Below are positions 1 through 64,000 of a DNA stretch of 64,000 bases, piece by piece (position 1 is the first letter of the stretch; the number at the start of each line of letters is the position of its first letter). The notes below the pieces were generated by a model. It did not search any database. It was not told the origin of the DNA and worked only from the letters and a program-made list of their open reading frames with translations. Source of the stretch: Candidatus Nomurabacteria bacterium (lineage in GTDB: Bacteria; Patescibacteriota; Minisyncoccia; Phycocordibacterales; UBA9973); assembly GCA_026395955.1 (NCBI GenBank), contig JAPLXR010000006.1:87259-151258 (forward strand), read 5' to 3'. The position numbers were made by a program, and so were the translations under genes.

Positions 1-4
1 GGCT

Positions 5-1339
5 TTGTTGTACACTTTGGCTAGTTATACTGATATAAAAAAAGTTGCAATTATGGAAAAATATGACCGTCCAGGACAAGTAAATTCAAAGGCTAGTAAT
101 AATAGTCAGACTCTCCATGTGGGTGATATAGAAACAAATTACACTATTGATAAAGTGAAACAAGTTTATCCTTCTGCTATGATGGTCGCACAATATGCAA
201 AGTCTTTACCTGAGAATGAACGTAATAAAATATTGTTTAATACTCCTAAAATGGTATTAGGTGTCGGTAAGGATCAAGTTCTAACTTTAGAAAAGAGGTA
301 TAAAGATTTATTACCAATTTTCCCTAAACTAAAGAAATTATATCGTGAAGATATAGCTAAAATAGAACCTGAAGTTATTCGTGGTCGTAATAAAAATGAA
401 CCAGTAATAGCTCTATATAATATAGATGGTTACGCTGTTGATTTTGAAAATTTATCACAATCTTTTATTGATCATGCAAAAATCAATAAATCAGACATCG
501 AAATATTTTACAAAACAAAAGTTCATAAAATAGAAAAAAATACTGATAATCTTTATGAAATAAAAACTACAAAAGGAGAGATAATAAAAACAAAAGTAGT
601 TATTGTAGATGCTGATTCTTATAGTTTAATGTTTGCAAAACAAATGGGTTATGGAGAGAATTTTTCCCTTATTCCTATTGCTGGAAGTTTTTATTTTACA
701 AAAAAGTTATTGAATGGAAAAGTTTACACTGTCCAAGAACCGAAACTGCCTTTTGCTGCTGTTCATGGAGATCCAGATGTGAGAGTTCCTAATCAAACTA
801 GATGGGGCCCGACAGCCCGTTTTAATCCTGTGCTTGAGAGTTCAAATTTTAAAACTTCAGGTGACTTTTTGCGTTCTTCTGGTTTACATCGTTTACGTAC
901 TTGGAAAAGTTTTATAAAAATTTTGCTCGATCCTACACGTTTTTCTTATTTAGTAAAAAATATGTTGTACGAATTGCCTTGGGTAGGGAATCATCTTTTT
1001 CTTGTGAATGTTAAAAAAATAATACCGACAATAAAAAGTAGAGACATAAGAGTAGCGAAAGGTTATGGTGGTATGAGACTACAACGCGTAGATACAAATA
1101 CCCATGAACTACAACTCGGTGAAGGAAAAATATTGGGTGATAATATTATTTTTAATATGACGCCTTCTCCTGGAGCTAGTGTTTCGCTTTATAATGCCCT
1201 CCGTGATACTGAACAAATAATGAAGTTTTTTAATGGTCAATATAAATTTGATCTCTTGAGAATGGAAAAAGATTTAGTTATTAATGATAATTTTGATACT
1301 CATATCGAGCCATCTATACCATCCGGTTATGCTTCATAA
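5..1339 (+). CDS. mqo: malate:quinone oxidoreductase (FAD-dependent), 5' end runs off the window
   Basis: The ORF is open to the window edge. Segments align to E. coli Mqo (GKVYTVQEPKLPFAAVHGDPDVRVP... and TPSPGASVSLYNAL vs GASPGASTAAPIMLNLL). The N-terminal FAD GxGxxG region is missing, cut by the window edge. Confidence 0.75.
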   Translation: MLYTLASYTDIKKVAIMEKYDRPGQVNSKASNNSQTLHVGDIETNYTIDKVKQVYPSAMMVAQYAKSLPENERNKILFNTPKMVLGVGKDQVLTLEKRYKDLLPIFPKLKKLYREDIAKIEPEVIRGRNKNEPVIALYNIDGYAVDFENLSQSFIDHAKINKSDIEIFYKTKVHKIEKNTDNLYEIKTTKGEIIKTKVVIVDADSYSLMFAKQMGYGENFSLIPIAGSFYFTKKLLNGKVYTVQEPKLPFAAVHGDPDVRVPNQTRWGPTARFNPVLESSNFKTSGDFLRSSGLHRLRTWKSFIKILLDPTRFSYLVKNMLYELPWVGNHLFLVNVKKIIPTIKSRDIRVAKGYGGMRLQRVDTNTHELQLGEGKILGDNIIFNMTPSPGASVSLYNALRDTEQIMKFFNGQYKFDLLRMEKDLVINDNFDTHIEPSIPSGYAS

Positions 1340-1635
1340 TGATTTGCAAAGTTTATTTATTGTTTTATAATCTAAGTATGTTATCTTCAAATTCAAAACA
1401 ATTTAATAATCCAAATCAAACAGACGTTTTTGTCGATTATGGTCCACAGAAGGATTCTCAAGGTAGAAATAGAGAAGATATTGTTAATGCTTCTAAAAGT
1501 TTAAATAAAGAAGTATTAGATTCTATTACTTTTAAAAATGGAGAATATTACATAGAAGGTAAAAAGGCTGATGACTGGATATCTAAATCTGAGGCATTAC
1601 ATTCTGGGGGACCTGTAAGAAATGTAGATTTTTAA
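1339..1635 (+). CDS. hypothetical small protein (98 aa; true start possibly at internal Met)
   Basis: ORF only; no recognisable motif. Confidence 0.3.
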   Translation: MICKVYLLFYNLSMLSSNSKQFNNPNQTDVFVDYGPQKDSQGRNREDIVNASKSLNKEVLDSITFKNGEYYIEGKKADDWISKSEALHSGGPVRNVDF

Positions 1636-1680
1636 TTTTGTATTTAATATTTTTATTTCTAAAAATGCTACAATAGATAT

Positions 1681-2700
1681 ATGGAAAAGAAGCGTTTAGA
1701 AATAATATCTTTTTTGGTTTTTTGTACAGGTATATTGACCTTAACTTTTTTTGTTTTTAGGCCGTTCTTTAGCATTCTCGTATTAGCTGCTATTTTAGCT
1801 TTATTGTTTAGACCTTTATATAAGAGATTAACTTTAAGATATAAAAAGGGGGAAAGTTTTTTTGCTTTTATTATTGTACTCATAGCTCTTGTTTTTATTA
1901 TTATTCCTATATTGTTTTTTGGTTTTCAAATTTTAGGTCAGTTGCAGATTTTCTTTACTTTGATCCAAAATGGACAAGGAGAACATATGCAACAAATACA
2001 ATCTGCTGTTGAGGTTTTTGTTCGTCATTTTATTCCAGTGTTTTCTTTTAATATTTCTTACTATGCTTCATTGGTACTTTCTTTTGTTTCAGATAATATT
2101 GGAACTTTTGTGTCTCAAACAGCATATATATTTTTACAAATATTCTTTTTAACATTTACATTGTTTTTCTTTTTACGAGATGGAGAGAAGATTTTTGGTT
2201 CATTGATAGCATTGAGTCCTTTTGAAAAAGAACAAAATAAAGAAATTTTTGAATCGATGCGAAAAGTCGTATCTTCTGTAGTAAGAGGGACGTTATTCGT
2301 CGGCCTTATCCGTTGGATTTTATTTACGGCAGGATTTTATCTTTTTGCAATTCCAAATGCATTAGTATGGGGAAGTATAGCTGCTATTATTGGAGCTTTG
2401 CCTGGACTAGGTACTCCATTTGTTATTTTTCCAATAGTTGTTTATCTGGCTGTTAGTGGTAACGTACTGAGTGCTATAGGTATAGGATTGTTTGGAATTT
2501 TGATAATGCTTTTCGTTGATAATATTTTATCGGCTTATTTTTTTGGTAAAGGCTTAGATGCACCACCTATATTCGTATTGTTTTCTATTATTGGAGGAGT
2601 TTTATTTTTTGGACCAATAGGATTTATATTTGGCCCTATAATACTTTCCCTATGTGTATCTATGATTGAGATGTATAAAATTTTGATATTGAAAAAATAA
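1681..2700 (+). CDS. AI-2E family (UPF0118/PerM-like) membrane transporter
   Basis: 339 aa with about 8 hydrophobic helices. Length and C-terminal GxxPGLG...FGP motifs are typical of PF01594. Confidence 0.65.
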   Translation: MEKKRLEIISFLVFCTGILTLTFFVFRPFFSILVLAAILALLFRPLYKRLTLRYKKGESFFAFIIVLIALVFIIIPILFFGFQILGQLQIFFTLIQNGQGEHMQQIQSAVEVFVRHFIPVFSFNISYYASLVLSFVSDNIGTFVSQTAYIFLQIFFLTFTLFFFLRDGEKIFGSLIALSPFEKEQNKEIFESMRKVVSSVVRGTLFVGLIRWILFTAGFYLFAIPNALVWGSIAAIIGALPGLGTPFVIFPIVVYLAVSGNVLSAIGIGLFGILIMLFVDNILSAYFFGKGLDAPPIFVLFSIIGGVLFFGPIGFIFGPIILSLCVSMIEMYKILILKK

Positions 2701-2772
2701 AAAATTTGAAGTTTTTAGTAATTTAGAGTATAATAAAAAGGTCTTATTAATAATAAATTAAATCAAAATTTT

Positions 2773-2898
2773 ATGGCAAAAAGAGGAACAACATTAAGTA
2801 TACGTCCAGTCTCACGACGTTCACACAAGACAAAGAAGCGTCTTGCAGCAAAGAAAGTAATGCTTGCTAAAAAAGCATCAAAGAAAAAGAGTAAATAA
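2773..2898 (+). CDS. very small highly basic protein (41 aa, K/R-rich), possibly ribosome-associated
   Basis: ATG at 2773 to TAA at 2896-2898, followed at once by a strong rho-independent terminator. The antisense 62-aa track ORF over the same span is judged spurious. Confidence 0.3.
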   Translation: MAKRGTTLSIRPVSRRSHKTKKRLAAKKVMLAKKASKKKSK

Positions 2899-2900
2899 AC

Positions 2901-2930
2901 AAAAAAACCAGCATTTGCTGGTTTTTTTGT
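2901..2930 (+). terminator. rho-independent terminator (ccagca-tttg-ctgg + T7)
   Basis: GC hairpin followed by TTTTTTT. Confidence 0.7.
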
Positions 2931-3051
2931 TAAATAAGTTATCCTTGACATTTTACTTGTGTATTCTTTTATATAAGGGTATACTTAAGGAGTCTAATTA
3001 AGACAAGAAGCACGTCGAAGTTTCCAAGCAAATAATCAAAATTTAAATCAT

Positions 3052-3252
3052 ATGATGACAGGAACAATTAAAACTTTGACTGATAAAGGATTCGGATTTA
3101 TCGCTCGCGAAGGTGAAGCGAAAGATCTTTTCTTTCACTCAAAAGAATTAGCTGGTGTTATGTTTGATGAATTGAAAGTAGGAGATGTTGTATCTTTTAC
3201 AGTAGTTGATACTGAAAAAGGTCCAGCTGCTACTCAAGTTTCACGCGCATAA
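3052..3252 (+). CDS. csp: cold-shock protein, CspA family
   Basis: 66 aa containing GTIKTLTDKGFGFI...DLFFH, the RNP1/RNP2 motifs of a cold-shock domain. Confidence 0.9.
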   Translation: MMTGTIKTLTDKGFGFIAREGEAKDLFFHSKELAGVMFDELKVGDVVSFTVVDTEKGPAATQVSRA

Positions 3253-3262
3253 TATCGCTCTC

Positions 3263-3296
3263 AAAAACACCCCTTGCGGGGTGTTTTTGTTTTTTA
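3263..3296 (+). terminator. rho-independent terminator
   Basis: aacacccc-ttgc-ggggtgtt followed by a T-run. Confidence 0.75.
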
Positions 3297-3315
3297 AGGT
3301 ATAATAGATTTACTT

Positions 3316-4680
3316 ATGACTCAAAATGAAGCGCTAAATATTTTAAAAACCGGTGCGTGTGTTTTTCTAACTGGTGAACCAGGAGCAGGAAAGACGCATA
3401 CAATAAATGCTTTCGTTTCGTATTTACGTGAACACGACATCGAGCCAGCGATTACAGCGAGTACTGGTATTGCTGCCACACATATCGGCGGGATGACGAT
3501 ACATTCATGGAGTGGAATAGGAATAAAAGAAACTTTATCTGCACAAGAGCTCGATAAAATAGCGAGTAGTGAATATGTAAATAGACGAATACGAAAAACA
3601 AAAGTTTTAATTATTGATGAGATTTCAATGCTTCGTGCAGATACACTCGATATGGTAGATGCAGTGTGTAGAGAAATAAAACAAAATTCTGAACCATTCG
3701 GAGGAATCCAAGTCATACTCGTCGGAGATTTTTTTCAGCTTCCACCGATTTTCAAAAGAGAAGTTGCAACAAAGCAAAATGCACTACTTTCTGCAAAAAA
3801 GGCGCATTTTGCTTTTGAATCAAATGCATGGAGAAGACTAAAACCAATCGTGTGTTATATCACAGAACAACACCGTCAGGATGATAGTAGCTTTTTAGAA
3901 TTACTTTCTGCTATTCGCACAGACACAGTTGAAGAAGAACATTATGAATATATGAAAGAGCGTTTTATCGAGAAAACAGAAATCCCAGAAAATACAACGA
4001 AATTATATTCTCACAATTTAGATGTCGATAAAGTAAATGACATGATGCTCGAAAAAATAACTGATGAAGAAAGTTTTCCATTTATTATGGACAGCGAAGG
4101 CAATGAAGCCCTCGTCACAATGCTGAAAAAAGGTTGTTTATCTCCAGAAGTTTTAAATTTGAAACGCGGAGCGGTAGTAATGTGTACAAAAAATAATCAA
4201 AAAGAACATTTTGTAAATGGAACTCTCGGTATCGTAGAAGAATTTGATTCTATCTCCGGGAATCCGATTATCAAAACTCGAAGTGGAAAGAAGATAGAGA
4301 TTTCTCCGATGGAATGGGTTGTAGAAGAAAATGGAAAGGTGAAAGCGATGATTTCGCAAGTCCCTCTTCGTCTCGCTTGGGCTGTGACTATTCACAAAAG
4401 CCAGGGTATGAGTATGGATGCAGCTGTTATGGACCTCTCAAATGTTTTTGAATTTGGGCAGGGCTATGTAGCTCTTTCTCGTGTGCGAAGATTATCCGGT
4501 CTATATCTTCTCGGTATGAATCATCAAGCACTAAAAGTGCATCCACAGATTCTAGAGCAAGATAAAATATTCCGAACAGAGTCAGATTCTGCTGAAATAA
4601 CCTTTGGAAAATTAACAAAAACTGAGCTAAATAAAATGCATAAAAATTTTGTTATCGCTTTGGATGGGGAGTGGAAATAA
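3316..4680 (+). CDS. PIF1/RecD-family ATP-dependent DNA helicase (AAA_30 + UvrD_C_2-like)
   Basis: Walker A GEPGAGKTH, VLIIDEISM (Walker B), GDFFQLPP. C-terminal region has LRLAWAVTIHKSQG and GQGYVALSRV motifs typical of PIF1/RecD. Confidence 0.75.
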   Translation: MTQNEALNILKTGACVFLTGEPGAGKTHTINAFVSYLREHDIEPAITASTGIAATHIGGMTIHSWSGIGIKETLSAQELDKIASSEYVNRRIRKTKVLIIDEISMLRADTLDMVDAVCREIKQNSEPFGGIQVILVGDFFQLPPIFKREVATKQNALLSAKKAHFAFESNAWRRLKPIVCYITEQHRQDDSSFLELLSAIRTDTVEEEHYEYMKERFIEKTEIPENTTKLYSHNLDVDKVNDMMLEKITDEESFPFIMDSEGNEALVTMLKKGCLSPEVLNLKRGAVVMCTKNNQKEHFVNGTLGIVEEFDSISGNPIIKTRSGKKIEISPMEWVVEENGKVKAMISQVPLRLAWAVTIHKSQGMSMDAAVMDLSNVFEFGQGYVALSRVRRLSGLYLLGMNHQALKVHPQILEQDKIFRTESDSAEITFGKLTKTELNKMHKNFVIALDGEWK

Positions 4681-4701
4681 ATATAGTGCTATAATAATCT
4701 T

Positions 4702-5097
4702 ATGAAAACATATGAATCATATCAGGCATTATTGAAGCCATCTTGGGCGCCGCCGTCATATCTCTTTGGTCCGGTTTGGACTTTTATTTATATTTTAATT
4801 TTCATTTCTTTTGGAAAAGTTTTTATGATGACTTATGAGAAAACTATTCCATTCATTGTCGCACTACCATTTATTTTAAATTTAATTTTTAATATTCTCT
4901 ACACTCCAATTATGTTTGGTTTGAAGAATAATACTCTCGCATCTATCGATATCTTACTTGTCCTTGGCACTATCATCTGGATGATGATTGCAATTTTCCC
5001 ACACATGCGATGGATTACTTATATTCAAATCCCATATCTTCTCTGGGTTTCTTTTGCTACAGTTTTACAATTAACAATTTATTTTTTGAATAAATAA
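4702..5097 (+). CDS. tspO: TspO/MBR family tryptophan-rich membrane protein
   Basis: KPSWAPPSYLFGPVWTFIY signature and a multi-helix hydrophobic profile; somewhat short at 131 aa. Confidence 0.65.
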   Translation: MKTYESYQALLKPSWAPPSYLFGPVWTFIYILIFISFGKVFMMTYEKTIPFIVALPFILNLIFNILYTPIMFGLKNNTLASIDILLVLGTIIWMMIAIFPHMRWITYIQIPYLLWVSFATVLQLTIYFLNK

Positions 5098-5098
5098 T

Positions 5099-5542
5099 AT
5101 GCAAACAATATCTTTATTTATACTTTTAGCGGGTTTTATTATTGGGCTCGGTGCAGTGACGGTGATAGACCTGCATGGATTTCTCGGACGGAAATCAGCA
5201 TATTGGACCGAAGCTACGACTCGCACACACAAAGTCACCAAACCTTTGATTTGGATCGGAATGCTCCTAGTCATCATCGGTGGAATATTTTTCTATCGTG
5301 GTGTGCCTTTTACTGGTATATTACTTTTTCATATTATTTCTGTACCTATTATGCTTTTGAATGGAGTTTTTCTTTCTTTTTCTGTGAGTCCGTTTTTACT
5401 CAATCGTGAAAAAGAAGGCCGACAAGCCGAGCTCTTACCACAGTCTTGGCAGAATAAAATAATCTTTTCATTTATGCTTTCATTTATTTCATGGTGGGGG
5501 AATTTAGCAGTTTTAGTTTATTATATTACCGTGCTTCGCTAA
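5099..5542 (+). CDS. hypothetical 4-TM membrane protein (GC-rich compared with the rest of the window)
   Basis: ORF with 4 hydrophobic helices; local GC is clearly higher than the window average. Confidence 0.4.
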   Translation: MQTISLFILLAGFIIGLGAVTVIDLHGFLGRKSAYWTEATTRTHKVTKPLIWIGMLLVIIGGIFFYRGVPFTGILLFHIISVPIMLLNGVFLSFSVSPFLLNREKEGRQAELLPQSWQNKIIFSFMLSFISWWGNLAVLVYYITVLR

Positions 5543-5543
5543 T

Positions 5544-6059
5544 ATGATTTTCAAAAAGAAAAAAGTAATAGTGAATGATGAGATGCAGAAAAAGTATGTA
5601 TACTTTTTGACTGAGCCTGTGGGTAAACATTTTGATCCAGATTTCAAACCAGACCTGACGCCCAAGCAAATGCTTTCCTTGGGAGTCTTTGGTGGCCGAT
5701 ATATGACCGATTGCAAACGCGAATTTCCGAAAGAGTGGTTCACTCGCGGCAAACTCTCTCCACATCATCATGATAAAAAAATAAATTATTTTGGTGTCGA
5801 TGCGAGCCAGTCCCTATCAACCTGGAAGAAAAATGGATGGATTCATCCTATGGACCCGCGGGGTTGGTTTCAATGGTATTGCCGATATTATATGGGACGC
5901 AGAATTCCTGATGAAGATGCGAGACAAATAAAACGCTGGCGAATGATTCAAAGGCACACTGCACAAATAGAGAAAAACTGCCGAGCAGGGGACATTTTCT
6001 GCCGCCCCCGCCAACGCCAAGCCCTCCTTCATTGGGCGTATGATAGTAGGAAGATTTAA
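5544..6059 (+). CDS. hypothetical protein (GC-rich outlier gene)
   Basis: 171-aa ORF with aromatic-rich motifs (GWFQWYCRYYMGRR); about 48% GC against about 32% around it. Family not recognised. Confidence 0.4.
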   Translation: MIFKKKKVIVNDEMQKKYVYFLTEPVGKHFDPDFKPDLTPKQMLSLGVFGGRYMTDCKREFPKEWFTRGKLSPHHHDKKINYFGVDASQSLSTWKKNGWIHPMDPRGWFQWYCRYYMGRRIPDEDARQIKRWRMIQRHTAQIEKNCRAGDIFCRPRQRQALLHWAYDSRKI

Positions 6060-6705
6060 ATGCTATAATCAAAGGATGGAATATAGTTGGATAAAACCAG
6101 GGCACGAAAATGAAAAACAAGCTTTAAATAAAATATCAGAAGATGCTTCTAAAAAAGTTGAAGATTTTGACAATACTCCTACAAAAAAGGTATTAGATGA
6201 TGAAACCCAAAAATACATTTCTGATCGTGTTCCTAAAACAAATGATGATTTACTACAGGAAGATATTGCTAAAAAATTCGTACTCGACGGTAATTATTTA
6301 CAAGAATTACATAATAAACAAAATAAAGGTGAAAAAATAGAAAAAGAAACATTTAATGAATTATGGAATGTGTATGGTCGCCTCATGGAAATAGGTGGCT
6401 ATATAGAAGTGCATAAAGATTTAAATAAAACAGTTGAACAAATGATTCACAATATAAATATTTTAGAACTTAAAAATGAAATATCAGAAAAATTTCCATT
6501 AGCAAAATCTGGTATATCAAATAAAGAAGCATTAGAATTAGCAAATGCTGAAGCCAGAAATATAAAAAAAGAATTAGATAATATGAAAGATGAATCTATT
6601 ACAAAAGAAAGTATAGGTGAACTTTTAGATAAATATAAAGATATAACTGAAAAATATCAAGAGCTTTATAGTGTAGTTAGCCCACAAAATCCATCAGAAA
6701 ATTAA
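6040..6705 (+). CDS. hypothetical charged/coiled-coil protein
   Basis: K/E-rich ORF; start may be the internal Met near 6076. Confidence 0.35.
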   Translation: MIVGRFKCYNQRMEYSWIKPGHENEKQALNKISEDASKKVEDFDNTPTKKVLDDETQKYISDRVPKTNDDLLQEDIAKKFVLDGNYLQELHNKQNKGEKIEKETFNELWNVYGRLMEIGGYIEVHKDLNKTVEQMIHNINILELKNEISEKFPLAKSGISNKEALELANAEARNIKKELDNMKDESITKESIGELLDKYKDITEKYQELYSVVSPQNPSEN

Positions 6706-6717
6706 AATTTTAATATT

Positions 6718-6951
6718 ATGATTTACATAGATGTGCGAACAAAAGAAGAATATGATGCAGGGCATAAAGAAGATGCTACGCTTTTCGATATCATGGATAT
6801 GATGCAAGGGAAGTTTCCTGAATTAGATAAAAATGAAGAAATTACTTTGTATTGTGAATCCGGCAATAGGTCAATGATGGCAAAGACTTTGATGGATCAA
6901 GCTGGTTTTACAAATATTACTGACGGTGGAAGTATTAATAATTTTTTATAA
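6718..6951 (+). CDS. single-domain rhodanese-like sulfurtransferase
   Basis: 77 aa with a rhodanese fold motif and the active-site Cys in LYCESGNRS. Confidence 0.75.
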   Translation: MIYIDVRTKEEYDAGHKEDATLFDIMDMMQGKFPELDKNEEITLYCESGNRSMMAKTLMDQAGFTNITDGGSINNFL

Positions 6952-7501
6952 TAATATGGACATACTAGCACATACACTTTGGACAAATGCAGGAGCTCGT
7001 GGAGCGAATGCACTTGCCGAAAAAAAAGAAAATAAAAAATTTCACATCAATGTCGCTTGGGCGGCTTTTTGGGGAGTCTTTCCAGATTTTTTTGCTTTTA
7101 CAATCCCTTCTATTATTGTTATTTATAAAATTATTATAGGAGAACTTTCAACTTCTAGCATAGGAGCTCATCATATACCTGTCGCTGGTTTTGATCTAGC
7201 ACATTATTTATATCAATATAGTCACTCACTAGTTATTTGGGCTCTTGTGTTTTTAGTTGTTTGGTTTATTTCAAAACGCCCACGATATGAGTTATTCGGT
7301 TGGGCATTGCATATTCTTATAGACATTCCTTCGCATACACTCGCATTTTTTCCGACACCGTTTTTATTTCCAATTTCCAATTATCATTTTCCTTATGGTT
7401 TAGAATGGAGTAATCGTTGGTATATGGTTGTGAATTACTCTGCTCTAGTTATTGTCTGGGGTGGAATTTTATATAAAAAGTACTTAAAAAAGAATATTTA
7501 A
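6926..7501 (+). CDS. membrane protein, YdjM/DUF457-like membrane-bound hydrolase fold (start probably Met at 6956)
   Basis: His-rich hydrophobic protein (AHHIP, HILIDIPSH motifs). Confidence 0.4.
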   Translation: MEVLIIFYNNMDILAHTLWTNAGARGANALAEKKENKKFHINVAWAAFWGVFPDFFAFTIPSIIVIYKIIIGELSTSSIGAHHIPVAGFDLAHYLYQYSHSLVIWALVFLVVWFISKRPRYELFGWALHILIDIPSHTLAFFPTPFLFPISNYHFPYGLEWSNRWYMVVNYSALVIVWGGILYKKYLKKNI

Positions 7502-7515
7502 GATATAATTAATTT

Positions 7516-9348
7516 ATGAAAAAAGTCGCTTATTATATTTTACCTTCTTTTGCTTTTCTAGGTTTAGCTATAGGTTTTGTTTTTCATTTATCTAATAGTA
7601 ATGGTTTAGACAATAAAATTTGGATGATTACTTTGATCATTGGTACTTTGCCTTTGATTTATAAAATCTTAAAAGATATTTTTTGTGGTCATTTTGGAAT
7701 AGACCTAATAGCGATAGTTGCGATAGTCGCGTCTTTTTTTATGGGTCAGTATTTAGCCGGAAATATTATTTTGTTAATGCTTTCTGGTGGTGAAGCTTTG
7801 GAAGTATATGCTCTAAAGAGGGCTCGAAGAGAATTATCAAATCTTATTTCCAATGCTCCGAGTTTTGCTCATATAAAAAAAGATGGAAATTTAATAGATG
7901 TAAATGTTGATCAAGTAAAAGTCGGAGATATTATTTTTATAAAAACAGGAGAGATAATAGCTGCTGACGGTATTGTAGTCCTCGGTTCTTCACAAGTCGA
8001 TGAATCAGCTTTGACTGGCGAGAGTTTGCCCGCAGAAAAAGAAATTGGTTCAAGTGTTTTTTCTGGAAGTATAAATAAAAGTAATATTTTAGAAGTTGAA
8101 GTTATTCGAAAGCCTTCTGAAAGTAAATATGAACAAATTATTTCTTTGATAAAAAAAGCAGAAGAAAATAGGGCTCCTGTCGTAAGGCTTGCAGATAAAT
8201 ACAGTATCTGGTTTACAGTTATAACTTTTTCTTTAGCTACACTGGCTTGGTTTTTAGCAAAAGATTCTGTGAGACTTTTAGCTGTGTTGGTTGTTGCGAC
8301 ACCTTGTCCTTTGATTTTAGCGACACCAATAGCGATGATATCTGGTATTAGTCGTTCGGCTAAAAGGGGAATAATAGTTAAAAATGGTGGAGCTCTCGAA
8401 GTCCTCGCTGAGACAAATGCTTTTATTTTTGATAAGACAGGTACACTCACACTCGGCCAGCCAGAGATAGTAGATGTTATTAGTTTTGGAAAAGATAAAA
8501 ATGAAGTGCTTAGAATTTCTGCATCACTAGATCAATTATCACTTCACGTGCTCGCTAGATCATTGCAATCTTATGCGTTAAAAAATAATATAGTACTTTC
8601 AATACCGACAAATTTTAAAGAAGATTTCGGAGAAGGTGTGAGTGGGGACTTAGACAATCAAACTTTCTTTTTTGGAAAATTGAAATTTTTAGAAATGAAA
8701 GGAATAAATATTTCAAAAGAAGTTTTAGATAAACATTTAACTTTTCAGTCTGAAGGTAAAATAGCTGTGTATTGTGGAGATAAAAATAATCTATTAGGTA
8801 TTATTATTTTCGCAGATGTTGTGCGCCCAGAAACAAAAAATCTTTTCACTAATTTAAAGGAAAAGGGAATAGAAAAAATAGTAATGCTCACAGGGGATAA
8901 AAAAGCTGTAGCAGAAATAATTGCAAAAGATTTAGGTATCGATGATATACATGCTGAGGCGTTACCAGAGAATAAAGTTTTCGAAGTTCAAGATCATAAA
9001 AAACAATTTGGAAAAGTTGCTATGATTGGTGACGGTATAAATGACGCTCCAGCATTATCTACTGCTGATGTTGGTATAGCCCTCGGTGGGCATGGAGGTA
9101 GTGCTTCTTCTGATAGTGGAGACATTGTCATTATGGTGGATGATTTAAATCGTGTCGGTGAAGCATATACGATAGCTAAAAATACATTAAAAATAGCTAA
9201 GCAAGGAATTTTCTTTGGTATCGGAGTTAGTATTATACTTATGATTATCGCTGCTTTTGGTTACATTTCTCCTATATATGGAGCCTTGATCCAAGAAGCT
9301 CTAGACGTATTGGTTATCCTCAATGCTTTACGTGTTAATTTTATATAA
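7516..9348 (+). CDS. heavy-metal translocating P-type ATPase (P1B), no N-terminal metal-binding domain
   Basis: DKTGTLT phosphorylation motif, GDGINDAP hinge, and a TPCP (CPx-type) motif in a transmembrane helix. 610 aa. Confidence 0.85.
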   Translation: MKKVAYYILPSFAFLGLAIGFVFHLSNSNGLDNKIWMITLIIGTLPLIYKILKDIFCGHFGIDLIAIVAIVASFFMGQYLAGNIILLMLSGGEALEVYALKRARRELSNLISNAPSFAHIKKDGNLIDVNVDQVKVGDIIFIKTGEIIAADGIVVLGSSQVDESALTGESLPAEKEIGSSVFSGSINKSNILEVEVIRKPSESKYEQIISLIKKAEENRAPVVRLADKYSIWFTVITFSLATLAWFLAKDSVRLLAVLVVATPCPLILATPIAMISGISRSAKRGIIVKNGGALEVLAETNAFIFDKTGTLTLGQPEIVDVISFGKDKNEVLRISASLDQLSLHVLARSLQSYALKNNIVLSIPTNFKEDFGEGVSGDLDNQTFFFGKLKFLEMKGINISKEVLDKHLTFQSEGKIAVYCGDKNNLLGIIIFADVVRPETKNLFTNLKEKGIEKIVMLTGDKKAVAEIIAKDLGIDDIHAEALPENKVFEVQDHKKQFGKVAMIGDGINDAPALSTADVGIALGGHGGSASSDSGDIVIMVDDLNRVGEAYTIAKNTLKIAKQGIFFGIGVSIILMIIAAFGYISPIYGALIQEALDVLVILNALRVNFI

Positions 9349-9371
9349 AAATAGGTTATAATATTTAAACT

Positions 9372-11351
9372 ATGCAAAAAAATAAAAAATATGCCTCGAG
9401 TAAGTTTTTTTTAAAAATATTTTTTTTATTCATTCTAATTTTATTTACATCTAATGTAAATGCAGCACCTCCTGCACCACCCACTATTACTAGTGCAAAA
9501 ATAACAGGAGGTAATGAAATTACTATTTATTATGATAGTGTTTTAACTTCTGATGATATTTCTTCATATTCTAGTTTAGGTTTAGGGCTTATGGGTAGAA
9601 ATATTATTTCAGCCTTTGATAATACTAGCACTAATCACATTATTTTAACTTTTGATGGATTTCCAGTAGCACCAAATACAAAAGGAGCAATAAATATTGA
9701 CACAAATATTGCTTCAAGTGGAGGAAATTTTGCTGGTGTTACAGGTTTGGATTTAGCAGATGGAATTCAGCCATATCTTGGTGCAGTTACATTGCAAGAT
9801 AATGATTCTTCAAATTCCTTTACAGCTGGTGATTCTTTTGTTTTTAGATTTGATGAGCCTATGGATAAAACCACTATTACTACAAGTAATGTAGATTTAT
9901 ATTTAGGTTTAAATCATAGTCATACTTTTGGTACAACAGGTGGAGGTCTTACTCTTACTTGGAATAGTAGGGGGACAATTTTAACTTTAAAAACAGGTAG
10001 TGATGAAACAGTTACAAATGGTGATACAGTAAGTCCTGGAAGTCCTGTTACTGATGCAAATGGAAATATGCAAAATATGCCCTTACCGTTAGAATTACCT
10101 ACGACAGTTACTACTCCTCGAACTCTTTATTTTAATGGAGCAGATGACAGTAATTGGGGAAATATAAATAATTGGTGGAATGATTCTAATTTTACTGATC
10201 CTGCAATTTCATTACCAACTGCATATGATGATGTTATTATTTCTTCAGAAGTACTATCAAATACTTCCGGAGATATTGCATATGTTAATTCTTTAGTGAT
10301 GAATGGTAGTGTAGATTTAGGTAGTGCAATTGGTTTTCTTATTAATCTTAATGTTGCACAAAATGCAATTTTTAATAATTTTTCTGTAGTTATTTATGGT
10401 ACTGTTACTGGAGATGTTGTTTTTAACGATGGTAGTTCTGCTGGTTATGGTGGACCAGGTCTTTATTTTAGTGCGGGATATATAAATGGAGATGTGACGT
10501 TTAATGAACCGACAACAGCAAATTACGAGACAATATTTGGTAATGTTACCTTTCATGGATTTTATGGTAATGCTGGACTTATCTATGGAGATGTAGAATT
10601 TAATGATATTACTTCAAATCCAGGAGAAATTTTCGGACATGTAACCTTCCGTGATAATAGTTTTAATGGTAGTTTTGGGCCTGGAATAATTAACGGAGAT
10701 GTTGATGTATATTATCCTTCTAATAATCCAATTGATTCTATTGAAAATATTTCTGGTACAGTTACATATTATAATTATGACGAAACCCCACCCACAATCT
10801 TAAACGTATCTCCAATCGATAATTCTAAAAACATAAAATCTGATACAAGTATAGTCATTACTTTCTCAGAACCAATAGATACTAATTCTTTTTCAATTAG
10901 CACTACTCCTTGTGATAGCTCTAATAATAGTTGTGCTAGTTACAATGACCCAGTATGGTCAGATGGTGATACTGTTGCTACTTTAACTCGTGTACATGGT
11001 GAATCATTTAAACCAGGTAAGAAATATACAATTTCAATAAATGCTTCTGATTTACAGAGTAATCAATTAGTTGATCCTTACATATGGTCTTTTAAAATAA
11101 AAGATAATTCTTCTAGTGGTGGATATCTCCCAGGTCACATTCCATCTTTCATCCAATCAACAGCCTCCACAACTCCTACAACCACTCTACCTACTACATC
11201 ACCACTAAACCTAACAAGAAACCTCTATCTAGGTGTACCAAACGGAGAAGACATCAAACTTCTCCAAATCTACCTAAACACTCACGGATACCCAGTATCA
11301 ACTACAGGACCAGGTTCTACAGGTAATGAACAACTAAATTCGGTTCTCTAA
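9372..11351 (+). CDS. large secreted cell-surface protein (signal peptide, beta-helix-like GDVxFN repeats, Ig-like domain); C-terminal peptidoglycan-binding domain broken by a frameshift
   Basis: N-terminal signal peptide; about 20-aa repeats GDVVFNDG/GDVTFNEP/GDVEFNDI; Ig-like segment. The PG_binding_1 domain continues in another frame at 11330-11430 (TTKFGSLTKQAVIKFQLAHHIDPIGVVGPRTRGEIK). Confidence 0.6.
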   Translation: MQKNKKYASSKFFLKIFFLFILILFTSNVNAAPPAPPTITSAKITGGNEITIYYDSVLTSDDISSYSSLGLGLMGRNIISAFDNTSTNHIILTFDGFPVAPNTKGAINIDTNIASSGGNFAGVTGLDLADGIQPYLGAVTLQDNDSSNSFTAGDSFVFRFDEPMDKTTITTSNVDLYLGLNHSHTFGTTGGGLTLTWNSRGTILTLKTGSDETVTNGDTVSPGSPVTDANGNMQNMPLPLELPTTVTTPRTLYFNGADDSNWGNINNWWNDSNFTDPAISLPTAYDDVIISSEVLSNTSGDIAYVNSLVMNGSVDLGSAIGFLINLNVAQNAIFNNFSVVIYGTVTGDVVFNDGSSAGYGGPGLYFSAGYINGDVTFNEPTTANYETIFGNVTFHGFYGNAGLIYGDVEFNDITSNPGEIFGHVTFRDNSFNGSFGPGIINGDVDVYYPSNNPIDSIENISGTVTYYNYDETPPTILNVSPIDNSKNIKSDTSIVITFSEPIDTNSFSISTTPCDSSNNSCASYNDPVWSDGDTVATLTRVHGESFKPGKKYTISINASDLQSNQLVDPYIWSFKIKDNSSSGGYLPGHIPSFIQSTASTTPTTTLPTTSPLNLTRNLYLGVPNGEDIKLLQIYLNTHGYPVSTTGPGSTGNEQLNSVL

Positions 11352-11521
11352 CTAAACAAGCAGTAATTAAGTTCCAATTAGCTCATCATATAGATCCTAT
11401 TGGTGTTGTTGGTCCTAGGACTAGAGGGGAGATTAAATAGGTACTTTTATAAAATATAAATACTGCATAATTTGTGTTACACTATACTTAGTTTATTTAT
11501 TAATTTATAAAAGTTTTTATT

Positions 11522-14500
11522 ATGAAAAAAATATTTAGTATTGTTTTAGTTTTAATAGTTGTATTTGGGAATATTCCATTTACAAATTTTGGTACACAAA
11601 AAGTTTTAGCAGATGGATTTCAAGGTACAGGAGATGGTAGTGAGGGGAATCCATTTATAATTACAAATTGTACTTTACTCCAAGAAATAAACTTAGATTT
11701 GGATTTGTATTTTAAATTACAAGGTGCAAATAATACTATAGATTGTTCTGAAACATCTAATTGGAATTCAGATGGTGATGGAGGGTATTATGGATTTCAA
11801 CCACTTGGTTCTGTTAACTCTCCATTTTTTACAGGACATTTAAATGGAAATAATAACACTATTACTAATTTGTATATCAATAGACCTTCATCAACTTTTG
11901 TTGGGCTATTTTCTGTAGTTGATTCTGGTGCTACTATTAGTGATTTAACTTTAAAGGATGTAAATATAACTGGAAACGATCGTACTGGTGCTCTTGTGGG
12001 TTCTCTGAGTGGTACTGTTACAAATGTCCATGCTTCAGGTGTGCTTACAGGAGGTTTTACTACTGGAGGTCTTGTCGGTGCTCATGTGAATAATAATAGT
12101 TGGTATAACTCTAGTCCTTTAGTTTATACTTGGGATGGAAATAAATATAAATATATAGCCGATGTTGGTAATTTATTACCAAAAGAAGTTTTAAATGCTC
12201 CAGATTTGGCTACTGTAGACACTGGCGATTTAGTTCCAAAAGATGGAAAATATTCAATGAAAATTGCAGAAGAATATAATGAAATTGTTTACTATGATAA
12301 ACTCACTTTGAATACTTATGATCATGCACCAGGATATAGTATTGCAGTTCCATTAAACAGAAATGCTGTAGCTAGTGATATAAAAACAGTCAGTGATACA
12401 CCGACAAATCCATTACTTTCTTGTACAGATATGTATGGAAATAATTGTGAAGATACACTCAAGGCAAACGATGACAAATGGGCAGTGCAAGATAAAAGTT
12501 TTGTAAATTCATATATTATGGATTTTGGAGATTTATCAAACAAAGACAGTATACAACTGGTAATGCGTGGTGCTCGTGATTATGATGCTGCTGCAAAGAT
12601 GAGAGCTGCTGGAAATTATCAATCTCTACGCACTGTTCAAGTCAAAGACACAAATGGTAACTGGGTAGAAATTTATAATAAAAATGACTTAGGTTCTGAC
12701 GGTACACCTAGACTTCGAACTATCGACCTTACTGGAAAATTCTTGAGTAATGATTATCATATTAAGGTTGGTTTCGATACAATGTACATGAATTATTTTG
12801 CTGTTGATACATCTGCACAAGTCCCTGTCACAGTGCATACTTATGCTCCAACAAAAGCTGATCTTAGTTTTAGAGGTTTTACTAAGATAAATCATAATCC
12901 GTATGTTGATCATGATTACAATACTGTAACAGTAAATCCTGAAGGAATGTTTAAACCTCAATTTGGTAATTTCACAAAATACGGTGATGTATCTCCATTA
13001 CTTCAAACTTCAAACAATCAATTCGTAATTATGAAAGGAGGTGATCATATGGATATAGAATTCCCATATGTCGCACCCGCCGATGGAATGGTGAGAAGTT
13101 TTGTTTTAGATAATGATGCTTGGTATAAACATGCTTCAAATGAAGGTATTGATTTGCTTGGTAAGACAGTTAGTCCACTTCCATATCAAGGTATGACTTC
13201 ATATACAGCGAATACAAGTGGTTATCCGATGACTGATGAAAATACTAATTATTTAAATACTTGGAATACTCGTGTCTATGCAGGTACACCAAAACATGAT
13301 GTTACAAATGGTAGTACAATTATTAATTCTTCTTCTAGTGTTAATGTTACTACTAATAATAATAGTTACGTAGGAGGACTTGTTGGTTATAATGAAAAAG
13401 AAATTAGAAATTCTTTTGCTACAGGAGATGTAACTGCCAATGGTAATTCTTACAATATTGGAGGATTAGTAGGATTTAATGGAACTGCTGGATCTACTGG
13501 ATGGATACATGATTCTTATGCGACAGGTTCTGTAACAAATATAAATGGTTACGATGTAGGAGGTTTAGTTGGTATTAACCTTGCAAAAATTGAAAGAAGT
13601 TATGCTGCTGGGCTTGTTACATCAAATAATGTTGATTATGCTCATGGACTAATAGGTGATAACTGTGGTGGTGGTTGTAGCACAGAAGTGAATGATTCAT
13701 TTTGGGACACACAAACATCTCAAAAAGAAACTGACGCATCAGGTTCTAATGCTACAGGAAAAAGTTCATCTGAAATGAAAGACATTGCAACATTTACAAA
13801 TGCTAGTACTACAGGACTTACTAATGCTTGGGATTTTACTGGTACATTAAATAATGATGCAGGTACAGATGATATTTGGAAAATAGATGCAAATCAGAAC
13901 AATGGTTATCCATATTTGTATTGGCAAACACCAGCTCCAGTTTTGACTGAAGTGAAACCAATTCCAGCAAAAGTCACAGCAAGTAAGGCAAAATATTATT
14001 TTACAACAGATAAGGCTTGTACTTTACAAGTAAGTGCAGTCGAAACAGACAAGGAAGGTGAAGTTACAGTTCATGTTTCAGGAGAACCTACTCCTGGTGA
14101 GGATTCTAATTTTTATCTAACTGGTTTAAAGACAGGTGGAACATATTCGTTTAATTTTCAATGTATAGATGAAAATGATAGTATTTCAAATACTTTAAAT
14201 GTAGGACCATTTAAAGTTATTTCTAATATTACTTCTTCTGGATATTATTCTCCAGGTAGTGTTCCATCCTTTATTCAATCATCAACCACTCCTGTACAAT
14301 CAACATCACAAGTAAGTACAAATCCAGAGCAAAAAAATATAACAATCTCTGAAATCCAAAAAGTTGTGAAAGATTTAAAATTTGGAATGAAAGACGCTGA
14401 TGTAAAAATACTTCAATCATTCTTAATCTCACAAGACAAAGGAGAAAATGCAAAAGCATTAGCAAAACACGGAACAACTATAAACTTTGGGAAATTAACA

Positions 14501-14602
14501 CAAAAATCTTTAGCAGAATGGCAAAAAGCTAATAATGTTTCTCCTGCAGTTGGTATCTTTGGTCCTATAACTCGTGCAAAGATAAAAGATTTAAATTTAT
14601 AA
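11522..14602 (+). CDS. giant secreted surface protein with GLUG-motif repeats and an intact C-terminal peptidoglycan-binding (PG_binding_1-like) domain
   Basis: Signal peptide; repeated GGLVG segments (YVGGLVGYN, IGGLVGFNG, VGGLVGINL) typical of GLUG repeats. C-terminus reads DVKILQSFLI...FGKLTQKSLAEWQKANNVSPAVGIFGPITRAKI. Shares the SSGGY-PG-PSFIQS linker with the upstream paralog. Confidence 0.7.
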   Translation: MKKIFSIVLVLIVVFGNIPFTNFGTQKVLADGFQGTGDGSEGNPFIITNCTLLQEINLDLDLYFKLQGANNTIDCSETSNWNSDGDGGYYGFQPLGSVNSPFFTGHLNGNNNTITNLYINRPSSTFVGLFSVVDSGATISDLTLKDVNITGNDRTGALVGSLSGTVTNVHASGVLTGGFTTGGLVGAHVNNNSWYNSSPLVYTWDGNKYKYIADVGNLLPKEVLNAPDLATVDTGDLVPKDGKYSMKIAEEYNEIVYYDKLTLNTYDHAPGYSIAVPLNRNAVASDIKTVSDTPTNPLLSCTDMYGNNCEDTLKANDDKWAVQDKSFVNSYIMDFGDLSNKDSIQLVMRGARDYDAAAKMRAAGNYQSLRTVQVKDTNGNWVEIYNKNDLGSDGTPRLRTIDLTGKFLSNDYHIKVGFDTMYMNYFAVDTSAQVPVTVHTYAPTKADLSFRGFTKINHNPYVDHDYNTVTVNPEGMFKPQFGNFTKYGDVSPLLQTSNNQFVIMKGGDHMDIEFPYVAPADGMVRSFVLDNDAWYKHASNEGIDLLGKTVSPLPYQGMTSYTANTSGYPMTDENTNYLNTWNTRVYAGTPKHDVTNGSTIINSSSSVNVTTNNNSYVGGLVGYNEKEIRNSFATGDVTANGNSYNIGGLVGFNGTAGSTGWIHDSYATGSVTNINGYDVGGLVGINLAKIERSYAAGLVTSNNVDYAHGLIGDNCGGGCSTEVNDSFWDTQTSQKETDASGSNATGKSSSEMKDIATFTNASTTGLTNAWDFTGTLNNDAGTDDIWKIDANQNNGYPYLYWQTPAPVLTEVKPIPAKVTASKAKYYFTTDKACTLQVSAVETDKEGEVTVHVSGEPTPGEDSNFYLTGLKTGGTYSFNFQCIDENDSISNTLNVGPFKVISNITSSGYYSPGSVPSFIQSSTTPVQSTSQVSTNPEQKNITISEIQKVVKDLKFGMKDADVKILQSFLISQDKGENAKALAKHGTTINFGKLTQKSLAEWQKANNVSPAVGIFGPITRAKIKDLNL

Positions 14603-14603
14603 G

Positions 14604-14640
14604 AAAAATAGCCCAATTTTGATATTGGGCTATTTTTGTG
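14604..14640 (+). terminator. rho-independent terminator
   Basis: atagcccaat-tttgat-attgggctat followed by TTTTT. Confidence 0.75.
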
Positions 14641-14713
14641 ATATAATACAAGGGTTAGATTATAAATAACTTCCTAGCCTTATTTGGTAAGGATAAATAA
14701 AAGAATTTTAATT

Positions 14714-14902
14714 ATGGCAACTTTAAAAGCATTATGTATGAAATGTCGTGAAAACAACAAACCAACTATGCAAGATATGACAAATCCTGTCGTTACAAAA
14801 AACGAAAAAGGACGCTACAGTGCAAAGGGTACTTGTGGTAAATGTGGAGGTAATATGTTCAAATTCATGTCTGCTGTTGATGGTGAGGCAATGATGAAAT
14901 AA
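14714..14902 (+). CDS. small zinc-ribbon protein (CxxC...CxxC), 62 aa from MATLKAL (track ORF starts at 14684)
   Basis: CMKC ... CGKCGG cysteine pairs, flanked by terminators on both sides. Confidence 0.45.
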   Translation: MATLKALCMKCRENNKPTMQDMTNPVVTKNEKGRYSAKGTCGKCGGNMFKFMSAVDGEAMMK

Positions 14903-14916
14903 TTTTTAAATAAGAA

Positions 14917-14950
14917 CAAAAAAATCCCTAATGGGGATTTTTTTGTTCTT
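14917..14950 (+). terminator. rho-independent terminator
   Basis: aaaaatccc-taat-gggattttt followed by a T-run. Confidence 0.75.
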
Positions 14951-15037
14951 GAAGGTTTTTAATTAGGTATTGACGAATATATGTGTTAAGGTTGTTCTAT
15001 AGTCGCAGTTTACTAGACACTTAACTTAAATAAAATT

Positions 15038-15157
15038 ATGTCAGACGAAGAAACAAAGGTAGAAGGCGAAACTCCAGTAGTTGAAACTCCAGCTGTAGCA
15101 GAAGAAATGCCAGCTGAAACTCCTGCAGAAGAAACAACAACAGAAGCTACTGCATAG
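15038..15157 (+). CDS. putative 39-aa acidic E/T/P-rich peptide (MSDEETKVEGETPVVETPAVAEEMPAETPAEETTTEATA)
   Basis: ATG to TAG ORF sitting between two strong terminators, with its own terminator straight after. No clear SD. Confidence 0.25.
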   Translation: MSDEETKVEGETPVVETPAVAEEMPAETPAEETTTEATA

Positions 15158-15163
15158 TAGATC

Positions 15164-15192
15164 AAAAAAAAGACCTTCGGGTCTTTTTTTTG
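15164..15192 (+). terminator. rho-independent terminator
   Basis: agacc-ttcg-ggtct flanked by an A-run and a T8 run. Confidence 0.75.
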
Positions 15193-15211
15193 ATTGTGGT
15201 AGAATTAAAGA

Positions 15212-15580
15212 ATGGAATTAAATAACCTTACAGAGGAAGAAAAGAAAGTAATAATAGACAAAGGAACAGAAATGCCTTTTGTGGGTGAGTATGTGAACAA
15301 CAAAGAGACTGGTGTGTATGTATGCAGACAATGTAATACTCCACTTTATAATTCAAAAGATAAATTTGAAAGTACTTGTGGCTGGCCGAGCTTTGATGAT
15401 GAGATACCAGGTGCCGTGAAGAAAACTCTCGATGCTGATGGAATTCGTACAGAAATAACTTGTGCAAAATGTGGCGGCCACCTAGGCCATGTTTTCGAAG
15501 GTGAAAATCTAACAAATAAAAACATCCGCCATTGCGTGAATTCGATTTCATTAAAATTTATTCCAGGAAAAAACAAATGA
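15212..15580 (+). CDS. msrB: peptide-methionine (R)-S-oxide reductase MsrB
   Basis: CxxC...CxxC zinc site, GWPSF motif, [17 protein letters not shown] active site. Stops at TGA, overlapping the msrA ATG (ATGA). Confidence 0.9.
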
Positions 15581-16089
15581 CTAACAAAGCATATTTTGCA
15601 GGTGGATGTTTTTGGGGACTACAAGATTTAATTCGGAAGCAACCGGGCGTGGTAAAAACTCGTGTCGGTTACACTGGTGGTAAAAATGAAATGGATTCGA
15701 CAGGCTCACCACAAGCTCCGACTTATGAAAATCATGAAGGTTATGCAGAAGCAGTTGAGATAGAATATGACAGTGAAAAAACTTCTTATAAAAATCTTTT
15801 AGATTTCTTTTTTCAAATTCATAATCCGACAACGCTAAATCAGCAGGGGAATGATAAAGGTACTTCATATCGATCCGCTATTTTTTATGGTAATGAAGAA
15901 GAAAAAAAAGAAGCTGAAGATTTTATAAAAATTGTGAATGATTCAAAACGCTGGCCTGGTCCTGTCGTCACGACACTCGAGCCCTTTGCAAAGTTCTGGG
16001 AGGCAGAGGATTACCATCAAGACTATCTAGAAAAGAATCCCGGTGGCTATACATGTCACGCTATATGGTTCGATAGTTATTTAAAATAA
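15577..16089 (+). CDS. msrA: peptide-methionine (S)-S-oxide reductase MsrA
   Basis: FAGGCFWG catalytic motif near the N-terminus. Start placed at the ATG overlapping the msrB stop. Confidence 0.9.
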
Positions 16090-16090
16090 A

Positions 16091-16117
16091 GACTTGTCGA
16101 CCTGCTAGGTCGACAAG
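16091..16117. terminator. strong palindromic hairpin (cttgtcgacc-tgct-aggtcgacaag) after msrA; weak T tract
   Basis: 10-bp perfect stem; downstream T-run is poor. Confidence 0.4.
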
Positions 16118-16141
16118 AAATAGTTATCCACAGGTATTTAC

Positions 16142-16170
16142 TTGCGTGTGAACGTTCGTTCACTTATAAT
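16142..16170 (+). promoter_or_regulatory. sigma-70-like promoter (TTGCGT-17 bp-TATAAT) whose spacer is a Cheo-type LexA/SOS box tGAACgttcGTTCa (core 16150-16161)
   Basis: GAAC-N4-GTTC inverted repeat at 16150-16161, TATAAT at 16165-16170, TTGCGT at 16142-16147. Sits 30 bp upstream of the small ORF that precedes lexA. Confidence 0.6.
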
Positions 16171-16200
16171 GAGTGTATTAGAAATAATATATAAAAATTT

Positions 16201-16410
16201 ATGAGTAAAGAACAATATTTAAAAATCATCAATAAGGAATTGCAAAAGGTTAACAAGAAGATCGACGTGAAGATTATCAGAGGTGAAGAATATTTCCGCG
16301 AAGCACGTGAACACAAGTTGCTTCTCAGAAAGGCTCGTCAATTTCAAGGTCAAAGTTTTTTTAGTAAAATATTTGGAGGATTGTTTTCTTCCAACTTGTC
16401 CTTTCGTTAA
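16201..16410 (+). CDS. hypothetical 69-aa protein co-transcribed with lexA (SOS-box regulated)
   Basis: ORF between the LexA-box promoter and lexA; no recognisable motif. Confidence 0.35.
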   Translation: MSKEQYLKIINKELQKVNKKIDVKIIRGEEYFREAREHKLLLRKARQFQGQSFFSKIFGGLFSSNLSFR

Positions 16411-16457
16411 AAAATCAAAGAGCGAGAGTAAAGATAAAAACGTGATACAATAAATCT

Positions 16458-17027
16458 ATGCAAAACGATTACAAAGACAAACTAAATAGTTTCTATTCAA
16501 AGAACAAAAGAATGCCGACATACACAGAAATGATGAAGCTGTTTTCTTTCAAGTCCAAGAATGCCGTAGCCCGAGTCGTCGATAAAATGATCGAAGCCGG
16601 ACTCGTCGCCAAGGATCACCTTGGTCGTTTAATTCCCGATAAATTTTTAAATGAAGTAGTAATGCTCGGTTCTGTGAAAGCCGGATTTCCGAGCGATGTC
16701 GAGGAACAAACTTTTAATGATACAGTAAACCTCGATGATTTTTTAATAGAGAAAAAAGATTCCACATATATGCTCGAAGTTGATGGTGATTCTATGATCG
16801 ATGCACATATTAAAAATGGTGATATGGTTTTAGCTGAACGTACAAATAAAGCCAAAGATGGCGACATTGTGATAGCCGAAGTGGATGGGGAATTCACAAT
16901 GAAATATTTTAAACAAAAGGGTGACAAAGTTTGGCTCGAGCCAGCCAACAAAAATTTTAAACCTATTTATCCTAAATATGATTTAAAGGTGACAGCGATA
17001 GTCAAAGCCGTAATTCGTAAATATTAG
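16458..17027 (+). CDS. lexA: LexA-like transcriptional repressor (S24 peptidase family)
   Basis: N-terminal winged HTH; C-terminal S24 autopeptidase motifs VDGDSMIDAHIKNGDMVL and ...KDGDIVIAEVDGEFTMKYF (Ser/Lys dyad region). Confidence 0.85.
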   Translation: MQNDYKDKLNSFYSKNKRMPTYTEMMKLFSFKSKNAVARVVDKMIEAGLVAKDHLGRLIPDKFLNEVVMLGSVKAGFPSDVEEQTFNDTVNLDDFLIEKKDSTYMLEVDGDSMIDAHIKNGDMVLAERTNKAKDGDIVIAEVDGEFTMKYFKQKGDKVWLEPANKNFKPIYPKYDLKVTAIVKAVIRKY

Positions 17028-17049
17028 AACTTTCTGTTATAGTGTTTAC

Positions 17050-17619
17050 ATGAAGATAACTTCTGCAAAATTCGTAAAAGGAGTCGTCGGTGACGACGAA
17101 ATCCTCGGCAATGGTATTCCACAAATTGCCTTTATTGGGCGTTCCAATGTCGGTAAATCAAGTGTGATAAACTCTCTCACAGGAGTAAAGGATTTAGCTC
17201 GTACGAGTTCTTTCCCAGGACGTACCCAAGAGATTAACCTTTTTTTAATTAATAAAAAATATTATTTTGCTGATCTGCCTGGTTATGGTTTTGCTCAGAT
17301 GTCTAAAGATGATAGAGCAGGACTCGCGGAACTTATTAATTCATATTTTTTTCACTCTACATATGAACAAAAGATAGTAGTACTGATTATCGATGCTGTT
17401 GTAGGTTTCACTGATACTGATATGGGGATGCTTCATGCTCTCGAAGATGCAGGTAAAGATGTGGTAATAATTGCAAACAAAATAGATAAATTGAAAACTA
17501 ACGAGTTTAAAAAACAAATAAAGAAAATAGATGATATGACAGTAGGCCATATCATCATCCCGTATTCTGCTATGAAGAAAATAGGTATAAAAGAAGTCTT
17601 AAAAGAATTATTTAAATAA
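17050..17619 (+). CDS. engB: ribosome biogenesis GTP-binding protein YihA/EngB
   Basis: GRSNVGKSSVINSLTG (G1), DLPGYGF (G3), NKIDK (G4). Confidence 0.9.
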   Translation: MKITSAKFVKGVVGDDEILGNGIPQIAFIGRSNVGKSSVINSLTGVKDLARTSSFPGRTQEINLFLINKKYYFADLPGYGFAQMSKDDRAGLAELINSYFFHSTYEQKIVVLIIDAVVGFTDTDMGMLHALEDAGKDVVIIANKIDKLKTNEFKKQIKKIDDMTVGHIIIPYSAMKKIGIKEVLKELFK

Positions 17620-17648
17620 AAAACCACAGCAGTTGCTGTGGTTTTTTG
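17620..17648. terminator. bidirectional rho-independent terminator between engB (+) and the PurO-like gene (-)
   Basis: ccacagc-agtt-gctgtgg flanked by A5 and T6. Confidence 0.75.
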
Positions 17649-17654
17649 AAGTTA

Positions 17655-18422
17655 CTATTTTGCAACTTCGAGCTCGTGTTTATTTATAATTTGTACAGTA
17701 CTTTCGCCTGTACGGATATCAATGAATTTACTTACAATCGAAACTTTATTTTCAGAATTCAGTGCATCCCAAAATTTTCTAGTGACCATATCCTGACCTC
17801 CAGTAAATGGTATCAGCCTCGGACTGCCAGTAAATGTCGGTAATGGATTTCCGTCACCATCATAGGTACTAACATATACTCCAAAACCCGGTGTGAATTC
17901 ATCACACTTATATAAACTTTTTACACAAGTATTTCCGAATACTGATTTTTGTAACAATAATATTTCAGTTGAATACTTCATATTATCGAGTAGTACACTT
18001 GTCGCAGTTATTCGTGCTGTTGTATTTTCATCAGGTTCATAAGTCCATACATCACGATATGCAATGTCAGCTAATCCGTAGCATGAATTCATGCTACGTG
18101 AAAGTGCATCCATTGTCTGAGCTCCATTACTCACTGCAAAGTACTTACCTTTTTGAGCCATAGCAGGGTATTGTATGAGTGCTAATTCTTGAGGCGATAC
18201 TTTGGTCTCATCTAGTACTCGTACATCGATATACCCATTGTTTAATTCCTCAAAACGTCTTCCACGGCTTCCAGGACTGCGTCCCATAATAGCGTAGATT
18301 TGAATTAGGTTTGTACCAGTTTCGTCCAATCCTATACCGATGAATCGGCCAGGGTAGGAATTTTTACGTAATGCCTCAAAATTGTTTTGAGCATTTTGTT
18401 CTAAGGTGAATAATTCTTCCAT
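17655..18422 (-). CDS. purO: IMP cyclohydrolase-like protein, archaeal PurO family
   Basis: GRFIGIG...YAIMGRSPGSRGRRF, TARITATSV and YVSTYDGDG segments match the PurO pattern (YLGRILAVG...YRVSSRSFPNR, TPRIAAAI, YISTYE). From memory; 255 aa. Confidence 0.5.
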   Translation of the reverse strand: MEELFTLEQNAQNNFEALRKNSYPGRFIGIGLDETGTNLIQIYAIMGRSPGSRGRRFEELNNGYIDVRVLDETKVSPQELALIQYPAMAQKGKYFAVSNGAQTMDALSRSMNSCYGLADIAYRDVWTYEPDENTTARITATSVLLDNMKYSTEILLLQKSVFGNTCVKSLYKCDEFTPGFGVYVSTYDGDGNPLPTFTGSPRLIPFTGGQDMVTRKFWDALNSENKVSIVSKFIDIRTGESTVQIINKHELEVAK

Positions 18423-18562
18423 TTTTTCTTATTTTGTTTTAATTTACTTTTGTTTATTTATATTATTTATGGCTATAAATGTCAATAAAATAAGCTTGAC
18501 TTTTTAATATATAGGGTGTATAATAGTATCAAAGTAAATTTCAAATTTAATATATAAACAAA

Positions 18563-19363
18563 ATGAAAAAAATCGTTATTTTCTCAGCTATTTTGGCTGT
18601 AACAGCCTTATTTTCTTGTAAACCTACTCAGGAGCTTGCAAAAACTGAACCAGAGGTTAAAACTGCTCCACCGGCACGTAATGTTATGCCTGTAACGTAT
18701 AACATTTTAACGAGTAAAAAAGCTCCTTGGAGCGCTGAAGACATATTGGGTGCTCAATTCTTTACTTATGGTGGTTCAATTACCTTGACCCGTGTAAGTG
18801 AGGATAATTCAAAAACATTTGATGCTGATGGTAATGTTGTCATTAAACATGTTGTTCATACTAAAAGGTCAATTATAGACAATAATACGAAAGTAAAAAT
18901 TGTAGGACCTATTGATTTTAGTAGAAAGTCCTTCTCATGTCAGGTAGACATTAATGGTATGAATGCATACGTAACTTTTATGCTGAACAGTAAAAATGGA
19001 CAATACCATTTCAAAAGACCAGGAGGAAATGATATTGATGGTAGGAGGGTTGATTACAAAAATGAACAATATTCAGCAAATGCTGCTGATGAAGTTGTTT
19101 ATCTTGCTTTCTATCCTAAGATAGACGAATCCTCTGATATTCAGGAGGAGCATACTACAGGAGTATCGGCTACTTCTCCTGAAGGGTCTACAGAAAATGT
19201 TACCGCGCCTCAAAGTGATGACTTAAATCAGTTGTATAATCTTATGAAAAAAGATAATACTGATAAGCCAGCAGGAAACAAGGAACAGCCTAAAAAAGAA
19301 GATAAAAAGGCAGATAAGCCTGTAAAATCTTCAGGAAGCAGAAAACCAGTACCACCCCGATAG
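18563..19363 (+). CDS. secreted lipoprotein, hypothetical
   Basis: Signal peptide with lipobox-like ALFSC and a K/P-rich C-terminal tail. Confidence 0.5.
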   Translation: MKKIVIFSAILAVTALFSCKPTQELAKTEPEVKTAPPARNVMPVTYNILTSKKAPWSAEDILGAQFFTYGGSITLTRVSEDNSKTFDADGNVVIKHVVHTKRSIIDNNTKVKIVGPIDFSRKSFSCQVDINGMNAYVTFMLNSKNGQYHFKRPGGNDIDGRRVDYKNEQYSANAADEVVYLAFYPKIDESSDIQEEHTTGVSATSPEGSTENVTAPQSDDLNQLYNLMKKDNTDKPAGNKEQPKKEDKKADKPVKSSGSRKPVPPR

Positions 19364-19378
19364 GGTGGTATTTTTTTA
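19351..19378 (+). terminator. rho-independent terminator
   Basis: accaccc-cgata-gggtggt followed by T7. Confidence 0.7.
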
Positions 19379-19471
19379 TTTTGTTTTGTAAATTTGGTAA
19401 CTTTTCCACTAGATTTAAATAAATTTAAAAGTGCTATAATTAAAGTATTATAATTAATATCTTGTAACAAT

Positions 19472-19852
19472 ATGAATATAAACATAAAAACAAAAAATAT
19501 CGAATTAGTAGATTCTTTACAAGAATATGTAAACAAGAGACTTTTAAGTTTAGAAAAATTCATCAATACTGCAGATTCTGTAATTCATGTTGAAATTGGT
19601 AAAACTACAAATCATCATAAAAACGGAGATGTATATAAAGCAGAAATAGTTATAGGTAGAGATAAACAATTTTTTGCTAGTTGTGAGACTGATGATTTGT
19701 ATAAAGCTATCGATGAAGCAAAAGAAGAATTGAATAGAAAGTTTACATCACATAAAGACAAAAAACAAACACTCTTTAAAAGAGGAGCAAGTAGTGTGAA
19801 GAAAATGATGAAAGGTCTTTCAAAGAGAAATCCTTTTACTTCTAAATACTAA
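19472..19852 (+). CDS. hpf: ribosome hibernation promoting factor / RaiA (S30AE family)
   Basis: N-terminal region (NIELVDSLQEYVNKRL...VEIGK...YKAEIV) shows the S30AE fold pattern. Confidence 0.8.
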   Translation: MNINIKTKNIELVDSLQEYVNKRLLSLEKFINTADSVIHVEIGKTTNHHKNGDVYKAEIVIGRDKQFFASCETDDLYKAIDEAKEELNRKFTSHKDKKQTLFKRGASSVKKMMKGLSKRNPFTSKY

Positions 19853-20760
19853 TTATTTTTTATAAAATCTAGATAAGAAATTTCTTTTTTCCCTTCAGGT
19901 AAAACTTTTTTGATTACGAATTTACTATCTTCTATTTGGGCTTCTGTAACAATAATCCTTTTATCTTCCTTGAAGAAGAAAGTTCTAGGCCATAGGGAAT
20001 ATGCACGGAATTTGTTGTATTTTAATTCTTCAGAATCAGCTTCATTTAAAATACCATCTTCTTTTTTAATTTTCTTACAGTTTGTAGCTTTTGTTTCGTC
20101 TTGTTCTGTTAGATTTATTTTTCCATTTATAAAGTCTGGAAGTGTATTTACTAAAAGATCTCCACCGATTTTGATTAATTTTTTACGTAATTCTATTGCA
20201 TGTTCATCTGGATCTATTGCTACTTTTTCCATAGCAATTATTGGCCCTGCATCCATTTTGTAAACCATTTTTTGTATAGCTATACCTGTCTCGTTGTCAC
20301 CATTTAAAATAGCTGATTCGACAGGGGAAGCACCGCGATATTTTGGAAGGAGAGAATAGTGAATATTAATAGAGCCATACTTTGGCATATTTATAATTTC
20401 TTCAGATAAAATTTTTCCGTAAGCTACTACAATAAAGAAATCTATAATACTTTGTTCACCACGAGAATTTTCTGTTGAAAATTCTTTCTGTCCGTCGTCG
20501 TCGCTCCTACCAAGGATTGCCAAAGCATCATAGATTTCTTTATTTGTTAATTTATTTTCTGGCTGAATAAAGGGAATGTTGTTTTCTATAGCCCAAGTTT
20601 TCACCGGAGGGGGAGTTAAAATCATTTTTCTACCGGCTGGTCTGTCTGGAGCGGTGACTATCAAACAAGGTAAAAAACCACTTTGTTTTAATATTTCCAA
20701 AGTTTCACTAGCTACATCTGGTGTACCAAAAAATACAAAATTGATGTCTTTGTTATTCAT
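19849..20760 (-). CDS. fmt: methionyl-tRNA formyltransferase
   Basis: N-terminal formyl-transferase domain (FFGTPDVASETL..., HYSLLPKYRGASP with the SLLP motif). Directly downstream of def. Confidence 0.9.
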   Translation of the reverse strand: MNNKDINFVFFGTPDVASETLEILKQSGFLPCLIVTAPDRPAGRKMILTPPPVKTWAIENNIPFIQPENKLTNKEIYDALAILGRSDDDGQKEFSTENSRGEQSIIDFFIVVAYGKILSEEIINMPKYGSINIHYSLLPKYRGASPVESAILNGDNETGIAIQKMVYKMDAGPIIAMEKVAIDPDEHAIELRKKLIKIGGDLLVNTLPDFINGKINLTEQDETKATNCKKIKKEDGILNEADSEELKYNKFRAYSLWPRTFFFKEDKRIIVTEAQIEDSKFVIKKVLPEGKKEISYLDFIKNN

Positions 20761-20762
20761 TT

Positions 20763-21299
20763 CTATTCTGGGTGTTCTTCTTTTAAATCTTTAGCATGAT
20801 CATGAAAAAGTATACCGTTTAAATGGTCTGTTTCATGTTGAAATATCTGAGCGAGTAAACCACTAGCTCCACGTGTGAATTTGTTACCAAGCTCGTCGTA
20901 GGCTTCTACAGTAGCCTTGTCTGACCTATATGTCTTACCATAGAGCCATCTTACAGACAGGCATCCTTCTGGAATCCAATCTTTTTTACGGGAAAGTTTT
21001 GAAATTTTAGGATTAATGAAAACTAAATTTTTATATTTTATATTCTTGTCAGTAAGTTTTTTATCTTCTCTGTCTTTCATAAAATCTTCAGAGAATATTT
21101 TTCCAGCTACAGTAAAAATACGCAAGGAATATCCTATTTGAGGAGCTGCTATGGCTACACCATCGTCTTGCTGTGCAAGAGCTTGATCCATTTCTTTCAA
21201 AACCTTTTTTATCTTCAAAGAGCCGATGTCTTTTATCGGAATTTCTTTTGCAATTTCTCGCAAAACTTTTTCATCTCTTTGAAGAATCTCTTTACTCAT
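20763..21299 (-). CDS. def: peptide deformylase
   Basis: GIGLAAPQIG-like motif, EGCLS, and QHETDHLNG (HExxH). Confidence 0.9.
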   Translation of the reverse strand: MSKEILQRDEKVLREIAKEIPIKDIGSLKIKKVLKEMDQALAQQDDGVAIAAPQIGYSLRIFTVAGKIFSEDFMKDREDKKLTDKNIKYKNLVFINPKISKLSRKKDWIPEGCLSVRWLYGKTYRSDKATVEAYDELGNKFTRGASGLLAQIFQHETDHLNGILFHDHAKDLKEEHPE

Positions 21300-22608
21300 G
21301 TTTATTTAAATCTTTCAAATACTCTAAGAGTTTAGGTAACTTTACTGTTTCTTGAGAACGATTAGACATATCACGAACAATAACAGAATCTTCTAATGCT
21401 TCTTTTTGTCCAAAAATAAGAGCATAAGGAATTTGTAATTTTTCTGCAATTGCGAGCTGAGCACCTAATGTATCTTTTGATAGAGATTGAGCCATTGGAA
21501 CATGTGCTTTACGAAGTGTTTCTGTAACATTTAGACTTTTTAATTTTGCATCACTACCGAGTTGAATAAAGTAAACTTTTGGTTTCTTTAAAATACGTGG
21601 AGCAAGTTTTTTGTACCAAGGCATTAATAACACACGATCAGCAGAAATAGAAATTCCTACAGCGGGTACGTCTTTTTTACTACCGAGTTGTTTTCCGAGA
21701 TAATCATATCTACCACCACCAGCGATAGCCATACCTTTTGTTTCACTTTCTGATTCATCGATAATTTCAAAAACTGTACGAGTGTAGTATGAAAGTCCAC
21801 GTACTAGGCATTTGTTTAAATTATATTGAATACCCATTTCTTCTAAGTATTCTAGAACTTCTTTGAAGTGTTTTTTACAAGAAGGACAAAGGAATGAAAC
21901 TGCGTCTGGCGCATTTTCATTTATTTCTTTTGTTTTTGGATCTTTTGAATCTAGAATACGTAGGGGATTAGTCTTTAATCTTTCACGGTCAATTGCTGGT
22001 AAGTTACTTAAATTCTTTTTGTAATAATTTACTAATTCTTTGATATATCCACTACGACATTCTTTGTCTCCGATAGAGTTTATGTCAATTGAAAGATTTG
22101 TTGCACCTGCTTCTTCTAAAATACTCATTCCAGCTTTGATAACGAGTGCATCCATAATACTTTTTTCACTACCGAGAGAGTCTAGATCAAATTGGTTAAA
22201 TTGACGGTAGCGACCCTTTTGAGGATTGTCATGTCTAAACACTGGGCCATATTGATAGAACATTACAGGTTGAGGTACATTTTGCATCCCTTGTTCTATA
22301 TAAGCACGCATTAGAGATCCAGTGTGTTCTGGACGAAGAGCTAAATGATCACCACCTTTTGTTTTAAGGGTATACATTTCTTTGTCTACTATATCTGTAC
22401 CTTCACCGATACCTGAAGTGAAAGTTTCTTCGTGTTCCATCATTGGAGTTTCAATAGGTTTGAAACCATAATAAATAGCCACTTCTTGAGCCTTCTCGAA
22501 GAAACCTTGGAAACTATAATATTCTTCATTCATTATGTCTCTCATTCCTTTTGGAGAAGAAAGATTTTTTCCTGCTTTTTTTGTTGCCGCTGCTGTTGTT
22601 TTAGTCAT
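21292..22608 (-). CDS. hisS: histidyl-tRNA synthetase
   Basis: Class II aaRS motifs and the PKGMRD HisRS signature; 438 aa; overlaps def by 8 nt. Confidence 0.9.
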   Translation of the reverse strand: MTKTTAAATKKAGKNLSSPKGMRDIMNEEYYSFQGFFEKAQEVAIYYGFKPIETPMMEHEETFTSGIGEGTDIVDKEMYTLKTKGGDHLALRPEHTGSLMRAYIEQGMQNVPQPVMFYQYGPVFRHDNPQKGRYRQFNQFDLDSLGSEKSIMDALVIKAGMSILEEAGATNLSIDINSIGDKECRSGYIKELVNYYKKNLSNLPAIDRERLKTNPLRILDSKDPKTKEINENAPDAVSFLCPSCKKHFKEVLEYLEEMGIQYNLNKCLVRGLSYYTRTVFEIIDESESETKGMAIAGGGRYDYLGKQLGSKKDVPAVGISISADRVLLMPWYKKLAPRILKKPKVYFIQLGSDAKLKSLNVTETLRKAHVPMAQSLSKDTLGAQLAIAEKLQIPYALIFGQKEALEDSVIVRDMSNRSQETVKLPKLLEYLKDLNKHE

Positions 22609-22612
22609 AGTA

Positions 22613-23227
22613 TTAATTTAATTGCTTATAATAACCTGGTAAAAAAGATATTTTTGTAATTGGTAATAATCTTATTAAAGCTCTTCCGACTAGTAACTTT
22701 TTTGGAACTGGTCCCCAATATCTAGAATCTGAACTTCCTGATCTATTGTCTCCCATTACGAAATATTCGTCATTTGTTAAGACTCGATGGGCGCTATCTT
22801 CGGAATGATTTTTAACGTAAGACTGATCGAGTGCAAATCCTTCTGGATGTTCTTTGTTTGTGATTATTGTTTGTTCCGCTTTTACATCTACTGTTTCACC
22901 TGGAAGTCCGATAATTCTTTTTATAAAAAACTTTGATGTGTCTCCTGGATATCTAAAAACTACAACATCACCACGTTGTGGACTTTTAAAATTATATGTA
23001 AGTTCATCTACTATTAAATATTGTCCATTTTGAAATGTTGGAACCATCGATGTTCCAGACACTACGAATGGTTGAGCGACAAATATACGAATAGGAATAA
23101 CTATGACTATTGCTATAAAAGCAAAGCGTACTAATTCCCAAAAGTTTTCTTTGAAGGTTTGTTTTTTTTCTTGAGCTATGGTTTCTTGTGTTTTTTGACC
23201 CTTTAAATCTTCATTTTGTGTTTCCAT
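22613..23227 (-). CDS. lepB: signal peptidase I
   Basis: N-terminal TM helix, SGTSMVPTF (Ser box), GDNRSGSSDSRYWG (box E). Confidence 0.85.
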   Translation of the reverse strand: METQNEDLKGQKTQETIAQEKKQTFKENFWELVRFAFIAIVIVIPIRIFVAQPFVVSGTSMVPTFQNGQYLIVDELTYNFKSPQRGDVVVFRYPGDTSKFFIKRIIGLPGETVDVKAEQTIITNKEHPEGFALDQSYVKNHSEDSAHRVLTNDEYFVMGDNRSGSSDSRYWGPVPKKLLVGRALIRLLPITKISFLPGYYKQLN

Positions 23228-23327
23228 TTGTCTATTTTAGCATATAATGTCCTTGACACAATACCTATTTTTGTACTGTAGTTTTTTTAGAGAAAAAAAA
23301 TATTTTGTAAATGTTATTATATAAAAT

Positions 23328-23852
23328 ATGAAATTAATTGTAGGTTTAGGAAATCCAGGTGAACAATATGAAAATACTCGTCATAATACGGGTCGTATTA
23401 TCATTGGAATGATAGAAGATAAAATAAATACAAAAGTAAAATTTTTAATGCCAGATAGTTTTATGAATAATTCTGGAAAAGTTGTGGCACCACTTATTAA
23501 ATCAAAAAAAGATTTGAGTGACTTAGTTGTTATATATGATGATGTTGATTTACCTCTTGGAAAAATTAAGATTTCTTTTAATAGATCTTCTGGTGGTCAT
23601 AATGGTGTTGGATCAATAATAAAGCATTTAAAGACTGAAGAATTTTTACGTATTCGTGTGGGGATTTGTCCTACAACTCCAACAGGGAAATTAAAGAAAC
23701 CAAAAGGGGAAGAAGCAGTGTTGAAATTCTTGCTTGGTGATTTTAAAAAAGAAGAGATAGCTATACTTAAAAAAGAAAGTAAAAAAATAGCTGAAGCAGT
23801 GGATACTATATATGATGGAGGTAAAGACAAGGCTATGAGTTTGTTTAATTAA
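23328..23852 (+). CDS. pth: peptidyl-tRNA hydrolase
   Basis: LIVGLGNPG...Y..TRHNTG N-terminal signature. Confidence 0.9.
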   Translation: MKLIVGLGNPGEQYENTRHNTGRIIIGMIEDKINTKVKFLMPDSFMNNSGKVVAPLIKSKKDLSDLVVIYDDVDLPLGKIKISFNRSSGGHNGVGSIIKHLKTEEFLRIRVGICPTTPTGKLKKPKGEEAVLKFLLGDFKKEEIAILKKESKKIAEAVDTIYDGGKDKAMSLFN

Positions 23853-23884
23853 AAAACTTCTGTAATTACAGAAGTTTTTATATA
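23851..23884. terminator. bidirectional rho-independent terminator
   Basis: aacttctgtaa-ttacagaagtt with A and T runs on both sides. Confidence 0.7.
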
Positions 23885-24207
23885 TATTTAATTTTTAATA
23901 TTGCCCCACCTCTATTTTTAAGAAATGTATATGTTCCATATTTATCAGTCATAAAATATGGAATAAATACAATTTTTATTATTAATAACTTTTTTTCATA
24001 AATTAATCTGAATCCATCATTTCTCAAGCATTCAAATTTATTTTCTTTATAAAAATTAATAATTAAATTCAAAAATTCAGTATGGTTTATGTTTTCTTTA
24101 TAAAAATCGATAGACATGCTGTCTTTTTCTAAAGTTACTTTTTTCTCACTAAAACCATTTTCAGCAAGATTACCTCTAAAGGATTTTGTTAATTCTATTG
24201 AGTTCAT
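23878..24207 (-). CDS. hypothetical protein (109 aa)
   Basis: ORF only. Confidence 0.3.
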   Translation of the reverse strand: MNSIELTKSFRGNLAENGFSEKKVTLEKDSMSIDFYKENINHTEFLNLIINFYKENKFECLRNDGFRLIYEKKLLIIKIVFIPYFMTDKYGTYTFLKNRGGAILKIKYI

Positions 24208-24256
24208 TTTGCTTTAAAATTAAAAGTTCTACGTTTATTAAAATAATAGCATAAAT

Positions 24257-24284
24257 CAAAAAATCCCCGTAAGGGGATTTTTTG
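24257..24284 (-). terminator. rho-independent terminator downstream of rpsA (bidirectional)
   Basis: atcccc-gtaa-ggggat flanked by A6 and T6. Confidence 0.75.
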
Positions 24285-24290
24285 ATTAAA

Positions 24291-25394
24291 TTATTTCTTA
24301 TCTTCTAGATGAGTCAAAGTCATTTTGTGTTCCTTTGGTTCGAATAGAGTTATTTGGAAACTGTAAGTTTTACCAAGTTCCAATGATTCACGAAGTTTAG
24401 CTTCTGAACCAAATGTAGAATTGTGAACTAATCCAGCAACACCTTCTTTGATTGAAACTAATGCACCGTGTTTGTTGTATTTGATAACGACACCTTTGAT
24501 GATGTCACCCTTCTTTAGTTTACCTTCGTATTCTTTCCAAGGATTTTCCTTTAAAGCTTTTATTGAAAGAGAAATTTTACCTTCTTTTATTTCAATAATT
24601 TTAGCTTTGATCTTATCACCAACCTTAAACATTGTACGAGGATCTTCTACGAGGCCCCAGTCGAGTTCAGAGATGTGAACTAATCCTTCTAGACCTTCTT
24701 CTAGTTTGAGGAAAACTCCGAAATCTACAAGTCCTGCAATAGTACAAGATACTTCTTCTCCTAATGCATATTTACTAACGATTTCTTGTTTTTCTTCTGG
24801 ATTGTTATCTTTTTCAGAGAAGATAAGTTTACCTTCTTTTGGTAATGTTGAAATCATCATTACAGATAATTTTGTTCCAACTAATTTCTTTAATTCTTTT
24901 AAGATTTTATCTTTATCAGAATCTTCTACACGAGGATAGTGTTCAGCTTTTAATTGTGAAGCTGGTAAGAATCCTTGGATACCTTGCCATTCCAAAATAA
25001 GTCCTCCTTTGTTTGCATCTTTAACTTCGAGGTCCATGATGACTTTACTCTTGATAGCTTTTTCAGCATCACTCCAGATTAGAGCTTGCTTTGCTTCTTT
25101 GAGTGAAAGTTCTACATAGCCATCTTCGTTTTCTACTTCAACGATTTTTGCTTTGATGATATCACCGAGAGCAATTTTTTTGATTATGTCTTTTGCATTC
25201 ATGAACTCACGTCCGTAAATGATACCTGTACCGAAAGGCGCGAGGTCGACATAAACTGAAGATTTTTGAACCAAGATAACTGGTCCTTCTACTAATGAAT
25301 CAACTTCTGGATGATTTAGACTTTTGTCTAACATTATCTTTAAAGGTGAATCTACTTCGACTGTTACTTCTTCTTTTACTGCTGTTTTTTTCAT
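24291..25394 (-). CDS. rpsA: 30S ribosomal protein S1 (short, 4 S1 domains)
   Basis: Four repeated S1 RNA-binding domains (G-x-V-x-G-V/I-V...FGVFV pattern). 367 aa. Confidence 0.85.
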   Translation of the reverse strand: MKKTAVKEEVTVEVDSPLKIMLDKSLNHPEVDSLVEGPVILVQKSSVYVDLAPFGTGIIYGREFMNAKDIIKKIALGDIIKAKIVEVENEDGYVELSLKEAKQALIWSDAEKAIKSKVIMDLEVKDANKGGLILEWQGIQGFLPASQLKAEHYPRVEDSDKDKILKELKKLVGTKLSVMMISTLPKEGKLIFSEKDNNPEEKQEIVSKYALGEEVSCTIAGLVDFGVFLKLEEGLEGLVHISELDWGLVEDPRTMFKVGDKIKAKIIEIKEGKISLSIKALKENPWKEYEGKLKKGDIIKGVVIKYNKHGALVSIKEGVAGLVHNSTFGSEAKLRESLELGKTYSFQITLFEPKEHKMTLTHLEDKK

Positions 25395-25540
25395 ATATAT
25401 AATTAAAAAAGTCCGCTAAAAAGCGGATATTAAAATTTAGGCGTCCTTGGGTATTCCCTCGGGTGTTAACCTAAAAGTGCTTTTAATATCTAGATACTAC
25501 TATATAAGAGGAGAAAATGCAACCCATAAATTCAAACTCG

Positions 25541-25587
25541 CCCCACCCCTAACCCCTCCCCAAAATTTGAAGATTTTAGAGAGGGGG
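25541..25587. repeat. GC-rich hairpin repeat, copy A (CCCCACCCC-TAA-CCCCTCCCC-aaaatttgaagatttta-GAGAGGGGG)
   Basis: Related to copies at 26544-26721 and 37620-37659 (inverted orientation); GC-rich island in an AT-rich intergenic region. Confidence 0.7.
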
Positions 25588-25689
25588 AAATATTGATATT
25601 ATTAACTTAATGTGGTAGTTTTTAGTTAGAAAAACTATAGTTCGGTTGAATTCTAATAAGTATTAATTCACCTTTTAAATATTGAACAA

Positions 25690-26151
25690 ATGAGAAAAAA
25701 CTTGTCCTACAAAAAATTACCACAATGGATTGTGGATATTTTAGAAATTGTAAAAAAATTAGAAAAAATAAAAGCTGAAGAGCTTATGATTATGTATCAT
25801 GAAATGGATCCTGAAATTTATAAATTGATTAAAGATGAAATTTCAAAATTTTCAGAAGAAGAAATAAAATTTTATGTTAAAACAATTAAAGAATTCAATT
25901 TTCGTGATAAAAAGTATTACAAAGATGTAAAAATAGAAAGTAAAAGTGACTGGTATGATTACATGGATGAAAGATGCAGATTTGTTAATCGTTTGCTTAC
26001 TGTTATCAATGTTACTTTTAATTCAAACAGGAAATCAAGTGAGCTTGAACGACAAGTTAGTCCTCCTTCAGGAGTTTATGAAAAAAAAGATATTCACAAT
26101 AAAACAGATATCAAGCCTTCTGTTAAGGCATTTGGTACTCTTTTTGAGTAA
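25690..26151 (+). CDS. hypothetical protein (153 aa) in a repeat-flanked cassette
   Basis: ORF only; K/E-rich. Confidence 0.35.
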   Translation: MRKNLSYKKLPQWIVDILEIVKKLEKIKAEELMIMYHEMDPEIYKLIKDEISKFSEEEIKFYVKTIKEFNFRDKKYYKDVKIESKSDWYDYMDERCRFVNRLLTVINVTFNSNRKSSELERQVSPPSGVYEKKDIHNKTDIKPSVKAFGTLFE

Positions 26152-26155
26152 ATTC

Positions 26156-26521
26156 TTAATTATTGATCACCACAACAGATTGTATATTTGTTGTGGTGAT
26201 TTTTATTTTATCTAAAACTTTTTTTAAATCCGTCTCTATTTCAGAATTCCAAAATCTCAAGACTTTTATATTTTTAGAATTTAAATATTCTGTTCGCATT
26301 TTATCGTATTCTTTGTTTTCTTTATGAATTTCACCATCAAGCTCAATTGCGAGTTTTATTTTTGGTACATAAAAATCTATGATGAATCTATCTATTGGGT
26401 GCTGACGGCGGAACTTTATACCGAGTTTGTTATTTCTAATTTCCTCCCAAAGTATTTTCTCTGCTTTGGTTTCTTCTTTGCGCAAATAACGAGCTTTTGT
26501 CATTTCTTGTAGTTTTGACAT
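26156..26521 (-). CDS. DUF559 endonuclease-domain protein (Vsr/PD-(D/E)xK-like fold)
   Basis: ARxLRxxxTxAExxLWxxIR...GxKFRRQHPIxRFIxDFYxPxxKLAIELDGxxH...VLRFWNSE pattern typical of PF04480. Confidence 0.7.
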   Translation of the reverse strand: MSKLQEMTKARYLRKEETKAEKILWEEIRNNKLGIKFRRQHPIDRFIIDFYVPKIKLAIELDGEIHKENKEYDKMRTEYLNSKNIKVLRFWNSEIETDLKKVLDKIKITTTNIQSVVVINN

Positions 26522-26543
26522 ATTTTAATTTTAGCATTTTGTT

Positions 26544-26721
26544 CCCCCTCTCTAAAATCTTATTTTGGAGAGGGGGCTAGGGGGTGAGGGGAATTCCTAG
26601 AATTAATTCAACCCGCCTCATCCCGACCTAAAGGCTACCCTTCTCCAAAACTTGAAGGTTTTAGAGAAGGGAGAAATGCTTTTGAATTTTCCCCTCTCTA
26701 TTTTTCTAAAATGGGGAGGGG
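26544..26721. repeat. composite of three or more GC-rich hairpin repeat copies. B: CCCCCTCTC-taaaatcttatttt-GGAGAGGGGG-CTA-GGGGGTGAGGGG (26544-26591). C: CCCTTCTCCAAAAC-ttgaag-GTTTTAGAGAAGGGA (26638-26672). D: CCCCTCTCTA-tttttctaaaa-TGGGGAGGGG (26691-26721).
   Basis: Arms are reverse complements of copy A and near-identical to copy E; the ttgaag loop is shared between A and C. Confidence 0.7.
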
Positions 26722-27389
26722 CGGGTTTGGTATTGTTTATATATTTTGCTATAATTATACTTATGATAATCACATATTTCGGAAAACAATTTTTTAAGAT
26801 TCAGCAAGGGGAGATGACTGTCGCTTTTAACCCAATCAGTAAAGAATCAAAAGTATTCAATGGTGGAAAATTCGGCTCAGATATTGCACTCGTTACTACA
26901 AACCACAAAGACTATAACGGCCTCGGTCAGCTTTCTCATGGAGAGCGTGAACCTTTTGCTGTTACTGGTCCTGGAGACTATGAAGTTCGAGAAGTTTTTA
27001 TAAAAGGTCTGATGTCAGATGCGAATTTAGGTGATAAAAAATACATAAATACTATTTACTCTCTAGGTATTGATAATATAAATATTGCATTTCTCGGGGC
27101 ATTATCTGATGGAGATATTTCAAAAGAAGCTCGTGAAGCCATAAATGAACCAGATGTTCTTTTTATTCCCGTCGGAGGTAATGGTGTTATGGATGCTAAA
27201 ACTTCTGCGAAATTGGCTTCATCTCTCGAGCCGAAACTTATTATCCCTATGGATTATGATAAGGAAAGTTTAAAGCATTTTTTGAAAGAAATGGGTGCTG
27301 AAAATGCTGAAGTAGTAGACAAGCTTACTTTAAAGAGAAAAGATTTAGATGGAAAAGAGGGTGATGTAATAGTATTACAAACAATATAA
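26652..27389 (+). CDS. hypothetical protein, possibly a degenerate MBL-fold hydrolase; the 5' end overlaps the repeat cluster, so the true start is uncertain (in-frame Mets at 26652, 26676, 26763)
   Basis: ORF; the N-terminal 37 codons are translated from repeat DNA. Weak resemblance to beta-lactamase-fold hydrolases (LVTTNHKDYNG, FAVTGPGDYEV). Confidence 0.35.
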   Translation: MKVLEKGEMLLNFPLSIFLKWGGAGLVLFIYFAIIILMIITYFGKQFFKIQQGEMTVAFNPISKESKVFNGGKFGSDIALVTTNHKDYNGLGQLSHGEREPFAVTGPGDYEVREVFIKGLMSDANLGDKKYINTIYSLGIDNINIAFLGALSDGDISKEAREAINEPDVLFIPVGGNGVMDAKTSAKLASSLEPKLIIPMDYDKESLKHFLKEMGAENAEVVDKLTLKRKDLDGKEGDVIVLQTI

Positions 27390-27412
27390 ATAAATTTGCA
27401 GAATAAATAATT

Positions 27413-27661
27413 ATGATAAAACATATACACAAAACAGTTCATAGATTGAGACAAGAACCAATTCATGTTCGTGAGCAAATTGTTTACTGGGTTACGTTTA
27501 TGTGTGCAGTTATTTTATTTTTACTTTGGTCTGTTAGTTTAGGAAAAATGTTAACAAATAAAGATATTCAAACTTCTATCAAAAAAGATGTTCAACCATT
27601 TACAGTTTTGAAAGATAATTTGTCAGACGGATACAAGAGCATTAAAGCAAACAGTAATTAA
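27413..27661 (+). CDS. small single-TM protein
   Basis: ORF with one hydrophobic helix. Confidence 0.3.
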   Translation: MIKHIHKTVHRLRQEPIHVREQIVYWVTFMCAVILFLLWSVSLGKMLTNKDIQTSIKKDVQPFTVLKDNLSDGYKSIKANSN

Positions 27662-27681
27662 TATGATAAGATAAATAAATT

Positions 27682-30150
27682 ATGGCTAAAAAATTACCAC
27701 CAATTGAAACACCTGTGCGCACAAATATGGACGATGGAATTATTCCGATAAATATCGTTTCAGAAATGAAAGAATCATATCTCGCTTATGCGATGTCTGT
27801 TATTACTTCTCGTGCTCTTCCTGATGTGCGTGATGGATTGAAACCAGTTCATCGTCGTATTTTATTCGCGATGAATGAAATGGGGCTTACTTCTTCTTCA
27901 CGTTTTCGTAAATCAGCTGCAGTAGTCGGAGATGTACTTGGAAAATATCATCCACATGGCGATGCTTCTGTTTATGATGCTATGGTAAACATGGCCCAAG
28001 ACTTTTCTTATCGTTACCCTTTGATTATTGGTCAAGGAAACTTTGGTTCTATCGATGGAGATAATGCTGCTGCAATGCGTTATACCGAAGCTAAAATGGC
28101 AAAAGTTTCAAATGAATTACTTCGTGATTTAGAAAAAGAAACAGTTGATTTTAGATCAAACTATGACCAGACTCGAAAAGAGCCTGTAGTTTTTCCTTCT
28201 GCTGTACCTAGTCTTTTATTGAATGGAACTCTTGGTATTGCTGTTGGTATGGCGACAAATATTCCTTCACACAATCTCGCTGAAGTTGTAGATGCAACAG
28301 TACACCTCATAGATAACGAAGACGCAACTACAGAAGACCTGATGCAATTTGTTAAGGGTCCAGATTTTCCGACTGGTGGTCTCGTATATGGTCAAAAAGA
28401 CATGTTGCATGCCTATTCCACAGGACGTGGGGGTGTAGTAACTCGTGGTGAAGCTGAAATAGTTGAACAAAAAGGCGGACAATTCCAAATCATAATTACT
28501 TCTATTCCATTTCGTGTAAACAAGGCAAATTTGATAATGTCTATAGCTGAACTTGTACAAGAAAAAAAGATAGAAGGTATAAAAGGTCTTCGTGATGAAT
28601 CTACAAAAGATATTCGTATTGTTATAGATTTGAAAGCTGGAGCATATCCAGAAAAAGTATTGAATTATATTTACAAAAATACTCAGCTCGAACAAAATTT
28701 TAATTTCAACATGGTAGCCCTCGTAGATGGTGTACCACAAACCTTATCATTAAAATCAATTCTTTCAGAATTTATTGGCCACAGAAAAGAAGTGGTAAAA
28801 AGACGTTCACTTTATGAACTTCGTAAAGCAGAAGAACGTGAACATATTTTACTTGGTTTGAAAAAAGCTCTCGATTTTATTGATAAAGTTATCAAAACTA
28901 TTCGTGCATCAAAAGATGGAGCTACAGCAAAGCTCGCATTGATGAAAGAATTCAAATTCTCTGATCTTCAGGCTCAAGCTATTTTGGATATGAAATTGCA
29001 AAAGCTTGCAGGCCTCGAAAGAAAACTCATCGAAGAAGAACTGAAAGAGAAACAAGCTTTCATAAAAGCTATAAAAGAATTGCTCGCAAGTCCAAAGAAA
29101 ATGTTGAAAGTTGTTTCTGATGAACTCAAAGAAATTCGTGAGAAATATGCTGATGATCGTAGAACAAAAATAATAAAAGGTGGAGTGAAAGAAATTTCAG
29201 AAGATGATCTCGTTCCAGAAAAAGATACAATGCTCGTCTTTACTGCTGGCGGTTATGTAAAGCGTACTGACCCATCTGAATATCATTCACAAAAGCGTGG
29301 AGGTGTCGGTGTTGTAGACCTCGAAACAAAAGAAGAAGATTTCGTAACTATGCTTGTTTCGGGTTCTACACATAGTGATCTATTATTCTTCACAAATCTC
29401 GGAAAAGCATATCAAATAAAAATGTACGACATACCAGAAGGTCGCCGTGCTACAAAAGGAAAATCAATTATGAATTTCTTGTCTTTGGCAGGTGATGAAA
29501 AAGTAATGGCTATTTTACCAATGCCAAAAGAACTAAAGAAAAATCCTATTTCACTTATGCTTGTAACAAAAGTTGGTACTGCAAAGAAAATGGCTGGGGA
29601 AGCGTTCAAGGATGTTCGCCGTAGTGGACTTATTGCTATCAAACTCGACAAGGGCGATGAACTCGCTTCAGCACTTATTACAGAAAAGGGTGATGAAGTA
29701 ATGCTCGCAACTTCTGAAGGTCAATCAATCAGATTCAAAGAATCAGACATACGTGAAATGGGACGTACAGCAGGAGGTGTACGCGGAATGAAGCTCGATA
29801 AAGGGGATAGTATCATCGGTGTAGATGTTATAAAGAAAGAAAATAAAGACGGTTCATTCCTAGTAATGTCTGCAAATGGACTTGGCAAGAAAACATCACT
29901 CAAAGAATATAAAGTACAAAACCGTGGAGGATCTGGAATCAAAACTGCAAAAGTAACTCCAAAGACAGGTAAACTAATCGTTGCAAAAGTTATCACAGGT
30001 AATGAAGAAGAACTGATCGCTATGTCTAAAAAGGGACAAGTAATTCGTACAGCGCTAAAAGATATTCCATCTCTAGGCCGTCAAACACAAGGCGTAACAA
30101 TCATGCGTCTCCGTGCTGGAGATGGTATCGCATCTCTAACTTGTGCTTAA
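27682..30150 (+). CDS. gyrA: DNA gyrase subunit A
   Basis: [25 protein letters not shown] and [14 protein letters not shown] (QRDR region), a C-terminal beta-pinwheel, and a GyrA-box-like QNRGGSG. 822 aa. Confidence 0.9.
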
Positions 30151-30157
30151 TTTTTAA

Positions 30158-30643
30158 ATGCTTGAACAAGAATTTAAAAAATTAATAAAAGAAGATAAAT
30201 ATCAGGTTTTTGTTTTTGAATCAAAAGCACATTTTCCATTTTTCTTCGCAGCACATCCATGGTTTGTAATAAATAAAAAGGAAAACATTTCTCGTTATGA
30301 AGTTGTTTTTAAAAAAGATTGTTGTCCGAAAAAGAGTTTCGGTCATGTTCATGTCGACGCGTTACCACCACACAAAGGTATCAGAATTTTCCCTACTTCA
30401 TTTAAAAATTTATTTTGGAAATCAAGACTCATTGGATTTTTAGAAGGTGGTGCAAATTCTTCTGCAGAGAAGGCTGTTTATTTTATTGAAAATTCTAAAT
30501 ATACATATCCACATTTGAATAAATATGTTTTAACTGGTCCAAATAGTAATACATATTTACAATGGGTTTTGGATGCTTTTCCAGAATTAAATATAAAACT
30601 TAGTTATAGGTTTATTGGAAAAGGGTATAAAACTATTCTTTAA
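30158..30643 (+). CDS. hypothetical protein (161 aa)
   Basis: ORF; family not recognised. Confidence 0.35.
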   Translation: MLEQEFKKLIKEDKYQVFVFESKAHFPFFFAAHPWFVINKKENISRYEVVFKKDCCPKKSFGHVHVDALPPHKGIRIFPTSFKNLFWKSRLIGFLEGGANSSAEKAVYFIENSKYTYPHLNKYVLTGPNSNTYLQWVLDAFPELNIKLSYRFIGKGYKTIL

Positions 30644-30667
30644 GATATAAAATGATATACTATATAT

Positions 30668-31192
30668 ATGTTTGTTGATCCAGTGAAAATTTTACAAAGT
30701 TTTGGTTTAGGAGACAGTATGATCGTCGCTGACCTCGGAGCAGGTTCAGGTTTTTATTCTATTGCTGCTGCAAAAATGGTTCCAAATGGAAAAGTCTATG
30801 TAGTAGAAGTTCAAAAAGATTATTTAACAACAGTAAAGACAAAAGCAGAGACAGACCATTTAAAAAACTTAGAATATTTTTGGGGTGATATTGAAAAAAT
30901 AGGTGGAACAAAAATAGGGGACAGAATTACTGACGTCGTGATAATTTCAAATGTTTTATTTATGGCTGAAAACAAGAAGAAATTATTAGAAGAAGCAAAA
31001 AGAATTTTGAAATATGAAGGTAGAGTTTTATTTATAGATTGGTCTGACACTTCTTCAGCTCTCGGACCACGTGCAGGTTCTGTTATTAATCCAGTTCAAG
31101 CAAAAGAGATGTTTACTACTGCTGGTTTTACTTATGAAAAAGACATACCTGCAGGTGAACACCATTATGGTATAATATTTAGAAAGAAATAA
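30668..31192 (+). CDS. class I SAM-dependent methyltransferase
   Basis: Motif I VADLGAGSGFYS and the downstream D/E acidic loop. 174 aa. Confidence 0.65.
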   Translation: MFVDPVKILQSFGLGDSMIVADLGAGSGFYSIAAAKMVPNGKVYVVEVQKDYLTTVKTKAETDHLKNLEYFWGDIEKIGGTKIGDRITDVVIISNVLFMAENKKKLLEEAKRILKYEGRVLFIDWSDTSSALGPRAGSVINPVQAKEMFTTAGFTYEKDIPAGEHHYGIIFRKK

Positions 31193-31193
31193 A

Positions 31194-32486
31194 ATGAAAG
31201 GAAATAATTTTCAACTTATAATTCTCGTCGTGTTTATAGTAGCAGGGTTATTTGGTATTTTAGTTTTTGCTGGACTCATTCCAATAGGTCAGCCAGTTAA
31301 AACAGGACCTGTTGGTGTCGTTACTCTTTGGGGTACAGAAAAAACATCTTCTATTGGTAAGGCAATAACTATTTTTAATAATGCAAATTCAAATGTTTCT
31401 TTAAAATACGTACAAAAAAATCCAGCAACTTTTGATCAAGATTTACTCGAAGCATTAGCTACTGGAAGTGGTCCAGATTTATTTATTTTGTCAGATGATT
31501 TAATCATTCATTATAAAAATAAAATCTCAATTTTTCCGTACCCTTCATATCCTTTAGCTAATTTTAAAAATACTTTTTCTAGTGCTGGAGAAGTATATCT
31601 GACTCCAGATGGTGTTTTAGCTTTACCGATATCAGTGGATCCTTTAATAATGTATTACAATAGAGCTGTCTTGGATGCTAATAATATTGCTACTCCTCCA
31701 TCTTATTGGGATGATTTACAAAATATTGTTCCAAGTCTTACTAAAAAAGATTCATCAGGCAAATTAATAAGTAGTGCTGTTGCGTTGGGTCAATTTAGTA
31801 ATATTAATAATGCTAAAGACATTATCGCTACTCTTTTTATGCAGGCCGGTAGTTCTATCGCTGAAAATAAGGGCGGAGTTTTTTATTCAACCTTAGATAA
31901 GGTTGATAATAAAATAGACCCAGGATCGATTTTAAGTTTTTATACGCAGTTTACTGATCCATTAAATCAATTTTATTCATGGAATAGATCTTTACAAAAT
32001 TCTAGAGACGCTTTTTCTTCTCAAGCTCTAGATTTCTATTTCGGTTATGCTAGTGAATTACCTTATTTGACTAGTAAAAATCCAAATCTAAATTTTTATG
32101 TTGCTCCTATTCCACAAATAAAAAATTCTAATTTCAAAGTTACTTTTGGTAGAACTCAAGGTATAGCAGTATCATCAGCTTCAAAAAATAAAAATTCAGC
32201 TTTTATGGTTGCTTCACTTTTAGCTTCTGGTGATTTTGCTCAACAATTTTCTGATGCACTCTTAGTTGCTCCTGCGAGGCGTGATTTATTAGCAAAAAAA
32301 CCTACAGATGCTTATAATCCTATATTCTATAGTTCTGCTTTGTATTCAAAGAGTTGGCCAGATCCATCTTCAGAAAAAACAGATGCTATTTTTAGTGGAA
32401 TGATAGACAATGCTTTATCAAATAATTTAACTCCAAAAGGAGCTGTTTTAGATGCTTCATCTAAATTAGACTTTATTTTAAAATAA
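31194..32486 (+). CDS. membrane-anchored extracellular solute-binding-protein-like protein
   Basis: N-terminal TM anchor followed by an SBP family-1-like pattern (TLWGTEK...GSGPDLFI...). Sits directly upstream of the pilin-like cluster. Confidence 0.4.
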   Translation: MKGNNFQLIILVVFIVAGLFGILVFAGLIPIGQPVKTGPVGVVTLWGTEKTSSIGKAITIFNNANSNVSLKYVQKNPATFDQDLLEALATGSGPDLFILSDDLIIHYKNKISIFPYPSYPLANFKNTFSSAGEVYLTPDGVLALPISVDPLIMYYNRAVLDANNIATPPSYWDDLQNIVPSLTKKDSSGKLISSAVALGQFSNINNAKDIIATLFMQAGSSIAENKGGVFYSTLDKVDNKIDPGSILSFYTQFTDPLNQFYSWNRSLQNSRDAFSSQALDFYFGYASELPYLTSKNPNLNFYVAPIPQIKNSNFKVTFGRTQGIAVSSASKNKNSAFMVASLLASGDFAQQFSDALLVAPARRDLLAKKPTDAYNPIFYSSALYSKSWPDPSSEKTDAIFSGMIDNALSNNLTPKGAVLDASSKLDFILK

Positions 32487-32492
32487 AAATTT

Positions 32493-34088
32493 ATGAAAAT
32501 ATTTAAACAAAACTTTTTAATGAAAATAGCTCTAGTAGTATTTTTGTTTTTGATATCTTTTGGATTTTCAAAAAATGTTTTTGCTGCTACATTAGTAGCT
32601 ACTAATATAACACCAACCTCTGTTGCTGTTGGCGGTGGAGGATTTACTCCTGGTGTTTCTTATCAGATTACTATATCTGATACATTAGGTATAGTTAATC
32701 ATACATTCGTTACTGCTTGTTCAACTCTTTCTACTTCCTGTACTACCTTGGGTACTTTTGGGGTTAGTTTTACTAACTTGACTCAACATCATAATTATGA
32801 TTTAATGGCAACTCTTCAGTCAAATGGAACTCCCGTTGGAAGTCTTATTAGTTTTACTACAGCGACAGCTCCAACAACTGTAACCCTAACAGCAACACCT
32901 TCGACTCTTGCATCAGGACAATCAACAACATTATCTTGGACAGCGACAAATGTTACCGGTAGTTGTATCGCTGCTAGTAATCCAAATATTATAGCTGTGT
33001 GGGATAATCCACATAAAGCACTTTCCGGGACACAATTAGTTTCAGTTGTAGCTTCTAATAATTTTTCTCTTTCTTGTACTGATGCGTCAGGTAATTTTGC
33101 AGGACAAGCAAATGCTTTTGTTACTGTAACAGGAGCAGGTTCTGGTGCTACTGCTGCTCCTATTGGTACACCTCCACCTGGTACTTTTCCATCAACTACG
33201 CCTGTAACACTTTCTAGCTCTACTAGTGGTGCAACAATTAGATATGTTATAGATGCTTCTACTCCTACATGTACCTTAGGTTCTACTACGAATCCTATGA
33301 GTGTTAGTACTACAACAACAATAAAAGCTATTGCTTGCGATCCCCATGGAGTTGCTTCTACTATTTCTTCTTTAACTTATACAATTAATTCCTCTAGTGG
33401 GGGAACACCACCACCTCCTACTGGTGGTCCTACTACAAATGGATCTATGGTAGCTAATGATCCTACTTCAACTATGGTTACATTAGATGCGACAGGTCTT
33501 TCTAATACAGGAAGCTATCTTTTTGCTGTTTACAATAATACTGGAACACCATCATATTATCAAACGAGAATTCCTGCAACAACAGATGGAACTGACGGAG
33601 AATCACCCTTCCCAGGTTTATCTCCTAGTGGTTCATATACTGCTTATTTAATAGATCAAAATACCTCTAATAATGCTGTTCCTTCTATTACATTTTCAAC
33701 TTTAGCTACAGACCCCCTTATAATAGGTGCTGGATCCGGTAGTGGTGTAGCTTCTACTACACCTGCGTCAAATCTATCAAACCCAGCTGGTGGTTTAGTT
33801 CCAGCATGTACTAATGCAAGAGGTTGTCAGTGGGCAGATTTAATGTCTTTGGTAAATAAAGTTGTTAAATTTATTCTTTTTGATCTAGGAATTCCTATAG
33901 CAGCTATTATGTTTATGTATGCTGGTTTTTTGCTTGTTACATCTGGTGGAAATCCTGGAGATCTTACAAAAGCAAAAGGTATATTTACTTCTGTTCTGAT
34001 AGGTCTTGTTATTTCAGCTGCCGCTTGGCTTATTATAAATATAATACTGACTACTTTAGGTTTTGTTGGTGATAGACTTGGGTTTTAA
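32493..34088 (+). CDS. large Thr/Ser/Pro-rich secreted surface protein with a C-terminal two-helix pilin-like module (CTNARGC...IGIPIAAIMFMYAGFLLV...AKGIFTSVLIGLVISAAAWLIINIIL)
   Basis: Signal peptide, long low-complexity T/S/P/G region, and the last ~90 aa paralogous to the five downstream small proteins, closest to 34112-34480. Confidence 0.55.
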   Translation: MKIFKQNFLMKIALVVFLFLISFGFSKNVFAATLVATNITPTSVAVGGGGFTPGVSYQITISDTLGIVNHTFVTACSTLSTSCTTLGTFGVSFTNLTQHHNYDLMATLQSNGTPVGSLISFTTATAPTTVTLTATPSTLASGQSTTLSWTATNVTGSCIAASNPNIIAVWDNPHKALSGTQLVSVVASNNFSLSCTDASGNFAGQANAFVTVTGAGSGATAAPIGTPPPGTFPSTTPVTLSSSTSGATIRYVIDASTPTCTLGSTTNPMSVSTTTTIKAIACDPHGVASTISSLTYTINSSSGGTPPPPTGGPTTNGSMVANDPTSTMVTLDATGLSNTGSYLFAVYNNTGTPSYYQTRIPATTDGTDGESPFPGLSPSGSYTAYLIDQNTSNNAVPSITFSTLATDPLIIGAGSGSGVASTTPASNLSNPAGGLVPACTNARGCQWADLMSLVNKVVKFILFDLGIPIAAIMFMYAGFLLVTSGGNPGDLTKAKGIFTSVLIGLVISAAAWLIINIILTTLGFVGDRLGF

Positions 34089-34111
34089 TTGACCTGTGAT
34101 ATAATTACTTT

Positions 34112-34480
34112 ATGAAAATAAATAATCTTTTTCAAAGAAATATATATAAGATATCTTTAGCTACTTATGTTTTGTTGTATCCAACTATTTCTTTTGCTGT
34201 TACTTATACTTGTAATCCTGGTGAAATTTGTAACCCTATCAGTGCTAGTACTCTAAATGAATTTATAAAAGCAATATTAGAAGGTGCTATAAAGATAGGT
34301 ATACCTATAATTGCCTTGGCAATTATTTATAGTGGTTTTCTTTTCGTAAAAGCACAAGGTAATGAAAAAGAACTTGAAACAGCTAAAAAGGCGATATTAT
34401 ATACATTGATCGGTGCAGCATTATTATTGGGTGCTTGGGCTTTAGCACAGCTTGTATCAGAGACAGTTTTAGCTTTATAA
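34112..34480 (+). CDS. VirB2/TrbC-like putative pilin (signal peptide, CxxxxxC loop, two hydrophobic helices separated by a K/E-rich loop), paralog 1
   Basis: CNPGEIC...IKIGIPIIALAIIYSGFLFVKAQGNEKELETAKKAILYTLIGAALLLGAWALAQLV. Confidence 0.5.
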   Translation: MKINNLFQRNIYKISLATYVLLYPTISFAVTYTCNPGEICNPISASTLNEFIKAILEGAIKIGIPIIALAIIYSGFLFVKAQGNEKELETAKKAILYTLIGAALLLGAWALAQLVSETVLAL

Positions 34481-34484
34481 TAAA

Positions 34485-34814
34485 ATGAACAAAAATTTAA
34501 AAAATTTATTTGCAGCTTGTGTACTTACACCACCTAATACTTTTAAAAGTTTTGTAGAATTTATTTCTTGTAATATAAATAAATCTATAATTCCTTTTAT
34601 TATGGCTTTATCTTTTGCTGTATTTTTTTGGGGAATTGTTCAGTACTTATTGGGAGCAAACGAAGAAACAAAAAGAACTAAAGGGCGAGAGTTCATGATT
34701 TGGGGTATTGTTGGTTTGGCTGTTATGATATCTATCTGGGGTTTTGTGGCTGTTTTAGGAAACACTTTCGGTGTTCAGAATGTTATTCCTCAAGTTCAAA
34801 ATACTTCAATATAA
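34485..34814 (+). CDS. VirB2/TrbC-like putative pilin, paralog 2
   Basis: C...C pair, then IIPFIMALSFAVFFWGIVQYLLGANEETKRTKGREFMIWGIVGLAVMISIWGFVAVL. Confidence 0.45.
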   Translation: MNKNLKNLFAACVLTPPNTFKSFVEFISCNINKSIIPFIMALSFAVFFWGIVQYLLGANEETKRTKGREFMIWGIVGLAVMISIWGFVAVLGNTFGVQNVIPQVQNTSI

Positions 34815-34815
34815 T

Positions 34816-35148
34816 ATGAAAAATTTTAATTATAAAAATTTACTTGCTGTATGTCCGTTAGCTTCAAGTCCAAAAATAGGTGATATTTTTGACTTTAGTA
34901 CCTGTTTGATTTCTAGAGGCATTTTCCCTATATTGTTTGCTTCAGCTCTCGCTGTATTTACTTGGGGTGCTGTTCAATATGCATTAAATGCTCAAGACGA
35001 AAAGAAAAGAGAAGAAGGTAGAAAGTTTATAGTTTGGGGATTAATAGCTTTTACGGTCATGATTTCTGTTTTAGGGTTAATAACCATAATAACCAATAGT
35101 TTTAGTATAGGGCACGCTAATCCCACTATTCAGTCTGTTACCCAGTAG
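34816..35148 (+). CDS. VirB2/TrbC-like putative pilin, paralog 3 (start at MKNFNYK; the track ORF's upstream extension overlaps the previous gene)
   Basis: CPLAS...STC pair, then FPILFASALAVFTWGAVQYALNAQDEKKREEGRKFIVWGLIAFTVMISVLGLITII. Confidence 0.5.
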   Translation: MKNFNYKNLLAVCPLASSPKIGDIFDFSTCLISRGIFPILFASALAVFTWGAVQYALNAQDEKKREEGRKFIVWGLIAFTVMISVLGLITIITNSFSIGHANPTIQSVTQ

Positions 35149-35263
35149 CATTTGTTTTTCTATTTATGGTATAATTAAAGTAACCTAATCATTTAGGATA
35201 TTATTATTAAGAAGGTCGTTTTGTTTATTAATTATTATTAACTCGATTAATCGAGAAAAAAAT

Positions 35264-35665
35264 ATGAAGAAAAAATTAATTAGTTCAGCTAGTTTGGTCG
35301 CATTGTCAGCATTAGTTCCTTTTATTGCTTCTGCTGCTCAAAATTGTCTTGTACCTACAGGTGGCACAGATATCCCTTACATGATTTGTAGGGTAAGTAA
35401 TATTATCAACTCACTCGTGCCTCTATTTATCGCATTAGGAGTTGTTTACTTTATTTGGGGTGTTATTTCTTATGCTATTTCAAAAGAAGAAGAAGCAAAG
35501 AAAGAAGGAAAGGCAAGAATCATTTATGGTCTTATCGCCCTCCTAGTTATCGTTTCTATCTGGGGACTTGTTTCTATTCTACAAAGTTCATTCGGAATAA
35601 GTTCTGCTGGTAATACTGACACAGTATTCGTTCCTTGTATTAACTCAGATGGTACAGTTTGTTAA
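35264..35665 (+). CDS. VirB2/TrbC-like putative pilin, paralog 4
   Basis: Clear signal peptide (ASAAQNC), C...C pair, LVPLFIALGVVYFIWGVISYAISKEEEAKKEGKARIIYGLIALLVIVSIWGLVSIL; extra C-terminal Cys pair. Confidence 0.5.
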   Translation: MKKKLISSASLVALSALVPFIASAAQNCLVPTGGTDIPYMICRVSNIINSLVPLFIALGVVYFIWGVISYAISKEEEAKKEGKARIIYGLIALLVIVSIWGLVSILQSSFGISSAGNTDTVFVPCINSDGTVC

Positions 35666-35684
35666 TTTTAGTTAATACTTTATT

Positions 35685-36038
35685 ATGTCTTTAATTAATG
35701 TAGCTTATGCTGGTGAAAGTTTAGATCAATTCATAAAGAATGTTGATAAACTTATCATTAATCCATTAATAATATTACTTTTTGGCCTAGCTACAGCTTA
35801 TTTCTTTTGGGGAGTATTTAAACTTATTTCAAATACCGACAATGAAAAAGCTCGTAGTGATGGTAAAAAACATATGTTATTTGGGATTGTTGGTATCACC
35901 ATTATGTTGGCGGTGTGGACTATTTTAGGAATTATTACTAATACCTTAAATATAAGTAGTGGTGAAATAAATCCACAACAGGGTACAGTACATCTAAATG
36001 ATTATACTCCTTCTACACCATCCGGATTTCTGCATTAA
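35685..36038 (+). CDS. VirB2/TrbC-like putative pilin, paralog 5 (no Cys pair)
   Basis: LIILLFGLATAYFFWGVFKLISNTDNEKARSDGKKHMLFGIVGITIMLAVWTILGII. Confidence 0.45.
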   Translation: MSLINVAYAGESLDQFIKNVDKLIINPLIILLFGLATAYFFWGVFKLISNTDNEKARSDGKKHMLFGIVGITIMLAVWTILGIITNTLNISSGEINPQQGTVHLNDYTPSTPSGFLH

Positions 36039-36063
36039 GATATTTAATTAAAATTACATAAAT

Positions 36064-36106
36064 TAAAAAAACTCCTTCGCATTTTGCGAGGGAGTTTTTG
36101 TTTTTT
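36064..36106. terminator. bidirectional rho-independent terminator closing the pilin-like array (+) and the 131-aa gene (-)
   Basis: actccttcgc-atttt-gcgagggagt flanked by an A-run and T-runs. Confidence 0.75.
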
Positions 36107-36135
36107 AACTGTGGTTTGGCTAGAACCTTATTTGC

Positions 36136-36531
36136 CTAGTCGATTGTATCGACTTTGTGTCCACCTCTAGATACGAATGTATATGTATCTGTAGGTTGAT
36201 AACCAGCATGTACTACTTTATTTGGTCCATCGTGAGATATGCAAACTCCACTTGAGTTGTATATATCATAATCTCCATCGATAGGGTAAGCAGTCCAACC
36301 TTCTTTTAAGAAGATCTGTGTTCCAGAAGATGTTATTGTCCAACTTCTTCTTTGTTTGCCGATATTTACTACTGTCTGTTGTGCAACGTTACTCGATGTT
36401 TGAGTATTGTTGTTTTGTGTACTGTTTGATTGTTGATTGGAAGTACTCTCAGAACCTGAGAAGTACAACCAACCAAATAGAGCTACTGCTATTACTATAA
36501 CAATAGTACCAATTACCTGTTTTGCATCCAT
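36136..36531 (-). CDS. small membrane-anchored extracellular protein (131 aa)
   Basis: N-terminal TM anchor, S/T/N/Q-rich linker, small globular C-terminal domain. Confidence 0.4.
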   Translation of the reverse strand: MDAKQVIGTIVIVIAVALFGWLYFSGSESTSNQQSNSTQNNNTQTSSNVAQQTVVNIGKQRRSWTITSSGTQIFLKEGWTAYPIDGDYDIYNSSGVCISHDGPNKVVHAGYQPTDTYTFVSRGGHKVDTID

Positions 36532-36557
36532 TTAAATAAGTTTTTAAGTTTATATTT

Positions 36558-37517
36558 TTACTTTTTTCCAGCTCCTGCACCAAAACTACCTCCTGTGCCA
36601 ATAAATGTATGCATTCCTTCTGGTGCACCTGTAAATTTAAAATTAGAAGTCTGTTCATTTTCAGTGTACTCCTGATTTGGATCTTGAAGTTTTGCAACTT
36701 TAGTCGCTTCTTCAATGGACATACCAGTTTTTTTCATGATTATTTTAACTGCTTCTGCAAAGGCTTCTGCTCTTGTTTTTGGTAACTTAATTTTCTTTGA
36801 TTCTGAACTCAAGCTACTGTCTTTAAGAGTAAACTTTATTCCAACTCCATTTGCTTCTTGGAATTCGTTTAAAATTTTTAAACCAGTACTATTTGGTCCA
36901 AAGAAAACTCCTTTAATAACAGCTTCTTCGTCTACCAAATGTGATGATGGATGTTTACTGTAATATGTAGAAAATACACCTTCTATCATATCAGAAAATA
37001 ATTCAACCATTTTTTCTTGGCTTTCAAATTTTTTAGATTTGATTACATTTTCAGTTACTTCATCTGCTGTGCCTTCTGTATCTATCCACATTGTTCCTGA
37101 AAATTGTGCATTCATTTCAATATTACTATCATTAGTTGTTAGTGGAATGTTTGCACTTAAAGGCATTACAGTTTTTAAGCTGTCAAAAATTTTTTGACTC
37201 TTTGAAGTTTCTACTGTTTCGATACCGAGAAAATGAAATCCAGCGAAAAGTACGCGTCTTCTTTTTGTGAATGTATTGAATGTAACTGTGTACTTCCAGT
37301 CTTTAACAGTTTCTGCAAGTACTCCAGTAAATATCAATACTCCATAAGCAACCCCAGTTATTCCAAACAAAACAAGCTTAACTTTTAACAGGATAATAAG
37401 TAAAACCCAGATGATAACATGTAATGCTATTACGCTTAATGGGGTAATTGTTTTTGGGACATCAGTTGTCCTTTTTTTGTTAGAGACAGTAGTCCCCAAA
37501 ATTTCTAATTGTGCCAT
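36558..37517 (-). CDS. hypothetical membrane protein (319 aa, 2-3 TM N-terminal, soluble C-terminal domain)
   Basis: ORF with a hydrophobic N-terminus. Confidence 0.4.
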   Translation of the reverse strand: MAQLEILGTTVSNKKRTTDVPKTITPLSVIALHVIIWVLLIILLKVKLVLFGITGVAYGVLIFTGVLAETVKDWKYTVTFNTFTKRRRVLFAGFHFLGIETVETSKSQKIFDSLKTVMPLSANIPLTTNDSNIEMNAQFSGTMWIDTEGTADEVTENVIKSKKFESQEKMVELFSDMIEGVFSTYYSKHPSSHLVDEEAVIKGVFFGPNSTGLKILNEFQEANGVGIKFTLKDSSLSSESKKIKLPKTRAEAFAEAVKIIMKKTGMSIEEATKVAKLQDPNQEYTENEQTSNFKFTGAPEGMHTFIGTGGSFGAGAGKK

Positions 37518-37619
37518 TTTTTTTATGAATTAAATTGTTTTTAATTATTTTTTAAAATACATTTCTATACTTATAGTATATCATATGCAACATAAAAAGT
37601 CAAGCCATTTAAACCAAAA

Positions 37620-37670
37620 CCCCCTCTCCTTAATAAGGAGAGGGGGCAAGGGGGTGAGGTGGTTTTTTTA
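37620..37670. repeat. GC-rich hairpin repeat copy E (CCCCCTCTCC-ttaataa-GGAGAGGGGG-CAA-GGGGGTGAGG) followed by a T-run; doubles as a terminator for the minus-strand gene ending at 37668
   Basis: Perfect 10-bp stem; same arm and flank sequence as copy B; A/T runs on both sides. Confidence 0.7.
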
Positions 37671-38411
37671 AGCTTTCTTTAATGCTACAGGTTCTTTTTT
37701 TGTATCACCCATATATAGCTTTCTAGCTAAGAATATTGCTATTAATACTAAGATGATAAGCAATAACCATTGTATGAATGTTGTAGGCATAAATCCTGAA
37801 CCGAAAGCATTTGCTGTGAGACCGTTACAATCTGTGCTATTTATGGCAGAAGCTGTTAAAGCCTTTTTAGCAGTTGTTGTTTTTGCTGGAGTAGCCTTTG
37901 CTGGTGTATTTGTAGTTGCTGGTGGATAATCTCCGACAGTACTAGGGGCTACGGTTGTAGTTGTTTTTGTGATGTTTAAATAAACTCCATTTGAGACATG
38001 TCCAGTGTCTTGATTATATACAGTTACTACATGACTTCCAGATGTGGCTACGTCAGAAGGGTATAGAGCCATACTTAAGTGAGTAGTATTTATATACTTT
38101 GTAGGTCTATTTGATCCGTCTAAACGAGCGACTGATCCTGGATTGAAGTTTGCACCTGTAATATTTATAACTTCATTTGCATTAGTTGAATCTGAAACAC
38201 TGTTCGGTGTTATTGAATAAATAATTGGTGTAGCCACATTATAATAATTATTTGTATTATTGTTGTTATCAACACTTGTAGGATTACCTAGGTAGTAACC
38301 AGGGCCTCCAGCATTAACTTTAGCTGGTGCAAAAGAAAACACTATTAGAGCTAAAACACTCAATAATATCACTGTGTTATATTTAATTGTTTTATTTAAT
38401 ATGTTAGTCAT
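37668..38411 (-). CDS. secreted Thr-rich protein with a C-terminal TM anchor (247 aa)
   Basis: Signal peptide, T/P-rich linker, C-terminal hydrophobic helix plus K-rich tail. Confidence 0.45.
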   Translation of the reverse strand: MTNILNKTIKYNTVILLSVLALIVFSFAPAKVNAGGPGYYLGNPTSVDNNNNTNNYYNVATPIIYSITPNSVSDSTNANEVINITGANFNPGSVARLDGSNRPTKYINTTHLSMALYPSDVATSGSHVVTVYNQDTGHVSNGVYLNITKTTTTVAPSTVGDYPPATTNTPAKATPAKTTTAKKALTASAINSTDCNGLTANAFGSGFMPTTFIQWLLLIILVLIAIFLARKLYMGDTKKEPVALKKA

Positions 38412-38506
38412 ACTTATATACTAGCATATTACATCTTAAATGTCAAGCCCTATTTAGGTCTTGTTTTTTAAGGATTTAAGAAGTATAATAGGTATTCAAT
38501 AATATT

Positions 38507-38591
38507 GCCCGGATGGCGGAATTGGTATACGCGCACGACTTAAAATCGTGTCTCGCAAGGGATGTGGGTTCGACCCCCACTCCGGGCACCA
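38507..38591 (+). tRNA. tRNA-Leu (anticodon TAA), long variable arm, CCA encoded
   Basis: Cloverleaf read by eye: acceptor gcccgga/tccgggc, anticodon loop cttaaaa. Confidence 0.8.
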
Positions 38592-38605
38592 AAACTTAAT
38601 ATAAT

Positions 38606-38678
38606 GCGCCCATAGCTCAGCTGGTAGAGCAGATCCCTCTTAAGGATAAGGTCCAAGGTTCGATCCCTTGTGGGCGCA
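38606..38678 (+). tRNA. tRNA-Lys (anticodon CTT)
   Basis: gcgccca...agctcagctggtagagc...cctCTTaagg...ggttcgatcc...tgggcgc. Confidence 0.8.
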
Positions 38679-38703
38679 CAATAAATATAAAGTATATTTA
38701 GAT

Positions 38704-38760
38704 AACTGCTGGAGTGGCGGAATTGGTACATATAGTTAGTCTTTTGTACTAGTAACAAAG
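38704..38760 (+). repeat. decayed tandem copy (pseudo-tRNA) of the 5' half of tRNA-Leu(TAG): 25-nt exact direct repeat (38704-38728 = 38781-38805), degenerate anticodon arm, no T-arm
   Basis: aactgctggagtggcggaattggta appears twice. The first copy continues into ttagtcttttgtactag, resembling the anticodon arm ctagtcttaggaactag, then ends. Confidence 0.6.
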
Positions 38761-38784
38761 CAACAGTTTAAAAAGTTAAAAACT

Positions 38785-38866
38785 GCTGGAGTGGCGGAAT
38801 TGGTATACGCGCTAGTCTTAGGAACTAGTCCCGCAAGGGTTGAGGGTTCGAGTCCCTCCTCCAGCA
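38785..38866 (+). tRNA. tRNA-Leu (anticodon TAG), long variable arm
   Basis: gctggag acceptor, anticodon loop cttagga, T-arm ggttcgagtcc, 3' ctccagc-a. Confidence 0.8.
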
Positions 38867-38870
38867 CAGT

Positions 38871-38942
38871 GGCCTAGTCGCCAAGTGGTAAGGCAAAGAT
38901 CTGCAAAATCTTTATACGACGGTTCGATTCCGTCCTAGGCCT
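38871..38942 (+). tRNA. tRNA-Cys (anticodon GCA)
   Basis: ggcctag...ctGCAaa...ggttcgattcc...ctaggcc-t. Confidence 0.75.
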
Positions 38943-38955
38943 CAAAAAGTTAGAA

Positions 38956-39279
38956 TTATTTTTCTCGGAGTAATTCGTCAATCTTTTGACGATTCTTTTC
39001 TCCTTTGTCTATATCAACTTCGAGGAATGGTATATGTTTTGTTTCCATATTTTGTTTTAAATAATCACGCATTTCTCCGAGCTTTCTCTTTGCGAAAAGG
39101 AGAGCAGTTTTTTCTTGATTAGAAGGTAAAACTGAAATTAATATTTTAGCCTTCTTCATGTCAGGGGAGACAGAAACGTCTGTGACAGAAATTAATGAAG
39201 CTGAAGTACTTTCGCGATTTAAAAAATTCGCAGTTAATTCTTTGACTAATTTATTTACTTTTTCCATTCTTTCAGACAT
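38956..39279 (-). CDS. rbfA: ribosome-binding factor A
   Basis: 107 aa; SLISVTDVSVSPDMKKAKILISV pattern; lies directly downstream of infB, as in the conserved nusA-infB-rbfA operon. Confidence 0.85.
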   Translation of the reverse strand: MSERMEKVNKLVKELTANFLNRESTSASLISVTDVSVSPDMKKAKILISVLPSNQEKTALLFAKRKLGEMRDYLKQNMETKHIPFLEVDIDKGEKNRQKIDELLREK

Positions 39280-39280
39280 A

Positions 39281-40783
39281 TTATTTTTGTATTACAGCAA
39301 AACATTCGATAACGTCACCTGCGACGATGTCGAGTTTTGATTCGATCATCATCCCGCATTCTGTTCCTTCTTCGACGACACTTGTTTTTGTTTTACCTTT
39401 TTCTAGATTTACTATTTTTCCACGACCGATTTCAAAATCACGACGTAGTATCTTTACGACTTGGTCTAGGATTATTTTTCCTTCTGTTACTTTTCCTCCG
39501 ACTATTTGTCTTTCTTTTGTACGAGAGAAAGCTTTGATGATTTTCAACTTACCGATAGTTTCTACTGATTCTACTCTAGGACGTCTTTTTTCCATTTCTT
39601 CTTTTAGCCAGTCTGTCATTTTATAAATAATATCAAAAGTAGAAAGAGTGATATTTAATTTTTCTGCCAAGTCGATAGCATTTTTATCAGCCTTCATGTT
39701 GAATGCAATGATAATTGCATTTTCTCCAGCAATAGCATTTTTTACATCTGATTCAGAAATTGGCCCGATGCCTTTTTGAACTATTCTAAATTCAGCACTT
39801 TCACTGTTTATTTTACCTATTTCTTTTTCTATAGCTTCGAGGGATCCTCCAGCATCAGCTTTTAAAATAATAGGAATCATTTTTTTTCCTGTATCTTCTG
39901 CTCTGTTTTGATTTATTTTAGCTGGATTATTTTTTAAGTCTTTTAAGTATTCTTCCATTTCTTTTTTATTTTCAAAAGACATAAATTCACCACCAACCTT
40001 TGGAACTTTGTCGAAGCCTACGAGACGGACAGGGGATGAAAAAGTAGCGTCATTTACAGCTTTCCCTAAAAAGTTTTCCATTATACGTGTACCACAAGAT
40101 GCATCTTCTATTGCGACAGCCATTCCTTTTTTAATACTTCCATTTTTAATTATGAGTGTTGCTTGAATACCTCTCTTTGAATCTAGGTTTGATTCAAGTA
40201 CGAAACCACTAGCAGGCAAGGATGTATCTCCTGTAAAGTTTTCTATTTCTGCCAAGACTAATATAAGTGAAAGCAATTCATCAACGCCAGTACCGACTTT
40301 TGCAGATACTAGTACGAAAGGAGTTTGCCCTCCGAAGTTTTCTAGATAGATTTCATTTTCCGCCAAGTTTATCTTTGTGCGTTCTATATCAGCACCTGGT
40401 TTGTCTATTTTATTTATAGCAACGATACAAGGTGTATTACTTGCAACAATAGTTTTATAAGCTTCAATAGTTTGAGGTTTGACGCCATCTTCTGCTGAAA
40501 CCATAAGTATTGCAATATCTGCAATCTTTGCACCACGTTCGCGCATTTTTGAAAAAGCCTCGTGCCCTGGTGTGTCGAGGAAAGTAATTTTTTTATCTAC
40601 TCCTTTTTCATCTTTATGAATAACTTCATAAGCAGAAATGTGTTGAGTAATACCACCGGCTTCACGATCAACAATATTTGTCTTGCGGATATAGTCTAGC
40701 AATGTTGATTTACCATGGTCGATATGACCCATCACTGCGACGACTGGTGGGCATTCTATTAGATTATTTTTTTTATTTTCCAT
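39281..40783 (-). CDS. infB: translation initiation factor IF-2 (minimal 500-aa form with no N-terminal extension)
   Basis: G-domain motifs [23 protein letters not shown]; a C-terminal beta-barrel and C2 domain. Confidence 0.9.
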
Positions 40784-40787
40784 AATA

Positions 40788-41246
40788 TTATTTAATTTCG
40801 GCTTTCTTTAAAGCTTCTTTTTCTTCAGCACTTAATTCGTATTCTGATTTTCCAGCCTTTATCGGTTTTGCGAACACACTCATTCTCTCACGGGAATATA
40901 AACTTGAAATAACGACACCATCATTTTCTTCGTTAAGTAGTCCGATAGCAAAACTTTGATTTGAACCTTGGTCAGGGAATGGATTGAAGCGGATTGTTTC
41001 GAGTCCACGGATACTTTGTTTGAGTTTATTGTTTATAACAACGATTTCTTTTTCAATATTACTGCGAGCTTGTTTTAAAGTCTCAATATCTGCTTCTAAA
41101 ACAGCTATTGTTTCTTCTAAATCTTTAGCTTTTTTACCAAGGAAAAATTTGGTTAAACGCTTTTCTGTTTTGATAATCCAAAAAACAATAGAGAGTATCC
41201 CTAGTCCTGAAATAGCAAAAAAGATGATTTGAAACTTTGCATTCAT
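40788..41246 (-). CDS. hypothetical membrane-anchored coiled-coil protein in the position normally held by nusA/ylxR
   Basis: N-terminal TM helix and a coiled-coil segment; not NusA-like. Confidence 0.35.
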   Translation of the reverse strand: MNAKFQIIFFAISGLGILSIVFWIIKTEKRLTKFFLGKKAKDLEETIAVLEADIETLKQARSNIEKEIVVINNKLKQSIRGLETIRFNPFPDQGSNQSFAIGLLNEENDGVVISSLYSRERMSVFAKPIKAGKSEYELSAEEKEALKKAEIK

Positions 41247-41272
41247 ATGAGTAAATAGTATATACTTTTTTT

Positions 41273-42487
41273 ATGAAAAAATCAAAGAAAATATACTTAG
41301 ATTACGCTTCAGCCACTCCAATAGACGGAGATGTTTTGAAAGTGTTCAATAAAGCTTTGAAGGAAAATTTTGCTAATGCTAGTGCTATTCACGATATGGC
41401 AGTCGAAAACAAGAAGGTTTTGGATATTGCTCGCAAGGATGTCGCGCGTTTTTTTGATGCTCATAGTAATGAAATTATTTTTACGAGTGGATCTACTGAA
41501 AGTAATAATATAGTAATTCAAAATTTTAAAAATATAATCACAACAAATATAGAACATGCTTCAATACTAGAACCTGCTCGTTTGGTAAATACTACTTTTG
41601 TCGGAGTTGAAGCAAGTGGAATAATAGATCCGAAGAAAATAAAAAAAGCACTGACTTTGGAAACAGAATTGGTTTCTGTAATGTATGCAAATAATGAAAT
41701 TGGAACAATACAACCCATAAAAGAAATAGCGAAAGAAATTCGTCATTTTAATAAAACAAATAATACAAAAATTTTATTTCACACTGACGCAACACAAGCT
41801 GTGAATTATTTAGATATGAATGTTGAGAGGCTCGGTGTAGACATTATGTCTTTCAATGCTGGGAAAATTTATGGACCGAAGGGAATAGGGGCTTTGTATA
41901 TTCGTCGTAGAACTCCGATTAAAAAAATAATTTTTGGTGGAGATCAAGAAAATGGAATACGTGCAGGGACAGAAAATTTACCAGCTATTTTAGCTTTTGC
42001 TGAAGCTTTGAAAATTACAGAAAAAATAAAAGATAAAGAAAATAAAAGATTAAAAAAATTACAAGAATATTTTGTGAATAAACTTTTGAAGAATCAAAAT
42101 TCTCTCGGTCCTCGGGTCGCTGCGCTCAACCAGACACTCGACAATTTTAATTCTTCAAAAGTTAAAATTAATGGGGATTTGGAAAACAGATTACCAAATA
42201 ATATAAATATCACTATACCTAAAATACCGAGTGATTTGCTTGTAATAGAGCTTTCAGCTCGAGGTGTGATGGTGTCTGCGAAAAGTGCTTGTAAGTCAGG
42301 GGATGAAAAAGCTTCGCATGTTATCCAAGCAATACGAGAATCTGAGCAAGGGGAGTCCTTACTCAATAAAGAAGTTGATGGATCTATTCGTTTTTCTATG
42401 GGACGTGAGACTACAAAACAAGATATTGATTATACTTTAAAGTCTCTTTCTCAAATTTTGTCTAAATTAAAAAAGTGGTATACTTAG
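41273..42487 (+). CDS. cysteine desulfurase (class V aminotransferase, IscS/NifS family)
   Basis: IYLDYASATP N-terminal motif, a PLP-lysine region (SFNAGKIYGPKGIGALY), and an active-site Cys loop (SAKSACKSG). Confidence 0.8.
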   Translation: MKKSKKIYLDYASATPIDGDVLKVFNKALKENFANASAIHDMAVENKKVLDIARKDVARFFDAHSNEIIFTSGSTESNNIVIQNFKNIITTNIEHASILEPARLVNTTFVGVEASGIIDPKKIKKALTLETELVSVMYANNEIGTIQPIKEIAKEIRHFNKTNNTKILFHTDATQAVNYLDMNVERLGVDIMSFNAGKIYGPKGIGALYIRRRTPIKKIIFGGDQENGIRAGTENLPAILAFAEALKITEKIKDKENKRLKKLQEYFVNKLLKNQNSLGPRVAALNQTLDNFNSSKVKINGDLENRLPNNINITIPKIPSDLLVIELSARGVMVSAKSACKSGDEKASHVIQAIRESEQGESLLNKEVDGSIRFSMGRETTKQDIDYTLKSLSQILSKLKKWYT

Positions 42488-42490
42488 GTT

Positions 42491-43021
42491 ATGGATATGA
42501 AAGAATTAAATAAATCCCAGTTAATATTATTGGCGTTGCTGATTTCTTTTGTGACGTCTATCGCCACAGGTATTTCAGCTGTGACACTTATGCAACAAGC
42601 TCCTGCTTCAGTAACTACTCCCATACAGAAAATAGTTAGGCAAACAGTCGAAAAGATTGTTCCATCTGATACAAAAGGGGATGCACTTACAGCAGATCAA
42701 CAAAAATTACTTGAAAATTTAAAAGCGATTCAGCCTCTCACTGTAACTCTTGTTTCAAAAGGAGATTCTACTAAAAATACAAATGATAAAATTTTAGGCA
42801 CTGGATTGTTTTTAGGTAATGATAAGGTTGTAATTTCTTCTGTTGTAGCTCAGCCAAAAGACGGGGAAATATATATTGTAAAAAGTGTTTTGGGAGAACA
42901 AAAAATTTCAAAACTTACAGCTGACAAAGATTTTACTGTTGTAGAACTAGCCCCAGTAGATACAACACCAAGCTCTAATACAAATTCTAGCGACAATTCA
43001 TCTATAGTTCCAGTTCAGTAA
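42491..43021 (+). CDS. hypothetical membrane-anchored secreted protein (176 aa)
   Basis: N-terminal TM/signal anchor; S/T/N-rich C-terminal tail. Confidence 0.35.
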   Translation: MDMKELNKSQLILLALLISFVTSIATGISAVTLMQQAPASVTTPIQKIVRQTVEKIVPSDTKGDALTADQQKLLENLKAIQPLTVTLVSKGDSTKNTNDKILGTGLFLGNDKVVISSVVAQPKDGEIYIVKSVLGEQKISKLTADKDFTVVELAPVDTTPSSNTNSSDNSSIVPVQ

Positions 43022-43058
43022 TTTGATTTATTAATAATTAGTGTTATTTTGTATAAAT

Positions 43059-45728
43059 ATGCCACCATTAAACCGTTTTACAACTAAAGCAAAAGAAGCG
43101 ATTAAAAAAGCTCACGAGCTCGCTATTGAACGTGGACAAAATCATGTTTCTTCTATGCATTTACTAACAGCACTTTTATTGCAAGAAGAAAGTATTGTTC
43201 TTTCTATTCTAGACAAAATGGAAATAGATACTATGCTTTTGACTGATTCTACTTTAGAAGCGATAGAAATGCCTGAATCACGTGCAACTCTTTCACCTGC
43301 ATATCAAATTTATTTAACTCCAGACATGGCGTCAGCGCTCGAACAATCTGCAAAATCTGCAGAAGTAATGAAAGATGAATTTGTTTCTACAGAGCATCTT
43401 TTTATTGCATTACTCGAAATACAAAGTGATGCGCACGATATGCTCGCTCGTTTTAAAATCTTTAAAGAAACTGTTTTAAAAATTTTGGCAGAATTACGCG
43501 TGCAAGGTCATGACAATGCTTCCACTCCAAAGAAAAATAAATTAATTACAAAATATACTCGTAATGTTACAAAACTTGCTCGTGAAGATAAGCTCGATCC
43601 TGTTATTGGTCGTGATACTGAAATAATGCGCATAATGCAAATACTTTCTCGTCGTACAAAAAATAACCCTATCTTAATAGGTGAAGCTGGTACAGGGAAA
43701 ACTGCTGTTGTAGAAGGCCTTGCAAATAGAATTGCAAAAGGGGATGTTTCTGAATCACTCCGTGATAAAGAAATTGTTTCTCTTGATCTCGGCTCTATGA
43801 TTGCTGGCACAAAATACCGCGGAGAATTTGAAGAGCGTTTGAATGGTTTAATGAAAGAAATAGAAAGAGCTGAAGGAAAAATAATTCTCTTTATAGATGA
43901 AATACATACTATCGTCGGTGCAGGTGGAGCAGAGGGAACTCTCGATGCTTCAAATATGTTAAAGCCAGCACTTGCTCGTGGAGAACTCCGTGCTATCGGT
44001 GCGACAACTTTAAAAGAATATCAAAAACATATTGAGAAAGATCCAGCATTGGCTCGTCGTTTTCAACCTGTTTATGTAGATGAACCAAGTACCGAAGACG
44101 CGATAGCAATACTCCGTGGCCTCAAAGAAAAATATGAACTTTTCCATGGTGTGCGTATTACAGATGATGCGATACTTTCTGCTGTGAATTTGAGTGCTCG
44201 ATATATCACAAATAGATTTTTGCCTGATAAAGCTATCGACCTTATAGACGAAGCTTCTTCATCACTTAAAATTGCTTTAGAAAATAAACCACAAGCTCTC
44301 GAAGAAGCACATAGAAAAATAATGCGTTTGGAAATCGAAAAAGAAGCTTTGAAGAAAGAGTCTGATAAAAATTCTAAAAATCGTGTGAAAGATATCGATG
44401 ATGCTATTGCCAATCTAAAAGAAAAAACAAAAGAAATAGAATTGAAATGGAAAAATGAAAAAGCTACAGTTATCGAAATTCGTTCTATTAAAAAAGAGTT
44501 AGAAACTTTACGCCTCGATGCAGAGAATGCTGAAATGCGTGCAAATCTTTCTCTCGCAGCAGAGATTCGTTATGGAAAAATTCCTGAATTGAAAAAAGAA
44601 TTAGAAACTAAACTTCTTCGTTTGAAAAAATTACAAAAGTCTCGCCGAATACTGAAAGAAGAAATTACAGCGGAAGATATTGCCGAAGTTGTAGCTCGTT
44701 GGACTGGTATTCCACTTACAAAAATGATGGAAGAAGAAAGAGCAAAATTAGCCCGAATGGAAGAAGAATTGGCTAAACGCGTTATCGGTCAAAAGGAAGC
44801 TATTACTCGCGTAGCAGACGTTATACGCCGTTCTCGTGCTGGTATTTCAGACCCAAATAGACCAATAGGTTCATTTATATTCCTCGGTCCTACAGGAGTA
44901 GGAAAGACAGAGCTTACAAAGGCTTTAGCTCAATTTATGTTCAATGATGATCGTGCACTTATTCGTGTCGATATGTCTGAATTTATGGAGCGTCATAGTG
45001 TCTCAAAGCTTATCGGTTCTCCACCAGGATATGTCGGTTATGAAGAAGCTGGACAGCTGACAGAGTCAGTCCGTCATCGTCCTTATGCTGTGATACTTTT
45101 TGATGAAATTGAAAAAGCTCATCCAGAAGTTTTCAATATGCTACTGCAAGTTCTAGATGAAGGACGCCTCACAGATGGAAAGGGTAGAATTGTAAATTTT
45201 AAAAATACAATTATTATTTTGACTTCAAACATCGGTTCACAATTTGTAGAAAAAATGGAATCAATTGGTTTCTCAAATAATTCTGCAAGTGAAAATTATT
45301 CTCAAACAAAAGATAAAGTAATGGAGTCTTTGAAAGATAATTTTTCTCCAGAATTTTTGAATCGTCTAGATGAGACTATTGTTTTTGATATTTTATCTCC
45401 AGAAGCAATTCGTGAGATTGTAAATTTGAGAATTCAAGTTGTTGCTGAGAGATTGAAAATAAAAGAAATAGGTTTTGAAATTTCAGAGCAAGCGCTAGAT
45501 TATCTAGCAAAAGAAGGTTATGATCCGCATTTCGGAGCTCGCCCTATAAACAGACTTATTCAAACTAAAATACTTAATCCTGTGGCTTCATACATAATTA
45601 GCAAGGGCGTGAAGAAAGGAGACAAGGTTTATGTAACTATGAAAAATAATGAGCTCAATATTGAAACTAAAAAAGAAAAGATAAAAAGCCCATTTGTTTC
45701 AAAAGCTAAAGAAGAAAAGAGTAAGTAA
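43059..45728 (+). CDS. clpB: ATP-dependent chaperone ClpB (start at MPPLNRF; track ORF begins 18 nt upstream)
   Basis: Two AAA+ modules (GEAGTGKTA and GPTGVGKTE Walker A) and a long coiled-coil middle domain between them, typical of ClpB rather than ClpA/C. Confidence 0.85.
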
Positions 45729-45782
45729 AACAAAATATAAAAAAGATGCAAAAAATTTAATTTTATGATATCTTTTTTATAT

Positions 45783-45865
45783 GCGTCGGTGGTAGAGTGG
45801 TCAATTACAACAGACTGTAAATCTGTCGCCTTCGGGCTACGAAGGTTCAAATCCTTCCCGACGCA
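45783..45865 (+). tRNA. tRNA-Tyr (anticodon GTA), long variable arm
   Basis: gcgtcgg...gaCTGTAAatc...extra arm...ggttcaaatcc...ccgacgc-a. Confidence 0.75.
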
Positions 45866-46170
45866 CACTTTAAATACCCCTATTTTCAAGGGGTATTTTT
45901 GTACCCTGTTTAAGGGTTGGAACTTCAGAAAATATATAAATCTGAAACTAATATTTTTAAAATTTAAATTCCGTTCCACAGGAGAGTGCGGGAGGAATGC
46001 GGGGCGGGGGTTTTGGTAAGGGGGCTATAAAGGTAGTATAGTCCCTGACATTGAAGGTGTAGCTGCGAAGTTTGGATGTAACTGACCCATCATACCATTA
46101 AAATCTGACACGAACGTAACATTAAAACCAAAAGTGAATGGCAATTTAAAAACATTAAATTGATTCAAAT

Positions 46171-48582
46171 TTAATTTATACTAAAATTAAGATCTGAAAA
46201 GTCAGAAACTGACGGTGCGTTAGCATCAAACATAGTAATCTTATATTCATTTATTCCAGCAGAAAGACCAGCTAAGCTGGTAGTAAAACTACCCGTATTT
46301 GTTGTAACGAAATAAATAGAGTTACCACTCATTACATTCTCTATAAAGATCCCTATTGGTGCAGAAACAGGAATCAGTGAAGATGTCCAAGATATAGTGA
46401 TTGTTTGACCTACACTAAAATATTCTCCTCCATTTGGAAAATCAACATGTATAGCAGCACCCGCTGGTATTTGATAAACAAGACCACCATTACTGTACGA
46501 ATTAGTATTACCGAGGCTAGATTGATCTTCAACAACAAAATTCACTCCAAAAATGCCACCAATAATATAGTTACCATACTGCAAAGACGCTCCAGCGCTA
46601 ATAGTAGTAGAAAAATTTTGTGATTGACCTGGAGCAAGCGTAAATTGTTGGGTTGTATTTATGGTTATGGTTACTGCATTTGATCCTGCTGAAAGCCGAT
46701 TCAGTGTTATGGTCGAAGGAAGAGTAAAGGTTGATGTAGAGCATATTGAGCTATCTGTGTTAGTAATAGTCGCATTTACTACTAACGGACCGTTGCTTAA
46801 ATCAATAGAGGAAACAGGAAAACTTGGAATATTTAATGTCGGGTGTCCTGAACTACAAACAGCAAGGCTTGGATTAGGTGCACTAATAGAAACAACAGCG
46901 TGAATAGAATCTGTAGATATCGTGGTAATAGTGCGTCCTGTTGCTCGGTCAATATATGAGTGCCCTACAGTAAGTGGCGCATCATTTAAAGTATTTGTAT
47001 TTGGCATAGTGTCAATAAGATTATTATCATAACGTAAAGAAACACCATTCATCACTGGATCAGTTGAAGAGTATGTATCCCGAACACCGTAAGGTCTCCT
47101 GTACTCGAGTGTAAAATATGCACTATTACCTGTATTATCTTGTGTCGGGAAACGAAGTGCTTTTTGAAAAATTGCCTGAGGGTACAGGGGAAATTGTCCC
47201 CACTGAGTAGGACCAAGAGTAGTTATATCGGTCGGCAATATATTTCCAATTACACCTAATTTTAATTTTTCAAACACACTAAAAAGTAGTTTTGGATCCC
47301 ATCCATTACCCATGACTGAAAAAGGATCTCCATATTCTATGTGAGTACAATGCCCACCGTCAAAAAACGAATACGCTTCAGGCGCACCAGAAGCATCAAC
47401 ACAATTTTGTGAATTTGCATGCATTAGATCAAGTGAATGTCCCATTTCATGAATAATTGCTGAAGAACTAGTAGTGTATAAAACTGCACGAGGTCCGTAT
47501 GTACTTATTCCATAAAAACCACCAACAGGACAACTAACAGAAGGTGCAACGAGAACGACTACATCGTACCCATTCGGATCAAATCCATTTTGCATGGCCA
47601 TAGCTTCTGCTTCATTAGCCCAATTATTTTGAGATGTAGGATACGTACAACCAGCGCTGCCATGAGGCAAAGTATAATATCCATATACATCATTAGTACC
47701 ATCAACACTATTTTTGCCAACTAATTTTATCACTCCATAGGAAGCTGTCCTATAAAAACCAGCGATACTATTTATATTATTCGGTTCGTTGTCATACATA
47801 TATTCTCGTGCAGTACTTATCGGGTAAGCTGCAACAGCAGTACTTGCATTATCTTGGAAATTAAAAAGTATTGTGGCAATTTTATATTCTCCTGCATTTG
47901 CTCCAGTGGTTTGAAGACTTTTTTGTTGATTTGATTTAGCAGATGAAGCAAATATTTTATTCACTGAAAGTATTTTACCTTTCAGTGTTCCGATAATAAC
48001 AACTTGCTTACGGTTTAATGGATTTTCGTCAGTAAGTTGTTCTTTGTCAGAAGAAGTTAAATTTAAACTAGTGCCGTCTGATAGTAACAATTGAGCTACT
48101 GGTATTTCTTTACTGAGAGTTCCATTTTTGCCAAAAATGTCACCATGCGAAAGATTTAAAATACCGCTATATTCTTTTTCAGAATTTTTTGTTGATACAA
48201 TAGCCGAGGTTTTAGAATCAACTTTTTGCATAACTGCTTTTGTAGTGACTTCCGCTGTTTTTGTATTTGTCTTAGTAGTTGCATCTTTCGTCGCGGCAGT
48301 TAACGATTTTACTGCACCACTTGAAGCAGTAGTGCTCTTTGTAAGCATAGTAGTAGCTTTTGTATCTGTTGTTAAGGAAAGACCTTTGGTACCAGTCTGA
48401 CTGAGTAACTTCATAATTGTATCTTTTTGTTCTTGAGTTAGAGGCGTAGAAGTAGTACTCGTTACGCTGTTTACTACAGTTGCAGTATTATCTGTCGGTG
48501 GGACATTGAAACCGAGCTTTGCAACAATGATAACCAAGACAACGGCTCCGATAAATAGCCCAAACTGTAAATATTTTTTCAT
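46171..48582 (-). CDS. large secreted metzincin-like zinc metallopeptidase (HEMGHSLDLMH plus an SVM Met-turn), T/S-rich N-terminal stalk, beta-rich C-terminal domains
   Basis: Signal peptide; HExxHxxDxxH with H at positions 1, 5 and 11; downstream FSVMG Met-turn. 803 aa. Confidence 0.6.
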   Translation of the reverse strand: MKKYLQFGLFIGAVVLVIIVAKLGFNVPPTDNTATVVNSVTSTTSTPLTQEQKDTIMKLLSQTGTKGLSLTTDTKATTMLTKSTTASSGAVKSLTAATKDATTKTNTKTAEVTTKAVMQKVDSKTSAIVSTKNSEKEYSGILNLSHGDIFGKNGTLSKEIPVAQLLLSDGTSLNLTSSDKEQLTDENPLNRKQVVIIGTLKGKILSVNKIFASSAKSNQQKSLQTTGANAGEYKIATILFNFQDNASTAVAAYPISTAREYMYDNEPNNINSIAGFYRTASYGVIKLVGKNSVDGTNDVYGYYTLPHGSAGCTYPTSQNNWANEAEAMAMQNGFDPNGYDVVVLVAPSVSCPVGGFYGISTYGPRAVLYTTSSSAIIHEMGHSLDLMHANSQNCVDASGAPEAYSFFDGGHCTHIEYGDPFSVMGNGWDPKLLFSVFEKLKLGVIGNILPTDITTLGPTQWGQFPLYPQAIFQKALRFPTQDNTGNSAYFTLEYRRPYGVRDTYSSTDPVMNGVSLRYDNNLIDTMPNTNTLNDAPLTVGHSYIDRATGRTITTISTDSIHAVVSISAPNPSLAVCSSGHPTLNIPSFPVSSIDLSNGPLVVNATITNTDSSICSTSTFTLPSTITLNRLSAGSNAVTITINTTQQFTLAPGQSQNFSTTISAGASLQYGNYIIGGIFGVNFVVEDQSSLGNTNSYSNGGLVYQIPAGAAIHVDFPNGGEYFSVGQTITISWTSSLIPVSAPIGIFIENVMSGNSIYFVTTNTGSFTTSLAGLSAGINEYKITMFDANAPSVSDFSDLNFSIN

Positions 48583-48794
48583 GCGTTAATTTTACAATAT
48601 ATAAGCATTATCTACAAGTGATATATAGTGCACAAGGGTGTAGGGTAAAATCACTTCATCTTTTGCGCCCAATATGATAGATTAGGTATATACGGAATAA
48701 CGTTAGATTTTATTAGTTCAGTTCTAACGTTCTCTAGTACAGCGCACCAATTTTATTAGTTGCATTTTTTAGACTTTTATATTAAGATACACAT

Positions 48795-48959
48795 ATGTCA
48801 AACGATAGACTTTTTAGATTAAAATGCAGTACTTGCAAGAATGCCAATTATTACAGTACTAAAAACAAGAAACTCGTCACCAAAAAGATCGAGCTTTTAA
48901 AGTATTGCAAGACTTGTCAAAAGAAAACTAAACACAAAGAAGCAAAAATTACTGGATAA
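48795..48959 (+). CDS. rpmG: 50S ribosomal protein L33
   Basis: 54 aa MSNDRLFRLKCSTCKNANYYSTKNKKLVTKKIELLKYCKTCQKKTKHKEAKI, with the L33 zinc-ribbon CxxC...CxxC pattern. Not in the ORF track because it is under 60 aa. Confidence 0.85.
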   Translation: MSNDRLFRLKCSTCKNANYYSTKNKKLVTKKIELLKYCKTCQKKTKHKEAKITG

Positions 48960-48972
48960 ATATACAAATACT

Positions 48973-48998
48973 ACCGCCTTCGGGCGGTTTTATTTTTA
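48973..48998 (+). terminator. rho-independent terminator after rpmG
   Basis: accgcc-ttcg-ggcggt followed by a T-rich run. Confidence 0.7.
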
Positions 48999-49151
48999 AT
49001 TTTTTATTCTTATGCTACAATGGACGGAGCAGTACATGTGTACTGCTTGTTCTTTATTATATAGGTCAATCCGTAATGGGTTAGACCTTAGGGGGTACTT
49101 AAATTATTATTTTTTGTTTACCCCTGCTCCTCCGAATTTTTCGGAGGACGT

Positions 49152-49222
49152 GGGCGATTAGTTTAGTGGTAGAACGAAGGTCTCCAAAACCTTTGGTGGG
49201 GGTTCGATTCCCTCATCGCCCG
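49152..49222 (+). tRNA. tRNA-Trp (anticodon CCA)
   Basis: gggcgat...ctCCAaa...ggttcgattcc...atcgccc-g. rpmG followed by tRNA-Trp is a common conserved arrangement. Confidence 0.75.
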
Positions 49223-49290
49223 CAGTTAGTTTTATATTGAAAAATAAATTTATTTATGATAAAGTCTAATAGTTAGTCAGTTTTGTATTT

Positions 49291-49366
49291 GTCGGCGTAG
49301 CTCAGTTGGTAGAGCATAGCACTCATAAAGCTAAGGTCACAGGTTCAATCCCTGTCGCCGACACCA
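49291..49366 (+). tRNA. tRNA-Met or Ile2 (anticodon CAT), elongator type, CCA encoded
   Basis: gtcggcg...agctcagttggtagagc...ctCATaa...ggttcaatcc...cgccgac-a-cca. No initiator features. Confidence 0.7.
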
Positions 49367-49384
49367 TCCGGCTCGCCGGAAATT

Positions 49385-49477
49385 AGTGTTTTATAAAAGA
49401 ATAGTTTATAGTTTTACATACGCGATCGTAGCTCAACTCAAATTAGAATATAGTGAGCACTCGCCTAGGCGGACGAT
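49385..49477 (+). repeat. decayed tandem copy of the tRNA-Asp leader plus 5' half: 54-nt exact direct repeat (49385-49438 = 49478-49531), followed by a degenerate anticodon-arm-like palindrome; no T-arm
   Basis: agtgttttataaaagaatagtttatagttttacatacgcgatcgtagctcaact appears twice. The 91-aa track ORF over this region is just a translation of the repeat. Confidence 0.65.
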
Positions 49478-49514
49478 AGTGTTTTATAAAAGAATAGTTT
49501 ATAGTTTTACATAC

Positions 49515-49588
49515 GCGATCGTAGCTCAACTGGTTAGAGCACCCGCCTGTCACGCGGGAGGTTGCCGGTTCAAATCCGGTCGATCGCG
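49515..49588 (+). tRNA. tRNA-Asp (anticodon GTC)
   Basis: gcgatcg...agctcaactggttagagc...ctGTCac...ggttcaaatcc...cgatcgc-g. Confidence 0.75.
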
Positions 49589-49590
49589 CA

Positions 49591-49630
49591 AAATAAAAAT
49601 AGCTTGGCTTTGGCCAGGCTATTTTTATTG
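49591..49630 (+). terminator. rho-independent terminator after the tRNA cluster
   Basis: tagcttggc-tttg-gccaggcta flanked by A- and T-rich runs. Confidence 0.6.
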
Positions 49631-49714
49631 TTTGACTTATCTACCTAGTTTGCTAAGCTAAGGCTAGTAATGTACTTTGAAAAAAGTAATAAATAAACTC
49701 TTAAATTAATAGGT

Positions 49715-51097
49715 ATGTCAGTAAGAACTAAAAAGCAAAAAACATTTGTCTTAGACACAAATGTCATTCTTCGTGATTTTAAAAGCATCTTTAGCTTTAA
49801 AGAGCACGATATTGTTATTCACATTGCAGTAATTAAAGAATTAGAAAACTTTAAAAAGGGTAATGAAATGAAAAATGTAAATGCTAGAGAGTTTGCACGT
49901 TTTGCGAGCAAGCTTCCAGCAAAAGCATTCGACAAGGGTGCAATTCTTGGTAAGGGTTTGGGTAAAATAAGAATTGTTGTTCGTCAGGAATTTCATAAAG
50001 ATGTTGAAATTCTTTTTCCTGAAAAAACTGTCGATGACATTATCATTAATGCTGCTTATGTAGAAAACAAAGAAAAGAAAAATGCTAAAAGGGAAATAGT
50101 ATTAGTGTCTCAAGATATGTATATGTGCACTAAAGCGAAATCTTTAGGTATAAAAACTGAAGGTTACAAAACTGATTCTATTTCAGATGAAAGCATATTA
50201 ACAAAAGGTGTTCAAACTATTAAATTGAATGCTGAGCTTAGTACTATTCTTTTTTCTAAAGGCAAATTAGATTTTCTTACAGATCCTTTAATAAAAGGTA
50301 AAACTTTTTTTAAAAATGAGTTTCTTATATTGAAATTATCAAATAATAAGGAGGAATCTGGTACTCGTTTGGCTGTTTACAAAAAAGAAGAAGATAAAGA
50401 AGGAAAGGTTATTAAAAATGAAATTATCGCTTTTAATAAAAAAGAAGTAACTTCTTTTGGAATAGAACCAAAAAATTCAGAACAAGCTTTTGCTTTGTAT
50501 GCTTTGTTAGATCCAAGTGTTAAAATTGTTTCTATGAACGGAAAGGCTGGTTCTGGTAAAACATTTCTATCAATAGCTGCTGCTTTGGAAAAACATGAAG
50601 CTTATGATCATATTTTTTATACTCGACATGTTATTCCTGTTGGAGGTAAGGAAATAGGATTTTTGCCTGGTGATATATCCGATAAGGTAAATGTGTACAT
50701 GGAGGCATTGTATGATAATTTGGGTGTTATTAAAACAGTTTCAAAAAAACAAAATGCTATTAGTGTAATTGATAAATTGCAGAAAGATGAAAAAATAAAA
50801 ATTCAAGTGGTGAATTTTATGAGAGGTAGAACATTACCTAACAGATTTTTCATAATAGATGAAGCTCAAAATTTAACTCCTCAGGTTATAAAAACAATAA
50901 TTTCGAGAGCAGGTGAAGGTGCAAAATTTATTTTGATTGGAGATACTGATCAGATAGATGATCCTTATTTAGACAAGAAATCAAATGGTTTAAGTCATTT
51001 GATCGATAGATTTATGGGACAAGGCATTTATGCTCATATAAATTTTATAAAAGGAGAGCGTTCTGAGTTAGCAACTTTAGCTGGTAATCTATTGTAG
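49715..51097 (+). CDS. PhoH2-type protein: N-terminal PIN domain fused to a PhoH-like ATPase
   Basis: N-terminal FVLDTNVIL...(PIN acidic residues); C-terminal GKAGSGKTFLS Walker A and FIIDEAQN Walker B of PhoH. Confidence 0.85.
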   Translation: MSVRTKKQKTFVLDTNVILRDFKSIFSFKEHDIVIHIAVIKELENFKKGNEMKNVNAREFARFASKLPAKAFDKGAILGKGLGKIRIVVRQEFHKDVEILFPEKTVDDIIINAAYVENKEKKNAKREIVLVSQDMYMCTKAKSLGIKTEGYKTDSISDESILTKGVQTIKLNAELSTILFSKGKLDFLTDPLIKGKTFFKNEFLILKLSNNKEESGTRLAVYKKEEDKEGKVIKNEIIAFNKKEVTSFGIEPKNSEQAFALYALLDPSVKIVSMNGKAGSGKTFLSIAAALEKHEAYDHIFYTRHVIPVGGKEIGFLPGDISDKVNVYMEALYDNLGVIKTVSKKQNAISVIDKLQKDEKIKIQVVNFMRGRTLPNRFFIIDEAQNLTPQVIKTIISRAGEGAKFILIGDTDQIDDPYLDKKSNGLSHLIDRFMGQGIYAHINFIKGERSELATLAGNLL

Positions 51098-51104
51098 GTT
51101 AATC

Positions 51105-51146
51105 AACCCTAGATATACGTATGTATATCTAGGGTTTTATTTTTAT
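51105..51146 (+). terminator. rho-independent terminator (28-bp perfect palindrome ccctagatatacgtatgtatatctaggg plus a T-run)
   Basis: Seen directly in the sequence. Confidence 0.7.
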
Positions 51147-51219
51147 CTAATAAAAACTTGACTTATATATTATAATATAGTAGACTGTAATTTCGTTCAT
51201 TGAAATATAAATAATTTGT

Positions 51220-51260
51220 CACCAGAAGAAAGGATTTTTTGAATTTTTTCTTCTGGTGGC
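51220..51260. promoter_or_regulatory. 12-bp perfect inverted repeat caccagaagaaa-N15-tttcttctggtg upstream of ORF 51333; function unknown (operator or attenuator candidate)
   Basis: Perfect arms, no canonical T-run, about 70 bp upstream of the next start. Confidence 0.3.
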
Positions 51261-51332
51261 GAAACTGGCATGGCGTCTTTATTTGCTACATCAGAGTAAA
51301 AACAAAAAAAATTTTTAAAAAATTAAAAAAGT

Positions 51333-51980
51333 ATGGAAGAAGTATTAGAAAAAAAAGTAGTAACAAAAAAAGACGAAACAATGGCAAAAAGAACCCAAAA
51401 AGGCTTTTCTGTAATAAGAAAGGTTATTTTAAAACCTAAAGTAGCTCTCAGAGCTATCGCTTTAGGTAAAACAAAAAAAGAAGCAGAAAAAGCTTTGATA
51501 AGGAGTCACATGCACCTGTGTGATAAAAATCATGAGAAATTCAAAAAAAGTATTTCTTGCGAATTTAAAATCAAACTGCGTGTAGGTTTTGAAATTTGGA
51601 AAGATAGTAAACCGATGCTAAATATCGTTCCGGAAAAACTGTTTACATATTGTTTTAAAAAATCAAAAAATAGAACAAAAATAAATGGTTGGGATTACAT
51701 TAAAGAAGTAAAAAGTAAAAATCCTGCGGGCATAGAAATACAGGAAGTACTTTTCAGAAATCCTTCTTTGATTGATGATCGATTCAAGACTAATGGTGAA
51801 GAAAAGGTAATTTTCTTATTGTTTCTTGGAACAACGTTAAAATCCAGACTTAATAAATGGATTCCGGCATTGTATTGCCATAACAGTGAAGTAAAGAAAT
51901 ATATATTCGATATCGAAGAAGCATTTGATTCCGAAGCCATTGCTGTTTTGATTGAAAGTAAAACAAATTTCAAAAAGTAA
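51333..51980 (+). CDS. hypothetical K-rich protein (215 aa)
   Basis: ORF with its own terminator; no family recognised. Confidence 0.35.
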   Translation: MEEVLEKKVVTKKDETMAKRTQKGFSVIRKVILKPKVALRAIALGKTKKEAEKALIRSHMHLCDKNHEKFKKSISCEFKIKLRVGFEIWKDSKPMLNIVPEKLFTYCFKKSKNRTKINGWDYIKEVKSKNPAGIEIQEVLFRNPSLIDDRFKTNGEEKVIFLLFLGTTLKSRLNKWIPALYCHNSEVKKYIFDIEEAFDSEAIAVLIESKTNFKK

Positions 51981-51991
51981 TTTTTTGAAGT

Positions 51992-52019
51992 AAAGCCTCA
52001 CGAAAGTGAGGTTTTTTTA
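51992..52019 (+). terminator. rho-independent terminator
   Basis: aaagcctcac-gaaa-gtgaggttttttt. Confidence 0.75.
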
Positions 52020-52085
52020 TTGCCAAAATTTACTTGACTTGTCTGTATGTATTTAGTATAAATAACCAGGAAAAAAATTATTTAA

Positions 52086-53416
<1,331 letters not shown>

Positions 53417-53458
53417 AATGTGCCCTGCGATTATTATAATCGCAGGGCATTTTATTTT
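53417..53458 (+). terminator. rho-independent terminator after purA
   Basis: tgccctgcgatta-ttat-aatcgcagggca followed by a T-rich run. Confidence 0.75.
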
Positions 53459-53492
53459 GAAATTTTTTGTAAATAGGTTAGTATTTTCGTAT

Positions 53493-53564
53493 GCCGTTGT
53501 AGCTTAGTGGTAAAGCACGATATTGGTAATATCGAGACCGTGGGTCCAATTCCCACCAACGGCT
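53493..53564 (+). tRNA. tRNA-Thr (anticodon GGT)
   Basis: gccgttg...agcttagtggtaaagc...ttGGTaa...gggtccaattccc...caacggc-t. Confidence 0.75.
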
Positions 53565-53602
53565 CACTTTAAAATAAAATTTTATTTTGTTATACTGAAA
53601 AT

Positions 53603-54124
53603 ATGAATTACAATATACATCCGATTTTCGTGCATTTCCCAATAGCATTATTATTTATATATTCAATTATAAAAGTTCTTCCTGTTAAAAAATGGTTGCC
53701 GGATATTGCATGGGTTCAAATAGAAAGAGCTTTATTGTTTTTTGGTGTTGGTGGTGCTTTTCTTTCTTTAGGAACAGGGGATATGGGTGAGCATTTATAT
53801 AGATCAAAACGTCAATTAATAGAAATACATTCTACTTTTGCAGGTATAGCAACTTTTCTTTATGGAGCTCTTTTGTTTGGAGAAATTGTTTCTGTTTTAA
53901 ACAATTCTTATCAAAATATAATTTCAAAAATAAAATCTGAAAAAATAAAAGGTTTACTAATTAAATTGGAAGATGTTTTGTGTCATAAAAATTTTTCAAA
54001 AATATTAGCAATTTTAGGTTTTATTGCTATTTTTGTGACAGGTATTTTAGGTGGAGCTATTGTATATGGAACTACAGCTGATCCAATAGCTGGATTTATT
54101 TTAAATATTTTTGGTTTAAATTAA
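53603..54124 (+). CDS. hypothetical polytopic membrane protein (173 aa)
   Basis: ORF with 4-5 hydrophobic helices. Confidence 0.4.
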   Translation: MNYNIHPIFVHFPIALLFIYSIIKVLPVKKWLPDIAWVQIERALLFFGVGGAFLSLGTGDMGEHLYRSKRQLIEIHSTFAGIATFLYGALLFGEIVSVLNNSYQNIISKIKSEKIKGLLIKLEDVLCHKNFSKILAILGFIAIFVTGILGGAIVYGTTADPIAGFILNIFGLN

Positions 54125-54774
54125 TAAGTCACTCCAGGTATAACAAAAAATCCATAAAGCACTACAAAGAAATTTATTAGTGAATGACTAAGTATTATTA
54201 ATATTAAACTTGGATATTTCATATACATAATAGCGAATCCAAGCCCTCCTATAAATGCTAATGGAAGTCCGATGATTGTATTTGGAAATATAGAATGAAG
54301 GAACATAAAGATTAAAGCATTTATAGTTACTACTATCCAAGGTTTTGGTATAAGTTTACTTAAAGCAGGTATAAGGTATCCTCTGTATCCAACTTCTTGA
54401 AAAAGAGAAACTATGAAGAATCCATAAATAAAATGACTATGTGTCCACCATCTGGAAACTTCTTCTTGTCCTATTTTTTCTCCAAAGAAACTAACTAAAA
54501 CTATTGCTACTAAAGTAAATATGGTATAGGGAATAATATATTTTTTAATTCTATATTTACTAATACCGAGCATCAAGAAAGTCCATTTTTCAGCTGTGAG
54601 TACAACCATCAAAAGGCTGACGAGTATAACTAATAAATAGACTCTTTGAGATGGAGAAATAATTCCTAGATCAATAAATAATACTGGTAAAATAAAAACT
54701 ATTAGTATTTGGAATATCAATTCTCTTTTACTTGTTTTTATATTATCTACTATGTATTTGATTTGGTCGTTCAT
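54121..54774 (-). CDS. CPBP-family intramembrane metalloprotease (CAAX protease / Abi-like)
   Basis: SLFQEVGYRGY (EExxxR motif region), FMFLHSIF (FxxxH), LSHSLINF (HxxxN); polytopic. Confidence 0.65.
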   Translation of the reverse strand: MNDQIKYIVDNIKTSKRELIFQILIVFILPVLFIDLGIISPSQRVYLLVILVSLLMVVLTAEKWTFLMLGISKYRIKKYIIPYTIFTLVAIVLVSFFGEKIGQEEVSRWWTHSHFIYGFFIVSLFQEVGYRGYLIPALSKLIPKPWIVVTINALIFMFLHSIFPNTIIGLPLAFIGGLGFAIMYMKYPSLILIILSHSLINFFVVLYGFFVIPGVTY

Positions 54775-54800
54775 AATGATATATTAACATAATATAGTTA

Positions 54801-54871
54801 GCCGATATAGTTCAGTGGTAGAACACTGCTTTCGTAAAGCAGTAACGTGGGTCCGATTCCCGCTCTCGGCT
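54801..54871 (+). tRNA. tRNA-Thr (anticodon CGT)
   Basis: gccgata...agttcagtggtagaac...ttCGTaa...gggtccgattccc...tctcggc-t. Confidence 0.7.
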
Positions 54872-54892
54872 CTAAAATGATAGAATATTTAT

Positions 54893-55780
54893 ATGTTAGA
54901 AGATACAAATCAAATCGAAAATAAAATAAAAGAATTAGAAGAAAAAATGATTCTTCCAGATTTTTGGTCTGACAAATTGAATGCTCAAGCTACCTTAAAA
55001 GAACTTGCAGAATTGAAAGATAAAAAAGAAGGCCTCGGCAAGTATGATAAGGGTTCTGCAATTATAAGTATTTTTTCTGGAGCAGGTGGAGATGATGCAG
55101 AAGATTTTTCAAAAATTCTTTTTGAAATGTATATGAATTATGCAAAACATGCTAATTTTGATGTCTCATTTATTGATGAGCATCAAAATGATCATGGTGG
55201 ATATCGTAATGTTTCTTTTGAAATATCTGGGAAGGGTGCCTATGGAAAATTAAAAAATGAATCAGGTGTTCATCGCCTCGTAAGAATTTCACCTTTTAAT
55301 GCAAAAAAAATGCGTCACACTTCTTTTTCTCTCGTAGAAGTTTTACCAAAGTTTTCAAAAATGGATGAAAAAGATTTTTTTATTCCTGATTCAGATTTGA
55401 AAATAGAATTTTCTCGTGCAGGTGGTCCGGGTGGACAAAATGTAAACAAAAGAGAAACAGCAGTGAGGATAGTTCATGTTCCTACAGGATTATCAACGCA
55501 TGCAAATGGTGAACGAACTCAAGAAGCAAATCGTGAAAGGGCGATGAGTATCCTCCGTGCAAAGATTTTTAAAAAAGCAGAAGAAGAAAAGAAAACTTTT
55601 GAAGAAAGTATGAAGATTTCTAAAGGTACTGAAATAGAATGGGGAAGTCAGATTCGTTCATATGTCTTCCATCCATATAAAATGGTCAAAGACCATCGTA
55701 CAGGAGCAGAGACCTCAAACGTAGATGCAGTTTTAGAAGGTTATTTAGATTTATTTATAGAAGCTGAGAAGAATCTATAA
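54893..55780 (+). CDS. prfB: peptide chain release factor 2 (short N-terminal domain; no programmed +1 frameshift)
   Basis: SPF tripeptide (RISPFNA) and a GGQ motif (RAGGPGGQNVNK). Only 21 bp separate the upstream tRNA from the ATG, so there is no room for a frameshift leader. Confidence 0.85.
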   Translation: MLEDTNQIENKIKELEEKMILPDFWSDKLNAQATLKELAELKDKKEGLGKYDKGSAIISIFSGAGGDDAEDFSKILFEMYMNYAKHANFDVSFIDEHQNDHGGYRNVSFEISGKGAYGKLKNESGVHRLVRISPFNAKKMRHTSFSLVEVLPKFSKMDEKDFFIPDSDLKIEFSRAGGPGGQNVNKRETAVRIVHVPTGLSTHANGERTQEANRERAMSILRAKIFKKAEEEKKTFEESMKISKGTEIEWGSQIRSYVFHPYKMVKDHRTGAETSNVDAVLEGYLDLFIEAEKNL

Positions 55781-55846
55781 CCTTTACTTGTATATGTTTT
55801 AATGGTAGAGTAATAAAAATAAGTTTTACATTTAAAAATAAAGTAA

Positions 55847-56230
55847 ATGGAATCAAAATATAGTGATAATTCAATTATCATATCAGGAAAGTATAAATTT
55901 ACACTTGTTAAAAATCTTCCAGTAAAATATTTATTAAATATTTATAATTCAAACAATCGTAACGATAAACAATTGTTTGAATATGTAAAAGAAAATATTG
56001 ATAAAATTAAAGCTAGGTCGAGTGGTAAAAAAACTGTTGAAATAAAATGTGATAAGATCGCTTATGTTTCTCGAAAAGAAGCTAGATTTCATTTAAAAAG
56101 AATAAGAGAAACAGGAGAACAAGAACATAAAAAACCAATACGTTCATATGAGTGTGATAAATGCAGTGCTTGGCATTTAACGTCAATGCCGTATGAAGTT
56201 TGGAAAGAATTAGAAAAAACAAAACCATGA
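55847..56230 (+). CDS. hypothetical protein with a C-terminal CxxC zinc-ribbon-like tail (YECDKCSAWHLTS)
   Basis: ORF; cysteine pair plus a conserved-looking WHLTS motif; family not recognised. Confidence 0.4.
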   Translation: MESKYSDNSIIISGKYKFTLVKNLPVKYLLNIYNSNNRNDKQLFEYVKENIDKIKARSSGKKTVEIKCDKIAYVSRKEARFHLKRIRETGEQEHKKPIRSYECDKCSAWHLTSMPYEVWKELEKTKP

Positions 56231-56299
56231 TATGTAATGTATTATGGTTTTTTTATGCTTGTCTAATTTTTTTGTTTTCTGATATAATAGGATGTATAT

Positions 56300-56986
56300 T
56301 TGATTATGATTAATTTTAAGAAAGTTTCAAAAGTATATAGTAAGGATTCTGTGGCACTACGCGATATTGATTTAATCATCTCATCCGGAGAATTTCTGTC
56401 TGTAGTTGGTCATTCTGGTGCTGGTAAATCTACTTTAATAAAAATGATTCTCGCCGATGAACATCCTACAGAAGGTGCTGTATTTTTTGAATCTGTAGAT
56501 ATTCATAAATTAGGAAATAAAGATTTAACCAATCTTCGCAGAAGAATAGGCGCAGTATTTCAGGATTTTCGTCTTTTATCAAACAAAACTGCTTATGAGA
56601 ATATAGCTTTTGCTATGGAAGCTGCTGGAAAAACAGACGAAGAAATAGCAAGTGATGTTCCTCATGTATTAGAGCTTGTTGATTTGGCTAATAAATTGGA
56701 CCATTTTCCTCACCAAATGTCTGGTGGAGAAAAACAACGTCTTGCTATCGCTCGTGCGATCATAAATCAACCAGAATTAATAATTGCCGATGAGCCGACA
56801 GGTAATTTAGACCCAGTAAATGCTTTTGAAGTTATTCAAATTCTAAAAAAGATCAATGATTTGGGAACTACTGTAATATTAACCACTCACAACAGAGGTG
56901 TGATAGAATCTATAGGTAAACGTGTAGTGACCATGGAAAAAGGTAAAATTATTAGAGATGATAAAGATGGTAAATACATAATATAA
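56300..56986 (+). CDS. ftsE: cell division ATP-binding protein FtsE
   Basis: GHSGAGKSTL Walker A, LSGGEKQR ABC signature, IIADEPTGNLD Walker B; followed by ftsX. Confidence 0.9.
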   Translation: MIMINFKKVSKVYSKDSVALRDIDLIISSGEFLSVVGHSGAGKSTLIKMILADEHPTEGAVFFESVDIHKLGNKDLTNLRRRIGAVFQDFRLLSNKTAYENIAFAMEAAGKTDEEIASDVPHVLELVDLANKLDHFPHQMSGGEKQRLAIARAIINQPELIIADEPTGNLDPVNAFEVIQILKKINDLGTTVILTTHNRGVIESIGKRVVTMEKGKIIRDDKDGKYII

Positions 56987-56990
56987 AGTT

Positions 56991-57908
56991 ATGACAGAAT
57001 TAAAAAGAATTATAAAAGCAGGGTTTGTAAATTTTTCTCGAAACGGGATTATTTCATGGTCTGCCGTTCTTGTTATCACTATCACTTTATCTGTTATAAC
57101 TTCACTTATATTTTTGCAAGCAGTTTTACACTCATCCCTCGATCAAATAAAAGATAAAGTTGATGTAACTGTTTATTTCACTACAGAAGCTCAAGAGTCA
57201 GACATAATGTCTCTAAAATCTAATATAGAAAAATTACCAGAAGTCGCAAGTACTATATATGTTTCTTCTGAAGAAGCATTGCAAACATTCCGTGATCGTC
57301 ATCAAAATGATTATCCTACTATCCAAGCCCTCGATGAAATTGGTTCAAATCCACTCGGTGGCTATTTAAATATTAAAGCAAAAGAAGTTAATCAATATGA
57401 AAGTATTGCAAATTTTTTGAAAGGTGATGATGCATTGGTTTCTGGTTCTACTTCTATCGTAGATAAAGTAAACTATAATCAAAATAAATTAGTTATAGAT
57501 AGACTCAGTTCTATTATCGGTGGTGCAGAGAAACTCGGTTTTATTATTACTTTAGTTTTAAGTTTAATTTCTTTGATCATTGCTTATAACACTATTCGTC
57601 TAGCTATATTTATGTCTCGTGAAGAAATATCTGTTATGCGTTTAGTCGGAGCAAGTAAATTCCGTATTCGTGGTCCATTTATGATAGAAGGTTTGATATA
57701 TGGTTTTATTGCTACTGTCCTAACAATGCTTATTTTCTGGCCGACAACTGTGTATTTTGGTAATAATATGTCTTCATTTTTAGGTATGAATATACATGAA
57801 TACTTCACATCCAATTTCTTTCAAATTTTCATTATCGTTTTATTATCAGGAATTCTGCTAGGGATGATCTCATCTTTTTTTGCAGTACGTAAGTATTTAA
57901 ATAAATAA
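56991..57908 (+). CDS. ftsX: cell division permease-like protein FtsX
   Basis: One N-terminal TM, an extracellular domain, three C-terminal TM helices; conserved position after ftsE. Confidence 0.8.
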   Translation: MTELKRIIKAGFVNFSRNGIISWSAVLVITITLSVITSLIFLQAVLHSSLDQIKDKVDVTVYFTTEAQESDIMSLKSNIEKLPEVASTIYVSSEEALQTFRDRHQNDYPTIQALDEIGSNPLGGYLNIKAKEVNQYESIANFLKGDDALVSGSTSIVDKVNYNQNKLVIDRLSSIIGGAEKLGFIITLVLSLISLIIAYNTIRLAIFMSREEISVMRLVGASKFRIRGPFMIEGLIYGFIATVLTMLIFWPTTVYFGNNMSSFLGMNIHEYFTSNFFQIFIIVLLSGILLGMISSFFAVRKYLNK

Positions 57909-57920
57909 TTTTATAAAAAA

Positions 57921-59576
57921 ATGTCTAAAGAAAATACAAAATATATTTTTGTGGTAGGTGGTGTTATTTCTGGGGTCGGAAAAGGTATTACTTCTTCATC
58001 AATAGGTCTGATATTAAAAAATCGCGGTCTAAATGTGACCGCGATTAAAATTGATCCATATATCAATGTGGATGCAGGAACAATGAATCCTACAGAACAC
58101 GGAGAAGTTTTTGTTTTACCTGATGGTGATGAGACTGATCAAGATATGGGAAACTATGAAAGATTTTTAGATATTAATCTTACTCGTACAAACTATATGA
58201 CTACTGGTCGTGTATATCAAGCCGTTATTGAGAAAGAACGTAACTTAGAATACAAAGGTAAATGCGTACAAGTCGTTCCTCATATACCGATGGAAATAGT
58301 CAGTCGTATTAAAAAAGCTGCAACAGATGCAAAAGCTGATGTAGTTATGATTGAAATAGGTGGAACTGTCGGAGAATATGAAAATATTTTATATTTAGAA
58401 GCTGCTAGAATGTTGAAAATTGAAAATCCACATGATGTGACTTTTGTAATGGTTTCATACTTACCGACACCATCAAAGGTAGGAGAAATGAAAACAAAAC
58501 CAACTCAACATGCTTCACGTTTACTCAATGGTTCTGGAATTCAAGCAGATATTTTGATTGCTCGTGCTGATACACCTCTCGACGAGAAAAGAAAAGAAAA
58601 ACTCGCAATGTTTTGTAATATTCCGGCAGATAGAATTATTTCTGCTCCAGACATAGAAAGTATTTATGACGTTCCAATAAATTTTGAAAAAGAAAAATTA
58701 TCTGACAAACTTTGTGAAATAATGGGTGTAATTTGTAAAAAGCCAGACGAGAAGAATTGGGTTGGCTGGAAAACTTTTGTAAAAAAAGTACACAATTCAA
58801 AAGAAACTTTAAATATTGCTATGATTGGTAAATATTTTGAAACAGGAGACTTTGTTCTTTCTGATTCATACCTTTCTGTTATAGAAGCTGTAAAATATTC
58901 TGCTTATATGCAAAATAAAAAACCAGTTATTTCTTGGCTTAATTCTACAGATTTCGAGAAATCTCCAGCAAAATTAAAAGAATTAAAAAAATACGACGGT
59001 ATAATAGTTCCTGGTGGTTTCGGATCTCGCGGAGTTGAAGGAATAATCAATGTTATTAAATATGCTCGTGAAAATAAAATTCCATATTTTGGACTTTGTT
59101 ATGGTATGCAATTACTTGTTATTGAATATTCTAGAAATGTGCTCGGTCTCAAAGATGCAAATACTGCAGAAGTAAATCCTAATTCAAAAAATATGGTTGT
59201 CGACGTTATGGAAAGTCAAAAAGAACTTTTGAAGAAAAATTCTTATGGAGGATCTATGAGGCTCGGTGATTATAAGGCAGTATTGGGCAAAGGAACTATA
59301 GCAGAAAATGCTTATGGTAAAAAAGAAATTATAGAACGTCACAGACATCGTTATGAAGTAAATAATGCCTATGTCGAAAGTTTAGAAAAGAAAGGTTTGG
59401 TTTTTTCTGGTAAATCTCCAAATGGAAATTTGATGGAAATAGCAGAGCTTCCTAAATCTGTACATCCATTCTTTTTGGCGACACAATTTCATCCAGAATT
59501 CTTAGCTAGACCACTAACACCGCATCCACTTTTCACTGCTTTCATAAAAGCTTGTATAAAAGAAAAGAAAAAATAA
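57921..59576 (+). CDS. pyrG: CTP synthase
   Basis: KYIFVVGGVISGVGKGI N-terminus; C-terminal glutamine amidotransferase motifs GLCYGMQ and HPEF. Confidence 0.95.
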   Translation: MSKENTKYIFVVGGVISGVGKGITSSSIGLILKNRGLNVTAIKIDPYINVDAGTMNPTEHGEVFVLPDGDETDQDMGNYERFLDINLTRTNYMTTGRVYQAVIEKERNLEYKGKCVQVVPHIPMEIVSRIKKAATDAKADVVMIEIGGTVGEYENILYLEAARMLKIENPHDVTFVMVSYLPTPSKVGEMKTKPTQHASRLLNGSGIQADILIARADTPLDEKRKEKLAMFCNIPADRIISAPDIESIYDVPINFEKEKLSDKLCEIMGVICKKPDEKNWVGWKTFVKKVHNSKETLNIAMIGKYFETGDFVLSDSYLSVIEAVKYSAYMQNKKPVISWLNSTDFEKSPAKLKELKKYDGIIVPGGFGSRGVEGIINVIKYARENKIPYFGLCYGMQLLVIEYSRNVLGLKDANTAEVNPNSKNMVVDVMESQKELLKKNSYGGSMRLGDYKAVLGKGTIAENAYGKKEIIERHRHRYEVNNAYVESLEKKGLVFSGKSPNGNLMEIAELPKSVHPFFLATQFHPEFLARPLTPHPLFTAFIKACIKEKKK

Positions 59577-59582
59577 TACAAA

Positions 59583-59615
59583 TAAAAAGACCTTAGAAAT
59601 AAGGTCTTTTTATTT
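59583..59615 (+). terminator. rho-independent terminator after pyrG
   Basis: aaagacctta-gaaa-taaggtcttttt. Confidence 0.75.
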
Positions 59616-59618
59616 GTA

Positions 59619-60083
59619 TTGCCTAAAAAAATACGAAGAGTATACTTGAAATATATGGAACAAAATAACAATGAAAACAAAATAAACTATCAAGGTCATT
59701 ATTATGGAAAAATAATTCGCACTATTTTTATAACTGGTGGGCTTGTAATGCTTATTACTTTTCCATTCTTTAGTAATTTGGTAAATTTACCACTTCCTGT
59801 TTCTATTTTTACAATAATACTTTTCGTTATTATCGGTGGACTTATTAATCCTTTATCAAAATGGATTTTTATAATTGGTTCTATTATTCCAGTACTTGCT
59901 CTGACAATGTTTGAATATTATGCCTTCAATACATATCAACACCTATCAAATGCAAACTCAATGAGTGTCGCATTTTTCTGGATTAACCAAGCTTTAGCTT
60001 TAATGTTTTTCTTTGCTACATACCTATCAGTCAAAACCCTCCGTGCCATGATGCAAGGCAAGATGATAGATGACACTGAATAA
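59619..60083 (+). CDS. hypothetical membrane protein (154 aa)
   Basis: ORF with 4 hydrophobic helices. Confidence 0.4.
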   Translation: MPKKIRRVYLKYMEQNNNENKINYQGHYYGKIIRTIFITGGLVMLITFPFFSNLVNLPLPVSIFTIILFVIIGGLINPLSKWIFIIGSIIPVLALTMFEYYAFNTYQHLSNANSMSVAFFWINQALALMFFFATYLSVKTLRAMMQGKMIDDTE

Positions 60084-60088
60084 TATTG

Positions 60089-60159
60089 CTGCGGGGCTTG
60101 GGGTCGAACCAAGGTTTTCGCTTTCAGAGAGCGACGTCCTACCACTAGACGATCCCGCA
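60089..60159 (-). tRNA. tRNA-Gln (anticodon CTG), minus strand
   Basis: Reverse complement reads tgcggga-tc-gtct...ggac-g-tcgct-ctCTGaa-agcga-aaac-cttgg-ttcgacc-ccaag-ccccgca-g. U1-A72 and G73 are typical of tRNA-Gln. Confidence 0.7.
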
Positions 60160-60234
60160 AAACCATTTAACTACTTAAGAGTAACGCAAAAAAGTTAATT
60201 ATTCAACTTTTGTTTTTTATGCTATTATAATTGC

Positions 60235-60795
60235 ATGTCTATTTTTCGTGATCCAATAATACATTCTGACTTGGAAGTACATGAAGCCAATTCTAAAATG
60301 AATTCTCTTCGTGCTGCTGTACTCGGAGCAAATGATGGAATCGTTTCTGTATCTTCTGTAGTTTTAGGCATGGCTGGAGCAACAAATGTAAAAAATCTTA
60401 TCTTAACAGCTGGAGTAGCGAGTCTTGTCGCTGGAGCTTTGGCTATGTCTGTAGGTGAATATGTATCTGTCAGTTCTCAACGTGATACAGAAAAAGTTTT
60501 AGGAACTCATCCTGACCATCTGACTAATCCTTGGCATGCAGCTTATGCTTCTGGAATTTCTTTTTTCTGTGGAGCCTTGATTCCGATAATTGCTGTTTTA
60601 ATTTCTCCTGCATTTATTCGAATTCCAGTAGTTTTCATTTCAGTATTTTTAGGTTTGATTGTTATGGGTATGCTTTCTGCAAATGCTGGTGGTGCTCATC
60701 GTACTACAGCAGTGATACGTGTTGTTGTTGGAGGTTTGATTGCTATGATAGTTACATTTGGAGTAGGAAAAATATTTGGAGTTATAGGAATATAA
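60235..60795 (+). CDS. VIT1/CCC1-family (DUF125/nodulin-21-like) membrane protein, putative Fe/Mn transporter
   Basis: LRAAVLGANDGIVSVSSVVLGMAGA hallmark and glycine-rich TM helices. Confidence 0.7.
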   Translation: MSIFRDPIIHSDLEVHEANSKMNSLRAAVLGANDGIVSVSSVVLGMAGATNVKNLILTAGVASLVAGALAMSVGEYVSVSSQRDTEKVLGTHPDHLTNPWHAAYASGISFFCGALIPIIAVLISPAFIRIPVVFISVFLGLIVMGMLSANAGGAHRTTAVIRVVVGGLIAMIVTFGVGKIFGVIGI

Positions 60796-60847
60796 TCTTC
60801 ATTTAATCTTCACAAACCTTTTGCTATAGTGGTGATATAATAAATAT

Positions 60848-61306
60848 ATGAATAAAATAATAAATATTTTAGAAAAAAATAGTGGGGCAGTATTACGTTA
60901 TGGAATGTCTTTTGTAATACTTTGGTTTAGTATTCAACAATTTTTACATGCTAATATTTGGACAGCTTATGTTCCAGATAGTGCGGTAGCTATGACACAT
61001 TTGAGCGCTATTACATTGGTTTACTTTAATGCAGTATTTGAATTAGTATTTGGTATTATGCTTGTTTTAGGATGGCAGACACGCCTCGCAGCACTTTTAC
61101 TTTCATTACATCTTTTTGATATTATGTATGTTGTCGGTTATGGAGAAATAGGTATACGTGATTTAGGTTTAGCTATAGCAACATTTGTGATATTTATGAA
61201 TGGAGCAGACTATTTGTGTTACCAAACAAAAGAAGAAACAGAAGAAAAAATAAATTATTCAAATACTACTGTTGGTCAAAATTTACAACAAATTAAAAAA
61301 ATATAA
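60848..61306 (+). CDS. hypothetical membrane protein, possibly DoxX-like
   Basis: 4 hydrophobic helices; weak resemblance only. Confidence 0.35.
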   Translation: MNKIINILEKNSGAVLRYGMSFVILWFSIQQFLHANIWTAYVPDSAVAMTHLSAITLVYFNAVFELVFGIMLVLGWQTRLAALLLSLHLFDIMYVVGYGEIGIRDLGLAIATFVIFMNGADYLCYQTKEETEEKINYSNTTVGQNLQQIKKI

Positions 61307-61316
61307 TAATAAAAAT

Positions 61317-61889
61317 ATGCAAAATCAATCACAAAAAAATTTAGGTTTATTTATCGGTGTCGGAGTAGTCTTTTTAGTTCTACTTTCAACATTTATGTTT
61401 GGTAAGAAAAATGATGTTCCTACAAATAGTAATGGTGACAAAGTCTCTACTCCTGTTAGTAGAAATAATTCTACAGATACTATTTCTTTTAAACCAATTA
61501 CTACAACACCACCTCCAATATCAAATCCTGCTCCAGTTACTAAACCAGTGGTATTAACACCACCACCTCCAGTAGTTACAACAAAACAATCTGTTTATAA
61601 AGATGGTTCATATTCAGCTACAGGATCTTATAATTCTCCTGGAGGATATGATGAACTTGGAGTTTCTCTTGTGTTAAAAAATGATACTATTACTGATATA
61701 AATGTAACTAATATGGCAGGAGATGGTACTTCTTCAAGATATCAGGACAGATTTATTTCTGGTTACAAGCAATACGTAGTTGGTCAAAAAATAGATGATA
61801 TCTATTTATCTAGAGTTTCTGGTGCTTCTCTAACACCAATTGGATTCAATGATGCTCTCGATCAAATAAAGTCAAAAGCAAAAGCATAA
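61317..61889 (+). CDS. secreted FMN-binding-domain protein (NqrC/RnfG-type FMN_bind), P/T-rich linker
   Basis: Signal/TM anchor, PPPISNPAPVTKP linker, C-terminal YKDGSYSATGSY...SRVSGASLTPIGF, which resembles the [S/T]GA[S/T] flavinylation motif. An ApbE gene lies directly downstream. Confidence 0.6.
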   Translation: MQNQSQKNLGLFIGVGVVFLVLLSTFMFGKKNDVPTNSNGDKVSTPVSRNNSTDTISFKPITTTPPPISNPAPVTKPVVLTPPPPVVTTKQSVYKDGSYSATGSYNSPGGYDELGVSLVLKNDTITDINVTNMAGDGTSSRYQDRFISGYKQYVVGQKIDDIYLSRVSGASLTPIGFNDALDQIKSKAKA

Positions 61890-61896
61890 AATATTT

Positions 61897-62763
61897 ATGA
61901 TTGAATTTAGCTTTGAAGGTATAGGTACAAAATGGCAGATTGAAATATATCAAGAGTTAACTAAAGAATCAGAAGAAAAATTATTTTCTAGTATAAAAAA
62001 TAGAATAGATATCTTTGATAAAGATTATTCTCGTTTCAGAGATGATTCTTTGGTTACAAAGATGTCAAAAGAAATAGGTATTTATAATTTACCTTCTGAC
62101 GCTGACCCTATGATGTCTTTGTATTATGATTTATATAAACGTACAGATGGACTTTTTACTCCATTAGTAGGGAATCTACTTTCTGATGCTGGTTATGATG
62201 CTAAATACTCTTTATCACAAAAAAAGGATTTAGAAATTCCTCCAAAATGGGAAGAAGTAATGGATTATAAATTCCCGAAATTAAATATAAAAAAACCAGT
62301 GATATTAGACTTTGGCGCAGGAGGCAAGGGATATTTAATAGATTTAGTTAGTAAAGTAATAGAAGAAAATAATATTTTAAAATATTGTATCGATGCTGGT
62401 GGAGATATTTTATATAAAAATGATACACCTATTCGTGTCGGTTTAGAAAATCCTAAAAATTTTGAAGAAGTTATAGGTTTATATCCACTTACTGGTGGTA
62501 GTATTTGTGGCTCTGCTGGTAGTCGTCGTAAATGGGGAGAGTTTAATCATATAATGAATCCAAAAACTTTAACTCCGGCTACTGAAATTATCGCTGTTTG
62601 GGTTGTGGCTGATATTGCATTACTTGCTGATTCTATAGCAACTTGTTTATTTTTTGTACCAGCAGAAATTTTAAATTCTTTTTATAAGTTTGAGTATATT
62701 CTAGTAAAAGCTGATTTTTCTACCGAAAAATCAGCTGATTTTAAAGGGGAATTGTTTAGTTAG
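61897..62763 (+). CDS. apbE: FAD:protein FMN transferase (ApbE family)
   Basis: ApbE-like motifs (DFGAGGKGYLID, CIDAGGDIL, GSICGSAGSRRKWG). 288 aa. Confidence 0.75.
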   Translation: MIEFSFEGIGTKWQIEIYQELTKESEEKLFSSIKNRIDIFDKDYSRFRDDSLVTKMSKEIGIYNLPSDADPMMSLYYDLYKRTDGLFTPLVGNLLSDAGYDAKYSLSQKKDLEIPPKWEEVMDYKFPKLNIKKPVILDFGAGGKGYLIDLVSKVIEENNILKYCIDAGGDILYKNDTPIRVGLENPKNFEEVIGLYPLTGGSICGSAGSRRKWGEFNHIMNPKTLTPATEIIAVWVVADIALLADSIATCLFFVPAEILNSFYKFEYILVKADFSTEKSADFKGELFS

Positions 62764-62798
62764 TTTTTATCTTTTTTATGCTATACTCATTAGCGTAA

Positions 62799-63386
62799 AT
62801 GGCTTCAAAAATAATAAATTTCGTTAGCTTTATTAAACAAACCATAAAAAACCCACAAATAAATGGTGCGGTTGCTCCTAGTTCTAAAAAGCTAGCTTTA
62901 TTGATAGTTAAAGAGGCAAATTTAAATACTTCAAAAACTATCGTTGAGATTGGACCTGGTAACGGTATTTTTACTGGTGAAATTTTAAAAAGAATTAAAA
63001 AGAAAAATAAATTTTTTGTAATTGAAATAAATGATTTTTTTGTAAATGAATTAAAAAATAAATATCCAGATTTATTAATTTTTCATGATACTGCAGAAAA
63101 TATTGATAAATGTTTGAAAACAATTGATCAAAAAAAATGTGATAGAGTTATTTCTGGTTTACCTTGGACTGCTTTTGATGAAAAAATGCAAAAAGATATC
63201 ATTACTAAAATATATAATTCTTTAGAAATTGGAGGTATGTTTTTAACTTTTTCTTATTTTCCATTAAACAATCTACCAGATGGTAAGAATTTTAAAAATA
63301 TATTAGAGTCTTTTTTTAAAGAGGTTAAAAAAACAAAAGTTGTATCAAATTTCCCACCTGCTTTTGTGTATATTTGTATTAAATAG
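62799..63386 (+). CDS. class I SAM-dependent methyltransferase (KsgA/Erm-like Rossmann motif)
   Basis: VEIGPGNGIFTGEIL motif I. 195 aa. Confidence 0.55.
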   Translation: MASKIINFVSFIKQTIKNPQINGAVAPSSKKLALLIVKEANLNTSKTIVEIGPGNGIFTGEILKRIKKKNKFFVIEINDFFVNELKNKYPDLLIFHDTAENIDKCLKTIDQKKCDRVISGLPWTAFDEKMQKDIITKIYNSLEIGGMFLTFSYFPLNNLPDGKNFKNILESFFKEVKKTKVVSNFPPAFVYICIK

Positions 63387-63427
63387 ACTTCATCTGCAAT
63401 TCATAATTAATGTGATATTATATAAAT

Positions 63428-64000
63428 ATGGTTAAAAATCTTTTAGGTAAAATTAAGTCTTTTTTTATAGCTCATAAAACTATCAGTATTATAATAATTA
63501 TTATCTTGCTTGTTGTTGGATATTATTCGTATAAAAAAATTACTGATACTTCAGGACAAATAAAATATATAACTACTACTGTTCAAAAAGGAACAATTAT
63601 TGCTTCTATTACTGGAAGTGGGCAAGTTTCTGTTTCAAACCAAATTGATATAAAACCAAAAGTAAGTGGTCAAATAATGTGGATAGGTGTAAATAGTGGA
63701 GATAAAGTCAATACAGGACAAGCACTCCTTTCTATCGATTCTACTGATGCACAAAAATCTGTACGTGATGCGCAGGTAGCATTAGATAGTGCAAATCTTT
63801 CACTTGAAAAATTAAAACTTCAAAATTCTGATAGTAACTTAAATAATAGTTTATCAAAAGCATATAGTGATGGGCTTTCTGTTGTATCTAGTACTTTTTC
63901 AGATATTACTTCAGAGATGATAGGACTTAATAACATGTTGTTACAACAAAATCTTTCTTATAATACTGTACACGTAAACGGTCCAACAGCTGTTGCTTAT
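63428..64000 (+). CDS. periplasmic adaptor / HlyD-family membrane fusion protein, 3' end runs off the window
   Basis: N-terminal TM anchor; a biotinyl-lipoyl-like beta segment (IKPKVSGQIMWIGVNSGDKVNTGQALLSID), then coiled coil. The ORF is open to the window end and absent from the ORF track. Confidence 0.5.
   Translation, partial: MVKNLLGKIKSFFIAHKTISIIIIIILLVVGYYSYKKITDTSGQIKYITTTVQKGTIIASITGSGQVSVSNQIDIKPKVSGQIMWIGVNSGDKVNTGQALLSIDSTDAQKSVRDAQVALDSANLSLEKLKLQNSDSNLNNSLSKAYSDGLSVVSSTFSDITSEMIGLNNMLLQQNLSYNTVHVNGPTAVAY

What the first reader, a model, noticed from the sequence alone, without database searches (positions are those of the whole stretch)
32493..34088. 531-aa Thr/Ser/Pro-rich surface protein fused to the same pilin-like two-helix module
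The last ~90 residues (CTNARGC...LGIPIAAIMFMYAGFLLV...AKGIFTSVLIGLVISAAAWLIINIIL) are paralogous to the downstream small proteins and closest to 34112-34480. The first ~430 residues are a signal peptide plus a low-complexity T/S/P/G region typical of glycosylated stalks or adhesins. A pilin module carrying a large N-terminal extension could be a tip adhesin or a minor pilin built into the same filament.
Basis: seen in the sequence. Interest (0 to 1): 0.6.

Follow-up and report, generated by a model that had tools for sequence, protein, structure and literature searches.

The report
Stalked VirB2-like pilin of Nomurabacteria
This gene from an ultrasmall Patescibacteria bacterium joins a conjugation-type (VirB2-like) pilin module to a roughly 400-residue stalk of four folded beta-sandwich domains, a natural "modular pilin" that could be the adhesin not yet found for the secretion system these bacteria are thought to use on their hosts.

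Summary
ORF 32493-34088 (+) is one 531-aa gene, and the same fusion is found in related Nomurabacteria from independent assemblies. Its last ~90 residues are a Pfam PF18895 T4SS_pilin module scoring above the curated cut-off. The five downstream small genes (34112-36038) carry the same module, and 34112-34480 is the closest in-window paralog.

The interpretation needs two corrections.
- The module is a VirB2/TrbC-like (type IV secretion) pilin, not a type IV pilus pilin.
- The N-terminal ~400 residues are not a low-complexity stalk. They form four beta-sandwich domains, one of them CHB_HEX_C_1/Fn3_assoc, joined by short Pro- or Gly/Ser-rich linkers.

The gene sits in the first slot of a conserved chromosomal pilin array (gyrA-MTase-SBP-pilins-...-rbfA-infB). 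In most of 46 related species that slot holds a 120-170-aa pilin. In about one in five it carries a different 150-850-aa ectodomain. Between two close relatives the membrane-distal domain has been replaced outright.

Best reading (inferred): a Sec-exported modular pilin that displays a variable adhesin stalk on the cell surface or on a T4SS pilus. No T4SS machinery lies in the window. Pilin arrays are published; I found no description of the stalked form. I rate it a new variant of a known kind.

The parts
32493..32585 (+). Sec-type signal peptide (aa 1-31; an alternative start at Met10 = nt 32520). The predicted signal peptidase I site is VFA|AT.
   Evidence: Hydrophobic segment at aa 3-36. 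AF2 predicts a helix at 2-26. P0001 starts at Met10. There is no class III prepilin motif. The cleavage site is inferred from the -3/-1 rule and was not computed by a dedicated predictor.
32586..32864 (+). Ectodomain D1 (aa 32-124): an FN3-like beta-sandwich, the membrane-distal and most variable domain. Cys76/Cys83.
   Evidence: AF2 gives strands at pLDDT 80-90. Foldseek finds FN3 strings. Identity to P0002 is 56% and to P0003 39%. The corresponding DNA is only 47-52% identical between L001 and L008, in a background of 88-100%.
32865..33137 (+). Ectodomain D2 (aa 125-215): an Ig-like domain with Cys158/Cys195. It is absent from the 444-aa homolog P0004.
   Evidence: AF2 predicts strands but at low confidence (pLDDT 42-65). 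Identity to P0002/P0003 is 79%, and most of the domain is gapped in P0004.
33138..33392 (+). Ectodomain D3 (aa 216-300): the CHB_HEX_C_1 / Fn3_assoc beta-sandwich. Cys260/Cys282.
   Evidence: Pfam PF13290 E 3.1e-12 (aa 227-292) and PF13287 E 3.9e-8. AF2 pLDDT is about 70-82. The exhaustive search returned thousands of CHB_HEX_C repeat proteins matching aa ~217-300.
33393..33431 (+). Pro/Gly-rich inter-domain linker (aa 301-313, SSSGGTPPPPTGG).
   Evidence: AF2 pLDDT is below 50 at 300-315. A low-entropy window spans 295-320.
33432..33701 (+). Ectodomain D4 (aa 314-403): an FN3-like beta-sandwich, the membrane-proximal domain.
   Evidence: AF2 strands at 314-402 with pLDDT 54-80. BLASTP similarity to the fn3-containing ectodomain of L044 and to L024.
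33702..33806 (+). Flexible Gly/Ser-rich tether (aa 404-438), ending in the conserved GGLVP motif.
   Evidence: AF2 pLDDT is below 50 at 404-432. The alignment with short pilins shows their mature N-terminus begins at GLVPC.
33807..34088 (+). VirB2-like T4SS pilin module (aa 439-531). It contains a Cys439/Cys445 loop, helix 1 (447-483), a basic loop TSGGNPGDLTKAK, helix 2 (488-521) and the tail LGFVGDRLGF, followed by the stop codon.
   Evidence: PF18895 at 33.1/37.7 bits, above the 26.6 cut-off; TrbC/VirB2 is sub-threshold. AF2 predicts a helical hairpin at pLDDT 80-92. Hydrophobic segments at 454-485 and 494-527. Identity to short orthologs is 55-67%.
34112..36038 (+). Five downstream short pilin paralogs: 34112-34480, 34485-34814, 34771-35148 (the real start is probably later), 35264-35665 and 35685-36038. 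Together with the fused gene they form a 6-gene pilin array.
   Evidence: All five score above the PF18895 cut-off. Pairwise BLASTP was run. The same array is present in 46 species loci.
31194..32486 (+). SBP_bac_8-like protein with an N-terminal TM anchor, immediately upstream (6-nt gap). It is conserved next to the array in every related locus and may be an operon partner.
   Evidence: Pfam PF13416 E 1.9e-14. Synteny holds in all 46 loci. No terminator-like hairpin lies in the 6-nt gap to the fused gene, and none lies between the pilin genes.
36067..36099 (+). Terminator-like hairpin (15-bp stem plus a T run) directly after the last pilin gene. It is the likely end of the pilin transcription unit.

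Best explanation
The gene encodes a modular VirB2-like (type IV secretion system) pilin of a Ca. Nomurabacteria (Patescibacteria) genome.

Shown:
- The protein has an N-terminal Sec-type signal peptide.
- It then has four tandem beta-sandwich domains: FN3-like, Ig-like, CHB_HEX_C_1 and FN3-like. Three of them have one Cys pair each.
- A ~35-residue Gly/Ser tether follows.
- It ends in a PF18895 pilin hairpin that keeps all the subfamily motifs of short pilins.
- It is the positional ortholog of the first, normally short, pilin of a vertically inherited 5-6-gene pilin array.

Inferred mechanism:
1. After Sec export and signal-peptide cleavage, the two hydrophobic helices sit in the membrane with both termini outside and the basic TKAK loop inside. 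This is the topology of VirB2/TraA propilins.
2. A T4SS encoded elsewhere in the genome extracts the module and polymerises it with the five short paralogs.
3. In solved conjugative pili the pilin N-terminus lies on the outside of the tube. The stalk would therefore radiate from the filament, or from a short channel-proximal structure.
4. Its variable distal domain would be presented for binding to the host cell surface.

On this reading the protein is the adhesin of the system, and its ectodomain is a swappable cassette.
For: Architecture and family:
- Pfam, AF2 and Foldseek results define the domains and the pilin module.
- All 37 aligned relatives hit PF18895, and 21 of 37 also hit TrbC/VirB2 at E<=0.01, best 3.4e-6.

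Orthology and insertion point:
- In L004, L006 and most of the 46 GTDB species loci, the slot right after the SBP gene holds a 119-167-aa pilin of the same subfamily at 55-65% identity.
- The ectodomain sits exactly between the signal peptide and the GLVPC start of the mature short pilin.

Recurrence:
- Nine of the 46 species loci, plus this window, have a long first-slot protein. The lengths seen are 271, 346, 410, 442, 529, 531 (this window), 594, 743 and 966 aa. The ectodomains differ: fn3, Pur_ac_phosph_N, DUF5018, CHB_HEX_C.
- They are scattered on a GyrA tree.
- About 12 of 80 metagenomic loci are also long.

Constraint and variation:
- The pilin module is 73% identical to P0002, against 49-56% for D1 and D4.
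- Between L001 and L008 the D1-coding DNA is 47-52% identical in an 88-100% background, and D3 is 62-76% identical with an insertion.
- In L016 the same ectodomain (300 nt, 100% identical) is attached to two different pilin modules.

Topological plausibility:
- In the F/pED208 pilus the N- and C-termini are outside and the basic alpha2-alpha3 loop is in the lumen (PMC5018250).

System context:
- Patescibacterial pilin arrays are known and are essential in S. epibionticum (PMC10633639; PMC12857230).
- No PrgB-like adhesin was found in 3,035 Patescibacteria genomes (PMC12102498).
- Nomurabacteria genomes carrying the same array are listed as VirB4-positive (Table S1 of PMC12102498).
Against: - No T4SS machinery gene (VirB4, VirB6, VirB3, VirD4) lies in the 64-kb window or within 10 kb of the array in the relatives. 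Whether this genome has one is inferred from relatives only.
- No pilus has been observed in any Patescibacterium. The reviews treat it as a possibility.
- The structural link of the hairpin to solved VirB2/TraA pilins is not discriminating. Foldseek found nothing at E<=0.001, and T-pilus VirB2 ranks 38th at E 5.8. A profile search of PDB sequences found only spurious GPCR helices.
- TrbC/VirB2 Pfam scores are below the curated cut-off.
- This lineage has no short copy of the first-slot subfamily. If that slot is the major pilin, every subunit would carry a ~400-aa passenger, which may be sterically hard to pack.
- No ligand can be predicted for any domain.
Confidence: 0.5

Rival explanations
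1. The protein is a membrane-anchored surface protein only. The two-helix module serves as a hairpin membrane anchor and is never polymerised. The beta-sandwich stalk projects from the cytoplasmic membrane through the wall or S-layer as an ordinary cell-surface adhesin or spacer.
For: - No T4SS genes are nearby.
- No pilus has been demonstrated in Patescibacteria.
- The hairpin fold is generic.
- Four Ig-like domains plus linkers resemble cell-wall-spanning stalks of monoderm surface proteins such as Sap S-layer, SiiE and GhpA.
- A ~400-aa passenger on every subunit may be hard to pack into a filament.
Against: - The module keeps the full set of subfamily-specific motifs of short pilins (PIAAIMFxYAGFLLVTSGG, TKAK, AAWLII, terminal LGx.G..GF) and is more conserved than most of the ectodomain.
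- It replaces a short pilin at the same array position.
- A neighbouring surface protein uses a simple single C-terminal TM anchor (37668-38411), so a pilin hairpin is not needed merely for anchoring.
- In L016 the same ectodomain is placed on two different pilin paralogs.
Confidence: 0.3
2. The protein is a precursor. It is cleaved in the Gly/Ser tether, near GGLVP|AC, releasing a soluble secreted beta-sandwich protein and a normal-sized mature pilin.
For: - The tether is long, disordered and ends exactly where mature short pilins begin.
- VirB2/TrbC pilins are known to undergo extensive N- and C-terminal processing (general knowledge of RP4 TrbC and Ti VirB2 maturation).
Against: - No protease gene or recognisable cleavage motif is associated with the locus.
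- GLVPC is also conserved in short pilins, where it follows the signal peptide, so it looks like part of the mature pilin rather than a cleavage signal.
- The tether sequence is poorly conserved, at 31-54% identity.
- Co-translating a secreted protein with a pilin would give 1:1 stoichiometry with no evident purpose.
Confidence: 0.12
3. The protein is a type IV pilus (T4P) minor pilin or tip adhesin, assembled by the PilB/PilC machinery.
For: Patescibacteria do have T4P, and modular type IV pilins are widespread, including in CPR (PMC8179133).
Against: - There is no G|F/MxxxE class III signal.
- The hydrophobic helices are C-terminal and paired, whereas type IV pilins have one N-terminal helix.
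- The family assignment is PF18895/TrbC, not N_methyl or T2SS-T4P pilin.
Confidence: 0.01
4. The fusion is an artefact: two genes joined by a sequencing or assembly error.
For: None found.
Against: The same continuous ORF occurs in independent assemblies and species: P0001 from Logan, L001 from an NCBI MAG, L002 from Logan, L003/L008 from ENA/NCBI, and L032. Other long first-slot pilins with different ectodomains exist in further species.
Confidence: 0.01

Closest known systems
VirB2-like pilin arrays of Patescibacteria (S. epibionticum SEML1 T4SS locus; TM7x 'Sec-secreted array'; 441 arrays in Quinonero-Coronel et al. 2025)
   Same: Both are tandem arrays of 2-11 sequence-divergent PF18895/VirB2-like genes on the chromosome of a monoderm CPR bacterium. 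Here there are 6 genes with 20-41% pairwise identity.
   Different: Published arrays are described as small pilins, and the best-studied one lies within the T4SS cluster. Here the first member carries a ~400-aa four-domain ectodomain. The array lies between gyrA and infB with no T4SS gene within 30 kb.
Conjugative pilins VirB2 / TrbC / TraA (Pfam PF04956; F, pED208 and T-pilus structures)
   Same: Both have a signal peptide followed by two long hydrophobic helices joined by a short basic loop. Predicted topology is N-out/C-out. There are weak but consistent profile matches to TrbC positions 33-98.
   Different: Scores are below the Pfam cut-off. The mature protein is ~500 aa rather than ~65-75 aa. 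The organism is a monoderm. Head-to-tail cyclisation, as in TrbC or T-pilin, is implausible with this passenger. No adjacent mating-pair-formation genes are present.
Modular type IV pilins (S. sanguinis PilB/PilC, ETEC CofB; Raynaud et al. 2021, PMC8179133)
   Same: The design principle is the same: a small pilin 'carrier' module fused through a linker to bulky adhesive modules. Both occur with many different architectures, and both are minority subunits alongside ordinary pilins.
   Different: The filament superfamily is unrelated (T4P versus T4SS). In T4P the pilin module is N-terminal and the passenger C-terminal. Here the order is reversed, which matches the exposed N-terminus of VirB2-type pilins.
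Two-domain tip adhesins of chaperone-usher pili (FimH, PapG) - from general knowledge
   Same: Both have an N-terminal receptor-binding domain followed by a C-terminal pilin domain that plugs into the fibre.
   Different: The fold and assembly pathway are unrelated. This is an analogy only.
Multi-copy TrwL (VirB2) / TrwJ (VirB5) of the Bartonella Trw system and VirB2 paralogs of Anaplasma
   Same: Both show amplification and diversification of T4SS pilus subunits, interpreted as adaptation to different host surfaces (cited in PMC12102498).
   Different: There the variation is in small pilin sequences. No large folded passenger domains are fused to VirB2.
Gram-positive T4SS adhesins (PrgB of pCF10)
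   Same: The proposed role is the same: a surface adhesin that establishes contact for a monoderm T4SS.
   Different: PrgB is an LPXTG cell-wall-anchored protein unrelated to pilins. This protein has no LPXTG motif, and no PrgB homologs were found in Patescibacteria.
Mbov_0395 family pilin-like conjugal transfer proteins (NCBIfam NF045849; Mycoplasma ICEs, Firmicutes)
   Same: The five small paralogs hit this model. Four reach E 5e-8 to 4e-7 and the fifth (34485-34814) only E 0.0096; all are below the cut-off. The C-terminal module gives a weak tblastn hit (E 0.4) to such a protein 4 kb upstream of a VirB4-like ATPase in a Pontibacillus megaplasmid.
   Different: All scores are below the NCBIfam cut-off of 40 bits, and the 531-aa protein itself gave no NCBIfam hit. 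Those proteins are small and lie inside conjugation clusters.

Membership tests
Pfam PF18895 T4SS_pilin | Profile HMM score at or above the curated gathering threshold (26.6 bits) | tested here: met
   The full protein scores 33.1 bits (aa 456-518) and the C-terminal 107 aa alone 37.7 bits. All five downstream paralogs score 30.2-34.7 bits.
Pfam PF18895 T4SS_pilin | Two long hydrophobic helices joined by a short polar or basic loop, preceded by a secretion signal | tested here: met
   AF2 helices at 447-483 and 488-521, pLDDT 80-92. Kyte-Doolittle segments at 454-485 and 494-527, plus a signal-like segment at 3-36. The loop sequence is TSGGNPGDLTKAK.
VirB2/TrbC conjugative pilins (Pfam PF04956) | Profile HMM score at or above the gathering threshold (27.9 bits) | tested here: not met
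   Scores are 15.5 bits (full protein) and 20.5 bits (C-terminus). Of 37 relatives, 21 match at E<=0.01 (best 3.4e-6), always to model positions ~33-98. This indicates distant homology, not membership by the curated criterion.
VirB2/TrbC conjugative pilins (Pfam PF04956) | Fold match to solved pilins (F TraA, T-pilus VirB2) | tested here: inconclusive
VirB2/TrbC conjugative pilins (Pfam PF04956) | Genetic linkage to VirB4/VirB6 mating-pair-formation genes | tested here: not met
   No T4SS component was found among the ORFs of 110 aa or more scanned across the 64-kb window or within +/-10 kb in relatives. Relatives with the same array are VirB4-positive somewhere in the genome (Table S1 of PMC12102498).
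VirB2/TrbC conjugative pilins (Pfam PF04956) | Polymerises with phospholipid into an extracellular tube | not testable with these tools
   This needs EM or biochemistry. No pilus has yet been shown in any Patescibacterium.
Patescibacterial VirB2-like pilin array | Two or more tandem, sequence-divergent VirB2-like genes on the chromosome of a Patescibacterium | tested here: met
   Six consecutive PF18895 genes span 32493-36038, with pairwise identity of 20-41%. GyrA is 93% identical to a Ca. Nomurabacteria MAG. The array is conserved in 46 species loci.
Type IV pilus pilins (T4P, class III signal peptide) | N-terminal G|(F/M)xxxE prepilin peptidase motif followed by a single N-terminal hydrophobic helix | tested here: not met
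   No such motif occurs in the first 60 residues. The N-terminus is a classical Sec signal, and the pilin-like helices are at the C-terminus.
LPXTG-anchored Gram-positive T4SS adhesins (PrgB-like) | C-terminal LPXTG sortase motif, TM segment and charged tail | tested here: not met
   No LPXTG-like motif occurs anywhere in the protein.
CHB_HEX_C_1 / Fn3_assoc domain proteins | Pfam PF13290 and PF13287 above the gathering thresholds | tested here: met
   PF13290 scores 46.7 bits (cut-off 22) at aa 227-292. PF13287 scores 33.7 bits (cut-off 23). This defines one domain only and carries no specific function.

The most novel reading that the evidence does not exclude
Patescibacterial VirB2-like pilins would be a natural display scaffold. 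Host-binding beta-sandwich cassettes are grafted onto the exposed N-terminus of one or more array members, exchanged by recombination between lineages, and presented on a T4SS-built filament. This would supply the adhesin not yet found for the CPR T4SS and help set host range. It would also be the first natural conjugative-type pilin known to carry a large folded passenger (a 'bottle-brush' or capped VirB2 pilus) in a monoderm.
Probability: 0.3. Interest if true: 0.75.

Novelty: new variant of a known kind. Interest (0 to 1): 0.55.

Why it matters
The T4SS and its pilin array are essential for the epibiotic growth of the one genetically tractable Patescibacterium. What they do is unknown, and no adhesin for the system has been found. 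A pilin that carries a variable, recombining, multi-domain ectodomain gives a concrete and testable candidate for the host-contact component. The ectodomain can be expressed on its own for binding assays, for antibodies or nanobodies, and for in-situ labelling.

The finding also extends the 'modular pilin' principle from type IV pili to the unrelated VirB2 pilin family. It shows that current annotation misses the pilin module: NCBI names the ortholog 'chitobiase/beta-hexosaminidase C-terminal domain-containing protein'. Mechanistically it asks whether a VirB2-type tube can accommodate large passengers, which is also of interest for engineered display.

Tried and rejected
- The exhaustive phmmer search with the full protein was swamped by CHB_HEX_C_1 repeat proteins. 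Of 12,697 hits, only P0002 and P0004 share the architecture. It did not help to define the family.
- A profile search of PDB sequences with the pilin alignment found only spurious GPCR/opsin TM matches.
- The first attempt to scan genomes with the diverse alignment A3 failed for lack of conserved stretches. It was repeated with the closer alignment A4.
- The third word-index search with A3 listed only short pilins and tandem double pilins among the best 120 of 800 hits. It therefore gave no family-wide frequency of ectodomain fusions.
- tblastn against plasmids gave one weak hit at E 0.4.
- I looked for internal repeats between D1-D4 and for paralogous domains in other window proteins and found none.
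- Rejected readings: type IV pilus pilin (no class III signal), LPXTG adhesin (no motif), frameshift fusion (conserved ORF in independent assemblies), and mobile-element or conjugative origin of the locus (core-gene synteny gyrA...rbfA-infB in 46 species).
- Literature searches for extended or fused VirB2-like pilins in CPR found nothing beyond the array papers.
Full report
**1. The observation**

ORF 32493-34088 (+) is a 531-aa ATG ORF. An identical protein starting at Met10 is on record from an independent Logan assembly (P0001). Full-length homologs exist in other assemblies:
- P0002, 525 aa, 62% identity, from a Ca. Nomurabacteria MAG (GCA_026395995.1);
- P0003, 590 aa;
- P0004, 444 aa;
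- P0009, 479 aa, with a different N-terminal repeat region but the same C-terminal module.

Pfam places PF18895 (T4SS_pilin) at residues 456-518 with 33.1 bits against a cut-off of 26.6. The same family scores above its cut-off in all five downstream ORFs between 34112 and 36038. BLASTP of residues 431-531 gives 41% identity over 56 aa to the product of 34112-34480 (E 2e-9). The other four form a separate subgroup. The Thr/Ser/Gly/Pro bias is real.

**2. What the N-terminal 430 residues are**

They are not a low-complexity stalk.
- Pfam finds CHB_HEX_C_1 (E 3e-12) and Fn3_assoc at 227-296.
- AlphaFold2, run on a 37-row alignment, predicts a signal helix (2-26) and four beta-sandwich domains. 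D1 is 33-122 (pLDDT 80-90), D2 is ~126-212 (low confidence), D3 is 224-298 and D4 is 314-402.
- It predicts two disordered linkers at 300-315 and 404-432, then a helical hairpin at 447-483/488-521 with pLDDT 80-88.
- Foldseek against PDB returns strings of FN3/Ig domains: fibronectin, LAR, the SiiE adhesin, the GhpA grappling hook and the Sap S-layer.
- The eight cysteines fall in pairs. There is one pair in each of D1, D2 and D3, plus one pair (439/445) just before helix 1. This pattern is what one expects of an exported protein.
- Low-entropy windows lie mostly at domain boundaries.

**3. What the C-terminal module is**

It is a type IV secretion (VirB2/TrbC-like) pilin module, not a type IV pilus pilin.
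- There is no class III prepilin motif and no LPXTG.
- All 37 aligned relatives hit PF18895. Of these, 21 also hit TrbC/VirB2 at E<=0.01 (best 3.4e-6), always over model positions ~33-98. These scores stay below Pfam's cut-off.
- NCBIfam's 'Mbov_0395 family pilin-like conjugal transfer protein' matches the five small paralogs. Four reach about E 1e-7 and 34485-34814 only E 0.0096; all are below its cut-off.
- A weak tblastn hit (E 0.4) lands on such a protein 4 kb upstream of a VirB4-like ATPase in a Pontibacillus megaplasmid.
- Structure comparison of the isolated hairpin (pLDDT 80) is uninformative, because only generic helical hairpins match. A PDB sequence-profile search finds nothing relevant.

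So membership of PF18895 is met. Membership of the classical VirB2/TrbC family is not met by the curated criteria, but distant homology is likely. The literature treats these proteins as VirB2-like (PMC10633639; PMC12102498; PMC12857230).

**4. Genomic and evolutionary context**

The window is chromosomal Ca. Nomurabacteria DNA. GyrA is 93% identical to MAG LacPavin_0818_WC45_MAG_33_35, and GC content is ~33%.

The gene order is gyrA - (DUF3750) - methyltransferase - SBP_bac_8-like - pilin array - variable surface-protein genes on the other strand - rbfA - infB. This order is conserved in all 46 species-level loci recovered from GTDB genomes. The genes are tightly spaced, with a 6-nt gap between the SBP gene and the fused gene. 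A strong terminator-like hairpin follows the last pilin gene at 36067-36099.

The closest relatives of the C-terminal module are not the in-window paralogs. They are short (104-184 aa) stand-alone pilins at 55-67% identity. In their alignment the signal peptide is followed directly by a conserved GLVPC...C motif, then PIAAIMFAYAGFLLVTSGG..TKAK..AAWLII..LGY.G.WIGF. Those short pilins occupy the same first slot after the SBP gene. The 531-aa protein is therefore the positional ortholog of the first pilin. About 400 residues have been inserted exactly between the signal peptide and the mature N-terminus.

**5. The fusion is recurrent and variable**

Nine of the 46 species loci, plus this window, have a long first-slot protein. 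The lengths seen are 271, 346, 410, 442, 529, 531 (this window), 594, 743 and 966 aa. Each has a Sec signal and a C-terminal PF18895 module, but the ectodomains differ: fn3, Pur_ac_phosph_N-type FN3, DUF5018-like or CHB_HEX_C. On a GyrA neighbour-joining tree the long forms lie partly in the window's clade, with short forms nested among them, and partly scattered elsewhere. This implies several gains, losses or swaps. An independent metagenome scan gives about 12 long forms among 80 loci.

Within the window's clade the domains are modular. P0004 lacks D2, and P0003 has an extra domain. Identity to P0002 is 73% for the pilin module and 79% for D2, but only 56% for D1 and 49% for D4.

Between two close relatives (L001 and L008, background 88-100% nucleotide identity) the pattern is sharper. 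The D1-coding segment is 47-52% identical. D3 is 62-76% identical with a ~195-nt insertion. D2, D4, the tether and the pilin module are 97-100% identical. That is cassette replacement of the membrane-distal domain. In L016 two adjacent pilin genes share a 300-nt, 100% identical 5' part (signal peptide plus ectodomain) attached to different pilin modules.

**6. Mechanism**

Shown:
- the architecture;
- the family assignment;
- the orthology to a short pilin;
- the conservation of the pilin motifs;
- the variability of the ectodomain.

Inferred steps:
1. Sec export and cleavage after VFA31. A signal peptidase I gene lies at 22613-23227.
2. Membrane insertion of the hairpin with both ends outside and the basic loop (TKAK, 492-495) inside, by the positive-inside rule.
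3. Extraction and polymerisation, together with the short paralogs, by a T4SS encoded elsewhere.
4. Outward display of the stalk.

Step 4 rests on the F/pED208 pilus, where the pilin N- and C-termini lie on the outside and the basic alpha2-alpha3 loop lines the lumen (PMC5018250). Four ~4-nm domains plus linkers would reach roughly 15-25 nm. That figure is my estimate, not a computed value.

The role would be adhesion to the host surface. PrgB-like adhesins were reported absent from 3,035 Patescibacteria genomes.

**7. What weakens this reading**

- No VirB4, VirB6, VirB3 or VirD4 gene is in the 64-kb window. All ORFs of 110 aa or more, apart from five antisense overlaps, were scanned, and the identifiable ones are housekeeping or surface proteins. 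None lies within 10 kb of the array in relatives either.
- Support for a T4SS in this lineage is indirect. Five Nomurabacteria genomes that carry the syntenic array are listed as VirB4-positive in Table S1 of PMC12102498.
- No Patescibacterial T4SS pilus has been seen.
- This lineage has no short copy of the first-slot subfamily. If that subunit is the major pilin, every subunit would carry a passenger.

The main rival is that the hairpin is only a membrane anchor (0.3). A precursor-cleavage model cannot be excluded (0.12).

**8. Comparison with what is known, and novelty**

Pilin arrays in Patescibacteria are published, so the array itself is already known. The closest functional analogy to the fused gene is the 'modular pilin' of type IV pili, in which a carrier pilin module is fused to adhesive modules in many architectures (PMC8179133). 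That is an unrelated filament family, and the module order is reversed.

I found no description of VirB2-like pilins with large folded ectodomains in the searchable literature. NCBI names the ortholog only after its CHB_HEX_C domain. I therefore rate it a new variant of a known kind, of moderate interest. It offers a concrete, testable candidate for the host-contact element of an essential but functionally obscure system.

Noticed in passing
window 31194-32486 (+): An SBP_bac_8-like solute-binding protein with an N-terminal TM anchor lies immediately upstream of the pilin array (6-nt gap; overlapping stop/start in L004). It holds that position in all 46 related species loci. No ABC permease or ATPase is adjacent; the only ABC genes in the window are ftsEX-like, at 56300-57908. 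It may be a functional partner of the array.
   Followed up: partly
window 34485-34814 and 34771-35148 (+); L004 10812-11537; L006 10770-11792: In most relatives the third array position is one protein with two PF18895 pilin modules in tandem (~240 aa), or three in L006 (340 aa). In this window and its closest relatives it is split into two separate small genes. About 45 of the top 120 database hits are such double pilins.
   Followed up: partly
L016 9544-9843 and 10372-10671: Two adjacent pilin genes (271 aa and 244 aa) share a 300-nt, 100% identical 5' segment that encodes the signal peptide and a ~135-aa ectodomain, attached to different pilin modules. This is either recent duplication or gene conversion of an ectodomain cassette, or an assembly artefact.
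   Followed up: partly
L001 10121-10300 and 10655-10879 vs L008: Between two close relatives the D1-coding segment of the fused pilin gene is 47-52% identical. The D3 segment is 62-76% identical and has a ~195-nt insertion. The rest of the locus is 88-100% identical. This is mosaic cassette replacement.
   Followed up: yes
window 52098-52841 and 52805-53416 (+): Adenylosuccinate synthetase (purA) is split into two overlapping ORFs that match Pfam model positions 1-208 and 221-412. This is a frameshift, either a sequencing error or a pseudogene.
   Followed up: no
window 46171-48582 (-): An 803-aa ORF has no Pfam match at E<=0.001.
   Followed up: no
window 36136-38411 (-): Three genes converge on the array. 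The 247-aa one (37668-38411) has a signal peptide, a domain annotated IPT/TIG in the L004 ortholog, a Thr/Pro-rich linker and a single C-terminal TM anchor. It is conserved at 29-48% identity in most related loci. The 131-aa and 319-aa genes are poorly conserved.
   Followed up: partly
window 9372-14602 (+): Two further large predicted surface proteins are present: 659 aa with a Big_5 Ig-like domain, and 1026 aa with a GLUG motif and an M26-peptidase N-terminal-like region. BLASTP shows they share no domain with the fused pilin's ectodomain.
   Followed up: partly
L133 (Pontibacillus sp. plasmid NZ_CP062975.1) 11806-18120: A Firmicute 'Mbov_0395 family pilin-like conjugal transfer protein' lies 4 kb upstream of a VirB4-like ATPase (CD1110 family) and a large peptidoglycan hydrolase. 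Pilin-like two-helix proteins of this family therefore do sit in monoderm T4SS clusters. This sits uneasily with the statement that Gram-positive T4SSs lack VirB2 homologs.
   Followed up: no

Follow-up and report, generated by a model that had tools for sequence, protein, structure and literature searches.

The window analysed here, a 64,000-nucleotide (64-kb) stretch of DNA from an ultrasmall metagenome-assembled genome of Candidatus Nomurabacteria (CPR/Patescibacteria), was found to hold six consecutive genes of the family PF18895 (T4SS_pilin), comprising the C-terminus of a gene for a 531-aa protein and five small tandem ORFs at 34112-36038, here called P1 to P5 (Table 1). An earlier reading of the window made without database searches, referred to below as the sequence-only reading, had described five consecutive small genes in this interval, and all five exist there on the + strand. 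For the third, it had taken a GTG at 34771 as the start of a 125-aa protein. The ATG at 34816 is most likely the start instead, since gene callers and orthologues use the ATG; P3 is called as 110 aa in public assemblies, and the alternative GTG start overlaps P2. A six-domain profile run against all ORFs of at least 50 aa gave no further PF18895-type copies in the window.

The intergenic gaps within the operon are 1-23 nt, the one exception being a gap of 115 nt between P3 and P4. An extended -10 element, TGGTATAAT, sits in this larger gap and might act as an internal promoter, as read from the sequence; a promoter consensus scan showed no enrichment relative to shuffles. A strong terminator follows P5 and separates the array from the convergent genes beyond it.

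Table 1. Genes and signals of the pilin array and its surroundings, with positions in the window
Feature	Position	Strand	Remarks
Signal peptidase I	22613-23227		
Orphan membrane-anchored solute-binding protein (SBP), 430 aa	31194-32486	+	SBP_bac_8, PF13416 54.6 bits
F-type modular pilin, 531 aa	32493-34088	+	PF18895 33.1 bits; PF13290 46.7 bits
PF18895 hairpin of the 531-aa protein, residues 456-518	33858-34046	+	
P1 pilin, 122 aa	34112-34480	+	PF18895 33.8 bits; PF04956 22.9 bits, E 1e-4
P2 pilin, 109 aa, WG subgroup	34485-34814	+	PF18895 30.2 bits
P3 pilin, 110 aa	34816-35148	+	PF18895 31.2 bits
Possible internal promoter element, extended -10	35167-35175	+	Read from sequence
P4 pilin, 133 aa	35264-35665	+	PF18895 34.7 bits
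P5 pilin, 117 aa	35685-36038	+	PF18895 31.2 bits
Bidirectional intrinsic terminator	36067-36099		A-run and T-run on either side of a 15-bp stem
Three convergent membrane/surface genes	36136-38411	-	131-aa, 319-aa and 247-aa proteins
803-aa ORF	46171-48582	-	No Pfam match

Architecture and family of the six proteins

Hydropathy analysis indicated two hydrophobic spans joined by a K/R-rich loop in every one of the six proteins. The loops contain 4-5 K/R and 3-4 D/E each, the C-terminal tails are without K/R, and the termini of all six carry no positive charge; the loop sequences quoted in the sequence-only reading were correct. A secretion signal had been ascribed to all members. This holds for P1, P4 and the 531-aa protein, whose Sec-type signal is clear (an n-region with K/R, an h-region 15 residues or longer and a small-x-small site), and does not hold for P2 and P3, whose N-termini have only an uncharged run of 10-11 residues, or for P5, which has no such run. 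Of the six proteins, all but P5 have the proposed cysteine pair before helix 1, and the proposed WG motif is present in P2-P5 and replaced by Y-[SA]-G-F in P1 and the 531-aa fusion. The suggested division into two subgroups is real as judged by identity: P1 and the fusion are 35% identical over 74 aa, P2-P5 are mutually 27-38% identical, and identities between the groups are 19-28%.

In the 531-aa protein, the signal peptide is followed by a Thr/Ser/Gly-rich extracellular region of ~400 aa that holds a CHB_HEX_C_1/Fn3_assoc domain (PF13290), then by Cys439/Cys445 and the C-terminal hairpin; its hydrophobic spans cover residues 3-36, 454-485 and 494-527. P1 has a predicted signal peptide cleavage site ISFA/VT, the motif C34-x5-C40 and a helical hairpin, and its AF2 model (pLDDT 82.9) has helices at residues 4-27, 48-80 and 85-121. 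Cys12 and Cys29 accompany two hydrophobic spans in P2. P4 has three hydrophobic spans, a predicted cleavage site IASA/AQ, the pair Cys28/Cys42 and a second, C-terminal pair Cys125/Cys133. P5 has no Cys at all, and its N-terminus, MSLINVAYAGESLDQF, is strongly conserved. Fold searches with this helical hairpin, a generic fold, gave no informative match, and the six-domain profile returned only spurious matches to GPCR TM segments among PDB sequences.

The sequence-only reading had guessed a T4SS-pilin family and proposed an HMMER-type comparison with PF18895. All six proteins exceed the curated gathering threshold, set at 26.6 bits, the five small ORFs and residues 456-518 of the 531-aa protein scoring 30.2-34.7 bits (E 2e-8 to 5e-7), and with such scores the assignment is not due to chance. 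The comparison that it had also proposed with PF04956 (TrbC/VirB2) came out divided. P1 and the 531-aa protein (15.5 bits) both score below the gathering threshold of 27.9 bits, and P2-P5 give no match. Among the P1 orthologues, however, 62 of 62 match PF18895 and 61 of 62 match PF04956 at E<=1e-3 (best 1.6e-9), which supports homology of P1 to PF04956 despite scores of the window proteins that stay below the strict cut-off. P1 is the array member most like TrbC/VirB2. For all five small proteins the best NCBIfam model was NF045849, the Mbov_0395 family of pilin-like conjugal transfer proteins of Mycoplasma ICEs, at 15.6-32.4 bits, and none of them reached its 40-bit cut-off. The NCBI product names of the orthologues are 'pilin' or 'TrbC/VirB2 family protein'.

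Two other classes of pilin were considered and rejected. The class III signal motif G/[FM]xxxE of T4P pilins is absent in all six proteins, as is the C-terminal LPxTG of sortase-assembled Gram-positive pilins.

Conservation of the locus and its neighbours

The order gyrA-methyltransferase-orphan SBP-pilins ... rbfA-infB was found to be a core locus, present in 39 of 39 related loci from metagenomes (those at least 9 kb long) and in a further nine. In all related loci the array lies away from virB4, with none within 10 kb. The order of the array itself is also fixed, with an F-type pilin, a P1-type pilin, a variable middle block and a P5-type pilin in one-to-one orthology, although the middle block differs in copy number among loci. 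Compared with the closest genomes (L004 and L005), in which the order is kept, orthologue identity was 48-80% against a paralogue identity of 19-38%. By position, orthologues are 54-76% identical for P1, 73-75% for P2 (L004, L005), 48-50% for P3 and 79-80% for P5 (L004, L005; 58% for L006), and P5 is the last gene in eight of the nine arrays typed. The fixed order and one-to-one orthologues favour a non-redundant multi-subunit assembly and argue against interchangeable variants.

Across loci, the length of the first pilin varies between 122 and 727 aa. In two relatives (L007 and L008) the orthologues of the 531-aa protein are small first pilins of 125-133 aa, 53-54% identical to it over the C-terminal 109-115 aa. 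Adjacent pilins are frequently joined in one chain, and natural two- and three-hairpin fusions were found, including a protein of relatives in which a P4-like hairpin is joined to a P2-like hairpin; elsewhere, single polypeptides contain 3, 7, 11 and 16 hairpins. For polypeptides with 7-16 fused hairpins, a ring embedded in the membrane is no less natural an arrangement than a long filament. The AF2 model of one natural fusion of two hairpins (P0042), made to stand in for a heterodimer, has both hairpins and a pTM of 0.51, so that their packing is not trustworthy.

Directly upstream of the array lies the SBP gene, whose stop is 6 nt away from the start of the first pilin and whose product has one N-terminal TM span; neither an ABC permease nor an ABC ATPase adjoins it. 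Co-occurrence with this 430-aa gene, which the sequence-only reading had proposed to examine, was seen, with an orthologue in the same upstream position, in 38 of the 38 metagenome loci with upstream DNA, and also in L004-L011, L014 and L015. The SBP is a conserved neighbour that is probably co-transcribed with the array. Synteny across loci extends over the entire 20 kb between S1 and ClpB, which makes adjacency weak evidence, and the suggestion that the SBP may be a functional partner of the pilins was accordingly downgraded to a weak one.

On the other side of the terminator lie the three convergent genes, all fast-evolving and conserved as neighbours of the array: one for a TM protein of 131 aa, one for a 319-aa protein that is probably a divergent SPFH/Band_7 member, and one for a 247-aa surface protein with a choice-of-anchor-Z repeat (NF058597, 68.7 bits) and a C-terminal TM anchor. 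The 319-aa protein is 29% identical to its orthologues in L004 and L005, with GyrA at 93%. A homologue search for it recovered only itself, and the SPFH assignment therefore rests on the syntenic proteins, of which those in L010 and L011 match PF01145 (Band_7) at 45-59 bits and that in L004 at 18.5 bits, and whose multiple alignment is poor. It is uncertain whether these three genes are part of the pilin system.

Secretion machinery and known pilin arrays

In agreement with the sequence-only reading, the ORF scan of the 64-kb window gave no VirB4, VirD4, VirB6 or relaxase (covering every ORF of 500 aa or more and all but a few of those below 230 aa), and no T4SS machinery was found within ~32 CDS upstream or 27 CDS downstream of the array. 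The 803-aa ORF looks like a gene for a secreted HExxH protein and not for an ATPase. In a survey of Patescibacteria, a pilin gene was near virB4 in 1135 of 1948 assemblies and away from it in ~40% of those with both (PMC12102498). The present array falls outside the class within 20 CDS of virB4 and belongs to the unlinked ~40%. VirB4 is recorded for 19 of the 20 Nomurabacteria assemblies in part 1 of the published Table S1, and the window is about a tenth of such a genome, so the absence of VirB4 from 64 kb is unremarkable; from the published tables we infer that this genome has virB4. The connection of the array with VirB4 is drawn from the family to which it belongs and from these published statistics. 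Among the observations that run against a reading as T4SS pilins are the lack of T4SS machinery in the interval given above, the lack of an obvious signal peptide in P2, P3 and P5, and the scores of the window proteins below the PF04956 cut-off (22.9 against 27.9 bits for P1).

The sequence-only reading had proposed a surface filament, or a system of interaction with the host, not described before. This is unsupported, since VirB2-like arrays have already been published for Patescibacteria (PMC12102498; PMC10633639). The cassette is another example of a documented kind, known since 2023-2025 as essential T4SS parts, and not a new system. Quinonero-Coronel 2025 reported 441 VirB2-like arrays of 2-11 genes with ~25% mean identity within an array and at most 54% (PMC12102498), and the paralogue identity here, 19-38%, is in keeping with these figures. 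The likeness extends to tandem organization, recognition by PF18895/PF04956, chromosomal location and the absence of a relaxase. That study, however, was centred on genes within 20 CDS of virB4, and its arrays were most abundant in Microgenomatia and Saccharimonadia, whereas the present one belongs to Paceibacteria (Nomurabacteria) and lies outside the 20-CDS distance. The searchable text of PMC12102498 does not describe the gyrA-SBP-linked locus, the fixed positional orthology or the fusions.

The closest functional comparison is provided by Ca. Southlakia epibionticum (Se) ML1, in which six tandem PF18895 genes, SEML1_0014-0019, are all essential and adjoin VirB6-like, VirB8-like, PrgI and VirB4/TraC genes near dnaA (PMC10633639). 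Both arrays consist of six domains of PF18895 (some also PF04956) in divergent paralogues of ~100-185 aa, in tandem on the same strand and in the same phylum. The Nomurabacteria array differs in lying between gyrA and infB with no T4SS gene in 64 kb, in the ~400-aa extracellular module of its first member and in the orphan SBP gene before it. Function was tested in Se only.

The leader, two hydrophobic helices, basic loop and outer-side termini are shared with VirB2 (T-pilus), TrbC (RP4) and TraA (F). These classical systems belong to diderm bacteria and have one major pilin encoded inside the T4SS operon; cyclisation is known for several of the pilins, and most solved pili contain bound phospholipid. 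The present array instead belongs to a monoderm and has six paralogues, no virB4 linkage, a Cys pair before helix 1 and no clear leader in half of its members. The Mbov_0395 family (NF045849), the best NCBIfam match, comes likewise from a monoderm T4SS lineage, one related to Patescibacterial VirB4, but the scores lie below its cut-off and it is a single-copy family on a mobile element. The modular type IV pilin PilB of Streptococcus sanguinis (PMC8179133) combines a pilin scaffold with a grafted adhesion module and in this resembles the 531-aa first pilin; this is an analogy only, the pilin superfamily and the assembly machine being unrelated.

Interpretation of the array

Taken together, the cassette is probably the VirB2-like pilin set of a Candidatus Nomurabacteria T4SS, encoded at a core locus apart from the virB4 cluster. 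Its most likely function would be to supply pilin subunits to a T4SS encoded elsewhere in the genome. The six proteins would insert in the cytoplasmic membrane via Sec/YidC with the loop cytoplasmic and both termini outside, the signal peptidase I encoded upstream in the window would cleave off the leaders of P1, P4 and the 531-aa protein, and the Cys pair would form an extracytoplasmic disulfide. A VirB4-powered T4SS elsewhere in the genome would then extract this membrane pool into a surface filament or channel extension contacting the host bacterium. Most likely, the six would serve as non-redundant subunits of one hetero-oligomeric structure, as suggested by the separate orthologue of each position and the repeated fusion of neighbours, and the variable extracellular module of the first pilin would probably be the adhesive, host-specific part. 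We know of no pilus visualised for any PF18895 protein.

A broader proposal can be put forward tentatively, and is in our estimation possible but doubtful: PF18895 arrays would encode one hetero-oligomer of fixed composition, built from distinct hairpin subunits and not from interchangeable pilins. In Nomurabacteria, where the genes form a core operon detached from the T4SS ATPase, this hetero-oligomer may comprise an F-type, a P1-type, two or more WG-type and a P5-type subunit. It may take the form of a heteropolymeric filament, one subunit of which is a modular adhesin, or of a closed ring in the membrane, perhaps acting together with the orphan SBP. The polypeptides with up to 16 fused hairpins may represent the same building principle at its extreme.

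It is unlikely that the six hairpins form a membrane ring or channel of fixed stoichiometry instead of an extended pilus, possibly independent of VirB4 and acting with the SBP and an SPFH-like scaffold. The hairpins of proteolipid c-rings also occur fused in tandem, and a ring would be consistent with the one-to-one positional orthology and fixed order, with the frequent fusion of neighbours (including the 3-, 7-, 11- and 16-hairpin polypeptides), and with a lineage in which virB4 is never within 10 kb and the orphan SBP and SPFH-like genes are always adjacent. In addition, the best structural domain match of one Se pilin was the F1F0 ATP synthase subunit c (Wang 2023 Table S2, PMC10633639). 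Against this, the adjacency of the SBP and SPFH-like genes may reflect conservation of the whole S1-ClpB neighbourhood, and in Saccharimonadia the PF18895 family sits inside the T4SS cluster. Tandem fusion is topologically compatible with a filament too, since both termini face the same side, and the AF2 two-hairpin model gave no confident packing.

More improbable still is that the paralogues are interchangeable major pilins serving antigenic or host-range variation, a role reportedly put forward for VirB2 paralogues in Bartonella and Anaplasma. Such variation was also suggested for Patescibacteria by Quinonero-Coronel et al. (PMC12102498), and the low paralogue identity, the variable copy number of the middle block and the faster evolution of the pilins than of housekeeping genes (48-80% against 93% for GyrA) are in its favour. 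However, every position has a conserved orthologue of its own, in an order that persists among genomes with a GyrA difference of up to ~20%, the F-type, P1-type and P5-type pilins are single-copy and always present, all six Se pilins scored as essential, and neither recombination repeats nor silent cassettes were noticed in passing.

That these are unrelated small membrane proteins resembling pilins, such as holins, bacteriocin immunity proteins or parts of an SBP transporter, is highly implausible and largely refuted: the fold is generic, there are weak sub-threshold matches to TctB (PF07331) and other membrane families, and an SBP gene is adjacent, but all six proteins pass the PF18895 threshold and no lysin, permease or ABC ATPase adjoins them. 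A holin or phage origin, raised in the sequence-only reading as what would speak against pilins, was rejected: PHROGs gave no holin or lysis-family match, tblastn against phages and plasmids together with a viral-contig scan gave no relatives, and the neighbours are housekeeping genes.

As a discovery, the cassette is thus a further instance of a documented feature; specific to this locus are its core-genome gyrA-SBP position, the fixed one-to-one order and the modular first pilin with its fusions. Much of the bacterial diversity that is still uncultivated belongs to Patescibacteria, which live attached to host cells. In the one species open to genetics, this way of life requires the T4SS and its pilin array, and the present locus bears on what the pilins build. 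It offers the constraints of a lineage-wide, syntenic core operon unlinked to virB4, with an orthologue for each position, repeated fusions and a variable module in the first subunit. These constraints favour a structure of several subunits over antigenic variants and suggest which subunit may serve in host recognition.

The pilin array and its family membership

The genes P1–P5 were arranged head to tail, preceded by genes for a 531-aa protein and a 430-aa solute-binding protein (SBP) and followed by a bidirectional terminator with a 15-bp stem. Spacing between the array genes was 1–23 nt except for 115 nt between P3 and P4, where an extended −10-like element, TGGTATAAT, was read from the sequence; the packing is operon-like. 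The true start of P3 is most likely the ATG at 34816, because public gene calls and orthologues start there.

P1–P5 and residues 456–518 of the 531-aa protein scored 30.2–34.7 bits against the Pfam model PF18895 (T4SS_pilin), above its curated threshold of 26.6 bits, which supports the sequence-only reading of these proteins as VirB2/TrbC-type pilins. P1 also matched PF04956 (TrbC/VirB2) at 22.9 bits (E 1e-4), under threshold; within its orthologous group PF18895 was matched by 62 of 62 members and PF04956 by 61 of 62 at E≤1e-3. The top NCBIfam model, the Mycoplasma ICE pilin-like conjugal transfer protein NF045849, scored under its cut-off. A six-domain profile search of the window found no additional pilin copy. 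The two paralogue subgroups proposed earlier are real, with P1 and the 531-aa protein sharing the motif Y-[SA]-G-F and P2–P5 sharing [YF]-x-W-G.

Hydropathy indicated two hydrophobic spans in each protein, separated by a loop with 4–5 K/R and 3–4 D/E residues, and no K/R in the C-terminal tails. Because of this charge distribution, the positive-inside rule predicts that the loop is cytoplasmic and that both ends face outward, the known topology of VirB2-family pilins. P1, P4 and the 531-aa protein alone carried an additional hydrophobic span at the N-terminus, having a K/R n-region and a small-x-small site; P2 and P3 had a short uncharged run of 10–11 residues and P5 had none. The array as first described was confirmed, two points being corrected: the P3 start and the secretion signal, which had been ascribed to all five small proteins and held for P1 and P4. 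Five of the six proteins had a Cys pair ahead of helix 1, and P4 had a second pair at its C-terminus. The AlphaFold2 model of P1 (62-sequence alignment) comprised a leader helix and a long helical hairpin, 48–80/85–121 (pLDDT 82.9). Structure searches with this fold were uninformative because helical hairpins are generic.

Other identities were rejected: the type IV prepilin motif and the sortase motif LPxTG were absent from all six proteins, PHROGs gave no lysis or holin match, and neither tblastn against phage and plasmid collections nor a viral-contig scan found any match.

Features of the array, its surroundings and related loci
Feature	Coordinates	Strand	Length or content
659-aa and 1026-aa proteins	within 9372–14602	+	
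S24-like serine peptidase	16458–17027	+	99.9 bits
Signal peptidase I (S26)	22613–23227	−	162 bits
SBP	31194–32486	+	430 aa
First pilin	32493–34088	+	531 aa
P1	34112–34480	+	122 aa
P2	34485–34814	+	109 aa
P3	34771 or 34816 to 35148	+	125 or 110 aa, by start
P4	35264–35665	+	133 aa
P5	35685–36038	+	117 aa
Terminator	36067–36099		
Three convergent genes	36136–38411	−	319, 247 and 131 aa
tRNA cluster	38507–38943	+	Leu-taa, Lys-ctt, Leu-tag, Cys-gca
Putative protease	46171–48582	−	803 aa
purA, two ORFs	52098–52841; 52805–53416	+	model positions 1–208; 221–412
Release factor	54893–55780	+	295 aa
P4-like/P2-like fusions	L007:10001–10594; L008:10001–10621; L010:10001–10660; L011:10001–10603; L014:10396–11109		
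Poly-pilin locus	L016:950–4393		

Conserved locus and chromosomal surroundings

Public entries list the window proteins as hypothetical, from a Candidatus Nomurabacteria MAG (tags NTW62_01850 and NTW62_01880; 156,652-bp contig), and the nearest genomes were other Nomurabacteria. The locus was compared across three Nomurabacteria genomes, six more contigs and 39 metagenome loci (all those of at least 9 kb retrieved with the P1 alignment). In all sets the upstream order was S1 protein (reverse), then MBL-fold, gyrA, methyltransferase, SBP and pilin genes (forward). After a pilin block of 5–6 genes and 5–7 hairpin domains, the common order was convergent fast-evolving membrane genes, rbfA, infB and DUF4446 (reverse), then nifS-like and clpB (forward). 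The pilin locus is thus a core-genome feature of the Nomurabacteria lineage.

The SBP, a TM-anchored orphan of the SBP_bac_8 family with no ABC permease or ATPase nearby, lay directly 5′ of the array in all 38 metagenome loci having upstream DNA; in every related locus examined the two were adjacent, overlapping or at most about 11 nt apart. Functional coupling to the pilins is a candidate only, because the entire region is syntenic. The three convergent membrane or surface genes downstream were very fast evolving. The 319-aa protein was 29% identical to its orthologues (GyrA, 93%) and is probably a divergent SPFH/Band_7 scaffold, since syntenic proteins in two related loci, L010 and L011, match PF01145. 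The 247-aa protein had a choice-of-anchor-Z repeat and a C-terminal TM anchor, and BLAST of the closest genomes gave no detectable orthologue of the 131-aa protein. A cluster of four tRNA genes separated these genes from rbfA.

The 64 kb is housekeeping chromosome, encoding GyrA, IF2, RbfA, ClpB, HisRS, CTP synthase, signal peptidase I, PhoH, FtsX and 11 tRNAs. As the sequence-only reading had stated, no VirB4, VirD4, VirB6 or relaxase was found among the scanned ORFs, which took in all those of at least 500 aa; over 64 kb, about a tenth of such a genome, this absence is not anomalous. The sole ORF in this size class lacking a Pfam match encoded an 803-aa protein that reads as secreted; its N-terminal region is rich in Thr and Ser, it has the HExxH motif HEMGH, and it is a possible new surface protease of the zincin-like type. 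Two other large, probable surface proteins carried a Big_5 Ig-like domain (659 aa) and a GLUG motif with an M26 IgA1-protease N-terminal-like region (1026 aa); epibiotic CPR bacteria typically include proteins of this sort in their host-interaction repertoire. Two clan SF peptidases were present, and since RP4's TrbC cyclase, TraF, resembles signal peptidases, either could speculatively process the pilins. purA (adenylosuccinate synthetase) was split into overlapping ORFs, representing a frameshift, pseudogene or assembly error. The release-factor ORF (PCRF and RF-1) lacked the first ~90 model positions, consistent with a prfB needing a programmed +1 frameshift.

Positional orthology, fusions and poly-pilins

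In eight of nine typed arrays an F-type pilin (here the 531-aa protein) came first and a P1-type second, with P2/P3/P4-type hairpins forming a variable block ahead of a closing P5-type; the other array was rearranged. In the closest genomes, L004 and L005, same-position orthologues were 48–80% identical and paralogues 19–38% (GyrA, 93%). The 531-aa protein was orthologous to small first pilins (125–133 aa) of more distant relatives, and has gained ~400 aa of extracellular sequence between leader and hairpin; first pilins ranged from 122 to 727 aa over loci. In many relatives P4-like and P2-like hairpins were joined in one four-TM protein of 190–270 aa, Rosetta-stone evidence for joint action of adjacent paralogues. 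In the AF2 model, one natural fusion, P0042, contained two hairpins packed without confidence (pTM 0.51).

When the six-domain profile was run with HMMER against all 1.84 billion representative proteins, it matched 43,825 at E≤1e-3 and 7,799 at E≤1e-10. Many of the top-scoring proteins were 'poly-pilins' with several tandem PF18895 hairpins, such as P0242 (3), P0246 (7), P0274 (11; 1147 aa) and P0279 (16; 1775 aa). The repeats are genuine, each with a Cys pair, two TM helices and a charged loop, and P0274 was an uninterrupted ORF on its own contig matching both PF18895 and PF04956. Poly-pilins are topologically allowed because every hairpin both begins and finishes outside. The literature searched contained no description of them.

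Published arrays and proposed function

Wang et al. (2023, PMC10633639) showed that Ca. Southlakia epibionticum cannot grow as an epibiont without its T4SS cluster, and the tables of that study list six tandem PF18895 genes, SEML1_0014–0019, all essential and adjoining VirB6-like, NTF2/VirB8-like, PrgI and TraC/VirB4 genes. A search using PF18895 and PF04956 across 3,035 Patescibacterial genomes reported VirB2-like pilins in 1,948 VirB4-bearing assemblies, near virB4 in 1,135, and 441 arrays of 2–11 pilin genes whose identity averaged 25%; part 1 of its Table S1 lists VirB4 in 19 of 20 Nomurabacteria assemblies (Quinonero-Coronel et al. 2025, PMC12102498). The cassette therefore belongs to an already described kind, and the earlier suggestion of a previously undescribed system is not supported. 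Absent from the searchable literature were the unlinked, SBP-preceded core operon, its fixed order, the modular first pilin and the fusions.

We propose that the pilins would insert in the membrane with termini outside, the leader being cleaved from three of the six and the disulfide forming, and that VirB4-dependent extraction would precede assembly into a surface structure contacting the host. The six pilins would be non-redundant subunits, and the first would use its variable module as an adhesin. The PF18895 family may instead build a closed membrane assembly of fixed stoichiometry rather than a long filament, a reading kept open by the poly-pilins. Positional orthology speaks against the literature proposal that pilin paralogues serve antigenic variation. 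So does the essentiality of all six Southlakia genes, with the caveat that Tn-seq insertions may have polar effects in so tight an operon. The cassette would gain interest if either the hetero-oligomer or the poly-pilin reading is true.
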